From NCBI GenBank assembly GCA_964188305.1, contig OZ076888.1: a DNA stretch of 64,000 nt. One strand, given 5' to 3'. Within the stretch, counting starts at the first letter, position 1, and each line of letters begins with the position of its first letter. This DNA is from Podarcis bocagei (lineage: Eukaryota). The translations under genes were made by a program, and so were the position numbers. The notes beneath the pieces are model-generated. The model was not told where the DNA came from and ran no database searches. It saw nothing but the letters and a program-made list of their open reading frames with translations. This document shows, piece after piece, positions 1 through 64,000 of the stretch.

Positions 1-2421
1 CTTGCAAATTCTCTCCCTACAACATCTCTGGTCTCATTGATGCCTGCAGGAATAACAACACAAACGAACAGCAGATTTGGGCCCTTTATCCACTAAGATG
101 GAGACAGAGCAGAGTTTCTCTTCCCTTGCTCCTCACATTGGAGGGTAATCAGAACATATGACGTACCTGAGATGGCAACTGCCTGTTTCTTCTCTCACAC
201 ACTCAATTCATCAGCGCTCTGTTTCCCATCTCTGGCTTCCGTTTCCCTGCTCTTCTTTCTTGTCCTTCTTCTTTCTCCTGGGTAATGCCCCATGCTGCTT
301 TTCTGTCTGCACAGTATCATGAAGTGTCCTGTGGACACTGGTTATTAAACCCTGATTACACTCAGTTTTTACACGTGACTAAAAAAACAAACAAACCCTC
401 ACTGTCTATGAAGGGTCTGCCAGGGTTTGCAAGGTTGACAAGGATGACATGTGGTTGTCATCTTCAGAGTCTCAAAGGAATCATCAGTCATCTTAGGCAA
501 GCTGGAGGTCCACCCTACATTGGCATTATGAGTTTGTCATAAAACACACAGTGGCTATTTCCATTCGGTCCACATGCCTCTGCTTGCCCCTGTTGGATTG
601 GAGAGTGCTTTGATTTGTTCTTGCCACACTGAACGAGGGGGCAGAGGTTAGAGACCATGAATTCATATGTTTGCCTCAGCAGTCCATTGCAAAACACCAA
701 AACAACACCGGTGGCTTGGCCCTCGAGATGATCTGCAAGGATCCCCCATAGAAAAAGCTTTCTTTCCCAGGAAAAGTTACACCTGCATTGTCTTGCTTGT
801 TTCGGTCAGAGTACAGGCAGCGATTATTTTGTGTGGGAGTTCAGTTCCTGGCCCCTGCAAGCATCGGTGGAGCAGGTATAATTGCACCCCACCCCATTCT
901 GTCTTCTTCTGGGTCCAAAAGGACCCGCATGTTGGCAATCACACATCAGTTAGATGCACCTAGAATGGTTGCTGCCTGTACACGCTATACCTTTAAAGCA
1001 CATCCAAAGCACATTCTTCCCCTCAAAGAATTCTGGGCACTGTGGTCTACTCCTCAGAGAGTTACAATTCCCCGCAACCCTTAACAAACTATAATGCCAA
1101 GAATTCTTTGCAGGGCGGGGTAATGTGATTTGAATGCGCATCACCAATTTGTAAACCAATTAGCCACAATTAGCAGTAGTCTTGTGACCTCTGCACTTGC
1201 AGTCAATCCGTATCTCCTGGCTGCAGCACCAGCTACAAATCAGAGACAGAGCTGCTGCTACAATTGTTTTAACTGTTTTTACTTGTTTTAACTGTTTTAA
1301 TTGCTTTAATTTGTGTGAGGTTTGTAAATTATTTCATTCTAAGCTCTAGCCTCTTGGTTGTTTGTTCCCCTTGTTAAGTCTTCGATAAGTGCAGCTTCCC
1401 CAGTGGTGCATGGTTCCTCTGAGCTCAAGACCCCAAAATGCATGTGTCTTTTGAGTACATCAGTAGGTGCATATGTAGACAATGACCCTGTAATATAAGC
1501 AGGTAACTAGAAGTAAGAAAGGGCAGAGCTGTTAATCTTGCAGAGAAACAGCAGGCAGCTTTCTGTGTGGGTTGGTTCATTAGGCTGATCCACATCCTTC
1601 ATTTTATTTATTGACAGTACAGTCCTATGTATGTTGACTTAGAACTAAGTCCCACTGTGTTCAGTGGGGTTTACTCCCAAGTAAGTGTACACAGTCAGGA
1701 TTGAAGCCAAGCACACTCAAAGTTCCCTAGCATGCTCTGGAACACAGCTTGGGAATTACTACTATGAGCTTTCACAGATATGCACATATTAAACACACTG
1801 GATTTAATTGATTCCTTCAATTAAAGTATTTACATAGAAAGTTCACACATGCACCACGCAGCTCCCCACATTTAACACACATTTTTTTCATGGTCACTTA
1901 CGGAGACATTATTCAAATCTCCTCTGCTTATTCAGATACTTACCGTGAGATCTGTGCACACTTGAGATGTGCTAGTCTTGTTAATGCCGTGTTGCAGAAA
2001 TGCTGATTCAGGAGTCCAGGCAGCTGCTGGTGAGACCACAGCTATGGCATTTTGATCCGCAGTCCCGCCATGACTGCTGCTAAAAGCATTATAGCTGGGA
2101 GGGAAGGGGCCAGTTACAGGAGCAACCATGAGACCCCTTCCCCCACCCCACCCCAGCCCTTCCATTCCTATCCACTCCAAAGAAAATGGGAAACATAAAT
2201 AGGCCTATTTCTGTGCTGAAAGGGAGCTTTTTGTTTTGTTTTGTGGCATGTCTTTACAAAAAAACAAAACAGAGCCAGGGAAATTCCTGAAGGCAAAGCA
2301 GAATCTCCAGAGCCATCAAAAAACCTGGACAATGCAGTGCTCCATGGAAATCTGTGCATTTAGAAGGGCTGTAATGGTGGTACACAGGGGCTAGCCAATG
2401 TGGTGCCTGGCAGATCTGCAG

Positions 2422-3750
2422 AATAACAGCAACAACAGTAACAATAATAACAATAATTTTATTATTTATACCCTGCCCATCTGGCTGGGCCACCCAAGTT
2501 ACTCTGAGGGACTCCAGTCCCGACACATATAAAAATGTAATTAAACACCAAACATTAAAAACTTATCGATACAGGGCTGCCTTCAAATGCCTTCTAAAAG
2601 TTGTGTAGTTCTTCATCTCCTTGACATCTGATGGGAGAGAATGTGGCACAGAGAGGGCGCCACTGGAGAGACCCTCTGCTTGGTTCCATGTAACTTCCCT
2701 TCTCATGGTGAGGGAACCGCCAGAAGGCCCTTGGAGGTGGAACGCAGTGTCTGGGCTGAACAATGGGGGGTGGGATGGAGACACTCCTTCAGGTATACAG
2801 GGCCGAGGCCGTTTAGGGCTTTAAAGGTCAGCACTAACATTTTAAAATGTGCTTGGAAAAGTACTAGTAGCCAGTACAGATCCTTTAGGACCAGTGGTAT
2901 ATGGTCCCTGTGGCCACTCGCAGTCACCAGTCTACCTGCCACACTCTGAATTAGCTTCTGTTTCCGAGTCACCTTCAAATGTAGCCCCACTAAGAGCGCA
3001 TTGCAGCAATCCAAGCAGGAGATAACCAGGACATGTACCACTCTGGAGAGACAGTCTGTGGGCAGGTAGAGTCTCAGCCTGTGTACCAGATGGAGCTGGT
3101 AGACAGCTGCCCTGCACACAGAATTGACCTATGCCTCCATGGACAGCTGTGAGTCTAAAATGACTCCCAAGCTGTGCACCTGGTTCTTCAGGGGCACAGT
3201 TACCCCATTCAGGACCAGGGAGTCCTCTACCCCCACCCACCCCATGTCCCTCAGAAACAGTACTTCTGTCTTGTCAGGAGTCAACCTCAATCCATTAACC
3301 ACCAACTATCCTCCAACCACCTCCAGACACTCACACAGAACATTCACCACCTTCACTGGTTCTGATTTAAAGAAGAGGTAGAGCTGGGTATCATCCACAT
3401 ACTGGTGAATACCCAGCCGAGCCCCCTGATGATCTCTCCCAGCAGCTTCATATAGATGTTAAAAAGCATGGGGGAGGGGACGGAGCCCTGAGGCACCCCA
3501 CAAGTGAGAGCCCAGGGATCCAAACACTCATCGCCCCCCACACCACTTTCTGGACACGGCCCAGGAGGAAGGAGCGGAACCACTGCATAACAGTGCCCCC
3601 AGATCCCAGTTCCTCTAGATGGTCCAGAAGGATACCATGGTCAATGGTATCAGAAGTCACAGAGAGATCCAGCAGAAGCAGGAAATAGCTTTCACCTCTC
3701 TCCCTAGCCTGGCAGAGATCACTGACCAACGCAACCAACTTGCAGGACAT
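2422..3750 (-). mobile_element. Degraded L2-clade LINE 3' fragment
   Basis: Frameshifted RT pieces (LLLLDLS..DTIDHGILL, CGVPQGS..PMLFNIYM, LDCCNALLVGL, HIPLVLKDLYWL) and a 3' end with an AT-rich simple-repeat tail. Confidence 0.85.
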
Positions 3751-4493
3751 CTTGCAATGTAGATTCCTTAGATTTGTCTAGCCTAGACTAGGTTTACTAT
3801 TTCTCAAAGATGTGCCAGTCATACATTAATCCATTTAAGTGGATCTAATTTTAAAATGCTTTTATTGCTTAATAACCAGTCAAAGCACAACACTATTGAG
3901 TGGCAGGAAAAATGAGATGGACGTTAAAGCAGCCAGGTAACTGCACTTGAATCCTGCCTTTTGTCCCCCTGCTTCCTAAATATCTGAAATTGGGTGTAGG
4001 GGATTCCTTAAAGCAGCGGTTCTCAGCCTGTGGATCCCCAGATGTTGTTGGACTACAACTCCCACCATCCCTGAGCTCTGGCCTTAAAGGCTAAGGAGAC
4101 CAGCAGTCTCGAGGGGGGTTCCCCTGTGTATAATAATAGTTCCTCAAGACTGATAAAATAGTTACAAGAAGAATCTTGAGCCCAGTTTCTCTCCCGAGAT
4201 ATGTGGTTGTGTTGCAGTTTGTGCTTTTCCAGCCAACTCAGCAGTTGGTGGGAAGATGAAGCCAAGAGCAATAGAAGGGATCTTGTGAGGTCTCCCATTC
4301 TCACAAAGCCAGAGCACCTGAACTTCTTGGAAAGCCATCCGCATCCCTGCTGATCCAGAACTTCCTTCAAGGTCCCAAGGACTTCCACACTTCCTCCGTT
4401 TTGCTAGGCCAGAATATTGACCTGAGCTCAGTGAACACAAGAGAAATATTTCTGGACAGTTGACATTATTTGCTGCACTCTTCCAGGTTAGTA

Positions 4494-4745
4494 CAGTCAT
4501 ACCTTGGGTTGCGAACGCTGCGAGTTGTGCGTTTCCGGGTTACGGACCGCGCCAAACCTGGAACGGGTTACTTCCGGGTTTTGGCGCGCGTGCATGCGCA
4601 GAAATGCTAAATCACGCTTTGCGCATGTGTAGAAGCACCAAATCACATCAGGCGCGTGCGCAGACGCAGTGCTGTGGGTTGCAAACACTGCGGGTTGCGA
4701 AAATGCCTCCCACACAGATCACGTTCGCAACCCGAGGTATGACTG
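4494..4745. mobile_element. Tc1/mariner-type MITE
   Basis: TIRs cagtcataccttgggttgcgaacg / cgttcgcaacccgaggtatgactg flanked by TA; CpG-rich interior. Confidence 0.85.
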
Positions 4746-4850
4746 TACTAACAAACAGTAACTGTGCCTTCTAGGAATCCATGCCTCCTCCTATTATTCC
4801 CTCAGCATTCAACATATTTCCATCCTGTTGGTTCTCTCACCCTGTCTACA

Positions 4851-5137
4851 TTCACACCACATGTTTGAAGCACTATGATACCACTTTAAAAGAATTCTGG
4901 GAGCTGTAGTTTGTTAAAGGTGCTCAGACTTGTTAGGAGAGCCCTATTCCCCTCACAGAGCTATGATTCCCAGAGTGGCTTAACAATCAATCCCTCTTCG
5001 CAGGAAACTCTGGAAATGATAGGGGAATAGGGGTCTCCTAGCAACTCTTGCCACACTTAGCAAACTACAGCTCCCAGAATTCTTTGGGGGAAGCCCAATT
5101 TGAAGTGGTATCATAGTGTTTTCAATATTTGGTGTGA
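4851..5137. mobile_element. Long palindromic non-autonomous element (related copies at ~980-1140, 31040-31390, 49170-49340, 60890-61065)
   Basis: Extended imperfect inverted repeats (cactatgataccact / agtggtatcatagtg; aagaattctgggagctgtagtttg / caaactacagctcccagaattctt). Confidence 0.65.
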
Positions 5138-5985
5138 CTGTGGCCTTACTCAGTGTCCACAAATAGTCTTGCTGCTCACTTTCTTTTTCTTTTTGCAAAT
5201 TTCATTTTCAACTACATTATTCATTTAAAGGAGCCCAAATTTGATTGTCCATTGTCTAATTCTGAGGCTGATTCCCCCCCGCCGCCGCCGCCGCTGCCCC
5301 AAATGTAGCCAGGCAGAGAAAACTGTCAAGCAGCACACACTTTGGGCTTTATAAACCTAGGCAGCAACCCTATTCACAAGTAGCCTCGCTGATCAGTCAG
5401 TTACCATCATGCAACTGTCCTTGCCATTTATTTCTCTGCCATCAAACCAAAACATCTCATTACTTAACCAGACAAGTGACGCACCCAGCAAAATTGGACA
5501 GAACAGGAAGACATCAAAACTGGCCCCATTCCCAACATCTGGCAGCCCAGTGTGCTTGGCTCCCAGGGATGACTGCTGCAGGGTCTCCGATAATCAAACA
5601 TCTGGTTTCCAAACATGAAAAGGGATGCAAAGCCCATTCTGTAGCTCAGCAGAGACAAAAGGGTGGGGGAAGCTCCTTGCCATTCCTGTTGTTAATTATG
5701 CCTCTGTAACGTTTGCTGTTCTGAGCCAGAAACAGTCTAAACAAAAAAGGAGTCTTACCATCCTGAGCCAGGGCAGGCTATGTAGCTCGGCTCATGTGCA
5801 ACCTGTGCCCTGGCCTCAAGGGTGCAGCTCAAGCAAGGTAATCTCTAGTTAAAGGGAACTATTTCCCATAATACTGAATGGGGCACACATACCTCCCCTG
5901 TGAAATGTATTTCTGTTCTTGATCACTGAAACCAGGGAGTAGATTTCCTCTGGTATGTGTGAGTTTCTAATGAAATTCACTTGAT

Positions 5986-5988
<3 letters not shown>

Positions 5989-6036
<48 letters not shown>
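5989..6036. repeat. (TC)n microsatellite
   Basis: Perfect dinucleotide run. Confidence 0.95.
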
Positions 6037-6039
<3 letters not shown>

Positions 6040-6459
6040 GTGGAAAAACTGGAGGTGTGATCTTCCGTGCATCCATTTTGTACAGGCATATCTGATTAGT
6101 CACAGTAGAGGACCAACGTTTGTATTCTTCATGAAGTGAGACTACAAAATTGTTGTGGTTCACACAGGACAGCTCAAGGTTTTTTGCCACCATCACAAAA
6201 AAACCCCTGGAGTACATTCTCAGTATTTATAGGGGACTGGAAGCAGCACAAGAGCAAAGGCTAGCATGTTGCTTTTGGCAAGCACCTAGTCCGCCTCTAT
6301 TGTTGAGCTGCCCCTGGTTTCATGACTCCATGTGCATGTATATTTCTCCAAGCAGTAATGGGCAAACTCTCTCTGGCTAAGTTCAGAATCAGTTTGGTAT
6401 TTACAAGCTCGCCTGTTCTCTGACTGTCATCCCTCCAACTAGCAACATTGGTGTATGTA

Positions 6460-7104
6460 CAGTGGTACCTTGGTTCTCAAACGCCTTGGTACTCAAATGC
6501 CTTGGTTCCCAAATGCTGAAAACCTGGAAGTAACTGTTCTGGTTTTCGAACGTTTTTCGGTAGCCGAATGTCCAATGCGGCTATCGGCTATTGTTTCCGG
6601 GGCGCCTGCACCAATCAGAAGCTGCGCCTTGGTTTTCGAATGTTTTGGAAGTCAAATGGACTTCCGGAACGGATTAAGTTTGGTGCTTTTGTTTTTGCTA
6701 TTTTATTTTGCGTTTTTGAGGCTTTTTCAGTTAATTTGTTTTTGTGACTGTGTGGAACCCAGTTCAGCTACTGATTGATTGATTGATTGATTGATTGACT
6801 GTAGAAGTAGATAAAAGCCCCCCATGCAAACAATGACTATCATCAGTGCAGGTAAGGAAAAATAATAATTTAAATTTTCATCATCTACAATACTGTCTTA
6901 TTTATTTTATAGTACAGTACATTGATTATTGCTTTCATTTTATGGATCAATGGTCTCGTTAAATAGTAAAATTCATGTTAAATTGCTGTTTTAGGGTTTG
7001 TTTTTAAAAGCCTGGAGCAGATTAATCCATTTTGCATCACTTTCTATGGGAAAGAGTGCCTTGGTTTTGGAACGCTTTGGTTTTGGAACGTACTTACAGA
7101 ACAG

Positions 7105-7152
<48 letters not shown>

Positions 7153-7288
7153 TATTTGTACCCCGCCCATCTGACTGGGTCTCCCCAGCCACTCTGGGCG
7201 GCTTCCACAGAGACCAAAAATACACTAAAATGTCACACATTGAAAACTTCCCTGAACAGGATTAAGTTTGAGAACCAAGGTACCACTG
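6460..7288. mobile_element. Tc1/mariner-type non-autonomous element containing an L2 3'-end insertion
   Basis: Perfect 23-bp TIRs cagtggtaccttggttctcaaac with TA target duplication; (TTA)n plus an L2-like tail at ~7106-7260. Confidence 0.85.
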
Positions 7289-10200
7289 TATTCTGATAGT
7301 TCAGTTTCCCCAATAATTGTAGCTTGGCTGTTTCACTTGCCCTGAATCCACCCCAGGGGACCAAACATGCTGGAAATCTGCTTGAAAACACAACTGCCCA
7401 CTCCACGCAAGCTCACATAAGATAAAGAGAGGGGCTTACATTGGATGGAGAGCAGCAACCACACACACACACAAAAAAAATTGTAAGAACCAATGGGAAG
7501 AAATGACCTAAATAGATATAAAACTTGCCCAATAAAAGGTTGATACTTACCAGCTGGTCACCTGGTACCGTCACATCATTCATAGCAATCCAGATAATGG
7601 TGTATTTTCAAAATTGGCACCATCATTATTTTCAAGGTACACTGCAAAATAGCAAATCTATTTCAGGTGTGGAAATCTGGAGACTTTGGAATCAGGATAG
7701 CTTTCATGAGTTTTAATGATTTTGTGGGATTTTATTACATATTATAGGAGACAGATGGCATACAACAATTTTAAAATATCATAAGAATAGAAATATCACA
7801 ATAATACAGAATATTATTGCTGTAGCCCAAACATTTTGGGCTTTTGCTGCGCAGCGATCCCTCTTGCTGTTCTGGCTTCTGGGATTCAGAATATTTTTTT
7901 TCTTTTTTTCTTCCTCCAAAAACTTGTGGTCTGGTGCATCTTATAGAGTGAAAAATACAGCACTTCCCTGCATTACAAAGCAAACACTGTTTTGTCTGAA
8001 CATTTTGTCTCCAATTGTGATCCAAGTTGGTGTGCTTCCCTCCCTAGCTCCCTAGTGCTAGAACAGTGACTTAGGCACCAAGGATTTTGCGAAGTGTAAT
8101 TTTCCCGGGACACCTGAGCATAGATGCCAGACGGACCTCCGATGTCCCCAGTATCATTTAGCAGATCCAATATTTGAAGTGCAAAAAGGAAAGACTTTAC
8201 ACCACCTTTTTCATAGTATAATATTAACTACAATTGAAGTAAAGACTTGCACCCAGAATAAATCACTCACTACTTAACGAGTCACTTCTCCCACAATTTA
8301 AAGAGAGGCAGTAAAACCAGTTTCTGGGACAGAAAGTTAAAATCCCCGTATACTTGAGATTTCTTTTATCTTTTGAAAGCTCAGCATCTGTGTCCAAAGC
8401 ATGCTGGGCCCAGTTTTGGCCTCTGTTTTCTCTCCGGGGATCTGATACTTGTTTTAAGTATGTTGATTTCACTTCCTGAAACCATAGTCTTCACCTATCA
8501 GAGGCAACCGCCTGTCAGTTTAGCAAGAGTTAACAGGGCAGTTATTTACCTTGAATTGTATACAATGTAAAATATAGGACCTTCTGCTGCCATCTAGAGG
8601 ACAAGTGTTAGTTGGCCATGCTGCAGTTTCTACTGGGGACTGGATCCTCTTTGAAAAGTCTTTTTGAAAGTAAACAACTGCTTGTGGATTCTCCATAGAA
8701 CAGAAAGAAAAGGACAAGAGAATGGAGCTCACAAGAGGAAGCTGTGTGAAATAAGCTTAGAAGGACTTGTGGATTTCAGTTCTCCACATTTTTTGCAAGA
8801 ATTTGAGAATTTTGTTTGTTTTTTTAAAATCCTCATGAAAATTCACCAGCATTTTACTGTGAATTTCTGCTGATAAGCACATTTTTGTATGCTGCTTTGA
8901 TTTTGGAAAGCAATTTACCCTAATATAATGCATGTACGCATGTTATTTTCACTAATATATTCACTTTTTTAACACAATTTCCCCTAACATATGGCATTTT
9001 TGCAAATATCATTTGATTGGAGAACTGCATCACAAATTTCATAGAAGTGTGAACTCCAAAGGGCAGCTGTGTTTTGCTTCACATATTTCAAAAGGTGTGG
9101 ATTTGGTAATTGTTTCTGTAATTGTTTTGAATGGGCCAGGGCCCCCCAATGTTGCGTGATGTCACACACATGTGACACACATTGCTCATGTGATGTCACA
9201 CACGCAAAACGCGCACCGGGCCCCTCGATCTTGGGGACAATTTGGTTCCTTTGTGGTAGAATCACCTTTGAGTATGAACTGAATCAAATTTCTCAGGCTG
9301 GGACTGAAGAGCTTTCTTGGAGATACAGAGAGCCAAAGAAGCAGCGCAGAAATCTCCTCTGGACGTTTCCAGGAAAAATGCTTCTCTGATTTATAAGCAA
9401 CTGTGCTTATATTTGACAGTGCCTTTGGTGAGCAGCATGTTCTCCCACCATCATCCCAATGCCCGAAAGACTTTCAAAACTTTCCAAAACTTAAATCCTT
9501 TAAAAAAGAAACTTGAAAGGGTGATTTTATGTTTGCATAGAAGTCCTCTGAAGGAAACAAATAGGATATTGCTTGTAGGAATAAGAATCACTAGATGATT
9601 GCATGTGTTGTGTGACTAAAGAAAACTGTAGCAATCAGGAAAGCAATGTGGGAAGCAAGATCGTAGTTTGCCTAGAAGAGGTTCAGTTGCTGAGGTAGGG
9701 TAGAACGTTAGATCTGACCATTTGCCAAGGGATACATAGCCAAAAAGCCCAGGGAAACTGTAAAATAAATTCATTTTTGGTCATGGATGAAAGTCCACAT
9801 CGGTCTTCTCGAGACTGTACAGATCCTAAATAGAGCAGGCAGGCAGGCAGCCACAGGAGGAGACAAAGGGCAAGAAAGAAAGGATGACAACTCTTAGTCC
9901 CAGTTCCTTTTGGGATGTGACAATGTCTCCTTCTTAGGAGCATAACTGAGGAGAAGGGACAGGAGAATTTGCCATCCCTCCATGATGACAACCCTACCTA
10001 AAACGTCTCTCCCCACCCCATGCACTCACAGGAGACTGGCCATTATCAGGCGTCGTTAAAGAGCAATTAGATGGAAATTAAGCTGAGAACAAGTATTGAT
10101 TAGCTCATTAAGGACGGGGGAACCTACTCTGTCGATAGGAATTACCAGCGCTAACCCCATTATCTGCAAGGTTAAAGTCTGCGGTTGGGGGCTCCTCATT

Positions 10201-10833
10201 AAATATCCCAGAGATTAATCGATCCCTGCCCCTCCCCTCCCTTGCCCAGGGGTCTCTCTGTAATTGCTCTGAAATGTTGGAATGGCAGAGTCCTGGCTCC
10301 CTCTTCTTCCCCTGCCCTCCATCCTTTGCTCCAAGAAGCTGACATCAGGTGTGTTGAACTGGGATTGAAATGAGAAAGAAATGAGCAGCAGCGGCAGCAA
10401 GATGGAAGGTCTCAAGATCTTGAGAAACTGCAGGTGAAGCCAGCCTGCTTTGTAGATGAAATGTGCAGCTGAGAATGACTCGATCTCACCAGCTTGAATT
10501 CTGACCATGCCTCAGTCCTGATTTGGAGTGCATTCTCTAGCTCATCAGTAAGGAAGATCAGATTGATGGGTGCCAGTGACAGGGCTTTTCAGTGGTGGCT
10601 TCACAAGTTGTTTTATTCTCTGCAGTATTGGCCAGCAGGGAAGCATGGGTAGGGCTACACTAGTGACCTGCCTTCCCCACCACATGCTTTCCTGCTGCTC
10701 CCAAGAGGGAGAGGGACAAAACCCTTGTGAGGTAGGTCAGACGCAGCTGCTGCAACTGACCCAGTCACTCCATGAGCTTTATACCCAAGTGGGGACTTAA
10801 ATCTGAGTCTCCCTGGTCTTGATACAACACTCT

Positions 10834-12981
10834 TTTAAGCCGACTTCATAAAACTTAGGGAAGTGCTGGGTGAGATCCCATGGACAGTAATACTAAAAGG
10901 AAAGGGAGTTCATGATGGCTGGGAGTTTGTTAAGAGGGAGATAGTAAAAGCACAACATCAGGCAATACCAATGAGACGGAAACATGGAAGGTGCCTAAAG
11001 AAGCCAGGGTGGCTATCTAAAGAACTTTTAACTGAGTTAAGATTAAAAAAGGATGTGTACAAAAAATGGAAAAGGGGGGAAACCACCAAAGAGGAATTCA
11101 AACAAATAGCCAGCACATGTAGACACAAACTCAGAAAAGCTAAAGCACAGAATGAACTCAGGCTTGCTAGAGAGGTTAAAAGCAACAAAAAAGGCTTTTA
11201 TGGGTATGTCCGTAGCAAAAGGAAGAACAAAGAAACAGTGGGGTCACTCAGAGGAGAAGATGGTGAAATGCAAACAGGGGACACAGAAAGGGCTGAACTC
11301 CTCGATGCCTTCTTTGCCTCAGTCTTCTCCGATAAATAAAACAATGCCCGACCTGAAGAATTTGGAGCAAATGATTCAGCAGAGGAAACACAGCCCAGAA
11401 TAACTAAGGAGATAGTACAAGAATACTTGGCTAGTTTAGATGTATTCAAGTCTCCAGGGCCAGATGAAATGCATCCAAGAGTATTAAAAGAACTGGCAGA
11501 TGTGATCTCAGAACCATTGGCAGTCATCTTTGAGAATTCCTGGAGAACAGGCAAAGTCCCGGCAGACTGGAGGAGGGCAAATGTTGTCCCTATTTTCAAA
11601 AAGAGGAAAAGCGAGGACCGAAATAATTACCGCCCAGTCAGTCTGACATCAATACCAGGGAAGATTCTGGAGCAGATCATTAAGCAAACAGTCTGTGAGC
11701 ACCTAGAAAGGAATGCTGTGATCACCAATAGTCAGCATGGATTTCTGAAAAATAAGTCATGTCAGACTAACCTGATCTCGTTTTTTGACAGAATTACAAG
11801 CCTGGTAAATGAAGGGAACGCAGTGGATGTAGCCTACCTTGATTTCAGCAAGGCATTCGACAAGGTACCCCATGATATTCTTGTAAAGAAGCTGGTAAAA
11901 TGTGGTCTTGACTATGCTACCACTCAGTGGATTTGTAACTGGCTGACTGACCGAACCCAAAGGGTGCTCATCAATGGTTCCTCTTCATCCTGGAGAAGAG
12001 TGACTAGTGGGGTGCCACAGGGTTCTGTCTTGGGCCCGGTCTTATTCAACATCTTTATCAACGACTTGGATGATGGACTCAAGGGCATCCTGATCAAATT
12101 TGAATATGACACCAAACTGGGAGGGGTGGCTAACACCCCCAGAGGACAGGATCACACTTCAAAACGACCTTGACAGATTAGAGAACTGGGCCAAAACAAA
12201 CAAGATGAACTTTAACAGGGAGAAATGTAAAGTATTGCACTTGGGCAAAAAAAATGAGAGGCACAAATACAAGATGGGTGGCACCTGGCTTGAGAGCAGT
12301 ACATGTGAAAAGGATCTAGGAGTCTTGGTTGACCACAAACTTGACATGAGCCAACAGTGTGACGCGGCAGCTAAAAAAGCCAATGCAATTCTGGGCTGCA
12401 TCAATAGGAGTATAGCATCTAGATCAAGGGAAGTAATAGTGCCACTGTATTCTGCTCTGGTCAGACCTCACCTGGAGTACTGTGTCCAGTTCTGGGCACC
12501 ACAGTTTAAGAAGGACACTGACAAACTGGAACGTGTCCAGAAGAGGGCAACCAAAATGGTCAAAGGCCTGGAAACGATGCCTTATGAGGAACGGCTAAGG
12601 GAGCTGGGCATGTTTAGCCTGGAGAAGAGGAGGTTAAGGGGTAATATGATAGCCATGTTCAAATATATAAAAGGATGTCATATAGAGGAGGGAGAAAGGT
12701 TGTTTCTGCTGCTCCGGAGAAGCAGACACGGAGCAATGGATCCAAACTACAAGAAAGAAGATTCCACCTAAACATTAGGAAGAACTTCCTGACAGTAAGA
12801 GCTGTTCGACAGTGGAATTTGCTGCCAAGGAGTGTGGTGGCGTCTCCTTCTTTGGAGGTCTTTAAGCAGAGGCTTGACAACCATATGTCAGGAGTGCTCT
12901 GATGGTGTTTCCTGCTTGGCAGGGGGTTGGACTCAATGGCCCTTGTGGTCTATTCCAACTCTATGATTCTATGATTCTATG
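10834..12981 (+). mobile_element. 5'-truncated, inactivated CR1 LINE (ORF2/RT remnant)
   Basis: [51 protein letters not shown]; stop at 11337 and frameshifts near 12140 and 12700; catalytic FADD reads FEYD; (ATTCTATG)n tail; ACTCT duplicated at both ends. Confidence 0.93.
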
Positions 12982-13130
12982 ACTCTAACCACTACGCCAC
13001 ACTTTCTCTCAGCTGTAGGCCTCCCTCACTGTGCTTATAGTCTTGCTGCTTTTAAATGGGCTTTGAAGATTTACCTGCTTTCCAAATCTTTTCATGAAGA
13101 TGACTGCTGGTTTTAATATGTTTCACCCTA

Positions 13131-13343
13131 CAGTCATACCTCGGGTTACAGATGCTTCAGGTTGCGTTTTTTTCAGGTTACGGACCACTGAAACCTGGAA
13201 GTACCAGAACGGGTTACTTCCAGGTTTCAGCAGTTGTGGATGTGCAGAAGCACCAAATTGCAACCCACGCATGTGCAGACGCACAGCTGCGGGTTGCGAA
13301 CATGCATCCCACATAGATCATGTTCGCACCTGAGTGTCCACTG
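13131..13343. mobile_element. MITE of the same family as 4494-4745
   Basis: TA|cagtcatacctcgggtt ... ccactg|TA; shared interior (acgggttacttcc, agaagcaccaaat). Confidence 0.8.
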
Positions 13344-15354
13344 TATTTGCTTTGGTGTTTTAATATAGTTGTTGTTTGAAGGGTGCCTGTAAACCACCTG
13401 GAGGGGACTTGTACCTTGAAAGATGGGATATAAATTATTCTCATAATCAAGAAATATAGCGAATAGTACATGAATGTCCAATATCTCTGAAAGTGCTATC
13501 ATTGTATGGTGTGGATTCTAATACCAACAGAATTGTGAAGCCCTTTGCCATCTTGTTTCTGGGCTCAGGTGAAGGTGCTGGGTTTTCTGAGCAACAGTTT
13601 GACTAAATGGTCTAGGCCCTGATTATCTCATGGAACACTTTCTCCAAGATTGGAGACCAGTCAATAAGCACTTCTTGAAAACTGACATCTTTAAAGGGCC
13701 TCTTCTATCGGAGCCCAGGAACTTTGGAACTCCATTTGACTGCCCCTCTTCTCTACTATTGTGAACCTAAAAGTGGACAGTAACAGACAACTCACTCATA
13801 GTAATTCTTCATGCCATCAGAGCAGGAAATGTGTTCTACCTTGGACACATGTGTTTTACAACTTTTTCCGGTAACACAGTTTTGCAAAGTACAATGAAAT
13901 AGGGTTTAGTGGAGGTGGAATGACATTAAAATGTTTGTGGGTGGAGGAGAAGGTCCGTCATGTAACCTCACAAACATTTAATATGCATACCAGCCATTTC
14001 ACATTAAGCAAATATAAAGCAGTTTAAATCCCCAGGCATTTTGCTCCCTGCTTGTTCATTGCCCCCACTGGTTCATCTCTCATCCACGGACAATATCTTT
14101 GGCCCTTGCCAAACCAATTCGAGCTTGCCAAACTGGAATCTTTCACCTTTCCTGGCAGGAGTTCGCCTCCATGCCAACCACATTCCTGCCAGTTGCAACT
14201 TGCCTCTCCCAGTCTTCATTTACCCTGTCCCGGAGCAATGCAACTATTAATCTTGGTTGACGTTTTCCAAAATACTAATTGAGAAGTTAGATAGCAGACG
14301 ATCCAGCCCTAAAGGTAAAAACACTCTCCACTTAATGGCCTGCTTAATCATAACCAAGCGCTGGGATCCCTGGGAGAGGCAAGGAGAAGGAGGTAATAGA
14401 TTACAGCAGGTGAGAAAGAGAACCCACTAATGAGGCTAGAAAGGGGAGGAAACAGAAAATGGTAATATGTTTGTCTGGGGGCAGAATAGTGGGGCAAGCA
14501 GAAAGGGAAGTTTGGTGTGCTTTTCCTTGTAGAGCACTAGCTGTATGCAAGGAGATTCCTGGAGGATTAGAGAGAGTTCTCACAGAGAGAAAATAATAGT
14601 TTGGGGTTTGTGGAACTACCCTACACTGCCTTTAAACCAGGGCAGGTGGTTCCTTATTTTGTTCCACAGATGTTCCACGTCCTTGTACAGTAAGACATGT
14701 ACAGGCAGTTCCATTTGGTCCCCTTCCATTCCCTCTGCATACTCCTCCTCTTTGATTTACTATTTTCATTTTGTCACTTCTCTGACAGACAGTAACAAAC
14801 CTTTTACTTTCTTGCTAATTACTTCAAAATCAGAATACTATTTCTGAGAGAAGTTAAAATCTGGCTGAATAGCCTCTGGGAACAATTACACAGCAGCAAT
14901 TATGTAGGGATTTTAAATATATACTACATCAAGAGGCTTATAAATGCTTTAAATAAATAAATGGAATCAGAGGAGGATTTTTAGATTTCTCCTTTATAGG
15001 CTAAGTGTGCCTCATCTTTCAGCCTTTCCCTCAAATGTAGCATTTTTGGATGCAATTTTGCCAGATATACACATCTTTTGCAAGCGATCTTCCTTAATAT
15101 AACACATTTTATATGCCATTTTCACTAATATATGATTTTTTAATCCACATTTACCCCCCGCCCATAGACACATTTGTATATACATTATTTGGTTGGAGTT
15201 AGGCTTCACAAAATTCAGAGTTGCACAAATTCCAAAGGATAGGCTGCTTTTTAGTGCACATATTGTTTTGAAAAGTACAAATTAGGTAGGTTTGCATTAA
15301 AATCAGAATCAAACTGAAATTCTACCCCATCCCTCTCCCTAGGTGAGTCAAGCT

Positions 15355-15390
15355 ATACATACATACATACATACATACATACATACATAC
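15355..15390. repeat. (TACA)n microsatellite
   Basis: Perfect tetranucleotide run. Confidence 0.95.
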
Positions 15391-15437
15391 AATTATAGCA
15401 ACAGGTGTATAATGATTCCTTCAATATTGGGAAGGGG

Positions 15438-16494
15438 TGTATTGACGAATTTTACTGTAGTTTCTTGCGGCTCCTCCAGATGACCTATTGATTGAACATT
15501 CATTGTGTGGCCAGGCGGAGACCCTAGGCGACACCCGGGTAGAATAATGACTTGTGACAACGTGTTATGGGAGTAAAATTGACCACAACTTTATTAACTT
15601 TCAGATGTAGGAAGACCTTGGCTTAGGCATTGGGCATTTATCCCTCCCAGTCCCCAGCCAGGGATCTGGGGCACATCAGGGTTATCTACGGTAATCTGTT
15701 TGGAGATTGGGCTGGCTCTGGAAGACGCATGTTTAAGCAGAGAGCCCGCCTCCCATTTCACCGCAACACAGGGGAGTGCACTGACAACCTTTCAACGTAT
15801 GGCCAGTGACTGCCCTCAACACAAACTCTTTAACGGGGAACACTGGGATTGCCACCGCGGGGGGGGGGCGTGTTTCACCGCTTCATGCCCTCCCATTTAG
15901 GGAAGATAAACTAAAGAATTCCGCCCAAGGCCTATAACCACCAAAGTTGTGACGTTATGCTTAAAGAGCGAACCCAACCCTTACTTGGGCTGGGAGTGTG
16001 GCGTAGTGGTTAACAGCAGTGGACTCGTAATCTGGTGAACCGGGTTCATGTCTCCGCTCCTCCACATGCAGCTACTGGGTGACCTTGGGCTAGTCACACT
16101 TTTCTGAAGTCTCTCAGCCCCACTCACCTCACAGAGTGTTTGTTGTGGGGGAGGAAGGGAAAGGAGAACATTAGCCACTTTGAAACTCCTTCGGGTAGTG
16201 ATAAAGCAGGATATCAAATCCAAACTCTTCTTCTCTTCTACTTGGTCCATTCCCCTGGCAATGCCTCCTCAGTCGCTACTGGTTCTTTGAACTGAGGTTT
16301 GGCAGGAACCTCAAGGTTTATGACTTGGGGAGGCGGTCCAGGAGTGCTCTGCCGGGAGACATGTAGGGTGGGGGGTGCTGCTGCACGTGAGGGAACGCAA
16401 AGGGCGCCCTCCATTTGATGTGGAGAGCGGTCATTCTGATTTGCTTGCATAAAACGTATGCAGAAATTATATGATGCCCATTCTTTACTGAACA
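15438..16494 (-). mobile_element. Possible solo LTR interrupted by the SINE at 15989-16238
   Basis: CpG-retaining segment beginning TG and ending CA, with a minus-strand AATAAA at ~15590; no TSD identified. Confidence 0.3.
15989..16238 (+). mobile_element. tRNA-derived SINE (Squam3-like)
   Basis: A-box-like tggcgtagtgg and B-box-like ggttcatgtc; ctcttc tail; 7-bp TSD TACTTGG (15982-15988 and 16239-16245). Confidence 0.8.
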
Positions 16495-18716
16495 TTCGTT
16501 CTCATTTGTTTGCAGGGAGGCTATATGACAATGAGCATTCACCCCAGTTTGTTTGATGAGAGCTTATACATCCTCCTATCAACCAATTCTTATCATAAAG
16601 TTTTTAGCGTATTTTCCCATCACTTTCCTAACCAGAAGTCCATTAAAAAGGGAATTTTTTGCATCAGAACACCACAGCACTTTAATCCACTTTGTAACAG
16701 TACAAAGCTACCGGTAACTTTCTGGTATGCAGTGGAATCCTTCCCACAAAACGGTGGCAGTCTGGAGGTGGACTACATCAAGTAATAAGTCTACTCATGA
16801 TGTAAAATGTCGTTTCCTGTCGTTTGCAATTCACATTTATTTGAACCTTGTTTTACATAAACAGCCTCCCACTTGAGTGACTTCAGATTGTTTTTCTCTC
16901 AGTACATATCAGTTTATCTGACCTTTCCTGGAACATTATGAGATCTGTACTAAGAAGTGGCATTAAGTGAGTTTATTAAGCCGAGGGTCTCTAATCACAA
17001 ATGTGTGCTCTGCGGGATTCTGCAAAGCTCGTGAACAGGTTTTATAGGAGGGGTATTTATTCTGTGAGGCCATGTATATCCAAAAAGAACACAGCTGTTC
17101 TGGAAGTTAAGTTATGTACTTGTATGTCTCATCTCAATACACTGATGGGGTTTTCCGAAGGTTGATGGAGATGAAACCTCTAGCACTCACTGGCTGAGCT
17201 GTCCTAATGTTACAGAGAGGGAGGTGGGCAGAGATTTCTGGCAGCCATTGACTGAAGAGATGGCAAAGAGACCAACGCGAAGGTTGCAGGAAGGAGGCAG
17301 GGCATTGCAGTGACCTAGAAAAGCAGGGACAGAGGACATGGGAAGGCTGTGTGGCGAGACAAAGAGTGGGCTTAGAAAATGGTCCAGAGTAGTGGTTTTC
17401 AATCTTGGGTCGCCAGATGTTGTTGGACTCCCGTTATCCTCAGTCAGCTTAGTCAATAGTCAAGAATGATGGGAATTGTAGTCTAACATCTGAGGACCTA
17501 AAACTGAAGAACACTGGTTCATTGGAATGAATGGAGTGTGAGGAATGTGAAAATCATTAGTGAGGTGTGCATAGAACAAACTTCAAATGTAAGGCGGTCT
17601 GGAATTGTTGCATATTATTTTCGCATAGTCAGTCAAGTATTTGGTTACAGGCCTCAAGTATTTATTTATTTCCCCTGCCACCATTGTATTTATTTATTTC
17701 TATCTGCCCCCACTGCTTTCTACCTGTTGACCTCTGCATGGCAATTGTGTAGTCTAGGACCCAGTTTACTACCACATTCCATCAAAAATAATCCTCCGCC
17801 ACCCCAAACTTTTTCCCCAGGCTGCTCCCATGTCAGAGCAAGTTTCCCTTTCGCTCCAAGTTCCGTGGGATATGCTCAGATTGTCTGCATGAGGCGGCAA
17901 AGCGAGGGGAGGGCTGCAAAAGTGTGCCTGGGATTCTCCTTCCACTCAGATGCATTAGATCTGATCGACATCGGGAGTGAGCGCGGTGCTGAGAGTCGCT
18001 ACCCAGCCTGCGAAGTGAAGCCGCGTCGCCATAAGCGGAGAGCGCCGATTCCTTCCTGAAAAGAAATTCGGACTGATTCCCCGTGAGTAAGAACTGAAAA
18101 ATAACCGGGACTCTTTCAATTTTAAAAATTGGGCTAAAAACGGGGGAGATTTAAACAAAGGAAGTCTGCCTCCCCCCGACTGCATGAAAGCGAAAGCAAC
18201 GGAGCTCTAAACCTGCATCCGTTTAAATCCGTCCTTTGATCAGCTAAACCGGACATTTAAACCTTTGATCTCCCCTCTAGCAAGCAGGGCAGAGGGGAGG
18301 TGAATCTGACCATTAACTGCATGATTTATTTGGAGGAAAAAAACCTCTGCTGTCTCATCTGTTTGAAAGTACGAAACGGTCTGCCTTCTTAGTACACTGA
18401 ACTGACTTTTCCCTGTGAAGTGATACTTTGATACAAAGTTTCCACACTGCCTGACTATTGCATATTATAAGAAGAAACAGTATAAATTGGGCAACTGTGG
18501 CAATTTGAAGTTATAAGTATTTAGTAACATTGACTTTGACTGTGTTAATCTCCCTTTTTCTTACTTTTTGGACTGTCCCCTTTGTTTTGGTACTTGGAAA
18601 TTTCGCTCTATGGCCATTTTGATTTGCTCCCCCTAGAGGATAAAGTAAAGTTCGGCACGGCTTAAGACAGTGGAATTTTCCAAGGGAGAACAAATCCCGT
18701 GGGAATTGACCTTGAC

Positions 18717-19748
18717 ATGAGTGGCCCACAAGAAGAGATAGTCACAAGAGCCAAGATCAAGCAACAACAACAACAACAACAGTTGCAGCTGCAACAGGCA
18801 AAGAAAAGAGGCTCAATCTCAGGCGCAACAGCCGGATCAGCAGGAACAACAGGTCAAGACAAAGGAGCAGCCGTTTCTATGGAAGCTGTGACAGAGGCCC
18901 TGCTCAAGATAAACCAAACCCTGGAGTCTTTGACAAAACAGACTTCAGAGAACACACAAAAATTAACAGAAATATCGGCAAGATTAAACCAGAATACAGA
19001 ATCTATAAATAAATTGGTAGAGGAGAACGCCACCACGCGCCAAATTGCCGAGGAGGCCAAAGCCACTGCCGGAGAGACACAGGAGAAGCTAGAGCCGCTT
19101 GCCAAGAAGGTCTATGAGCATGATGCAACTTTGGCCTTGTGGGAGTTACAGAGGAAAGAGAGAAATTTAAAATTAAGACTGATTCCGGAGAATGAAAGAG
19201 ACAGCCTTGTGGAATACTTGACACGGGAGTTTGCGGATTGCTGGGACCTTGAGGAAGACGAATTTAAAATTACGACTGCCTTCAGATTGGGTAAAAAGCA
19301 AGATAGAAAGACACCGAGAGACTGTCTGATTACACTCAGATCCAAGGAGGAAAGAGACAAAATATTAGGATTACACTTTGAAAAGGCCCTGCAAATTGGA
19401 AATTCAGCTGTACAGATCTTCAAAGACATCCCAAAATACATTTTGGATTTAAGAAACTTTTACAAGGACTTGGTTCTCTTGCTAAAGAAGAACACTATTC
19501 GCTTTAGGTGGGAGTTTCCACAAGGACTGTCATTTGACTACAAGGCAAAGAAAGTGAAAATAAAGACAATTCAAGATAAAGACAAATTTTTGGCAAGATA
19601 CCAGGAGGATTTACAGAAGGGGACTGTGGACGTACTTGCAGAACAGAGGAGAGCACTGGACATCCTGAATCTCTCGTTTGGACAAAAACCACCACCATCA
19701 GAAGAAGAGCAACAACTTGGAGCTGTTGGAGGAGCCTTAAGAAAATAA
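18717..19748 (+). CDS. L1 ORF1p (coiled coil + RRM-like region + C-terminal domain), 343 aa
   Basis: Heptad-rich N-terminal half, then NLKLRLIPE, AFRLGK, PRDCLITL, IFKDIP, FRWEFP, typical of vertebrate L1 ORF1. Confidence 0.9.
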   Translation: MSGPQEEIVTRAKIKQQQQQQQLQLQQAKKRGSISGATAGSAGTTGQDKGAAVSMEAVTEALLKINQTLESLTKQTSENTQKLTEISARLNQNTESINKLVEENATTRQIAEEAKATAGETQEKLEPLAKKVYEHDATLALWELQRKERNLKLRLIPENERDSLVEYLTREFADCWDLEEDEFKITTAFRLGKKQDRKTPRDCLITLRSKEERDKILGLHFEKALQIGNSAVQIFKDIPKYILDLRNFYKDLVLLLKKNTIRFRWEFPQGLSFDYKAKKVKIKTIQDKDKFLARYQEDLQKGTVDVLAEQRRALDILNLSFGQKPPPSEEEQQLGAVGGALRK

Positions 19749-19752
19749 CAAG

Positions 19753-22700
19753 ATGGCTCTGCAATTCCTTAGTTGGAATTGTAATGGGCTCAATGGGCCT
19801 TTGAAGAGAAGACAAGTATTTCATATATTGAATAAAGAACAATTGGACTTGATATGCTTACAAGAAACTCACATAACCAGAGCTCACAGGAGATTACTTT
19901 CAAATAAAAGGCTAGGACAAGAATTTATTTCATCAGACAAAGTTAAGAAGAGAGGAGTTGTAATATATGTGAAGGAGAAATGGGCTCCAAAAATGATATT
20001 CAAAGATGAACAAGGGAGATATCTGGCTGTGGAGATACAAGTACAAGGAGAAAAATTCTTAGTTGTTGGAATTTATGCACCAAATGAAGGCAAATCCGAC
20101 TTCTTTAAGAGACTTCATGAAACTTTGATGGACTATTTGGATTACAATATGATAATTATGGGAGACATGAATGGCGTGGTCTCCACTAATATGGACAAGG
20201 CACAAAGACTTACAGTCACCAAAGAAGGGAGACTCCCTAAGACTTTCTTTGAAATGACTGAAAATATGGACTTGATAGATATTTGGAGAACAAGGAACCC
20301 TCTGGAGAGAGAGGGAACCTTTTTCTCCCAAGCAATGATGACCTGGACCAGAATTGACCAAATCTGGGTTACTAGTGGAATGGCCCCAAAGATTAAGAAA
20401 GTGGAAATCTGCCCAAAAACTTGCTCCGACCATAACGCCGTGAAGATGGAGATGAAACTCACAATATCTGGTCAATTTAGATGGAGAATGAATGACACCC
20501 TCTTTCGAGATAAGGAGATTCTCACGAAGGCCCAAAAGACTCTAAAAGACTATTTTGAAATAAATTTGAGGACCGACGTGGAGAAAAGAGTGATCTGGGA
20601 CGCAAGTAAAGCGGTGATGAGAGGATTCTTGATTCAACAAAACTCAATAAAGAGGAGAAAACAAAATGAGAAAAAAGAGAAGATTCTGGAAATGATAAAA
20701 GAAGGAGAGAGGAAATTAAGAACAAAACCAAAGTCTCAGGACATCTTAAGAGAGATCAAATTATATCAAACACAATATATGGAATTGATGAACCAAGAGA
20801 TTGAATGGAAGATAAGGCAAATGAAGCAAAAGACTTTTGAATCAGCAAATAAATGTGGCAAACTTTTGGCATGGCAACTGAAGAAAAGGCAGAAACTAAA
20901 TACAGTTACAAGCCTGGAGGTGGATGGAAAGAATATATCTAAACCCAATGAAATTAGAAATTGCTTTTTAAGTTACTTTAAAAAACTCTACACTCAAGGC
21001 CCGCAAAATGAAGAAGATATAGACAAATTCCTTGGAAAATATGGACTACAAAATATCTCTCATCAAAGTAAGATGGACTTGAACCAGAGAATCTCAGAAC
21101 AAGAGATAGAGGCTGCCATTCAGAATATGCAACTGGGCAAATCTCCGGGACCAGATGGACTGACTTCCAGATACTACAAATCGTTGAAGGAATGGTTGAC
21201 TCAACCATTAAGAGAAGTTTGTAATGAGATCCTTGAAGGAAAAAGGGCACCTGAATCGTGGAAAGAGGCATATATTTCACTCATACCAAAGTCAGAGACT
21301 GAAAAGACCCAACTCAAGAACTACCGCCCAATATCATTGCTCAATGTGGATTACAAAATTTTTGCAGACATTTTGGCAAAAAGACTCAAAAGAGTTTTGA
21401 TGGAGATGATTCATAAGGACCAAGCAGGCTTTCTCCCTAAAAGACACCTGGCAGACAATGTAAGGAATGTAATAGACATTCTGGAAAAGCTAGAGGTGAA
21501 TATAAACACTAAAGCAGTATTGATCTTTGTGGACGCGGAGAAAGCCTTCGACAATATTTCTTGGAGTTTTATGAAGAAGAATCTTCATAGGATGGGGGTA
21601 GGCCGGGGTTTTGAGAATGGTATGGCTGCAATATACTCTGAACAAAAAGCCAAACTGATTGTAATTAATGTTGTGACTGAGGAGCTTAAGATAGAAAAAG
21701 GAACACGACAGGGGTGCCCGATTTCCCCATTACTCTTTATTTCAGTTCTGGAGGTGTTGCTGAATATGATAAGAAATGACCAGCAGGTTAAAGGTGTGCA
21801 GGTCGGAGCTAAACATTACAAGTTAAGAGCGTTCGCAGATGACTTAGTATTGACTTTGCAAGAGCCAAACACTAGTACGAAAAAGGTATTAGAAATAATA
21901 CAACAGTTTGGCCAGGTAGCTGGATTTAAGTTGAACAAGCAAAAAACCAAAGTTTTAGGGAAAAACCTAACAGATATGGAAAAGGAGAAATTTCAAGAGG
22001 AAACAGGTTTGACTGTGGTCAAGAAGGTCAAATATCTAGGGGTTTATCTAACATCCAAGAATCAGAATTTGTATAAGGACAATTATGAAAAATGTTGGTC
22101 AGAAATTAAAAAAGATTTAGAAATATGGTCAAATTTGAAACTGTCAGTGTTAGGCCGAATTGCAGTAATTAAAATGAATGTATTGCCTAGAATGTTATTT
22201 TTGTTTCAGACCTTGCAGATTATTGATAAGATGGAATGTTTTAAGAGGTGGCACAAAGACATCTCGAAATTTGTCTGGCAGGGCAAAAAGCCCCGAATTA
22301 AATTTAAAATATTGACAGATGCTAAAGAAAGAGGGGGTTTTGCCCTGCCGGACCTAAAATTGTATTATGAGGCAGCAGCTTTTTGCTGGCTCAAAGAATG
22401 GATGCTCCTCGAGAATACAGACATCTTGGATCTGGAAGGTTTCAATAACGCTTTTGGTTGGCATGCATATCTTTGGTATGATAAAGTTAACAGTGCCTTC
22501 AAAAATCACATTGTCAGAAAAGCATTGTTTAATGTTTGGATAAGATATAAAGATCTATTGGAAAACAAAACCCCTAGATGGGTGTCACCAGTGGAGGCTA
22601 AAGCAGTGAAAAAACTCAATATGGAGGTCGGATGGCCGAAGTATTGGGAAATTTTAGAACAGGATGGAGATAAGTTCAAATTACAAAGTCAGGAGAAATT

Positions 22701-23484
22701 GAAGCATAAAGTGGAAAATTGGTTCCAATATCGTCAAATAATGGAATTTTTTAAACAGGACAGGAAAGTCGGCTTCCAGGTGGAAAAATCAAAATTAGAA
22801 ACCGAATTGTTAGAACCCAATACTAAGAATTTATCTAGAATGTACAACTTGTTGTTGAAATGGAACACACAGGATGAAACAGTTAAATCGGCTATGATTA
22901 AGTGGGCTCAGGATGTTGGACATAACATTATGTCAGCTGACTGGGAATGGTTATGGAACACCGGTATAAAATTTACGGCATGTAATGCCTTAAAGGAAAA
23001 CATCATGAAAATGGTATACAGGTGGTACATGACCCCAGTCAAGCTGGCAAAAATCTATCATTTGCCCGATAACAAATGTTGGAAGTCTAAAGAGACTGAA
23101 GGTACCTTTTATCACCTTTGGTGGACATGCCCGAAGATTAAGGCCTTCTGGGAAATGATCTATAATGAAATGAAAAAGGTACTTAAATGTACTTTTTCTA
23201 AAAAACCAGAGGCCTTCCTCTTGGGCATTGTCGGCCAATTGGTGACAAAGAAAGATAGAGCTTTTTTCATGTATGCCACAACAGCAGCAAGAATACTCAT
23301 CGCAAAGTATTGGAAGACACAAGACCTACCCACTTTGGAAGAATGGCAGATGAAAGTGATGGACTACATGACATTGGCCGAGATGACAGGCAGAATCCGT
23401 GACCAACGAAAAGAGACGGTAGAAGAAGAATGGAGAAAATTTAAAAGCTATCTTAAGGACTACTACAAACTTAATGAATGTTAA
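19753..23484 (+). CDS. L1 ORF2p (APE endonuclease + reverse transcriptase), 1243 aa
   Basis: Endonuclease motifs SWNCNGL, LQETH, IYAPN, GDMN, RID, SDH; RT motifs KSPGPDG, YRPISLLN, DAEKAFD, GTRQGCPISP, FADD, KYLG; no internal stops. Confidence 0.95.
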   Translation: MALQFLSWNCNGLNGPLKRRQVFHILNKEQLDLICLQETHITRAHRRLLSNKRLGQEFISSDKVKKRGVVIYVKEKWAPKMIFKDEQGRYLAVEIQVQGEKFLVVGIYAPNEGKSDFFKRLHETLMDYLDYNMIIMGDMNGVVSTNMDKAQRLTVTKEGRLPKTFFEMTENMDLIDIWRTRNPLEREGTFFSQAMMTWTRIDQIWVTSGMAPKIKKVEICPKTCSDHNAVKMEMKLTISGQFRWRMNDTLFRDKEILTKAQKTLKDYFEINLRTDVEKRVIWDASKAVMRGFLIQQNSIKRRKQNEKKEKILEMIKEGERKLRTKPKSQDILREIKLYQTQYMELMNQEIEWKIRQMKQKTFESANKCGKLLAWQLKKRQKLNTVTSLEVDGKNISKPNEIRNCFLSYFKKLYTQGPQNEEDIDKFLGKYGLQNISHQSKMDLNQRISEQEIEAAIQNMQLGKSPGPDGLTSRYYKSLKEWLTQPLREVCNEILEGKRAPESWKEAYISLIPKSETEKTQLKNYRPISLLNVDYKIFADILAKRLKRVLMEMIHKDQAGFLPKRHLADNVRNVIDILEKLEVNINTKAVLIFVDAEKAFDNISWSFMKKNLHRMGVGRGFENGMAAIYSEQKAKLIVINVVTEELKIEKGTRQGCPISPLLFISVLEVLLNMIRNDQQVKGVQVGAKHYKLRAFADDLVLTLQEPNTSTKKVLEIIQQFGQVAGFKLNKQKTKVLGKNLTDMEKEKFQEETGLTVVKKVKYLGVYLTSKNQNLYKDNYEKCWSEIKKDLEIWSNLKLSVLGRIAVIKMNVLPRMLFLFQTLQIIDKMECFKRWHKDISKFVWQGKKPRIKFKILTDAKERGGFALPDLKLYYEAAAFCWLKEWMLLENTDILDLEGFNNAFGWHAYLWYDKVNSAFKNHIVRKALFNVWIRYKDLLENKTPRWVSPVEAKAVKKLNMEVGWPKYWEILEQDGDKFKLQSQEKLKHKVENWFQYRQIMEFFKQDRKVGFQVEKSKLETELLEPNTKNLSRMYNLLLKWNTQDETVKSAMIKWAQDVGHNIMSADWEWLWNTGIKFTACNALKENIMKMVYRWYMTPVKLAKIYHLPDNKCWKSKETEGTFYHLWWTCPKIKAFWEMIYNEMKKVLKCTFSKKPEAFLLGIVGQLVTKKDRAFFMYATTAARILIAKYWKTQDLPTLEEWQMKVMDYMTLAEMTGRIRDQRKETVEEEWRKFKSYLKDYYKLNEC

Positions 23485-24365
23485 AATGTCGTAGTTTCCA
23501 GAAACAAAGGGGTACAGGGACATAAGGTCAGAGTGCAAGAGAGGACTAAGATGATAGAGATTGGAAAGTAATAATTGGGAGTTGCTAGTTGAACTATGGA
23601 CATTGGGATGCAGAGAGGGGGGGTATGGGGAAGTCCTAGAAAGGAGGTTTATGAAAATATGTTTGAAACTATACGTGTATGTTCGTCATTTTTAATGTTT
23701 GTCTGTTTTTTTTCAAAAATGTTGTAAAACCAATAAAAATTTTATAAAAAAAAAAATAGAAATGTATTGTTTTCTCAACTAATCCCGCTCATTACAGCAT
23801 AATAAAACACATAATAAAAACGTAATTCATTTTTCTTGAGCATTCCATCTCACAGCATCTTGGCAAGCTATTAAAAATTTGTCTTCATTTTTCTGGCAAG
23901 AGCCTTGTACCTTTTCATCTTTAATTTATGAGGGCAGCTTTGCAATTGACAAGTCTTATTGCACCGCAGACTCCTACATTATTTATCAGCCATTGATTGA
24001 TGGCTCATCCCAGATCCATCCGTGCAATATGCTAAGCTGGAGGAGGCGGGAGGGAACAGGGCAGAAGGCTCACATGGCAAGCAGATGGGGATGAGAGCCT
24101 TTGCAGGCAGCACCTGCCCCTCTTCCCTTGGCTTTGGGCTCAATTCTTTTCTCACTCACGTCAGGGCATGCTGTGCAAGTGGATTTTTCATATGTCACAA
24201 ATATATGTCCAATGTTGGCCAGAGACTTGGTTCTCTTGGTTAAGTCACTATTGATCAGAGGTGGGAAGAAAGATCTGGATCAACTAATAGAACTCTGGGT
24301 GATCTGCTGTAGAATGGCAACGATTTCCGAATCCAAATTGGTTAACGATAGCAGCAACAAAATTA

Positions 24366-24366
<1 letters not shown>

Positions 24367-24414
<48 letters not shown>
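24367..24414. repeat. Compound (TC)n(AC)n microsatellite
   Basis: Direct reading. Confidence 0.95.
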
Positions 24415-24415
<1 letters not shown>

Positions 24416-24428
24416 AACATACATAGTA

Positions 24429-24662
24429 CAGTGGTACTTCGGGTTACATACGCTTCAGGTTACATGTGCTTCATGTTACAGACTCCGCTAACCCAGAAAT
24501 AGTACCTCGGGTTAAGAACTTTGCTTCAGGATGAGAACAGAAATTGTGTGGCGGCGGCGGTGGGAGGCCCCATTAGCTAAAGTGGTACCTCAGAGTAAGA
24601 ACAGTTTCAGGTTAAGAACGGACCTCCAGAACTAATTAAGTTCTTAACCCGAAGTACCACTG
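24429..24662. mobile_element. Tc1/mariner-type MITE
   Basis: TIRs cagtggtacttcgggtta / taacccgaagtaccactg; TA flanks. Confidence 0.85.
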
Positions 24663-25669
24663 TAATGAAATGAAGACTGCAGTAACTGGGAGTGGGTTTT
24701 TGTGCAGAGGAACTGCAAGCTTCATTTCATTCTGATATTCAAAACAAATTCCAAGGCTCGGAATACTCTCATTCCATGTGTATGTCTTTTACACCAGACT
24801 CTGGTTGGTGAATCTCTAGTAAAAAAACACCAAAGTGGATTCTGCAAGTCTGTACATCCCTGCAGAAAGTGACAAGCCCTGAGCACACAATTCCTCAGTG
24901 ATACAAATACATGCTTTCAGAACTTGTAAGTTCCCATGTTTGATCTTCAGTCAAAAGACTTCTAGATCAGAGCCTAAGTATTCTTCAGCATGTGCTTCCT
25001 CTGCTGTGGAAGAAATATGTAGATTGTTATGCACGATTATCACACATTGAGTTTTTGCTCTTTATACACGCAGTGGGAGCTCAAAAGTGGGCCACAACCT
25101 CCTAACACATGCACAAGTTTTTTGTTTCCTTTCCCTTCTTGTCTAGATCACATTCGCTCTCCCACTTTTTGTTGCTTGGTACATCAGAAAGCTTTAAAAC
25201 TGCAGGCCTGCAAGGAAGCCCCTGTGGTTTTAAATTAGCTTTGCACAGTGCTTAGTAACATTTAAGTGCTCTCAGAATAAATCACGACATGATGCGCTAC
25301 ATACAGGTTGTCTTTTGTGTAGGAATTTTGTAAAGTGAAAAATGGCCTGGAATGTGGGACACATCTTGGAGAGTATACTGATTTCTTTGCTCAAATGACA
25401 GCATAGCCCTTCCATGAACAGGAATAATCACTGTAATCATAAACGGATTAACCTTTGAAGAATGTGGGTGGGAATTAGGGGACCCACACTTGGAAGTTAG
25501 CAGGAAGCTTTTTGCCTTCATCGCCGGTAGGAGTAATTTTGGTCACATTTCCTTAAAACAAAACTCTGCATTAAAATCTGCTGTATGTGAGCAAGAAACA
25601 TAGCAATGCATTTTACCTGTCAGTTCAAGAAAACAGCAAAGACATGTGCAAGAGACAGAAATTATATTC

Positions 25670-25675
25670 TTTATT
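25670..25675 (-). terminator. SFXN3: Candidate SFXN3 polyadenylation signal (implies a ~3.4 kb 3' UTR)
   Basis: AATAAA on the minus strand followed by a U/GU-rich tract (ttctgtctcttgcacatgtctttgctgttttc). Other AATAAA hexamers lie closer to the stop codon. Confidence 0.45.
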
Positions 25676-28600
25676 TGGAAACAGATGCCTTATTTAAAGC
25701 TATACAAGAGGTATAACATGGAATCAATGAGGATTCCTGCACAGACATTGCTTTGCATTTGGTAAAATAAGCCTCAAACATAACCCAACACAGTAAAAGA
25801 AAAATAAGCTGACTCAAACCATTTTAAGCTTGTAAGAGTTGCATCAGATGAGGTCTCATTAAGTGAGTGTGATAAAGAGCATATATAGTAACCCCTGATG
25901 GAACTCTGAGGCTCCAGCAAAGATGACATTTAACAAAGGAAGCGTGCCAACCCAGGCAGTTCTGCTCAGATTAAAATAAATGATTTGCTCCAGGGATAAA
26001 AAGTACATAAAACTGGATTAAGCCACTGACCTTCATCCACCTTTGGAGAAGGCAGTTCTGGCAGTTATTTATTCTACTTTGCAGGCCAGACATCATGTGT
26101 CATCACACACACTTGTTCCAGTTTAGCTGTGTGTGTGTGTTGCTTAGGTCAAATAAGTGCTATGGACCCTGCTGCTGCTGCTGAAGTCAAGGGCAAAAAT
26201 GACATTGAACTAAACATTCTGAGCAAATGGAATCTGAATCAGAATATGCAACAGCATGGACTACAGGGATGGACATTGCTGTAGAGCATTTTATCCCTTC
26301 AGACCATCAGCGAAGAGAATTTTTATGGGTCAAATCCACCCAAAGGCATCTTATGGATGCGCTGATTCAGTGCACCTGATCACTACACACAAATCTGATC
26401 CTAGCACTGACCAGTTAAGTCTACATGGCAGACAGAAGCAACTGTAGGGTTACAAGGCTGGTACCATAATCAACACAGGGTAATACTGAAGAAAACCTCC
26501 TGCCCACATTACTTTCTTTATTAGGAGCAAATGTTGATTCAGAGTCAGAAAGTGTGTTTGCAAAAAAATGACATCTCTCCTCAAGCTTTCCATTTAAGAA
26601 GAAAGCCAAGGTGGGGAGAGGGTGGAAGAAGTCTAGCGCAAACAAACCTGCACCTTTTTGACTGGAATTATGGCAGGCTTCTTCCAGTCCAAAGGGTTTG
26701 CTATGCTTGCAAATTGCATACAATTCTGTCAAATGGAAAGAGGCTATAATAATTTGTTGATTTCCTCATGACAGCCAATGGGGAGGCACAAAGCTTCAGC
26801 TTTTCCCAGATCAGTATTCTGATACGGTGCCAAGATGAACGAGGCAGCCTTCAAACTGTCTGAGCCAAACTGGAGTAATTTCCAAAGTGCTGAATCAGGG
26901 TCCAAAACAAACCTTGTGGTTAGTGCACACTCGTGAGTATTGGATACTGCTTTAGCAAATAAAGCATCAAACCAGATACCCAAGAGCTTTTGTGCAGACA
27001 CACCTTCCCAAATGCCGGAACATCATTTATTATTTTATTTATTTTGTAAGATTTTATGTACTGCTTGATTGTAAAAATGAAACAAAACCTCAGAGTGGTT
27101 GTCTCAACTGTTCTGGTAAAGTACAGGTCCAGATAAAGAAGAGATACTTATGTGTACCACTATTCAGTCACAGCCACATCCACCAAAGAGAGTCATTTAT
27201 GCTCTCAGGCAGGTGCGACCATTTTCTACCTTACAAATTCACCCAGGTAAGTATTCACTTGGAGCAACAAGGTATGTGCTTAAGAAATTTGGAGCGTGGG
27301 GTTAGGAATTCTCCAACTAAATGGTGAGATTTCTACTTGCACAACAGAATTCTTCATATTGCTGTTCCCTCTCCATGTGCCCCCAAGGCCCCGCCCATTC
27401 GCTCTTGAGGGTTGGGAACCCCTAGGACAGATTCAGGGGATGGGGGACACAGGGAGAGGAGAGGGAGCAGAAGTTCCTTTGCACAACAATAAGTATGTTC
27501 CAGCTCCACTGTCACGAGACGTTATGCCTCTTAATACCAGGTGATGGGAAACCCAGGTGGGCAGAGTGCTGTTAGATGCATGTCCTGCTTGCAGGCTCCC
27601 CATTGGCATTTGTCTGCAACTATGAGAATAGGCCATTGGCTTGATCCAGTAGGCTTGTATTGTGTTCTTAAGATACTTGCACCAGAGGAACCACTTAGTT
27701 GGATACCACCCATGGTATTAATGAAAGGTTTGGGGGGGGGTGAGTGTGTGGAAAGGGTAAGCAGAACAGATTTCTTTCTCGGTCTGGGAGGTGAAACCAC
27801 CAGGCCCCATGAGCATGGGGTTGCTGCTGTCACAACCCTCACCTGATCCAATGAAGCTGGCAGAAGTGATGCTCCATTTGGATGCCATCCCTATCAATCG
27901 CCCTGGGCCTTCAAGCAAGCTATGCAACCGTACAAAATATTGCTGTGGTTATGCTAAAACAGCTAAGCAGAACATAAGGGGTGAAGCCTCTACATATATA
28001 GACACATCCCTTCCCACTTTATGTGAAATTCTGTGGTTTCCAAGGGGCAGATAAGGGGCATGTTAGGATCAGCTGATTTCCATGATCCCATCTCCCATGA
28101 CATAATTATGCAAACACCAGATCTTTGCTTCTTCTTTGAAGCATGTGCTCACCTCCGAATAGAAGATTGCTGATAGAAAATCCACCAACCTGTTTGAATT
28201 TTAGCGGTTTCCTGCAAACTCAATATGTTCCATTGCTTGCTTCCCTATGTAGGAAGCAGTGTGCTTATTGGACTAGCGCTCACCCTGCCTCATGGGTTTT
28301 GTGGTTTCAAGGCTGCACATACTGTCATTCTCGTACATTTCTCTTATCAGCAAAGTATCAGAACAGGAAGAGAATGCAGAGGTTCTTGGAAAAACATGTT
28401 TTGGTTGCAAAAACAAAGGTTGTCTAGAGAAAAAACATCTCAAGAACGTAGGTATTGCAAAAACACATAATGCTCTTATGTGGGAGAGTGATCTCCTTTA
28501 CCTCTGAATGCATGAAACTCCAACTAACCAGGACAGCAAGTTGCCTTCCATGTAGCAACTGATTCTCAAGTGTCCCATGGATTTCTCCTCTTCCCAAACA

Positions 28601-29026
28601 TTTCTCAAGGTTATCATTCTTAGGATAATACATCATTAAGATTATAGTGCACATACATACACACCTGTACACATACCACTGTAGAACTATGTGTAATGTA
28701 AGGATTTAGGCTTAAGGACTTCTTTGCTCCTGAAACCCAAATGGGTCATCACTGGAATGTTTCTGCTTTGTTCAGAGTATGAACATACATCACTGCAACT
28801 GCCACACTGCCACATTACAATCTACCCTAGGGTTCACCTGAATTCAGGAAGGTTATATCATACACATAGGGCCTGCCATGACTTGACAGCCAATAAGAAA
28901 GCAGCATATAAAAGGGATTATACTATTACAAAGTGTAAATTCCTCCTCAGGAGCACCGGATCCCTGGTTCTTCTACTTCTTCCTGTTTTTTTTACTCCAT
29001 ACCAGGGTAGCATGAGGAAGCTTCTC

Positions 29027-29123
29027 TCAAAGCCCTTTATTGAAGTAGACAACCTCAATGTCAGAGTTTTTCTCCCTGATCAGAGCTTGGACTTCAGGTT
29101 CCAGGCGGCTCACCCGCATTGAG
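29027..29123 (-). CDS. SFXN3: SFXN3 last coding exon ([31 protein letters not shown])
   Basis: ttttccag|; TGA at 29029-29027; canonical NKGL C-terminus. Confidence 0.94.
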
Positions 29124-32100
29124 CTGGAAAAAGGAAAACAAGATGTTTTTCTAGTTCTTAGGGCAAAGGAGAGAGTAGGAAATGGAAAGCAAAGTTATGG
29201 AGCAGGGCTATCTCAAGAGGTGCACAGCCATGCTCTGAAAAATGGGCTATGACCTCCCATGTCATGTTTTAAATCAGCAGTAGGCTAGTCTGTTTATTAC
29301 GGGAAAGAGATGCTTACAGTGTGTCCACCATGTATGCTTCTGGAGAAGACCACAGTCAAGGAAGGAGAAACCAGGTCCCAAGAATGTGGTGACCAGAGGT
29401 ATCTTCTTCAAACTTAATGTGGGATGCTCTTTCCCACACTGTGTGGCATTTCCCCCAACTGTGGCACTGCCCACATTTGAAAACCTCCCAAGCAGAAAGG
29501 GGAAACATCTGTGATTCCTAAAGAATGTAGGATTGCTTCTACGCTTAAGACAGGATCAGGCTTCAAGACTGTAACACACCAGCAGGGCATGAAAACCGCA
29601 GCAACACAAACATTAAAAAGGCCATGTTTTTCAAAATAATGCTTCTTCCCCCACCCACCCCGGCAAAATAACAAGGGGGGAAAACCACCTTTTCAAATTT
29701 TGAATTGAAAGTAAACAGTTGTGAAAATGTTGACTTTGAACAGCAAAATATTTAAAAAAAAGAAAAGAAACAGTTTATGAGGAACTCCCCATTCAAAATT
29801 ATACAGATTTAGCACTGATACTTGCATTCAGTGCTAGGTCTACTCAGAACAGACTGCCTGAAGTTAATGAACATGACTAACAGGTCCATTAAGGTCTATG
29901 TGACCCATACGCAAGAGCACAAGATCTCACTCGAGAGCATAGCCCCTCCAAACGGGATGTCCCAGACAGTTGATGGGTATGTGCCACGAGCCCCCTGGGT
30001 GGCTGGACCCCAAATGGACCCCGGGAACCACTCTCATAGAATATAACATGCAATGACATGCTTACCTTTTCTGGGGGAAGAGTGCACAGCAAAGAGGGGT
30101 AGCAAACACCAAACTGGAAAAACAAAGACAGGAGAGGAGTCACTTCTGCCTTGGAGAATGGGCAAGGGAGTCGCTCTGGGGGGAAATAACCCTCACCCCC
30201 CTCCCACCAACCTTGGGGGGGGGCAATGGCAATGTTCTATGTTGCTCTATGTGTTGGGGGTATAGGCTGCTTTCTTTCTCCCAGTCAGAATTGTAGATGC
30301 CGAACAACACACAATGGAGTGCAGTATCCTGCATCCCAATCAAAGCTTTTCTCTTGTGCCTCCTTCACCAACCTGGAGCTCTCCACAACTACAAGTGATC
30401 ATCAAAAACATCTGGAGGGCACCAGGTTGGCAAAAGGCCCCCAACCCATTTTCCTGGAATGGGGATCTAGTCAAATTTCCAAAAGGAATAGCACTATGTC
30501 ATGAAAGCTACCTTGCCTGATCCATTACAAATAAGCAGGGTACCATGTTAATGTCATTTCAATGGGGCTTGTGGGGGGGGCAACCCACAAAAGTTGAAAT
30601 ATTCAGAATGGAACAGGTTGCCACTCATAAATTTCAACACCTTCAAACTGATATACATTGATAGGAACTGGTAGAAATTCTGATCAGCCTAAAGGTCAAG
30701 CCACAGTTGCCAGGGAAGAAAATCCAGAATGGCCATGGAATGTGGGTCCCCATGCCTGATTCCCACAATCATACTTTCTCAGGAGATTACCTCACTTGCT
30801 CCTGTAAGCCAAGTGCTATCTGGTTCTAGCCAAAAGCCGTGTTTCTTTATTATTCATTTATTCCATGCTTGTCTTCTCTTTCATCCCAGGAGCTCAAGGC
30901 TCCTAGGTCATCATGCCCCAACCAGCTACCCCCAATTTTAGCCTCCACAACCAGGTTGGTCTGAGAGAAAGTCAGTTTCCTGGCTGAGAAAGAATTTGAA
31001 CCTGAGCCTCCCCAGTCATAGGCATTCTACTTCCCCACATTGGTCAGATTCACACCATAAATTTAAAGCGCTATGGTATCAATTTAAACAGCCATGGCTT
31101 TCCTCAAGTATTCTGGGAACTGCAGCTCGTTAAGGGTGCTAAGGGTTCGTTAAGTTGTTAGGAGATCCCTGCTGCCCACACAGAGCTACAGTCCCCTGAG
31201 TGATTTAATATTCAATTCCTCTTCACAGGGAACTCTGGAAATTGTAGCTTTTTTGGTGCGTGGGGGGGGGGGAATAGGGGCCCCCTAACAAACTCAGCAC
31301 TGTTAACAAACTACAGCTCCCAGAATCCTTTGGGGGAAGCCGTGACTGTTTAAAGTGGTATTGTGGCACTTTATAAACATACAGTGTGAATGTGAGCACG
31401 GTTTGCACTGACATTCTTCTCAGAGCTCTGGCAACATGCTCTCTCCTCCTGACATAAAATACTCCCATTTGCACAAGGGAAGAAGCGCACTTACCACAGG
31501 CCCACCAGCCCAACCTGCAGAGGAGCATTCATCCAAGGGTACCGCTGGAAGGAAACACAAGGCATTGGTTCGTGTTCAGTATCTACATCCGTTTCCAAAG
31601 CAGCCGTTGTCGCTTGTTGCCTACAGAGGTGCAGCCATTTACACAGCAGGAGCACTCATACGTTTCTTGGGGAAAGCCCTATGTGGCACTCCAGATAGTG
31701 CGAAACTACAACACAGTCTCAGCTAGCATGGTCAATGGTCAGGGATGATGGCAACATCTAGAGAGCCAAGGGTTAGCCACCCCTGCTTAAGAAGCTTTGA
31801 ATATTTTTTTGTAATTGTCAACAATTGACCCTAGCATTTCCAAGATGGCAGTCAATACACCTTCTAAGAAATTAAACTCCCCTTCCTGACCAGCGTAAGA
31901 AGAGCCCTGCTGGATCAACCCAAAGGCCTATCTCATCTAGCACTCTGTTTCATGAGGGTTGAGAAGGAAGCTGAACACACATACACAAATATGGCTCATA
32001 TCAAGAAAGCAACCACATCCTTCTCAGCCTCTAGGAATGGAGGCCTGGGAGCTGAACTAAGATCCAAAAGGACCTACCTTCAAAAATGCTCTCTTCTCTA

Positions 32101-35100
32101 GTGCGTTCATGATCACAGGAGGGATGGCTATAAGGAAAATGAGGAAGGAGAATATTAAAGACACACCCAACCAGCCAAATGTCTCCTGCACATTTTGAAT
32201 CGGGTTTAGGGTTGTTGTTGTTTTATTTCTCTAGGACTTCCTGGAATCCATTGAGGATACTCGGAAACTAACATCCCAATGCCAACAACTTAAACAGGAT
32301 TTCTACCTTGGTAGAACCTTTCAGGAGATAATGACAAAATAGCCCAGCATGTATGCACCAAAAGCAGAACTAAAATTAATGGGATCTTCAAAATGCTTAA
32401 TTTTGATCTCAAATATTCTCCAGGCAATCTGTGAAAGCTCAAATGGGGGGCACAGGGCACGAAGGGTGCTCTTCACCCTCTGTGCTGTCTAGCCCCTGCA
32501 TGCGCCGGATCTCTGCGGGGGAAGGGTGCCTGGTTGGCGCCTCCCCAATTGTGCGCCTGGGACAATGGTCCCCCTGGCACCCCCCAGGCTACACCACTGT
32601 ACTGCCCTCCATCAGCAGATCTCAGGGCCCTTTTAAATTAAAAGTGCCAAAGTTTTAACCTGGGCCCTGCTACATGCAAACATGTGCTCTGTCACTGAGC
32701 ACATCAATGCACATCAAGCATCCAAATTAATTAATAGTTAAAAAGAAACACTCCTCAGTTTATAATATTTCATATTTGAATCTTGCCAAAAAAAATTGAG
32801 AGAAGCCAGCAAATCAAAATCATTCACATTTCCACCCATAAAAAACCGCATCATCCCTTATTGGCGAAGTTGGAACTTCATATATTTGCTTCTGCTCTAG
32901 CCAAGGGCCAATGCAGCAGCTACTTACCCATGGCAGGTGCAGCCATGCCAATTCGAGACACCACCACTTGTGCAATGGCTTGCTGAGCGGCTGCCTTTGA
33001 CTCACCCAACCGATTTCCATTCTCGTCTGTAATGGGGATACCAAGCTTTAGCTCCCTGTAAAAATGGTTAAGGGGGGGAAATAATACAACCCTTTATTGT
33101 CATTTTCAGCCTCTCCTTTCTCTTGCTGCCAGAAATGCAGCAATTCTTCTGAGTCCTAGTTGCCTGTGCTTCCTGTCTTTCTAGACCGGGAACACAAGTA
33201 TTAAACTAGGCATCAACTCCAAAATTCCACCCACCAGCCAGCACAGGACCACGTCTGTCCTGCTGGATCTCCAAAGAAGGATAGTCTGGAACAATGTGGT
33301 ATAGGACCATGGAACGATGTGGAGTAGCTCCACCACATTATTCCAACTGACCACTCCCCATGAACCAAAACCACATAAACAGCACAACAGCAGACACTGT
33401 TCAGACATGAGGACAAGGCACATCAGGAGATTGACCCGTGGCTCCACTCTTCATTACACTTTTTCTCTACTCTTCATTATGTTGCCTCCTCTCCAACTTC
33501 TTCCACCTACTTCAAAACCCTAGTTCTCTACCCTGGCTCTGGCACATGATGCAGCAATCTTCATAAAGCTAAGCAGGTCTCGGTCCGGTCGGTGCCTGGA
33601 TGGGAGACCTTTGTATATCGCCTTGAATTACCAAGTAGGAAAAGATGGGATACAAAGAAATAAAAGGAACTATATTCTCAACTACAGTAACAAACTTATC
33701 ACAGAAATGTAGACGTTGCTTTCTAAATAGCTAGAAAGCTTCTCTCTTCATTCTGGGGGAGGTGGTTCCCCTTACGCAACCTGGTATTACTTTTTACTAT
33801 GTTCCAAGTCCCCCCCCCCCTCCTTCATAGATCTATAATGGCAAAGCCCTCTGCTATGCTGTTAGCCTGGTGCCAGTTATTGTGGATTCTGCATATTATC
33901 TTAGCTGTGAACACCTCATACTTTCAAAGTCAAAAGACTGAGAAAAGATGCCCAGGGGTGCAGCAATTTAGAATATGCTACTAGCAAGAAATGGCCAAGA
34001 CCTGGACTTTGGTTTCCCCTTTCCAGGAGGGTGGGCTATGTTTCAGTGTCAGAGGACATGCTTTGCTGGGGCAAAAGGTTGCTGGTGTCTCCAGGAAGGG
34101 ATAGGAAGCTCCCCTCTCAAACCCAGGAGAGACCCTGCCAGTCAGTGTAGACAATACTGAGCCAGATGTCCCAATACTGTGCTATATTGACTCAGTGCAA
34201 GGCATCCTCCTAAGTTCCTAGCCTCTCCCCATCACACAGCCCTATCTTACCTCTGCCTCATTAATGGTATGTTGATACAGTTAGCCGCTGCCACAGCTGC
34301 AAAAGGCACATAGCGTCCAATGATGGGTGGAAGGTGCTACCGAGGTGGAAGAGTTGAAAGGGAAAGAGAAAGAGAAAGAGAGAGGAGACATGTGTTACAG
34401 TTTGAATTAACAGCAGGATGAATTTGCCCAGGGAAAGTGTACCCAGCTGCCCACCCCACCCCCCCTGCACAGGTCTGACCAATGCACAAGAGAAAACAGG
34501 AAGAGGAACCAAAGATTTGCAGAAGTACACACACACACACACACCACGGGAAGAAAACCTTTCCAAACATCTCAGTGAGTGCTGAGCATGCTCAGTGGCC
34601 AGGGAATGCTGATAAGCAAATAAGGAAAGAGAGTCACTTGTCCTATGCAAGATCTTGTTTGTAACACCGAAGTGTGACAACCTAATCTCAAAGAACAGGC
34701 ATATCCTCCTTGCTCTGCCAGAGCAGACACAGCCGGTGGGTGCCTTACCTTGGTGAGGGACTTGAGGCCCAGTGCTGTGACCACAGCTCCTGTGGTAGCA
34801 CTGACGTAGGCAGTGCCCAGCTGGCTGTAAAGGAAGCAGGCAACCAGGTGAGGCTAAGATACTCTCAACTTCCTCCTGTCTAGTCCCAGCCCTAATGCTT
34901 CCCCTGGGAAAGGTATTGAATGGGTGGGACATGCAGGAACATTCCTATTTCCCACTATTAAAAATCCCCACCAAGACTAAGCAGTCACACATCTTCACCA
35001 CCTTTCCTAGCACTGCCAGTGTTCCTTCTTGCCTCATTCCCTACCCGTTTCTGCACAGGTGGTCTCCACCATGGTCTACCTTGCTTTTGACTTCAAGCTT

Positions 35101-37941
35101 TCCCTCCATGACTCCTGGAAAGCCCAGCCCCTGCAATCCTCTCCTCTTGACCCCACAAATGGGGCTACCACTGCTTCCTAGGCACACCACTTTGAAGAAA
35201 TAGCTCCCATGGGTTTTCCTGGGATTTGCAATGGGAAAAGGCTAAGAGTGAATTCATTCTCCCAGTGTGGATCCCCACCCACCAAAAAATGGCACCCATT
35301 CACGCACAAGAGGGAGGTACCAGCAGACTTGGGGGAGTCTCAAGTTTCGCAGAAGTTCGAAAGAAAACTTAAGGGAAACTATGAACCGAAGGGAAGGACC
35401 CCAAACACAGCCCAGTGAGGACTGAGCATGCTCACTAGCAATAGAATGCTGACTGTTGTAGGGGGGCCGAGAAACAGGTGGGAAAGAGGATGAAATGGAG
35501 TATCCTGAAAATTGGCTGGCACCCTGAATAGGATTACTCAACAGTGCAATGTTTTGTCATGGCTTCCACTTGAAATGTAATTAGGAAGGAGCTCCTGAAC
35601 AAATGTGGAATAATCCGAGTCCACACCTATAGCCATCTGGGATGAGGGAGCAGAATTTTTGGGGCCTGATGATCTGCTTCCTTGGCAGGTATGGGTCCTG
35701 AAAAGCTACCCTGTAGAGGCAGCTCCTATAGTGGTATCAGGCAATCCCATGGCAAATTTCCCACAAATATGTCTGCATTCGTTTCCAGGGCTCTTGGGCA
35801 GTACTCAGTGTCTTCTTACCTGACGGTTATGGGAGCATCTCCACTCCGGTTAGTGTAGTTGACAATGGCATTGAATGACTGGTTCACCCATTGCCAGAAC
35901 AGAACAGCAGGGGTTGTTCTGCAAGGAAAGAGAAAAGTCAGGGCTCCCATAAACATGACAAAAACCAGGATGTTAGGCTAATTCTCAAAGAAGTAGCGAA
36001 CGAGCTCTATGTACTGATTTGGTGTGTGCTTCTCATAGCCCCTCCTCCATACATATACACAAAAGCACTCAATGAGGTACGCATGCAGTTTCAATGCCAC
36101 TGTTCCACCACATACACAGCACTTCCTTTCTCCTTCAGATTTAGGGCCAAACTACATCCAACACAGAAAATCCATGAACAAATCTCTTTTTTATTTCATT
36201 AAAACTAGCTTTTTTTATTTCATTAACTAGCTGATCTTAGGGTGCAATTTGGGTGAGGTAGGGTTGCTATACGTCCAGAATTTCCCAGACATAGCCAGGA
36301 TATTGCAGTCTGTCTAGGCAGAAATTGCTAAAATGTCTGGGAAAATCCAGATGTCTGGCAACCCTTGTTGGCAGTGTCGATTTTCCTTAAAAAATAGAAA
36401 GCTCAACAACCTTTTTGTCCGGATTTTCACTTTTTGAAATATGGCAACCCTAGGTAAGGTCCATGGCATGGGGAAAAGTGGGGTTAATTCTTGCCCCCAG
36501 CCACAATGTTAGATTGCTCCCTCTTCCTGCCCCAAAGCTGGCATTTCCCTCAGAGGTACTTGCCCATATAGTATTTGATTTTTTCCCTGCAGCTAAGAGC
36601 AACTTGAGCACTGAGGCAGGGGAGAGAGGGGAACAGTGTTAAACTCCTATCACAGCAGACTGCTTCAAATTAGCCCTCTAAATTGCTGCATTACATCAAA
36701 TGTAAGGCTGTTGTCACGCTGCAGTTCGCGTGGCCACCAGTAGGACCTTAGAAGTTGTGCACCTACCTGTAGAAAGTGAGCATGCAGCCAGTGATGGTCA
36801 TGTTCATGGGCACCTGGGCCGACATTCGCCCAATCAGGATCATCTTCTCGCCAGTGTCCGGGTGGAAAGCCGAGTCGTAGATGTATTTTGCCCGCCATAG
36901 TTGGTCCTCAGTCAATCCTGGCGACACCTTCCCTTTCCTGAAACAATCAAGAAAAGGAAAGAAGATTGGAGGCAGTTTAGGGAAATGAGAAGATTTGCTG
37001 TGGAGGTTGCTGGGGCAAGAAGTATCAACGCACTGTACTAGGAAGAGGTGGGGTCAGTTTGGGAGGTAAGAATAGCTGTATTAGCAATGACCAGAGGTAC
37101 CCCTCAACACTCCTCTCTATTCATGTACACTGTGAAATGCAAGGAGACCCTTCAAATGGACCAGTTGCCCTGTGGATAGTCTTGGATGGGTTCCTTTGAA
37201 TGTTCTGATTAATTAAAAATATTGGGTTTGGAATAGGATGTGTAGACAGGGAAATGGTTTGGGACTATGCTAATGCTCTGTCACCAATGGCCAGTAGTCA
37301 CTGGAGGAGACATTAATACTAATGAGGGAATCGTTAATACTAATATGTTTGTTTGCTAGTGGGAACATAAAAGACTGCATTTATGATATATTTATGTCTT
37401 CGTTGTACCTATAAATTGATTTGTTTGCTTTTCTTGTGAGCCACTTGGAGCATCCTTTGGGAAAGTGGCCTGTAAATAAACTTATTCTCTAAGCTTCATC
37501 TTTCCATTCCTTCTAAAAGTGCATCCCTCTTCCTAGGAGTTCGTTCTCCCTGCTTTTGCTTTCCCAGAGCCACTATATTGAAAGTCAACAAGCCACTCCA
37601 GAGTGCTAAGAGGAATCTACAAATTCCAGGAATTAGAGGACAGCTGACACCAAGTGCTTTAAAAGCCTCTAGATAGCACAACATCAGGATTCCCCACAAC
37701 CTCACCCCCTCACTCCTGGCACTGCCTTCCTTGTCATTCTCTAAGGACCAAAGCAATCCCCAGACTAACAAGAGAACCTGTAATCCTCAATCACCCTCCG
37801 GGCCTCTTCCAGAGTTTTGCTAGAGAGCAGAAGGTTGCGAGGATCTGTCACCGTGAAGAAGTGTTTTGCTCTCCCTGTGAAGCTGCTCTGGTCCCATCGT
37901 GGCTCCTTGGTGTCGATGCGCAAGGACAGTTCCCCAGACAT
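29027..37941 (-). CDS. SFXN3: Sideroflexin-3, complete spliced CDS (10 coding exons, 969 nt, 322 aa)
   Basis: All exons are bounded by AG/GT and phase-compatible (lengths 164,171,99,76,86,128,50,50,48,97). The protein carries sideroflexin motifs ([59 protein letters not shown]). SFXN3-type residues (TEDQLW, LKSLTKHLPP, LEPE, EVVY) and divergent adjacency to PDZD7 favour SFXN3 over SFXN1. Confidence 0.93.
30066..30113 (-). CDS. SFXN3: SFXN3 coding exon 9 ([16 protein letters not shown])
   Basis: tttccag| ... |gtaag; 48 nt. Confidence 0.94.
31495..31544 (-). CDS. SFXN3: SFXN3 coding exon 8 ([17 protein letters not shown])
   Basis: ccttccag| ... |gtaag; 50 nt. Confidence 0.93.
32078..32127 (-). 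CDS. SFXN3: SFXN3 coding exon 7 ([17 protein letters not shown])
   Basis: ccttatag| ... |gtagg; 50 nt. Confidence 0.93.
32928..33055 (-). CDS. SFXN3: SFXN3 coding exon 6 ([20 protein letters not shown]...MAAPAM)
   Basis: ttttacag| ... |gtaag; 128 nt. Confidence 0.95.
33566..33609 (+). mobile_element. 5S rRNA-derived fragment (probable SINE head) in an SFXN3 intron
   Basis: aagctaagcagg...tggatgggagacc matches the 5S internal promoter A and C boxes; the rest of 5S is absent or degenerate. Confidence 0.55.
34251..34336 (-). CDS. SFXN3: SFXN3 coding exon 5 ([29 protein letters not shown])
   Basis: ggtag| ... |gtaag; 86 nt. Confidence 0.95.
34749..34824 (-). CDS. SFXN3: SFXN3 coding exon 4 ([25 protein letters not shown])
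   Basis: tttacag| ... |gtaag; 76 nt. Confidence 0.95.
35820..35918 (-). CDS. SFXN3: SFXN3 coding exon 3 ([32 protein letters not shown])
   Basis: ccttgcag| ... |gtaag; 99 nt. Confidence 0.95.
36260..36451. mobile_element. Palindromic MITE family with agggttgcc/ggcaaccct ends (related copies at ~48527-48699 and 61097-61415)
   Basis: Terminal inverted repeats and shared internal ggaaaatccgga / tccggattttc motifs. Confidence 0.6.
36767..36937 (-). CDS. SFXN3: SFXN3 coding exon 2 ([31 protein letters not shown]...TFYR)
   Basis: tttcag| ... |gtaggt; 171 nt, open frame. Confidence 0.95.
37778..37941 (-). CDS. SFXN3: SFXN3 coding exon 1 ([18 protein letters not shown]...IEDYR)
   Basis: Acceptor ccttgcag then aag before the ATG at 37941; donor AG|GT after 37778. 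Confidence 0.93.
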
Positions 37942-40319
37942 CTTCTGCAAGGACACAAAGGAGGGAGAGCAAACTCAACTCATGTCACAGTGAGGCTAAG
38001 CAGAAGGGTTGGGTCCACATTGCCAGTGGTAGGTGGGGCCGGAGGCAAAAGCAGTCAGAGCAATGGATGTGACTCTTTATCTTTATACAGCAGGCTAAAT
38101 TCCATCCATGCCAAAGTCAGAGGCTTCTTACCCATACAAATGTCTCTCTCCATTCTCCATTCAGGGAAGCAAGTGGCTGCAAATGGGAGGAAGGGACAGG
38201 AAGAATTCCTCCCATGAACTTGATTAAGTTATCTTATCTTAGGGCCCAAGCTTATGTGCTGAAAGTTTGTTTTTCAAAGACCATTAGAACTCGCACACAA
38301 TGCTCTCCAACAAAGCAGGAACAGGCAAAACTGGGGAAGTTATCAGATATGTACAAGGTCACTTTCGTACCACCTGAAAGCACGACTTTCGCTTTTACTC
38401 GCATACAAGGATGATGTGATCTTCTCACATCTCCACCATTCCCCAAGTTGCTGATATGCTGGTGCTTTGCTCCTGAGTTCCTCCTTACATACATAGGGGA
38501 TCCTGCCTGTTAAGCGCAAGAGGGTTTTTTGCATCCCATTAGAGAGATTCCTAGCCCTTGAGCCTTCTACGCAGCAGACAGAATATGTGCCTAAGCAAAA
38601 TTGAGCCAGTACAATAAAAACAGGTAAATCAATATACATGTTAAGTTGCTTATTTTCTAGCACTTGAAGCTGAGCTTATAGAGGTTACATCAACACTAAG
38701 GCTCACATCAAGATTCACGTCTGGAAATGTTGGTTGCCCTTTAAATCCCATTTGTCATGCCCCTACTGTTACCCAGGCAATGATTAAAATAACAAACATC
38801 ATACTCCTTGCGTCAAAGAAAAATGTCAGCCTCCAATATTCACAAATTCTCTCTGGAAGGAATAATCCTTTTGGATGGAAACCCTGTGAGGCACAACAGC
38901 AATATTCAAAAATAAAAAATAAAAAGCCGATAAAGACTTTATCTGCAGTATTATTAGAACAAATACTCTGAAGCTTTCCTGCAGAGACTGCATACAAAGA
39001 ACATGCAGAGATACAGATTGAACCTAATAAAATTTCAGGGATTTGAATTCTATTCTCATTAGTGGGTGAAAATGGCATGAACAAGGAAATTAGTCAATTT
39101 CATCTGGAGACCAGCAAGGTATCAAGAGGTCACCTCCCCTTTCCTTTTTAACCTGAAAAGCTTCTCAAGCATTTTTTATTTCTGTACTTGCTGCTGGTCT
39201 ACCAAGAGGCCAAAGAGCTGCAGAAGGCAGTTCTATGTTAAAATGCAGCAAATTACTTTAATTTCCAAGAAGCAAACCACACCACTGGGTTCTCCCTCAG
39301 ACCTTCTGTCAATTTAGCTTGTACTAACAGTGGATGATCAACACAATTCCTGGGTTAGGAGGAATAGTCAAGTCTGAAATCCTCGACTTGAGTAGTTACT
39401 TAAGTCTGTATCCACATTAATACTATGAGTGTGTCTATACTTGGTGTGTCTATAACCTACCAAGCATTCAGTTTGGCACTATAGCACACAGCCAAGAGTA
39501 CACGAAGTATATGCCAGCACTTTTTCCCTAGAACCCAGGATATGGCCTGAAGACACATGAGGCCACTGCCTTGCGGCAGCTAAACAGGAACAGATCTTGT
39601 CAGTGCCTGGATGTTTGACCACCAGGAACCACATGTAGACCACATGGAAGCAAGGTGGGCTATATACAGCATGGGCCAGTGAAGCGGCATGGGGAAGCTT
39701 TGTGTGGCACATGACAGCAGAGTCAATCTGATGCTCCTGCAGCCATGCGCCAAGTCGTTTCCTGAAGAGTGCTCACCAGCCACTACTGACTATAGATGTA
39801 AGAAAATTAATAAATAAAAGAAATAGGACATGGCTAGGTTAAAAATGGGAGGAGATGACACAACCAGCAATGGTCCTACAATGGTCTGCTGAAATCACAG
39901 CATGCTTTATGGATCAGTTTGTCCTGGCATGGGTATAGTAGGCGACAAGCCAGCCATGCAAAAAGTAAGGATTTCTACACACACATCGCTCCATCCATGC
40001 AGAACTTGGCCAGTCATCTGTCAGGAATTCTTTAGTTAAGATTCCTGCACTGCGGAGGGTTGGACTAGATGCCCCTTGGGGTCCCTTCCAACTCTACAAT
40101 TCTATGGTCCTAAGTGATGACCCATTTGCTTATATGAAGTTGTGATGTTTCAAACTAGATAGAAGCCTCTGAAGTAAAGCTGGTGTTTTAAAAATAAAAT
40201 ATATTATCTGGCCAGAAAAAAAGCCCTGTAAGAGAAGAGGTGCATGTCTGAGCAAATGGGAGACCCCAAAATAAAGAAAACAGGGAAGTCTTCAGTCTCT
40301 CTCTCTGCAGTCCTCTTGG

Positions 40320-40530
40320 GAGCCAGTGTGGTATAGTGGTTAGAATGCCCAACTGGGACCTGGGAAACCAGAGTTTAAATCCCCATTGGTCCATGAAACT
40401 CACCGGGTGGCCTTGGGCCATTCATTTCCTCTCCGCCTAACCTAAATCACAGGGAGGTTGAGGGGACTAAATGAGAGGAGGGAGAACCATGCACCTTGAG
40501 CTCCTTGGAGAAAAAGGTGGGCTATTAAAT
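40320..40530 (+). mobile_element. Older tRNA-derived SINE (Squam3-like)
   Basis: Head gagccagtgtggtatagtggttaga...gagtttaaatcccc and body similar to 15989-16238. Confidence 0.65.
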
Positions 40531-40999
40531 GCGAGAAAATGAAACAAAAAGTGGGCCATCCAACAGGAGGCATGTGAAGAAGCTCACGGATGAAAGAAGC
40601 CCCACAGACCTTCCTGGGTGCTGAGATTGGCAGGCGGAGGGGGGCGCTCTCTTGGTACTTCCTCCACCCTCAGAGTCTGGGGTGCTGGTGCCCCAAGAGA
40701 GGCCATTCTCCATGGCAGCCCCTAAGTTGTGGAGCCCCCTTCCCACAAAGATGCATCCAGTACCTTCATCATACAGCTGCCACAGGATGTTGACAGGATG
40801 CCACAGGATGCTTGCCTCTGACTTTGACACCTGGAGCATCTAATTTCAGGGCTCACCTTATTTTCCCGGTTGTTAGTTGTTCTCAATTGTGCTTTAATGT
40901 TGTTACCCACCCTGGGACCTTGAGGCCAAGGGAGGGGGGGAGAGAGAGAGAGAGAGAAAGACTCCCGTCTTTCAAGGCTATCCCGCCACAGAACCCGGG

Positions 41000-42100
41000 G
41001 AGTTAGTTGAAGGTGGATTGGAGAGGGCTGCTCTGCGTATCCCGCTATGTGCCGCTACCTGTCGCTCGCATCCTCTGCCTGCCGCCCTCCCAGCCAACTC
41101 CCCAGATCCCGGCGTGATGCTCAGCAGCCCCCTGGGCACGCGGTGCGCGCAGGGAGTCACCCGCCAGCGCGTGCATGAGCTCGTGACGCGGATGGGCCCC
41201 CACCCAAAACCCCGGAGTGACTCATAAAAACGGATGGAGGAGGAGGAGGAAGGGAAAGCGCGCGCGGAGTGGGCGGCATGGGGTGGGGAGGAGAGAGAGA
41301 GAGAGAGATGGGAACGAGTGATGAGTAATCCGCAGGCTGTGGAGGGAGAAAGGGAGAGGCTGCATAGCGAGGGAGAAGGCGAGGGAGATCCTGGCGCCGG
41401 GAGCCCCGAGGCAGAGCGCAGGATGGAGCCGGGAGGCGTCCCCGCCCCGCGAGGGGAGGGCCGGGCTGGGTCGCGATTCCTGCGAGAGGAAACTCACTTG
41501 TTCCTCCGAGCGGCGGCAGTGGCGGTGGCGGCTGCAACGCTGTCGCCCGGCGGCTGTGACACGGCGGCGCTGGGCTGCTTCCCGAGGCCGGCCCCTTCCT
41601 TGGCTTGTCACGGCGCCCGAGCGTCGCGGGCCCCCCGGCGAGGCGAGAGCCAATGAGCGGCGAGGGAGAGCCGGCCAAGAGGCAGGGCTACGGCCTAGCC
41701 AGTTCCTCGGAGCCTGCTGGGAAGCGGAACGGAGCGGGCGGGAGGCTGGCCGGGGTGGGGCTGCCTGGAAGGGGCGGATGGGAGAGGCTTGTCCCTGGCA
41801 GCCCTCGCGGGGATCGGATTAGGAGGAGGCGGCAGCGCCAGCTGCTCTGGCTGCCGGCCTTTTCCCTGCCTTGCTCCTCGCCCGGCAGGCAAAGTGGGCG
41901 CCTCCCCTTCAGAGCGCGCTACGTGCCGCTTGACACAGGCTTTGGCGGTCAGATCCTGCCCCGCTCACTGGCAATCGGCCGGAGCTGTCCACGTTTTAAG
42001 CATGAAACCTGTAGCAGGACCCAGGTGCAGCCTGGGGCCTGCTTCTCCAGTAGCCCGTCTCCGGCCCTGGAATGGGCGAGATGCTAGGGGAAAGTGCCCT
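41000..42100. promoter_or_regulatory. CpG island / promoter of SFXN3 (possibly bidirectional)
   Basis: High GC and CpG density in an otherwise CpG-poor window; CCAAT at ~41650 and GC box GGGGCGG at ~41771. Confidence 0.85.
41498..41620 (-). other. SFXN3: SFXN3 non-coding first exon (5' boundary approximate)
   Basis: Strong donor aa|GTGAGT at 41497-41492 inside the CpG island; the next acceptor precedes the ATG exon at 37944. Confidence 0.65.
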
Positions 42101-44666
42101 TGAACATGTGCAGAGTGTTTCCTTCCTTCGCTGCTCTTTAAAACAGGCAATTGTACGACCCACCCCCCGCAGCAGAATTTGATTGGAAGGGGCGGCGGAG
42201 TGGGGGGGGTCAGGGGGGCAGCTTTGTTTCTTAACAGCTTGCTCAGAGTAAGCTGGCAGTCAGGATACAGGTGACCTGTAACAGGACCCGCGAGAGGAGG
42301 TAGCTGAGTCTCTAGAGTCCATGGATAAAATATATTATTGCATGTGCAGTGGAATGGAATGGCCTCGCATGAGAAGCATAAATTAGGGCAGATGAAGCGG
42401 AAGCATTGACGTTTTGGACTACAACTCCTATCAGCCCCAGCCAGGATGGCCAAGGAGACATTCTTATAAAGAGTCGGATATGGCATAGGGTCCCATCTGA
42501 GATCAGATGTCAGGAATGGGCTGCTGTTTACTGAATTTGTAACAAATGCCAGAACATTTCTTAGATGCTGTGTGACAAACGTGTATGAATTCATGACATC
42601 TCAATGTGAAAATATCTTTGGCTGAATTAATCACAATATCATAGTAGAAATGCTTAATACTTGTAGTACCCTTTACTTTGGTAGTAATCTATGAATTGTT
42701 ACATTGCTATGCATGGATAGCTTTTTCAGCTGAAATAGACCACAAACAATGTGATTTATTGCTTTGTTGGTATTTATGTTCTAGTGTGATTTAGGATATA
42801 ATCGTGAAACATGTATTGATGACCATGAGATCTTTTTGGAAATATTATTTTAAATAAAAATAAAATGATTTAAAACATGTATGTCTACTATCTGGATACA
42901 TTTCAAAAGGAAACATTCCAATGTTTCTTTAGTGGGATATAACCACCTCATGGAAATTGCTTACTTGTTTGTTCTGCTCACAACAGTTAATGTAAAAGAA
43001 ATGTACTTGTTTTCCCATCCATTGCTAGATGGTATACATTATTAAAGCCCCAGCCCTTTCTATTCAAATCCCATTAGCTTACAAAGAGACATTTAAACAC
43101 CAGGCGAGGATGGGGGCAGGGAGTGAAGGAGAAAGGATATGGAAATCCTGATCTCCCTGCCCCGGATTATGCTGGTTGGGGTGGTCCCAAGTTGCCCCCT
43201 GGGGCCATCGTTCCTGGTATATTAATACCTTCGCCTTGCTGGTTCCTTGAGATAAATCCCAAATCTGTGGTAGGCATGCGAGAGAACTGGACTCTCAGCA
43301 GCATGACACGACCAGGTGAGTAGGATCTTGCAAGGGAAAGGGCCTAGAGCAGAATAAGGTGCGCTTTGGAATCTAGATCTTATAATGAGCATGTATACAA
43401 GGATTCCACTGTTCCAAGGGGAAGGGCTCCATCCCTAAGAATTCTGGAGGGAGTGCTTGGGGTATCATTTTTCCATTTCAAAAATTGGTGGATTCCATGC
43501 TCACGTGCAAAGACTCATGATATTGCCTTCTTTTTTTACCCCCCAGGAAAGTCTGTTTAGTAATTTCAACTATCTCTGGAGGGTGAGTGACAACTAATGT
43601 TCTTGTTGATGCAGGATCACCCCATTATTTCAGCTGCAAAATGTGGTGTTAGGGTTCCCACTATCCAAGAAAAAGAGTCCCTAGCTATTAGTAGGAGGCA
43701 CATTGCTTCCAAGAAAAGCACCTATGTTGCAGGACACAATATCAATCTTCTGACTCCTCTGATCCAGCCCGTCTTAGCAAGCCTCACATTCCTCACTTTG
43801 TGTTTTTGGCCCAAAGCTTGATTTTGCAATTGCGTTACAGTATATGAAGGGCTGTACACTAGGCAGATGGGGTTCATGGAAAACCTAACAAGAGAAGAGT
43901 TTATTGATTAGCCGCCCCCCCCCTAAGTCTGACCCCAGCAATCTAAAATTCAAATCCATGCCCTCCAAAAACATTTCCTGTTGTGTCCATATATCTCTCA
44001 TACATCTTGCAGAGAATACAAGCGTAACTATGAGTAGACATTGGAAGGGGATGTTTATAGGTTTGGAGTTTGATTTCATTAGGTATGTATCAGGAAAATG
44101 TTAATGTCTGATGTTTTACAATTTTTTATATATGCTGTAAGCCGCTCAGAGTGGCTGGGGAAACCCAGCCAGATGGGTGGGGTATAAATAATAAAATTAG
44201 TAGTAGTAGTAGTAGTGTAGTAGTAGTATATGACTGCAGAGGAGGGTGGAGGCGGATGATTTAGGCTGCAATCCTAACGGCACAACCTGGGATCACATCC
44301 CACTTAATTCAGTAGGATTTAGTTCTGAATAAACATGGTTAGGAAGCATTGCATTGTTACCCATTTGTGGAAGACAGATTCCCTGGCACTGAGCACCAGG
44401 CTGGATGAGCTTTTTGTTCCTGGGATTTTCCTCTTCGTGACAGAAGCTGTGGGCTAGTCACGCAGCTAGGTCACATTCTCCTGGTGACATGGATGTATAC
44501 AATTTGTGATGGCTTGTTTTTATGGTGCAAAGGTGTTAAATTGCCCAGAGCTTTTCCACACTACAGCTGCAGCTGAATCAAATGCAGAATAAGGAACCAA
44601 CTCTAACATCCTAACATTCTCCTTTGGAAGTCATGCAGCCTGGCAGTGGACCACCATGGGATAAAC

Positions 44667-44987
44667 CATGGGTAGGCAAACTAAGGCCCGGGGGCCGGAT
44701 CCAGCCCAATCACCTTCTAAACCCAGCCCACGGACGGTCCGGGAATCAGCGTGTTTTTATATGAGTAGAATGTGTCCTTTTATTCAAAATGCACCTCTGG
44801 GTTATTTGTGGGGCCTGCCTGGTATTTTTACAGGAGTAGAATGTGTGCTTTTATTTAAAATGCATCTCTGGGTTATTTGTGGGGCATAGGAATTAGTTCG
44901 TTTTTTTCTCCAAAATATAGTCTGGCCCCCCACAAGGTCTGAGGGACAGTGGACCGGCCCCCTGCTGAAAAAGTTTGCTGACCCCTG
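44667..44987. mobile_element. hAT-type MITE
   Basis: 8-bp target-site duplication GGATAAAC (44659-44666 and 44988-44995); imperfect TIRs catgggtaggcaaac / gtttgctgacccctg; internal tandem duplication. Confidence 0.85.
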
Positions 44988-45261
44988 GGATAAACTGTTG
45001 AAAAGCACTGCCAGTTCAAAAATTTAGTCATTTGGACTCATACACTGGGCAGGCTGAAGGGAATGCATGCACTATTACAGCCCTTGTACTGAGCTGTGTG
45101 CATGTCTCTGTGTTATAAGATAGTTATATAGCATGGCGCATAGGATGTGTGTTCCTGACCTTTCTCTCTCGAGTCTATTTCTGTCTACAGTTATGTTCCC
45201 TGTAATGCTGAGCTATACCTTGCTGCACTGCAGATACCCAGCAAAAAGACCCTGCTTAGCC

Positions 45262-45511
45262 ATGGCATCTACTATGCTCTCCAGTTCCCTGCTTTCCCTC
45301 CTCTATTTGGTGCTTCTGACATTTGTGGGCAGTGCGGTGCTCCTTGCTGAGATGCACCAGCACAGCTCACAGAGCCGCAACGTCCATGCTTTCCTGGAGG
45401 CCCTCATGATCTCTTCCTGCATCTGGATGCTCTGGTTTGGCTGCCACTCTTCCCGCAACAAGCAGCTGAAAAGGCACCAGGATCACCAGGCAGGAGCAAG
45501 CTGGCTAAAAG
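45262..45511 (+). CDS. Otopetrin-like exon 1 (MASTMLSSSLLSLLY...DHQAGASWLKG); start codon uncertain
   Basis: gccATGg Kozak context at 45262, with in-frame ATGs also at 45193 and 45205; donor G|GTAGA, phase 1. Confidence 0.8.
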
Positions 45512-48500
45512 GTAGAGATGTTAACACAGATAGGATCCATTGCAAAAATGCCCGTGCCCAAGCAAATTGTGCAATCCTTCAAACAACGAAGACCATCACT
45601 AGCAATGAAACCTCCTTGCCCTTCCAAAGTTTTGGCATTTCTACTAAAAGGGGACTCAGGCAAGTGCACTAGAGGAGCTGTGATACACAAGACATCATTA
45701 CAGTGGAATCCTGCAGAGAAAATGTGGTTCTTGGATCTGCTGGTGTCTGACAGATCCAAGCCAACCAGAAGATATTTCAGAATTTCAGTCCACTCTGCTA
45801 TTAGCCTGACTTGCACTTCATTTCATTTCAGAGAGACAGAGAGCCTATTGTTATATCCAGTGCTTTTTTTCTGGGCAACTCAGGGGTACGCATACCCCTA
45901 AACATTTCATGAATCTCTGACTTTGTCCATTTACTGTATTTATTTTCTCCGATTTGAACTACAAAATGGTGGTTTTCATGAGTCAAAATGAGAGTACCCC
46001 TAAACACTTTTTTAGAAAAAAGCACTGGTTATATCAGCCAATTTGTTCTCACAAACCACCACTCGCATCAGCGGCCTACCCCTATTAGCATTGCAGTGAT
46101 TGGCAAGGGTGGGGACTTCCATGAAACCACAGATTTCTCAGTCTTGTTTCACAATTCCCCTTCCCATGCAGCTCATGTTGTTGTTTTTTAATCAGTAGTC
46201 TTATGGGTCAGTGGAGAAAGGCACTGGGGACTCACTTTGGAATTGACAGGGTGGAACTGTCAGGATGCATATGCTTTCCTTCATCAGCAGGAAGCCTGTT
46301 CCCCTTGCTCTCTCTGGTCCCACGGTCTTGGCACTTAATATGAATGGACCTCCTGCCCCCTTCTGCTTCCTGAATAAATTATCAGAGTGCCTGCTTTCTG
46401 TGCCGCATTTGTGGTGACCGTGCTGTCTTGTCATGGCAGGCGGTCTCTCTCTCTTTGCACTGGCCACCTTGGTTCTGGACTGCCTCTCCTTGGGGTACAG
46501 CTATGAGCTGCAACACTGCGCCTCCATGCTCATCACCACCTTCCCTGTCGTGCAGGCTGTTTTTACCATCATCCAGGTGAGGTCAAATGTGGTCAGATAT
46601 TTGGTGGGGATGCCACACCACAGGCAAGCTCAGCCTTAGAGGAGTTAGCTATTCTCCTTCCTTTTCTGCCACACATCTAGGATCCCAGCCCCATCGGCTT
46701 CTCTCCACTGTGTTTTTTCTCCTTGCAAAACCTTCACTACTGTTAAAGAGGCAGTGCATAAGGCAAAATTTCAGAGTACTGGAGGAACAGTTTGTGCCAG
46801 GCTTCCCGAACCTAGTGGGCTTTCAGCAACCATAGTCAAGCTAAAGGTAAAGGAACCCCTGACCATTAGGTCCAGTTATGACCAACTCTGGGGTTGTGGC
46901 GCTCATCTCGCTTTATTGGCCGAGGGAGCCGGCAAACAGCTTCCGAGTCATGTAGCCAGCATGACTAAGCCGCTTCTGGCGAACCAGAGCAGCACACGGA
47001 AATGCCGTTTACCTTCTCGCCAGAGCGGTACCTATTTATCTACTTGCACTTTGACGTGCTTCCGAACTGCTAGGTGGGCAGGAGCAGGGACTGACCAATG
47101 GGAGCTCACCCAGTCACGGGGATTCGAACCACCGACCTTCTGATCAGCAAGTCCTAGGCTCTGTGCTTTAACCCACATGGACTACAACTTCCATCCTCCC
47201 TGGCCATTGACCTTCCTGGTTGGGGCTAATGGGAGTTGGGAGTCCAATAAACGCAGAGAGCACCAGGTTGGGGAAGACTGGTTTATACTATTAGTGGCAA
47301 ATGGTGGTGTGATCTTCTGTCTCTTTCCCCTCCCTGGCACCTTCTTTCCCTTCTTTTCAGGTCTCAGTGCTGTTGTTTAATGCTAAAGTTTGCATCCAGG
47401 AACACCAGCATCTAAACAGGTAGGTGTATTCTCTTGAGCTATGTAAAATCAGCAACCCAAACAGCTACCAGGCATACACACTGGTCCAAGGTTTGAACTT
47501 CAAAGGAGTACAGTCTTTTCTAACCTATGGGATTCTTTATTATTTCATCCATCTTTCTTCAAAGGTGGGATAAAAATGCAATAAATGAAAGCATCCAATC
47601 ATCACAAAGACTGCTGTTTGTACTGCAGAACTTTCCTCCTCTTCACCCCCACACTGTGCCCTTTCCCTAAATGTGCTCCAGAGGGGTGAAGGAAAGTCCA
47701 GAACATATTTAAGGGGTGTGCAGGCAGGGAAGGAAAGTCCTGTTGCACAAACAGTAATCATTGCACTGCTAGGGCACGCACTTAGCACTGCACTGGATGC
47801 AATTAGAATCACAGAGAATCAGAGACATAGAGTTGGAAGGAACCACGAGGGTCATCTAGTCTAACCCCCTGCAATGCCCTGCAATGCCCGCAGCTGTCCC
47901 TGAGAGGGCTTGAACCGCCCGCCTTCCAATTAACAAGCAGATGTGCTGATCCATTGCACCACAGGAGGGTTTGCATTGGGTAGCTGTAATATGAAAATTC
48001 TACCTCTGGCAAGGATGAGGACGCCTGGAAGAATCTGAATGTTGCAGATGAGGCAACCGTGCAGGGAAAAGCGAGTCAGGTTTTTGGCAGCCTTGTAAGA
48101 ATGCCAGTGCATGAAATGGCTACAAAGATGCTAATCATGGCTGGGAGGAATGTTTGGATTGGGGCCAGGGAGCCTCTATCTACCTTTGAACCAAATTGAG
48201 TAGGGAAGGGTGAGGTGCAGAGATCTTTAATTTATCCCCTTCCTCCTTTCTCCCTGTGACTTCTAGGTTTGGGCTGATGCACACTCTGGCCACCAATGTG
48301 CTCCTGTGGATGAGTGTGGTGCTGGATGAGTCCATGAAGCAGCTGGAAGAATTTTATGATGCTCACAAGGGAGAGACTTCACAGGCCCCCCCATGGTACA
48401 AACCGTCCTTCTCATCTGGGGAGGGAGCTCTCAAAGAGAGGTCTACAAATGGCTTGGCTTGATCAGTGACAAACTTAGGAACTAAGTCTTTCAAAGTGAC

Positions 48501-48834
48501 CAAAGGCATGGTTCCAATCCAAGGGTAGGGCTGCCATATTTCAAACAGGGAAAATCCGGACAGCAAAGTTGTAAAGCTGCTGACATAGGCTGCCATACAT
48601 CTGGATTTTCCCGGACATTTGGCCTATTTCCACCCAGACTCTGCTGAGGAATGTGGTATTCTGGATATGTCCAGGAAATTCTGGACGTATGGCAACCCTG
48701 TCCAAGGGACTTCTGTTTACTTGCTATCTTACTGTACTTATATGGTAGCCCAGTAATGTATGTTCTCTGAGCATTCACATCCGTTCTCTGGCCTTTTGGT
48801 ATAAAGTTGTCATGATTGGATGAAGAAAGCAGAA

Positions 48835-48891
<57 letters not shown>

Positions 48892-51800
48892 TTTATTTAT
48901 ACCCTGCCCTCCCCGGTCAGGACCGGGCTCAGGGCAGCTACCATCAAAGTATGTTACATTAAAAACATAAATCAAACAATCAATTAAAATACAGCTTAAA
49001 ATCAAATTTGGAGCAGAATAAAATCAGATGGCAACCCACAGATTATAATTTTAGGGGATGGGAACATTGAGTGCTCACCAGGCCCAACTGTTTGTGCTGG
49101 TCTTATATGAGCCGGTGGAAAAGAGCTGTGTGAGGTTTCTCAACTACACACAGGGCACAGCCACACCAAAAAGTGCTCTTAATACCATTTTAACAGTCAG
49201 GCTTCCCCCAAAGAATCCTGGGAACTGTAGTACTGACCTCACCAAGCTACAATTCCCAGCACCCTTAACAAACTACAGTTCCTAGGATTCTCCATGAGTG
49301 TTAAAGTGGTGTAAGAATGCTTTAAATATTTGCTGTGGGTGTGACCAAAGTGGACAGAATTGTCCTCTTCTCCAGTTCAAAGTTGCTGTTGTTCCTCTGC
49401 TAAACATATATCCATTTTCTAGCACAAGCGTCCTATTCTTCCTACAGGTGGTTCCCACACCAACAGCTGCATCTGTACCACCAGCCTTTGCCACATCTTT
49501 TCAGAAGGGGCCGCCTACCTGCATCCCTTCAACATTGAGTTCAGTCTCTTCTCTTCTACAATGCTGTACATCATCTGGAAGAACACAGGGCGGCAAAGCC
49601 CCAGCCAAAAGCCCCAGCTCACTCACAAGGCACACTTCCATCTCAGTGGGGCTTTTGTGGGGCTAGTGCTGGGGGCCTTGGCCATTTCAGCAACATTTGG
49701 GGTGATGATCTCCTTTGGAGTGCTTGCCAAGTCTCCCCACACCATTCCTGAAGCCCTACGGACATACTACATCTTCAACTCTGTGCTCTTGTCAGCCATG
49801 TTCCTGGCAACATTGATTGGCATTGCCACCTATAGAATGAAGAAAAAATCTGCGGCTCTCCCTTCTGACAAGAGCGTAGTAAGAAACTTAGATGTCACCT
49901 TGCTTCTGGGCAGCTCCTGTGGTCCCCTCATGGTATCCATCTTCTCTTTGGTTGCCATCTTATTTCTTCATACCAATGGTGGCCTCCACCTCCTAGACTT
50001 CTGCTTCTCTCTCTGCAAGACCATCCAGATATTGGGACAGAATCTCTTCATTACTGAAGCTTTGTACTCAAGCCTCCCTCAAGAGCCAGATGGCCAAGAC
50101 AACAGCAATTCTGCTGCTGCCAGCTGGATCTTTTCCATTTCCAGAGGTCCTGCAGAACAGGATGGCAATAGAGCTTACTCCAAAACCCATACACTGACCA
50201 ACATCATGGCCAGTTTGGAAAATCAACTGCCCATGCACTTGTCAGATCATGGTGATGACCCATCCCTCTTCCAGATTTCACACATTCAGAGAGAACCTAA
50301 AAAACAAAGTATCAGAAGGAAGGTCCTACAAAACATCTCAATTCTCCTCATCTTCTACAACATATCGGTAAGTTGGGTTTGGTTTAAGACAGATCTAAAG
50401 GTGGCACCAAAATTGTAGTGGGTGGGGGATTTTGTGGAAAGGGCTTCTAGGGAGACCCTATGCAACCAGGAACCAGGCTGCCCATGGCATAATTGAGGCA
50501 GTAGTCTCTGTTGGCTTAGTTTTGATAATATGATCAATCTATGTCAGCATGCCAAGTAAGTCTTAGCCCAGGCCTAGTGAAGACTTGTGGTTTTGTTCAC
50601 TAGGCCCAGGCCAAGCTATATACCAGAAAGTGCAACAGATACCAGTCACGAAATGGCTATCTTGAGGTTGTGGTGCAACACAACATGGCTGCCATGGGGA
50701 ACGTGGCATGACACAAAATGGCTGCCACATCTAAAACAGCAGAAAGAGGGACACAACTGCAAAATGGTAAGGACATGTCCATAACTACCAGCCACTTCAA
50801 GAATGGGAAACAGGTTCTTACAGGATTGGACACTGTCCTACACCCAGGTGTGGCTGGCAAAGTTGCTTTTTATCAGGCAACATTGTGCTCACTTACCAAG
50901 AGCAGTTGACTTCTGAACAGAGAACTGCAAGGAGCATTTTTCTATGAGGTAGCTGATGTAGTTGCCTTTTTATCATCTATCCCAGGGCTCCCCCAGAGAG
51001 AAGCTCTTTGGACCTCTCCTGTGTTCAGAATAGATGAGAGGATGGGTGTCCAATTCAAGACCTTTTGTGGGCATCACAGTAGGTACTGACGGGAATACTG
51101 GTGCCCACAAGCACCATATTGGTGAACCCTGTTATACACCAACATAGAATGATACCATTTCCTAAAATGTTAAAAAAATAATTATTAATGATTAAAACTA
51201 TCAGCAGCACATCAGTTACAGTACATAAAGAAATTACAAACATGTCATAAATATTTAATGACAAGGTATAAAAAGATATTAAAAGTTAATTCACCCTTAA
51301 TTCAATATTGTAGTCTTTAAACAAGAAGCAGCACTAGAAACCTACTTTACACCATGAAATTCCAAGATAAATACTGCAGAGCAAAAGAAAGTGAGTACCT
51401 CTTATAGCAGCCTGTTTCACTTTCGAAAATGTTCCAAACAATATCCAGTCTTCTTTGAACTTATTTGCCTTAGCTCTTCTAGGCTGATATGAAGACTTTT
51501 TACTCATCATTGCCAAATTTCAGTTTGCTCTACCAAATTCCTTATTGAAGAACGCCCCCCCCCCATATGTTACATGCACTAATCTTGCCATAATGTTCCT
51601 GATTTTGTTAGAGCTCCAAGCATGCCAAATCTGAAATGGAAAACACAGGAGATTGTCTAATAATATTTGTAGTAACTACCGTAACTTTGCAAAATCAGTT
51701 CTTGAATGTGTTCCAAGTGAGAGAATCTATGTGACCCGTAGAGGGCAGTAGTGGATTAGAACCAAGATCAACAAAAAGTCTTATGGCACCTTCAAGATGT

Positions 51801-53331
51801 GGACCAGACACCATTTCATCAGAGGCGTCTAATGAAGTGGGCTCTTCTTCATAAAGGTTCTGCCATAATAAAACTTGTTTGTCTTTAAGGTGCCACAATA
51901 CTATTTGATGGTTGGAGTAGCAGGAAGCTAACATAGGTACTTATAAAATGGTTATTTGGCTTGTAACGTTAGTCACCTAATAACCTGCATTTGGTACTTT
52001 GCAACACCAAGTCAAGCTTTGCTATCACAAATCCTTTTCTCCTGATTCCAAAAATGTACATATTTGTTAGTTTCTCCTTTAAGCAAATCCCTCACCCCTT
52101 TTTTGTTGCAAACAGTATCAAGGAAACAGCACAACAGCGACATAAATGAGGATTCCTATGCAGCCTATAGCTCAATGTAGGTACACTGGTACCTCTGGAT
52201 GTGAATAGGATCCGTTCCGGAGCCCCGTTCACATCCAGAAGTGAACGCAACCCGCATATCTAAAAACATAACACATCATCATTGTCTAAAATGTCATGCT
52301 TACAGAAATTTTCAAAGACCTGAGTTACGTAACTGAAGAATTCTGGCACTGCATGGAAAGCATATCTTCTTGCCAAAGAAAGCTGGCTGAAGTGGAACAA
52401 CATCCCCATCTATAGAATGGCCGATCTAAATGTTCAGGAGGCACACAAATGCTACAACTTTCCTGGGACTGTACCAATTTGGAATCCAGGCAGTGGAACT
52501 GAACTTTATCCCTGTCTTCAAAATTTAATTCCACTCCCCTCCTGCCACCACAAAAAAATCTGGTGTTTTAGAAAGAAAGGCTCTAACCAAGCTTTACTCC
52601 TGACCTGCTGCTTGTTTATGTTCACGCAAAGGGAAGGGGAGATATAGCTGTGTGACGCACCTCTCACATTCTGACCTACAACAGTGATGGAGCACTGCCC
52701 CATGTTCTTTCCCTGAACATGTAGATTGGCTCAAAGAGCACCTTCTAATCTGGAACATGAAAACTTCTGATTGTTGTTCATGTGCTTGAGAAAGCAGAAC
52801 AGGGGACAGTGGAAAAACAGGTGTATATCCTAGACAACGTAGCTTTTCCGTGTGCTCTATAGGCACGTCAAATGCTAAATAAGTATGGGAGACATTTCAG
52901 GAAGGATGGGGAAGTGGTGGCCCGCCAGATGCTGGATGGGGCTGATGGGAGTTGTAGTTCAACAATAACAACAGAATATGGAGGGCCACACGCTCCCCAT
53001 CCCTGCCTTGAAAGGATGCGGCTGCCCCACAATAATGGCTACTGGTGCCAACAGTTTGAAGTTGGTTTTATTCCTTTCCCTGTTTCCTTTGTTTGACTAG
53101 GTGTGGATTCTATATGCCTATGGGACCCGCCCGCACCTGGTGAGCCAGATTGAGCAGTCTTTCTATGGCTTCACACTCTGGGCCATCGTGGTCAAGATCT
53201 CCCTGCCACTGGGCATCTTTTACCGCATGCACTCCGTGGCTAGCCTCTTTGAAGTTTACTGCAAGACCTGCAAAACACCACCAGCCTTAGGACCACCAAT
53301 GCACCCTGACATCATGAAGAGAGCAGCATAA
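45262..53331 (+). CDS. Otopetrin-family proton channel gene, OTOP1-like exon structure, 6 coding exons, ~570 aa (exon 4/5 junction out of phase as given)
   Basis: Otopetrin motifs: D-H-x-AGAxWL(K)G, FPVVQAVFTIIQ, RFGLMHTLATN, CxCTTxLC, PFNIEFSLFSSTMLYIIWKN, RNLDVTLL, QNLFITE, RRKVLQNI..NIS, LGIFYRMHSVASLFEVYCK. Many hydrophobic segments. Intron positions match those I recall for OTOP1. Confidence 0.9.
46440..46576 (+). CDS. Otopetrin-like exon 2 (GLSLFALATLVLDCL...AVFTIIQ)
   Basis: ggcag| ... |gtgagg; 137 nt, phase 1 to 0. Confidence 0.9.
46842..47177 (-). mobile_element. Sauria SINE (Squam1-type) in otopetrin-like intron 2
   Basis: tRNA-like head (ggttcgaatcccc on the minus strand), characteristic body gtagataaataggtaccgct and an (acctt)n-type tail. 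Confidence 0.8.
47361..47419 (+). CDS. Otopetrin-like exon 3 (VSVLLFNAKVCIQEHQHLNR)
   Basis: Long pyrimidine tract ending ttttcag| ... |gtagg; 59 nt, phase 0 to 2. Confidence 0.9.
48267..48395 (+). CDS. Otopetrin-like exon 4 (FGLMHTLATNVLLWMSVVLDESMKQL...SQAP)
   Basis: ttctag| ... tg|gtaca. Ends in phase 2, while the strongest exon-5 acceptor needs phase 1. Confidence 0.8.
48835..48890. repeat. (AAT)n microsatellite (probable tail of an L2-related insertion)
   Basis: Perfect trinucleotide run next to tttataccctgccc, as at the L2 3' end near 2465. Confidence 0.9.
49448..50367 (+). CDS. Otopetrin-like exon 5 (GSHTNSCICTTSLC...HPFNIEF...QNLFITE...FYNIS)
   Basis: ttcttcctacag| ... tcg|gtaag; 920 nt open frame with several hydrophobic segments. 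Confidence 0.92.
53101..53331 (+). CDS. Otopetrin-like last exon (VWILYAYGTRP...FYRMHSVASLFEVYCKTCKT...KRAA*)
   Basis: tttgactag|, phase 0; contains the conserved FYR box; TAA at 53329-53331. Confidence 0.92.
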   Translation: MWILYAYGTRPHLVSQIEQSFYGFTLWAIVVKISLPLGIFYRMHSVASLFEVYCKTCKTPPALGPPMHPDIMKRAA

Positions 53332-53761
53332 GTGCCCCCACACATGAGGGAAGCTAAAAGGAGCTGCCCTTTATACAAGAGAGGGTTGCAAAGCTATCTA
53401 CCTATTGCACCAACCAGAATTTCAAGCAAATCACACATTCCTCAGACTATCCCCCTCTCTTAAGTCCAAGGAGCATCTGAATGATCAACTTGAGAAAGCC
53501 CACTCTATCAGAGACAACTAGCAAGTTTGGTACATGAACTAATCTCCCTGGCAGGTTTTATTTCAGGGGGTTAGCAGACTAACTAAACTAGTATGATGTC
53601 CTTCTCCCCTATTTAACTCTATTTTATTTTTAATGTTTTGATTTTTAGTTGTTTTAGCAAAAGCAAATACATTTCCTTTCATGTAGAGTTTTAAATGCAG
53701 TTTACTTTTACGCAGACTTTATTTGTATTCTATTTTGTTCTCTGTTGATATAGACTAATTC

Positions 53762-53767
53762 AATAAA
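53762..53767 (+). terminator. Candidate poly(A) signal of the otopetrin-like gene
   Basis: AATAAA ~430 nt after the stop codon, preceded by U-rich 3'UTR-like sequence. Confidence 0.55.
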
Positions 53768-55688
53768 ACTCTATGCTACTCTGGTTGGGATTTACCTCTG
53801 TTCAGTCTTGCCTGCGCACCAGGAAGTGCATTAGTCCAGTGCCATCACTAGTGCAAAAGACAACAAGGCTCCTGCCTCTTTCAATATAGCAGGGTAGAAG
53901 AGAGTATTTCAGCAGGTGCAGGTGACCTAACTATTAAAGGTGACTACTAAGGACCCGCTTTCTTTTGCATTTGGCCACCCTATTAGGACTAGATGTTAAT
54001 GGCTATAATAAATGTGTATATTTTAGATAATTTTGCCCAGCAAATGTACTAATGCAAAATAGGAATCTCTTCTTCAAGTGTGAAGTTAATTTACCAGGTG
54101 TACAGAATTTCCTCTACACCTTAGTAAAATATAGATATGTCTCCTTTTATTATCATAAATGTACAAGACACATAAGCAGGACACAAAGTCCAACAAAAGC
54201 ATCAAAACATAGACAATAATCTCAATGGGGTATTTTGATATCTAAAAAATTGCTTCCAGTAATTAACACACATAAGCCATTTTAAATTGGGGGGATACAT
54301 GCCTCTTCAGCAATCACATGCCATTACCTGTTCCCTTTGACTGCAGAACAAATGGATAGTCCTAATAATGTTCTCTGTTGGAGCTGCTTCCATTCTTCTC
54401 TGCTTGTTACAAGTCCAGAAACACACCTGCTGAGTTTCCCCCCTTCCCTCCACAAGAGATACAACGAGGAAGTGCTGCGAATAACTGACAGCTCTTCTGA
54501 CCTATGAGAGGTCTTGTTCCTGGTTTGACCAGCCAATCCATGCGAGGGAGGTGAGAGGTACCTGTAGCAGCCACCAGGTTTGCAGGCTCAACTGTGTGTC
54601 TGTCCCAGGTGAGGAAGTATGCAGAGCAACATGGAAACAGGTGAGGGGGGCATGGGAGGGGTATGTTAATCAGGGGTTATTTACATTTCTGAGCGGGTCA
54701 TCCTTCCCTTTTCGTCTCTCTACTGTCTGTAGATTATTTTGTGCTAGGTCAGAGAGAATTGCCAAGTTGAACAAGGGCGTTAGGCATGAGAAGGTTTACC
54801 TGCAGGTAGCAGGATGCAATTTAATGCAGGTGCTTTCGGGAGACCTGTCCAAGGTGCTGAAACATCCCGCTCCACTCACACTCGAGCAGAAGCGACGGTT
54901 GTTGAGAAGTTGCCTACTAGTGGCCTTGTATCAGAATTGGGGCGTGCCCCATATCTTGTCCTCTCCCACAAGGGTTTCTGCGGTCCCCGCCCCCGTGCTG
55001 TATCTCTAATGGAAGAGATGACATCACTTATTTATTAAGGTCAGGTCACTCCGCACGCAGGCTTCATTCCAGCTAATGTGCAGGCAAGGAGACGGCGGCA
55101 GGGGGGAGACTGGGGCTTGCGTATCAGTGATGCAGAGTAAGCTGGAAAATCCCCCTCTCTTCCCCTGAGTGATTACATAGCAAAAGCAGAGAGATCTCCT
55201 CCACAGCCCTGTAGAGGAACAAATGCCCAAGCTTGGGACATAGTCTCTTTTAAGGCTTGTTATTGAGAATGTTACAATGAGCAAAAGCTTTGGCTGTTGC
55301 ATACTGCTTTATACTGGGTGGAATGCAAAGCTTCCAGGATATTCAGCAGAGAGCATTAAGAGATCAAAGCAGAATCCCTGCAGCATCTCGAGTTATTTAC
55401 AAGCAAAGCTCTAAAAAGTATTAGTTTTTTGGACAATCCATTAAAAGTTTTTGAATTTTTAAAAAAAAAAAAAGAAAATTTTTCTTTTCTTATCTATACA
55501 GCAAGCAGAAAGCATTTCAGCTTGGCACTGGCTACTGTAAACTAGTGTACCCACTTCAAGTCACCCTAGTGTAATTCTTAAGCAGTAAATGCCTTGAGAA
55601 ATATAAGCATATCAAGGTAGGGTTACTTCTGGTCTCAGCTGAACAAGTGCATATCCAGTCACTCTGTGCAAACCAGGAAGATTTGGTT

Positions 55689-55835
55689 GGGATAGCTCAG
55701 TCAGTAGAGCACATGAGGCTCTGAATCTCAGGGTCGTGGGTTTGAGCCCCACGTTGGGTGAAAGATTCTTGCATTGCAAGGGGTGGGTTAGATGACCCTC
55801 ATGGTCCCTTCCAACTCTAGAATGATTTGATTCTA
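55689..55835 (+). mobile_element. tRNA-Lys-like SINE with a CR1-derived 3' end
   Basis: gatagctcagtcagtagagca...agggtcgtgggtttgagccccacgttggg, followed by a CR1-type tail (ggtcccttccaactct...gattcta) resembling the end of the CR1 at 12920-12981. Confidence 0.75.
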
Positions 55836-56567
55836 TAAAATTGCCAAGCCATAAACCTGGAGATACATCACTGAAATCAACAGATGGTTTTAGACTCAAA
55901 GTGCTAAAATAGAATCACGCTGTGACACTGGAAGGAAAAGAATCTGATCCATTTTCTTTTCAGCTTTAATTTTTCTACACTTAGCTAGGTCGGCCATAGT
56001 CAAACAATATTATTCCTGCTCTTTATTCTACATAAATTCCATGGAACACAATGGTCCCACTACACTGAAAATGTTTCAAACAACATTTGCAATGTGCTTA
56101 TGTCTTACTGTAAAAATGTCTTCATCCACCATATTGCTTAGATAATAAATATGAAGTGCCTTCATGTCTGAAACTGTTGAATTAGCATAAGACACCCCCA
56201 CACACACACACCTAACTTCAAAGAGTGGGTGCAGTGAGCATTGTGTGAAAGTTAGTAATATTTTTGTTAAAATTCTGCCAGCCACAAATTTCATTTTCTC
56301 AACCTTGTGAGTGCAAAAAATATTGTTATGACTGTCCTCAAAGTTCAGGTCCTAGAGGGACTGACTGAGGGCACGCTCCCTTGTCAAGGAGACTTCTGGA
56401 GTAGCCTAAAACATGTTCTTGTTGCACCACAAACTCAAAAGAAATTCATGCAGCCATCCTAAACTTATTTACATAGAAATAAGTCCTATTAAATTCAATG
56501 GGAATTGCTTCCAGTTAAATGTGCATAGGACTTAAATTTGACTAAAGGCTTTAGGGTAAAAAATGAT

Positions 56568-56569
<2 letters not shown>

Positions 56570-56614
<45 letters not shown>

Positions 56615-56670
56615 TACTACTACTACTACAACTACTACTACTACCACCACTACTACTATTATTATTATTA
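56570..56670. repeat. Compound (TTA)n/(CTA)n microsatellite
   Basis: Direct reading; source of the poly-I/T/N/V ORFs in the ORF track. Confidence 0.95.
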
Positions 56671-57028
56671 CAGTATACCTGTCTGGAAGGCAAAGAAGGA
56701 GCATGAATCTGAACCCATGAGAGGCAAGATGTTTTCACTGGATCCTGCATTTTAAACATAGGTGAATTTTCCTAAGGACAATCCTCAGTGGTAACATCAC
56801 CATCGACAACAACAAAATGAGTCTACGAGAGGTAATACTATGATTGATGGGAACATGTCCAGCAACGGTTTCCGCTGGTGGGAAGCAACCTAAGGGGCCA
56901 AAATGTAACAAACTCACCCAACTTTCCTGAAGGAATCAGGCCCAAGCGCAGTGTGCTTCTCCAACCCACCAAGGGACACCATCCAACAGTGAGAGTCCTT
57001 CTGTGCGTAACCAGCACCCTGTCCTGCC

Positions 57029-57221
57029 ATGGCATACACTCCTGATTCATTCCAGAGCGAAATCATTTACCCGACTCACTCCCGGGGCTCCAGCAGTGAC
57101 ATCAGCACTGCCAATCGCCTCCTTCTGAGCAGGCAGAACCGGCTCCTGAATGGGAACCTTCGGGACTACCGCACCTCGTCCCCCATGGGAAGAGTTATCC
57201 TCATCAACACACCCCTTGAAG
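57029..57221 (+). CDS. PDZD7: PDZD7 first coding exon
   Basis: gccATGg; donor G|GTACC, phase 1; probable acceptor ttttcctaag| at 56776. Confidence 0.9.
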
Positions 57222-60200
57222 GTACCGTTGGGGGTGAAGGTGGGAGGTGGTAGTGTGCAAAGGACGTCATTTCTACTTACATAGCCAAGCCAGATCCTGG
57301 CTGGATGGAGAGAGTTGGTGTCATCCTTTTGCAAAAGAGTAGAGCCATAGCCAAATGGTGCTGTTTGTTCCTTTCCTTGCAAGATCAGTTGCAGATTTAT
57401 GAGGAAGTTGCTGTGACCCAGGAGAGCCAATTAGCACGCACACCTCATTGCCCTGCAATTTTATATACATTCCAGTATTAGTAAATAAGCTAATTATGTG
57501 ATTAGGAAGTATCACAGTAATTAGAAACATGCATTTGTAATATGCATAATTCCAGGAAGTAAATGTTACCTCATGTTATGTAGGATGGGTTGTTTTCGGC
57601 AATTATTTGGTGCAAAGAAATGAGGTGTTAGAGGCAGAGGTAAGGGGACATGGAGCAGTGGCAGACCTTGGGGTCTCAAAATTCAGCACCCCATACCTCT
57701 TGCCTTCCATACTACAGTTGCAGTGGCCCCTATGGCACGCCAAGTGCAACTGAACCAGTCGGGCTCCCCTAAATTAGCCTCTACATTGAGGGAGAGAGAT
57801 AAAATTGATTCAGGCAGCTTCCCAGAATGCTGAGCCTCAGCAAAATGGGACTTTCTACTATGCTGCCACTTTCTGATTGAGGACCAAAGAAGACACAGCA
57901 TGGGAAGCCCATGAGCAGAACTGTGGATCCTTTTTTAAACAGGGTGTATTTTAAACAGGCTCAAGCAGAAAGGGTGAGATACAGCTGGGTATACCTGTTC
58001 CAGGCCTCAGAGGGCTAAGCCAGCCAAACAGGGAGTGCCACCAGGCCTGCCAGACTTACACTGTTCAGGGTCTATAACTTTATTCTAAAAAGACTCCTCC
58101 ATCAGGCCTCAGACAAGCTCTGCATGGGCCTGATTTTAATTGTGAATAGCAACCATAGGGATCATAGGGTGAGGAAGAGCTAATTTGGATCAGGGCCATG
58201 ATGGAGATAGAGCTTAAGACTTTCTCTCGGGCTGCCCCCACCCCTATTCTTCTATTTGCCCCACGTGGCAAAACATATAGGTGTCATATAGAACATTTTA
58301 CAGGCTCCTTGATATATAGAGGTCAAAATCTAGAGATTTAGAGGAGAAAAGGCTCCTGCCACCCCAACCCCCTCCAATAGACTGATCTGCCTCCTCATTT
58401 GACCTTGCCCTGTACTGAGCCACTCCCATGGCTCCTATTAACATGTTGCAGTCGTTTTATTATGGTCAATAACCAGTGTCAAGATAAAAACACCAATTAC
58501 AAAATTGAAAAGCTGAGAGCAAAATAAAATAGTATAAAACCACATCCACATAAAAAAGCAGTTCTAGTTGGGAACTCTTCTGGTGCTGGCCATGTTCCCA
58601 GGGTGTGAAGGCATTTACAGTATTGCTGCCTGATAGGAGAGGAGGAGCGGGAGATGCTCGTTGCAATTCTATGTTTGCATTCTGTGTATTGTAACCATTT
58701 ATATTATACAATAGGAAATCCATGTGTGCATTGACAGAGAAGATACACTTTGACAAACGCTCCCATGTCTCCCTAGGAAGTAAACTGTCGGGGATTTCAT
58801 GGCTTGCCCTCCAGCCTGCCTAGATGTCATTTCTGGGTCTGGTGGACCCACAATGGTGGGGAAGAGAGGCTAAAATGCAGAGTGTAGGGAGGTATGGCAT
58901 ATTTCTCTTGCAATTCTTTCTACTATCACTTTCCCAGTGTTAGGGTAGAGGATCACGGGTAGCTCCTTTTGCTGGTCATTCCAGCGCAGTGAGTGTCCTT
59001 AGTGGTGCCATTTCATAATTATATTATGCTGTATCCCCATGACAGCTAACAGTGATGAGAGTGATGCCATCAATGCCATTACGGTGGAAAAAAGCACAGA
59101 TGGGAAGCTGGGCTTCAGTGTGCGCGGAGGCTCGGAGCATGGCCTGGGTATCTTCGTCAGCAAGGTGGAGGAGGGCAGCAGTGCAGGTAAGCAAAATCTC
59201 TCCAACCCTCCCAGCCTTAAAAACAGACAACAAGCTGCTCGGATGTTCTGTCCATAAAACCAGGATTCTAGTGCCTGCAACACTGGCAGAATCACTTAGA
59301 CTTAAATCTTTGCCAGCAAGTGGTCTTCCCGTGCTGACCAGTTCTTCTTCAGGACCTAATCCATGTCTGGAGGTTGCAGCAAAACCCAAGCAAAGTAATT
59401 TAGTTGAGACAATGTTTATGTGTCATGTTGCTAAGTAGTTCTGGAAGCACATCAGTATAGAATTCCATGACATTGCAAAATGTGAGATTCTCTGAAAGCC
59501 ATGCATACAGGTCTTTAGAGCTCCAGTGAAGAATAAGTCTTTTAAACAGAGAGAGAAAATATGCTATCAAGGCTATTATTATTATTTATTACATTTTTAG
59601 CCCACCTTTTCCCCAAGGAACTCAATGTGGTGTACATGGTCCTCTCCCTCCTCGGAGGGGAAAGCGCCAAAGAAGGAAATTATAAAGAAAAAGGCTGTTG
59701 TTGTTATATAAATAAACTGGGAATATAAAGGAAGGGGATAAGAGAGAAAAGATTTTACAGGAGGAAGAAGCAAATGTCTAAGGACAAAGGAGGAGAGATG
59801 AAAGAAACTTGTAGTTGTGAGAGAGGGGCAGAAATTAGGTAGAAGTTGAATGTGAAAGGAGAGTGGGAGAAGAAATTACAGAAGATGGGTAAAAATACTT
59901 TTAGGGTCATGTGGGAGTGGGGAGGGGAAAATATTTTTTTAAGTGTTTTCCACTTGGAGCCCCTGAATCAGCAAATCCTGCCTGAAATGAGGAGGCCCTC
60001 ACAATATCTCCATGGCAAATTATGTACTTAGCATGAGGAAAACTGACCTGTTGAACTCCTTGCCACAAGAACAACGCTGTGGCAGAGTTTAACCATTTCC
60101 AAAGATAGATTGGATATCAGTGGGAAACGATGTCAGTAAATGCCAGCTGTTTGTTCCAAACTCTGCTTCCTGAACCACCATTTTGTGACTGAGGTAGGTC

Positions 60201-63200
60201 TCAGTAGTTTTCAGCTGTTTCAACTGGGAGTAGAAAGTTTGAGAAACCTTGCCTTACTCTAAAATGTGTGTGCTACATACTTTTATATTTTGTCATTTTA
60301 GTAATACTGTAAAAAAAAAAAATTAAAACAAAAGAAAACCAGGAAACAGAAACCCTCTCTAATCCTTAGCCCAAGTTGAGTTACCTGTATTTAATACCAA
60401 CAGAACAGGCTGGGCTGTGTGTTGGAGATAAAATCACAGAGGTGAATAGTGTGAGCTTGGAGAACATTACAATGGGAAGCGCAGTCAAAGTCCTGACGGG
60501 GAACAACCGGCTGCGGATGGTCGTGAGACGCATGGGCAAAGTGCCAGGGATAAAGTTCTCCAAAGAAAAGACCACATGGTAAGCGGAACTGCCTGCTATG
60601 GTGACACCCTATTGTCAGCAGGCCCTTGGGTAACCAAAAATCACAATGTGTTGTTTGTAAGGGCCGAGGCAGGTGTGCTGGGCTCAGCGGAGCAGAGAAG
60701 GTGCGATCGGGTTTCGTGAGAAGCAAGGAGATGCTATCGGGATGAACTCTGACCAGGGCGCAGGAGAGGGATGGGTCAAGGTGACCTGGGGTTACTGGGC
60801 TAAATGCTCCCCTCTGACTTAGGGCACTTCCAGACTACTGCTGTTTCAAGGTGGGGTTCAATCACATACAGTTGCACTGCTTGGGTTGTGTTTACACCAT
60901 ACCTTTTAAAGCACGTTCAAAGCACGCCACCACCTTCACCAAAGAATCCTGGGAACTGTAGTCTACCCCTCACAGAGCTAGCATTCCCAGCACCCTTAGC
61001 AAACTACAGCTCTCAGAATTCTTGCAGGGAGGGCAAGGTGCTCTAATTGCGTTTTAAAGGTGTGTTGTGCAGCCAGCTGTAGTTGACTAGGATGTCATGC
61101 AACGATCCCTCAAAACAGGGTTGCCATATTTCAAAAAGTATAATTCATGACACCCACAAACTTTTTTTTTAGGAAGACCCCAAAGTTGTAGAGCTTTTGT
61201 GGAAACCACCAAACTACTTTTGGGGGGGAAACCTACCCCTAAAATAGTGGTTTTAAGCTTTTGGAGCTGTTTCCGCTGCTTTTTCCATCGCATTGTCATA
61301 CATCTGGGTTTTGCCTGACATTTTGCCAATTTGGCAAAATCCCTCTCTCCCCCATGCCATTTTTACACCTGAAAACCAGGACGTGTCAGGAATTTTCCTG
61401 ACATATGGCAAGCCTACCTCAAAAGATCAGAGTTTTTGTATTAAGGAAAGTTAACAGGGAAATGCACTGGAAAACGTGGGCTAACTCCTGCTTTTAGGTA
61501 ACATTGCCAAAGCTCCCTGCAGACAAATTGGGATGAATAAACAGGCCATTAAAACACATGAGGAAATGAGGCTGGACACGGGCTTTGTGCATAATATGTA
61601 GATAGGAAATGAATAGTGATGAGCAGAGGGCTGGGAAATCATCTGCTAATGTGAAAGAGGAAAAGAGAAGAGGATCAAGGGGACATGCATGGGACTCTGT
61701 TACAGTGGTGTAGTGTGGGTTGTCAGCACCCGGGGCAAGGCAAGTAATTTGCGCCCCCTAACCCATGGATTTGCGCCCCCTAACCCGTGGATTTGCGCCC
61801 CCTAACCCTAACCCCCAGAAGTTGCGCCCGGTGCGGCCGGCCCCCCCTGCACTACGCTACGCCACTGCTCTGTTAGCAGCAGGGCTGGATTAAAGCCTTT
61901 AGAGCCCCTAAGCACTGAAAAGATTTTGGTGCCCCCATATGCAATTCAAAATCAAACAATGCTAAACTGTGAAACAACATGTTATTTCTGGAAATGACAC
62001 AAGACATGTTGAAATTAAAATAGCTTCTTTCTAAGTTTTCTGACTGCAAAACTCTGGATAAATTCATCAAAACTGACTTGATGAAGCACATTCGCTTCCA
62101 TAAGCAGTAGGGAAAGGGAATCAATACCTATTTTTCTCTCTCTGAGGGCTTTTTATTCATTTCAGCTGAGGAAAAGCATTATTCACAGCATTCATAACCC
62201 GATCTCTTCAGTTGGAAGTACATATTGTATTCAGTCTTTCATTTCTGTGAAAGATCCACGACTGAATTTCATGTTTTCTGTTTCATTAAACTTCGTGACA
62301 TATAACAGTAGAACTGCTGTAGTTGCCCACAAAAGGTTCACATTTAAGTCCTGAGGGTATGAGTCCACTAGCTTTTGGGAATCTTGTAAATATCATACAT
62401 CAGATAAGTCTGTATTATTTAGAAAATTTAATCCACTTGATACTTCTTCACATACATTTCACTTCACTTCATATTAGCTTCAGGTGTATCAGTTATATCA
62501 CAGTAAGTAGATACATGAAATTTGTCTCTAAGATTCAGGTGCTGTTTCTGATGCACTGGTGCATTTGCTTGTTTTTTTCCTGATTTGCTTGCAGGAAGTA
62601 GCTGGGCTACTTTGTAGTTAATTTCAGGCAATATGCCCTCAGATCTTTTGAAATCATTCCTCAAAGTGTGCAACTGGTCTGCTAATGATTGACAGGTCTG
62701 CACAGGTTTTCAAATCCTTCTTAGTGGTAGCCCCTGTGATTTTGGAAATGTTTTCCTAGGGAGGTTTGGCTGGTGCCAAGCTTATGTGCAAGCTTTGGCA
62801 CATTCTTCTAATCTAGTTTATAGTGGGGGGGGGGCTTTCTGACTGCTTTTGTTTTAGGTTATACTTGTTGGTGATTATCATATTATTGCACCACAAACTA
62901 GGCCCAAAATAGAAGACCCATGCTCCTTCACACTCCCTCCTTTATAGTCGCTTTTAACCATTTGTCCTTGTTTCTATCTTTTTAAGTTATGTATGATATA
63001 CCTTTTAACTACTAGCTTTTATTCCTTACCTGTTTTAAGTCTTATGTGTTCAGTTTATCCATATGTTTTATCTTATGCTGGTCTGTGGGCCCCATTGCAA
63101 TTCTAAGAGAACGAGGGAGGTATTCATGTTGCGTTCTGGCACCTATTTTTCTAGAAAAATAGCACTGGGTATAAGTTTCCTAAAATACAATACATCATCC

Positions 63201-64000
63201 CCAGATCCAGCATAGAGAGGTTCTCTTCTGAAACCAGAAATGCCCAGGCTCAAGCCTGCTTGTCAGTCAGAAACACACTTATGGAAAAGATATGGGTGGG
63301 ACATGGTTGCATAAAGCAGAGGAGGGGAGTGGACATGCTCAAAGCCTCTGTTAAAAGCATGTTCTGGAGACATGTTTTGGTGTGTTGGGTGTCAGCCCTA
63401 ATAAGCCCTGATTCAAATAAAGCTTTGTTCCAGAGGTGGCCATATGCTAGTATGGCTGGAGCCACCCCACATTGCTTTCATTCTCCTTCTGTCTCACACA
63501 TGGACACATTCATTCTCTCTCTCTCTCTCCCCCCCTTACTCAGCCCCACCCCCCCACATGGCAATTATCCCTAAGAGGGAAAAGCTCCCATTTGCATCCA
63601 TGGAAGCTTTCCTCTAAGCCTAATTGCCACATGGGGAGAGCTATTTTCCTCAGGGTGGTAGCTGGGGTAGGTGGAAGACGAGCGAACCCTCCTTGTGTAC
63701 AAAAAATAAATAAATCATTCTGTTCCTTGGGTCTATTCCTAAGTCTCAGTTACGGTTGTTCAACATCCAGATTGCAATTCTGGTTACGTTTTGCCCACCA
63801 CCTATGGGCTTATTGATTTTCCAAGTTCCATTCAAAAATATTTCAGGGTGAATTCTTTATCTCGCCACAGGGTTGATGTGGTGAACAAGCGCCTGATTGT
63901 GGAGAGGAGTGGCTCAACTCCATCAGACACGAGCTCTGAGATTGGGAGGCGGAGGATCATTCACCTGTATACCACCTCTGATGACTACTGCTTGGGTTTC
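57029..64000 (+). CDS. PDZD7: PDZ domain-containing protein 7, 5' part (4 coding exons; continues past the window end)
   Basis: [22 protein letters not shown]..., [73 protein letters not shown] match PDZD7 PDZ1 and the start of PDZ2. Confidence 0.95.
59046..59186 (+). CDS. PDZD7: PDZD7 coding exon 2 (PDZ1 N-terminal half)
   Basis: gacag| ... G|gtaag; 141 nt. Confidence 0.95.
60404..60578 (+). CDS. PDZD7: PDZD7 coding exon 3 (PDZ1 C-terminal half)
   Basis: aacag| ... TG|gtaag; 175 nt. Confidence 0.95.
61703..61867. mobile_element. hAT-type MITE with internal tandem repeats containing CCCTAA
   Basis: 8-bp TSD CTCTGTTA (61695-61702 and 61868-61875); TIRs cagtggtgtagtgt / acgctacgccactg. Confidence 0.85.
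63871..64000 (+). CDS. PDZD7: PDZD7 coding exon 4 (partial, cut by the window end)
   Basis: ccacag|; encodes [44 protein letters not shown]. Confidence 0.94.

Follow-up and report, generated by a model that had tools for sequence, protein, structure and literature searches.

Recent papers on otopetrins (2022-2026) credit vertebrates with three OTOP channels, of which OTOP1 is the proton channel of sour taste and otoconia. The single comparative-genomic study, which confined itself to the OTOP1 and USH1G-OTOP2-OTOP3 loci, found OTOP1 flanked by TMEM128 and DRD5 and counted eight otopetrin genes in Xenopus tropicalis, none of them at an SFXN-linked locus (PMC3038909). Mechanistically, proton relay in mouse OTOP2 involves Glu250, Asp369 and His551, plus Pro246 and Arg517 (PMC11343839), and Zn2+ potentiation of mouse OTOP3 requires a linker residue, H531 (PMC10101688). 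The window analysed here, a stretch of 64,000 nucleotides from Podarcis bocagei, very probably adds to this picture the lacertid copy of an ancient fourth otopetrin (hereafter O4), predicted to be a two-barrel proton channel, which has stayed between SFXN3 and PDZD7 from the jawed-vertebrate ancestor onwards and whose frame is broken here by an extra C more likely to be artefactual, very recent or heterozygous than the relic of an old pseudogene. Among the papers searched, none that names or describes the O4 clade was found, which agrees with the sequence-only reading, where the paralogue had been taken as uncharacterised.

Pfam and tblastn of orthologues delimit a six-exon otopetrin gene at 45262-53331 on the plus strand, all six exons being located by tblastn and every intron having a GT donor and an AG acceptor. 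The Pfam otopetrin family (PF03189, gathering cut-off 27.8 bits) matches four of the exon ORFs. Three of them pass this threshold individually, at 35.6, 61.8 and 36.9 bits, and exon 2 reaches 19.3 bits. The features of the window are the following.

29003-37947, minus strand: sideroflexin gene, taken as SFXN3 (tblastx HSPs against sterlet SFXN, exons approximate; Pfam SFXNs at 1e-25, 5e-14 and 1e-15)
37777-37947, minus strand: first coding exon of the sideroflexin gene (tblastx against the sterlet SFXN gene)
40750-42000, no strand: CpG island in the interval that separates the otopetrin gene from the SFXN coding start (GC 0.58-0.71, CpG o/e 0.57-0.91)
45262-45511, plus strand: otopetrin exon 1 (GCCATGG context at the ATG, phase 1 end; the orthologue P0030 begins at the equivalent ATG)
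46440-46576, plus strand: otopetrin exon 2 (GGLSLFALATLVLD...TIIQ; PF03189 positions 5-53; AG/GT sites)
47361-47419, plus strand: otopetrin exon 3, 59 nt (VSVLLFNAKVCIQEHQHLN; tblastn with Naja and Xenopus orthologues; AG/GT sites)
48267-48395, plus strand: otopetrin exon 4 (RFGLMHTLATNVLLWMSVVLDES...; PF03189 positions 70-112; splice sites)
48386-48392, plus strand: C7 homopolymer, one C more than in Podarcis raffonei (C6), which throws the exon 4/5 junction out of frame
49448-50367, plus strand: otopetrin exon 5, 920 nt (Pfam 7.7e-17; 83% identity to squamate orthologues)
53101-53331, plus strand: otopetrin exon 6, with the stop at 53329-53331 (Pfam, tblastn, splice sites)
57026-64000, plus strand: first coding exons of PDZD7, the gene running off the window (tblastx against sterlet and Callorhinchus; PDB 2EEH; Pfam PDZ)
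About 57026-57223, 59042-59197, 60376-60588 and 63869-64000, plus strand: these first PDZD7 exons (tblastx against sterlet and Callorhinchus)

Exon 5 encodes a CxC...C motif, the PFNIEF motif with the central Glu, TM6-TM10 and a long cytoplasmic loop, and exon 6 encodes TM11-12 with the GTRPH and FYRMH motifs, followed by a 19-aa C-terminal tail that is missing from the Varanus, turtle and snake models. Another in-frame ATG lies upstream of the exon 1 start, at 45133, and the Podarcis gene call for O4 runs exactly from ATG to stop, without UTR. The CpG island is probably the SFXN3 promoter, and there is none at the otopetrin ATG. A search for transcripts of any O4 gene found none, the Logan fragments being genomic since their sequence continues into introns in every case.

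The sideroflexin gene is assigned by sequence at the family level only (Pfam), and we take it to be SFXN3 specifically because of its adjacency to PDZD7, an established gene order. Upstream, where retroelements predominate, no KAZALD1-like ORF stood out. As for the other flank, the PDZ exon finds its best match among solved structures in human PDZD7 (2EEH, E=3.8e-17), with whirlin scoring 3.7e-8. The position between SFXN3 and PDZD7 that had been read from the letters is thus upheld, with the sideroflexin identified at family level. The same order, SFXN(-)/OTOP(+)/three-PDZ protein(+), is common to Podarcis, Callorhinchus (elephant shark) and sterlet, and X. laevis also shows SFXN(-)/OTOP(+), the flank covered there ending short of the next gene downstream. 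Within the window, no second otopetrin or USH1G-like gene accompanies O4.

In our maximum-likelihood tree, with one outgroup nearest to arthropod otopetrins (Atlas) and another that is ambiguous, O4 is monophyletic (support 100/99) and includes sequences from chimaera, bichir, sturgeon, lungfish, amphibians, turtles and squamates. Branching inside the clade resembles the species tree, that is, chimaera, bichir with sturgeon, lungfish, amphibians, turtle and squamates. OTOP1, OTOP2 and OTOP3 form a clade without O4 (100/98), as do OTOP2 and OTOP3 by themselves (100/99), and the cyclostome otopetrins (lamprey P0065 and hagfish P0127) group, weakly, with OTOP1/2/3 (85/70). AU tests reject joining O4 to OTOP1 (p=0.0022, the constraint costing 29.4 lnL units) or to OTOP2 (p=1.5e-52). 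Since the OTOP1/2/3 clade excludes O4 and these joins are rejected, the window gene is, judging from its sequence, a member of a fourth vertebrate otopetrin subfamily, neither the sister of OTOP1 nor truly OTOP2-like. The sequence-only reading was therefore right that this is no simple orthologue of OTOP1, OTOP2 or OTOP3, while the "OTOP2-like segment" that it had pointed out has no phylogenetic meaning. Its suggestion that the gene was kept in reptiles and is missing in mammals also agrees with what we see, with members in squamates and turtles and no O4 from mammals, birds, crocodilians or teleosts among 105 annotated-protein matches, in which their OTOP1/2/3 were found by the same search. 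When bird or crocodilian O4 was sought in fragment clusters, the identifiable ones were frogs.

Databases label O4 proteins "OTOP1-like" or "OTOP2-like", names that would suit a gene duplicated recently within squamates, or a copy of OTOP1, OTOP2 or OTOP3 moved to a new site. This origin, which has virtually no chance of being correct, is ruled out by (i) orthologues, which from chimaera to turtles show 43-84% identity when true OTOP1/2/3 reach only 28-37%, (ii) SFXN/PDZ neighbours that are the same in elephant shark and sterlet and (iii) coexistence within species, of O4 with OTOP1 in Pantherophis, with OTOP2 in Callorhinchus and with both OTOP1 and OTOP3 in Protopterus. A subtler proposal, also made in the sequence-only reading, is that genome duplication made O4 and OTOP1, and these two alone, direct sisters (ohnologues). 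Its appeal comes from gene neighbourhoods: SFXN1 lies beside DRD1, OTOP1 adjoins DRD5 and the lamprey otopetrin neighbours a D1-class dopamine receptor, adjacencies that make an ancestral SFXN-OTOP-D1R block conceivable. However, the tree joins OTOP1 to OTOP2 and OTOP3 with O4 outside, and forcing O4 onto OTOP1 carries the likelihood cost given above, so that a pairing with OTOP1 alone is very improbable. What survives is the more general idea of an ancient paralogue born from an SFXN-DRD-OTOP paralogon, which is plausible as a deeper (first-round-type) split; a literature search on such a paralogon returned nothing relevant.

The remaining puzzle is the state of the gene in this assembly. The spliced CDS measures 1726 nt (1 mod 3) and its translation ends after 221 codons, because the C7 run, shortly before the exon-4 donor, puts it out of frame. 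Bridging the break with an X yields a product of 574 aa, which is also the length of six in-frame protein models from five lacertid species. When all GT or GC donors in 48340-48520 were paired with all AG acceptors in 49300-49466, no GT-AG pair was in frame and stop-free, and only nine GC-donor combinations, of poor consensus, were. The full protein cannot come from this assembly by canonical splicing. Of the six spliceable exons and ~570-aa protein originally described, the exons with their GT-AG sites stand, but the assembled frame does not deliver the protein. Should the extra C be real, O4 would be truly inactivated in this species or individual, the locus being either a null allele or a pseudogene of very recent origin, a reading for which the assembly itself speaks, as does the apparent dispensability of a family not found in mammals, birds and teleosts. 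It is nevertheless rather unlikely. The C7 run is the sole lesion, with start, stop and all splice sites intact, and the protein is, frame break aside, ~99% identical to lacertid orthologues, with 4-10 amino-acid differences from the six in-frame models. Compared with P. raffonei, dN/dS is 0.096 and identity is 98.4% in exons, against about 94% in non-coding DNA. Moreover, single-base length errors in homopolymers are common in assemblies. We thus favour an assembly error, or else a very recent or heterozygous lesion, over an old pseudogene.

To look at the encoded protein, we used P0030, a 99%-identical orthologue standing in for the window's own protein. Its sequence matches mouse OTOP2 (8ug6, 2e-87), zebrafish OTOP1 (6nf4, 2e-77) and chicken OTOP3 (6nf6, 5e-67), and its AlphaFold2 model consists of twelve long helices (mean pLDDT 74). 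In a Foldseek search, this model showed target-normalised TM scores of 0.82-0.88 to these three structures (0.87-0.88 for OTOP2 and OTOP1), and no other fold below E=0.05. By alignment, Glu250, Asp369, His551, Pro246 and Arg517 of mouse OTOP2 correspond to E222, D340, H542, P218 and R508 of O4, which are invariant in 29/29 O4 sequences, and the relay residues are present in exons 5 and 6 of the window. We therefore predict that O4 is an otopetrin of twelve helices and two barrels and that, like OTOP1-3, it would form a dimeric proton channel in which H+ would pass through a relay from Glu (TM6) to His (TM12) where the two barrels meet; its proton conduction, its gating and the tissue in which it acts we infer by analogy. 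At four otherwise conserved sites, O4 differs from all sampled OTOP1-3 (Y to F beside the central Glu, Y to F at 281, R to S at 399 and F to Y at 505). In addition, the position of Tyr245, which hydrogen-bonds the central Glu in mouse OTOP2, is mostly His in O4, Tyr in OTOP1 and OTOP2, and Tyr or Phe in OTOP3. Owing to these O4-specific substitutions, near the central Glu and elsewhere, gating or conduction could differ from that of OTOP1-3.

Taken further, these findings lead to a scenario to which we give slightly better than even chances. O4 would be a working proton channel, gated in its own way and serving a sensory or pH-regulating role of its own. It would descend from the first vertebrate otopetrin split as an ohnologue of the ancestor of OTOP1/2/3, and stem from an ancestral SFXN-OTOP-D1-receptor block. 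Chimaeras, non-teleost ray-finned fish, lungfish, amphibians, turtles and squamates would have retained it, and mammals, archosaurs and teleosts would have lost it independently of one another. If this is true, the textbook view of three vertebrate OTOPs is a mammal-centred undercount. Whatever its exact role, O4, slowly evolving and with intact relay residues, is a natural comparison for understanding gating differences among OTOPs, the obvious points being (i) the Phe beside the central Glu, (ii) the His at the Tyr245 position and (iii) the Arg at the Zn2+ linker site. Xenopus, axolotl, Anolis and sturgeon all have O4, which makes it directly testable. Recognising O4 corrects misleading database labels and gives the SFXN3-PDZD7 interval a dated marker of its history.

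How does O4 compare with otopetrins that have already been described? Mouse OTOP2 (PDB 8ug6-8ug8) is the top solved-structure match by both sequence and fold (TMt 0.87), with a common 12-TM double-barrel fold and conservation of the five residues listed above, but identity is only about 29-35%, the locus is different (USH1G-OTOP2-OTOP3 instead of SFXN3-PDZD7) and PFNIEY in OTOP2 is PFNIEF in O4. OTOP1 belongs to the same family, has the same fold (TMt 0.87-0.88) and carries a comparable FYRMH...EVY motif at its C-terminus, as well as an Arg in the TM11-12 linker (R554 in mouse OTOP1, R517 in mouse OTOP2, R508 in O4), but has mammalian members, when none was found for O4. OTOP3 (chicken 6nf6, Xenopus 6o84) again belongs to the same family and has the same fold, but its linker position is His or Gln rather than Arg, and it is the tandem partner and tree sister of OTOP2, not of O4. 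The cyclostome otopetrins, which are vertebrate proteins outside the three named gnathostome groups, show 33-36% identity to O4, and the lamprey gene has a D1-class receptor as its neighbour, as OTOP1 does, in contrast to the SFXN/PDZD7 neighbours of O4. What O4 adds is one more paralogue in a channel family that is already known; it does not amount to a new kind of system.

The otopetrin gene at 45262-53331 (+) belongs to O4, the SFXN3-PDZD7-linked otopetrin clade, which is an unrecognised subfamily of a known channel family. Matches to its product in the protein collection fall in two clear tiers. The upper tier, O4 (43-84% identity, E 0 to 1e-118, proteins full-length or nearly so), comprises turtles, many squamates, frogs, salamanders, caecilians, sturgeons, paddlefish, bichirs and Callorhinchus, together with a partial lungfish model, and its database names are inconsistent ('OTOP2-like', 'OTOP1-like', 'Otopetrin 3'). 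Next below comes the lamprey otopetrin (33-36%), while bona fide OTOP1, OTOP2 and OTOP3 from mammals, reptiles, sharks and teleosts are just 28-37% identical. Mammals, birds, crocodilians and teleosts are absent from the upper tier, even though the same search did retrieve their OTOP1/2/3. Of the proposal that the gene was kept in reptiles and lost in mammals, retention in reptiles is upheld, and for mammals the protein-collection matches include no member.

In a maximum-likelihood tree of 49 rows (LG+C20+F+G4 PMSF), whose root is set by eight representatives of non-vertebrate type taken from an exhaustive HMMER search (one outgroup set being nearest arthropod otopetrins), O4 forms its own clade (100/99), ordered as chimaera, then bichir plus sturgeon, lungfish, amphibians, turtle and squamates. 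The tree also recovers OTOP1 (100/100), OTOP3 (100/99) and OTOP2 (99/92) as groups, with shark or chimaera members inside OTOP2 and OTOP3, and a quick tree of 79 rows agrees. The sequence-only reading, which had seen no simple orthologue but a possible ancient paralogue, was thus right on this point and wrong in proposing it as the sister of OTOP1: O4 falls outside an OTOP1+(OTOP2+OTOP3) clade (100/98), which lamprey and hagfish join weakly (85/70), and AU tests reject its grouping with OTOP1 (delta lnL 29.4, p=0.0022) or OTOP2 (delta lnL 114.5, p=1.5e-52). A classical OTOP gene translocated to this locus is excluded as well, because single species carry both O4 and a classical paralogue, namely Pantherophis (OTOP1), Callorhinchus (OTOP2), Protopterus (OTOP1 and OTOP3) and Leptodactylus (an OTOP2-like gene).

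Otopetrin-coding pieces lie on the + strand from 45.2 to 53.4 kb (ORF listing and Pfam), four ORFs matching PF03189 over profile positions 5-53, 70-112, 190-366 and 392-433. Six exons were placed by tblastn with orthologues from the protein collection, the 59-nt one being revealed only by Naja and frog queries. The junction-read model agrees with the exon count and coordinates proposed earlier, and all acceptors are AG and all donors GT.

Exons of the otopetrin gene (junction reading)
45262-45511 (+), E1
46440-46576 (+), E2
47361-47419 (+), E3
48267-48395 (+), E4
49448-50367 (+), E5
53101-53331 (+), E6

An in-frame upstream ATG (45133-45261, +) lengthens exon 1 by 43 codons; the Podarcis muralis model P0263 (617 aa) begins at the equivalent codon, and other squamate O4 models at the equivalent of 45262. 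At the other end (53272-53331, +), lacertid O4 proteins have a 19-aa tail (KTPPALGPP...) after ...EVYCKTC, where Varanus, turtle and Naja models end and the Xenopus model is only four residues longer. Long AAT/ATT-type microsatellites occur at 48820-48900 (intron 4) and 56570-56680, and similar tracts in the sterlet and Callorhinchus loci give spurious tblastx hits.

The gene, read earlier as six spliceable exons encoding a protein of ~570 aa, is real, with the caveat that its frame is broken as assembled: the spliced CDS (1726 nt) reaches a stop after 221 codons, owing to a seven-C run (48386-48392) a little upstream of the exon-4 donor. The orthologous spot in Podarcis raffonei has six C, in frame (...SQAPHGGSHTNSC...). 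Among all donor/acceptor pairs enumerated, no canonical GT-AG pair rescues the frame, which is restored by weak GC donors only. Six in-frame 574-aa models exist in the same cluster from five lacertids (P. raffonei, P. lilfordi, P. muralis, Zootoca vivipara and Lacerta agilis), each merely 4-10 residues different from the window protein, which makes the source of the window a further lacertid. Identity with P. raffonei is 98.4% in exons and about 94% in surrounding DNA (dS 0.055, dN 0.0053, dN/dS 0.096). Because there is only this one homopolymer lesion and purifying selection is strong, an established pseudogene is less likely than an error in the assembly, or else a mutation that is heterozygous or arose very recently.

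Flanking features in the window, and the neighbour of the lamprey otopetrin
about 29003-37947 (-), sideroflexin exons, matched by Pfam SFXNs and by the sideroflexin gene of sterlet
about 40750-42000, CpG island in the interval that separates the SFXN coding start from the otopetrin gene
from about 57026 (+), first exons of a three-PDZ protein; best solved structure for the PDZ1 exon is human PDZD7
lamprey locus L005, 30086-31543, intronless D1-class dopamine receptor (485 aa; E about 1e-179 to human DRD1/DRD5 chains)

The flanks proposed earlier, SFXN3 and PDZD7, hold for the sideroflexin family and for PDZD7 (PDZ1 exon to 2EEH, 3.8e-17; to whirlin, 3.7e-8); the sideroflexin we take to be SFXN3 from its adjacency to PDZD7 in the established gene order, the two being head-to-head neighbours in mammals. 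The PDZD7 coding start is about 15 kb from the CpG island, the otopetrin filling the gap. No CpG island lies at the otopetrin start itself, which would fit a tissue-restricted promoter; no evidence of O4 expression was found, short Logan contigs being genomic and the Podarcis gene call lacking UTRs. Elsewhere, 18666-23481 (+) holds an apparently intact LINE, with a 360-aa ORF1-like frame and, after it, an ORF2 of 1247 aa that carries endonuclease (PF03372) and reverse-transcriptase (PF00078) domains and no internal stop. Three adjacent frames of 166, 277 and 225 aa at 10839-12768 (+) look like pieces of the reverse transcriptase of a second non-LTR retrotransposon.

The order SFXN(-), otopetrin(+), three-PDZ protein(+) is seen in Podarcis raffonei, elephant shark and sterlet, and therefore predates the split between cartilaginous and bony vertebrates; Xenopus laevis has SFXN(-)/otopetrin(+), the downstream gene being outside the 10-kb flank. 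The lamprey otopetrin (P0065) lies 7 kb upstream of its dopamine receptor, a pair that resembles the OTOP1-DRD5 pairing reported in gnathostomes (PMC3038909) and agrees with the tree, where the cyclostome genes join OTOP1/2/3. The earlier paralogon idea stays alive through this pair, in a changed form in which O4 appears to stem from the earliest split; its OTOP1-sister version fails. Nothing relevant was found in the literature on SFXN/DRD/OTOP paralogon history.

Papers of 2022 to 2026 count three vertebrate OTOPs, the name 'otop4' appears in no paper of any year, and O4 is described nowhere in the literature found on otopetrin phylogeny, on otopetrin paralogues and gene loss, on a fourth subfamily or on otopetrins of basal vertebrate taxa, in line with its having been called uncharacterised; an earlier mention is possible, since coverage missed most subscription journals. 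A 2011 comparative study dealt with the OTOP1 and USH1G-OTOP2-OTOP3 loci only, and placed the eight Otop genes that it counted in X. tropicalis at two loci (PMC3038909); the X. laevis SFXN-linked otopetrin (P0010, L003) lies at a third locus, outside that survey. O4 gene models are already public under '-like' names. O4 gives a small family of channels a useful new member that can be tested, although it is common for mammals to have lost such additional paralogues.

In a model based on mOTOP2 and C. elegans OTOP8 structures, TM6 Glu250, under Pro246, receives the outside proton and passes it to TM12 His551 at the interface of two barrels, with Asp369 nearby and Arg517 salt-bridging the outward-facing Glu (PMC11343839). 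By HMMER alignment, Pro246, Glu250, Asp369, Arg517 and His551 correspond to lacertid P218, E222, D340, R508 and H542, all encoded in exons 5 and 6 and invariant in 29/29 aligned O4 sequences. An AlphaFold2 model of P0030, a 99%-identical lacertid orthologue, has twelve long helices (mean pLDDT 74; confidence drops only in loops, including the cytoplasmic one at 402-474). Its target-normalised TM-scores to mOTOP2, zebrafish OTOP1 and chicken OTOP3 are 0.82-0.88, no fold other than otopetrins being matched. Because the relay residues are invariant and the fold matches OTOPs, O4 is predicted to be a dimeric, proton-selective channel, in which a Glu (TM6) to His (TM12) relay would run between the barrels.

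Compared with all sampled OTOP1-3, O4 differs at four otherwise conserved sites: (i) Tyr to Phe immediately after the central Glu (PFNIEF), (ii) Tyr to Phe at 281, (iii) Arg to Ser at 399 and (iv) Phe to Tyr at 505. Moreover, the position of mOTOP2 Tyr245, a hydrogen-bond partner of the exposed Glu, is His in most O4, Tyr in OTOP1/OTOP2 and Tyr or Phe in OTOP3. As leads, these residues suggest distinct gating. Zn2+ potentiation is governed by one position in the TM11-12 linker (mOTOP3 H531 = mOTOP2 R517 = mOTOP1 R554; PMC10101688), where O4 has Arg, like OTOP1 and OTOP2 and unlike OTOP3, which has His or Gln.
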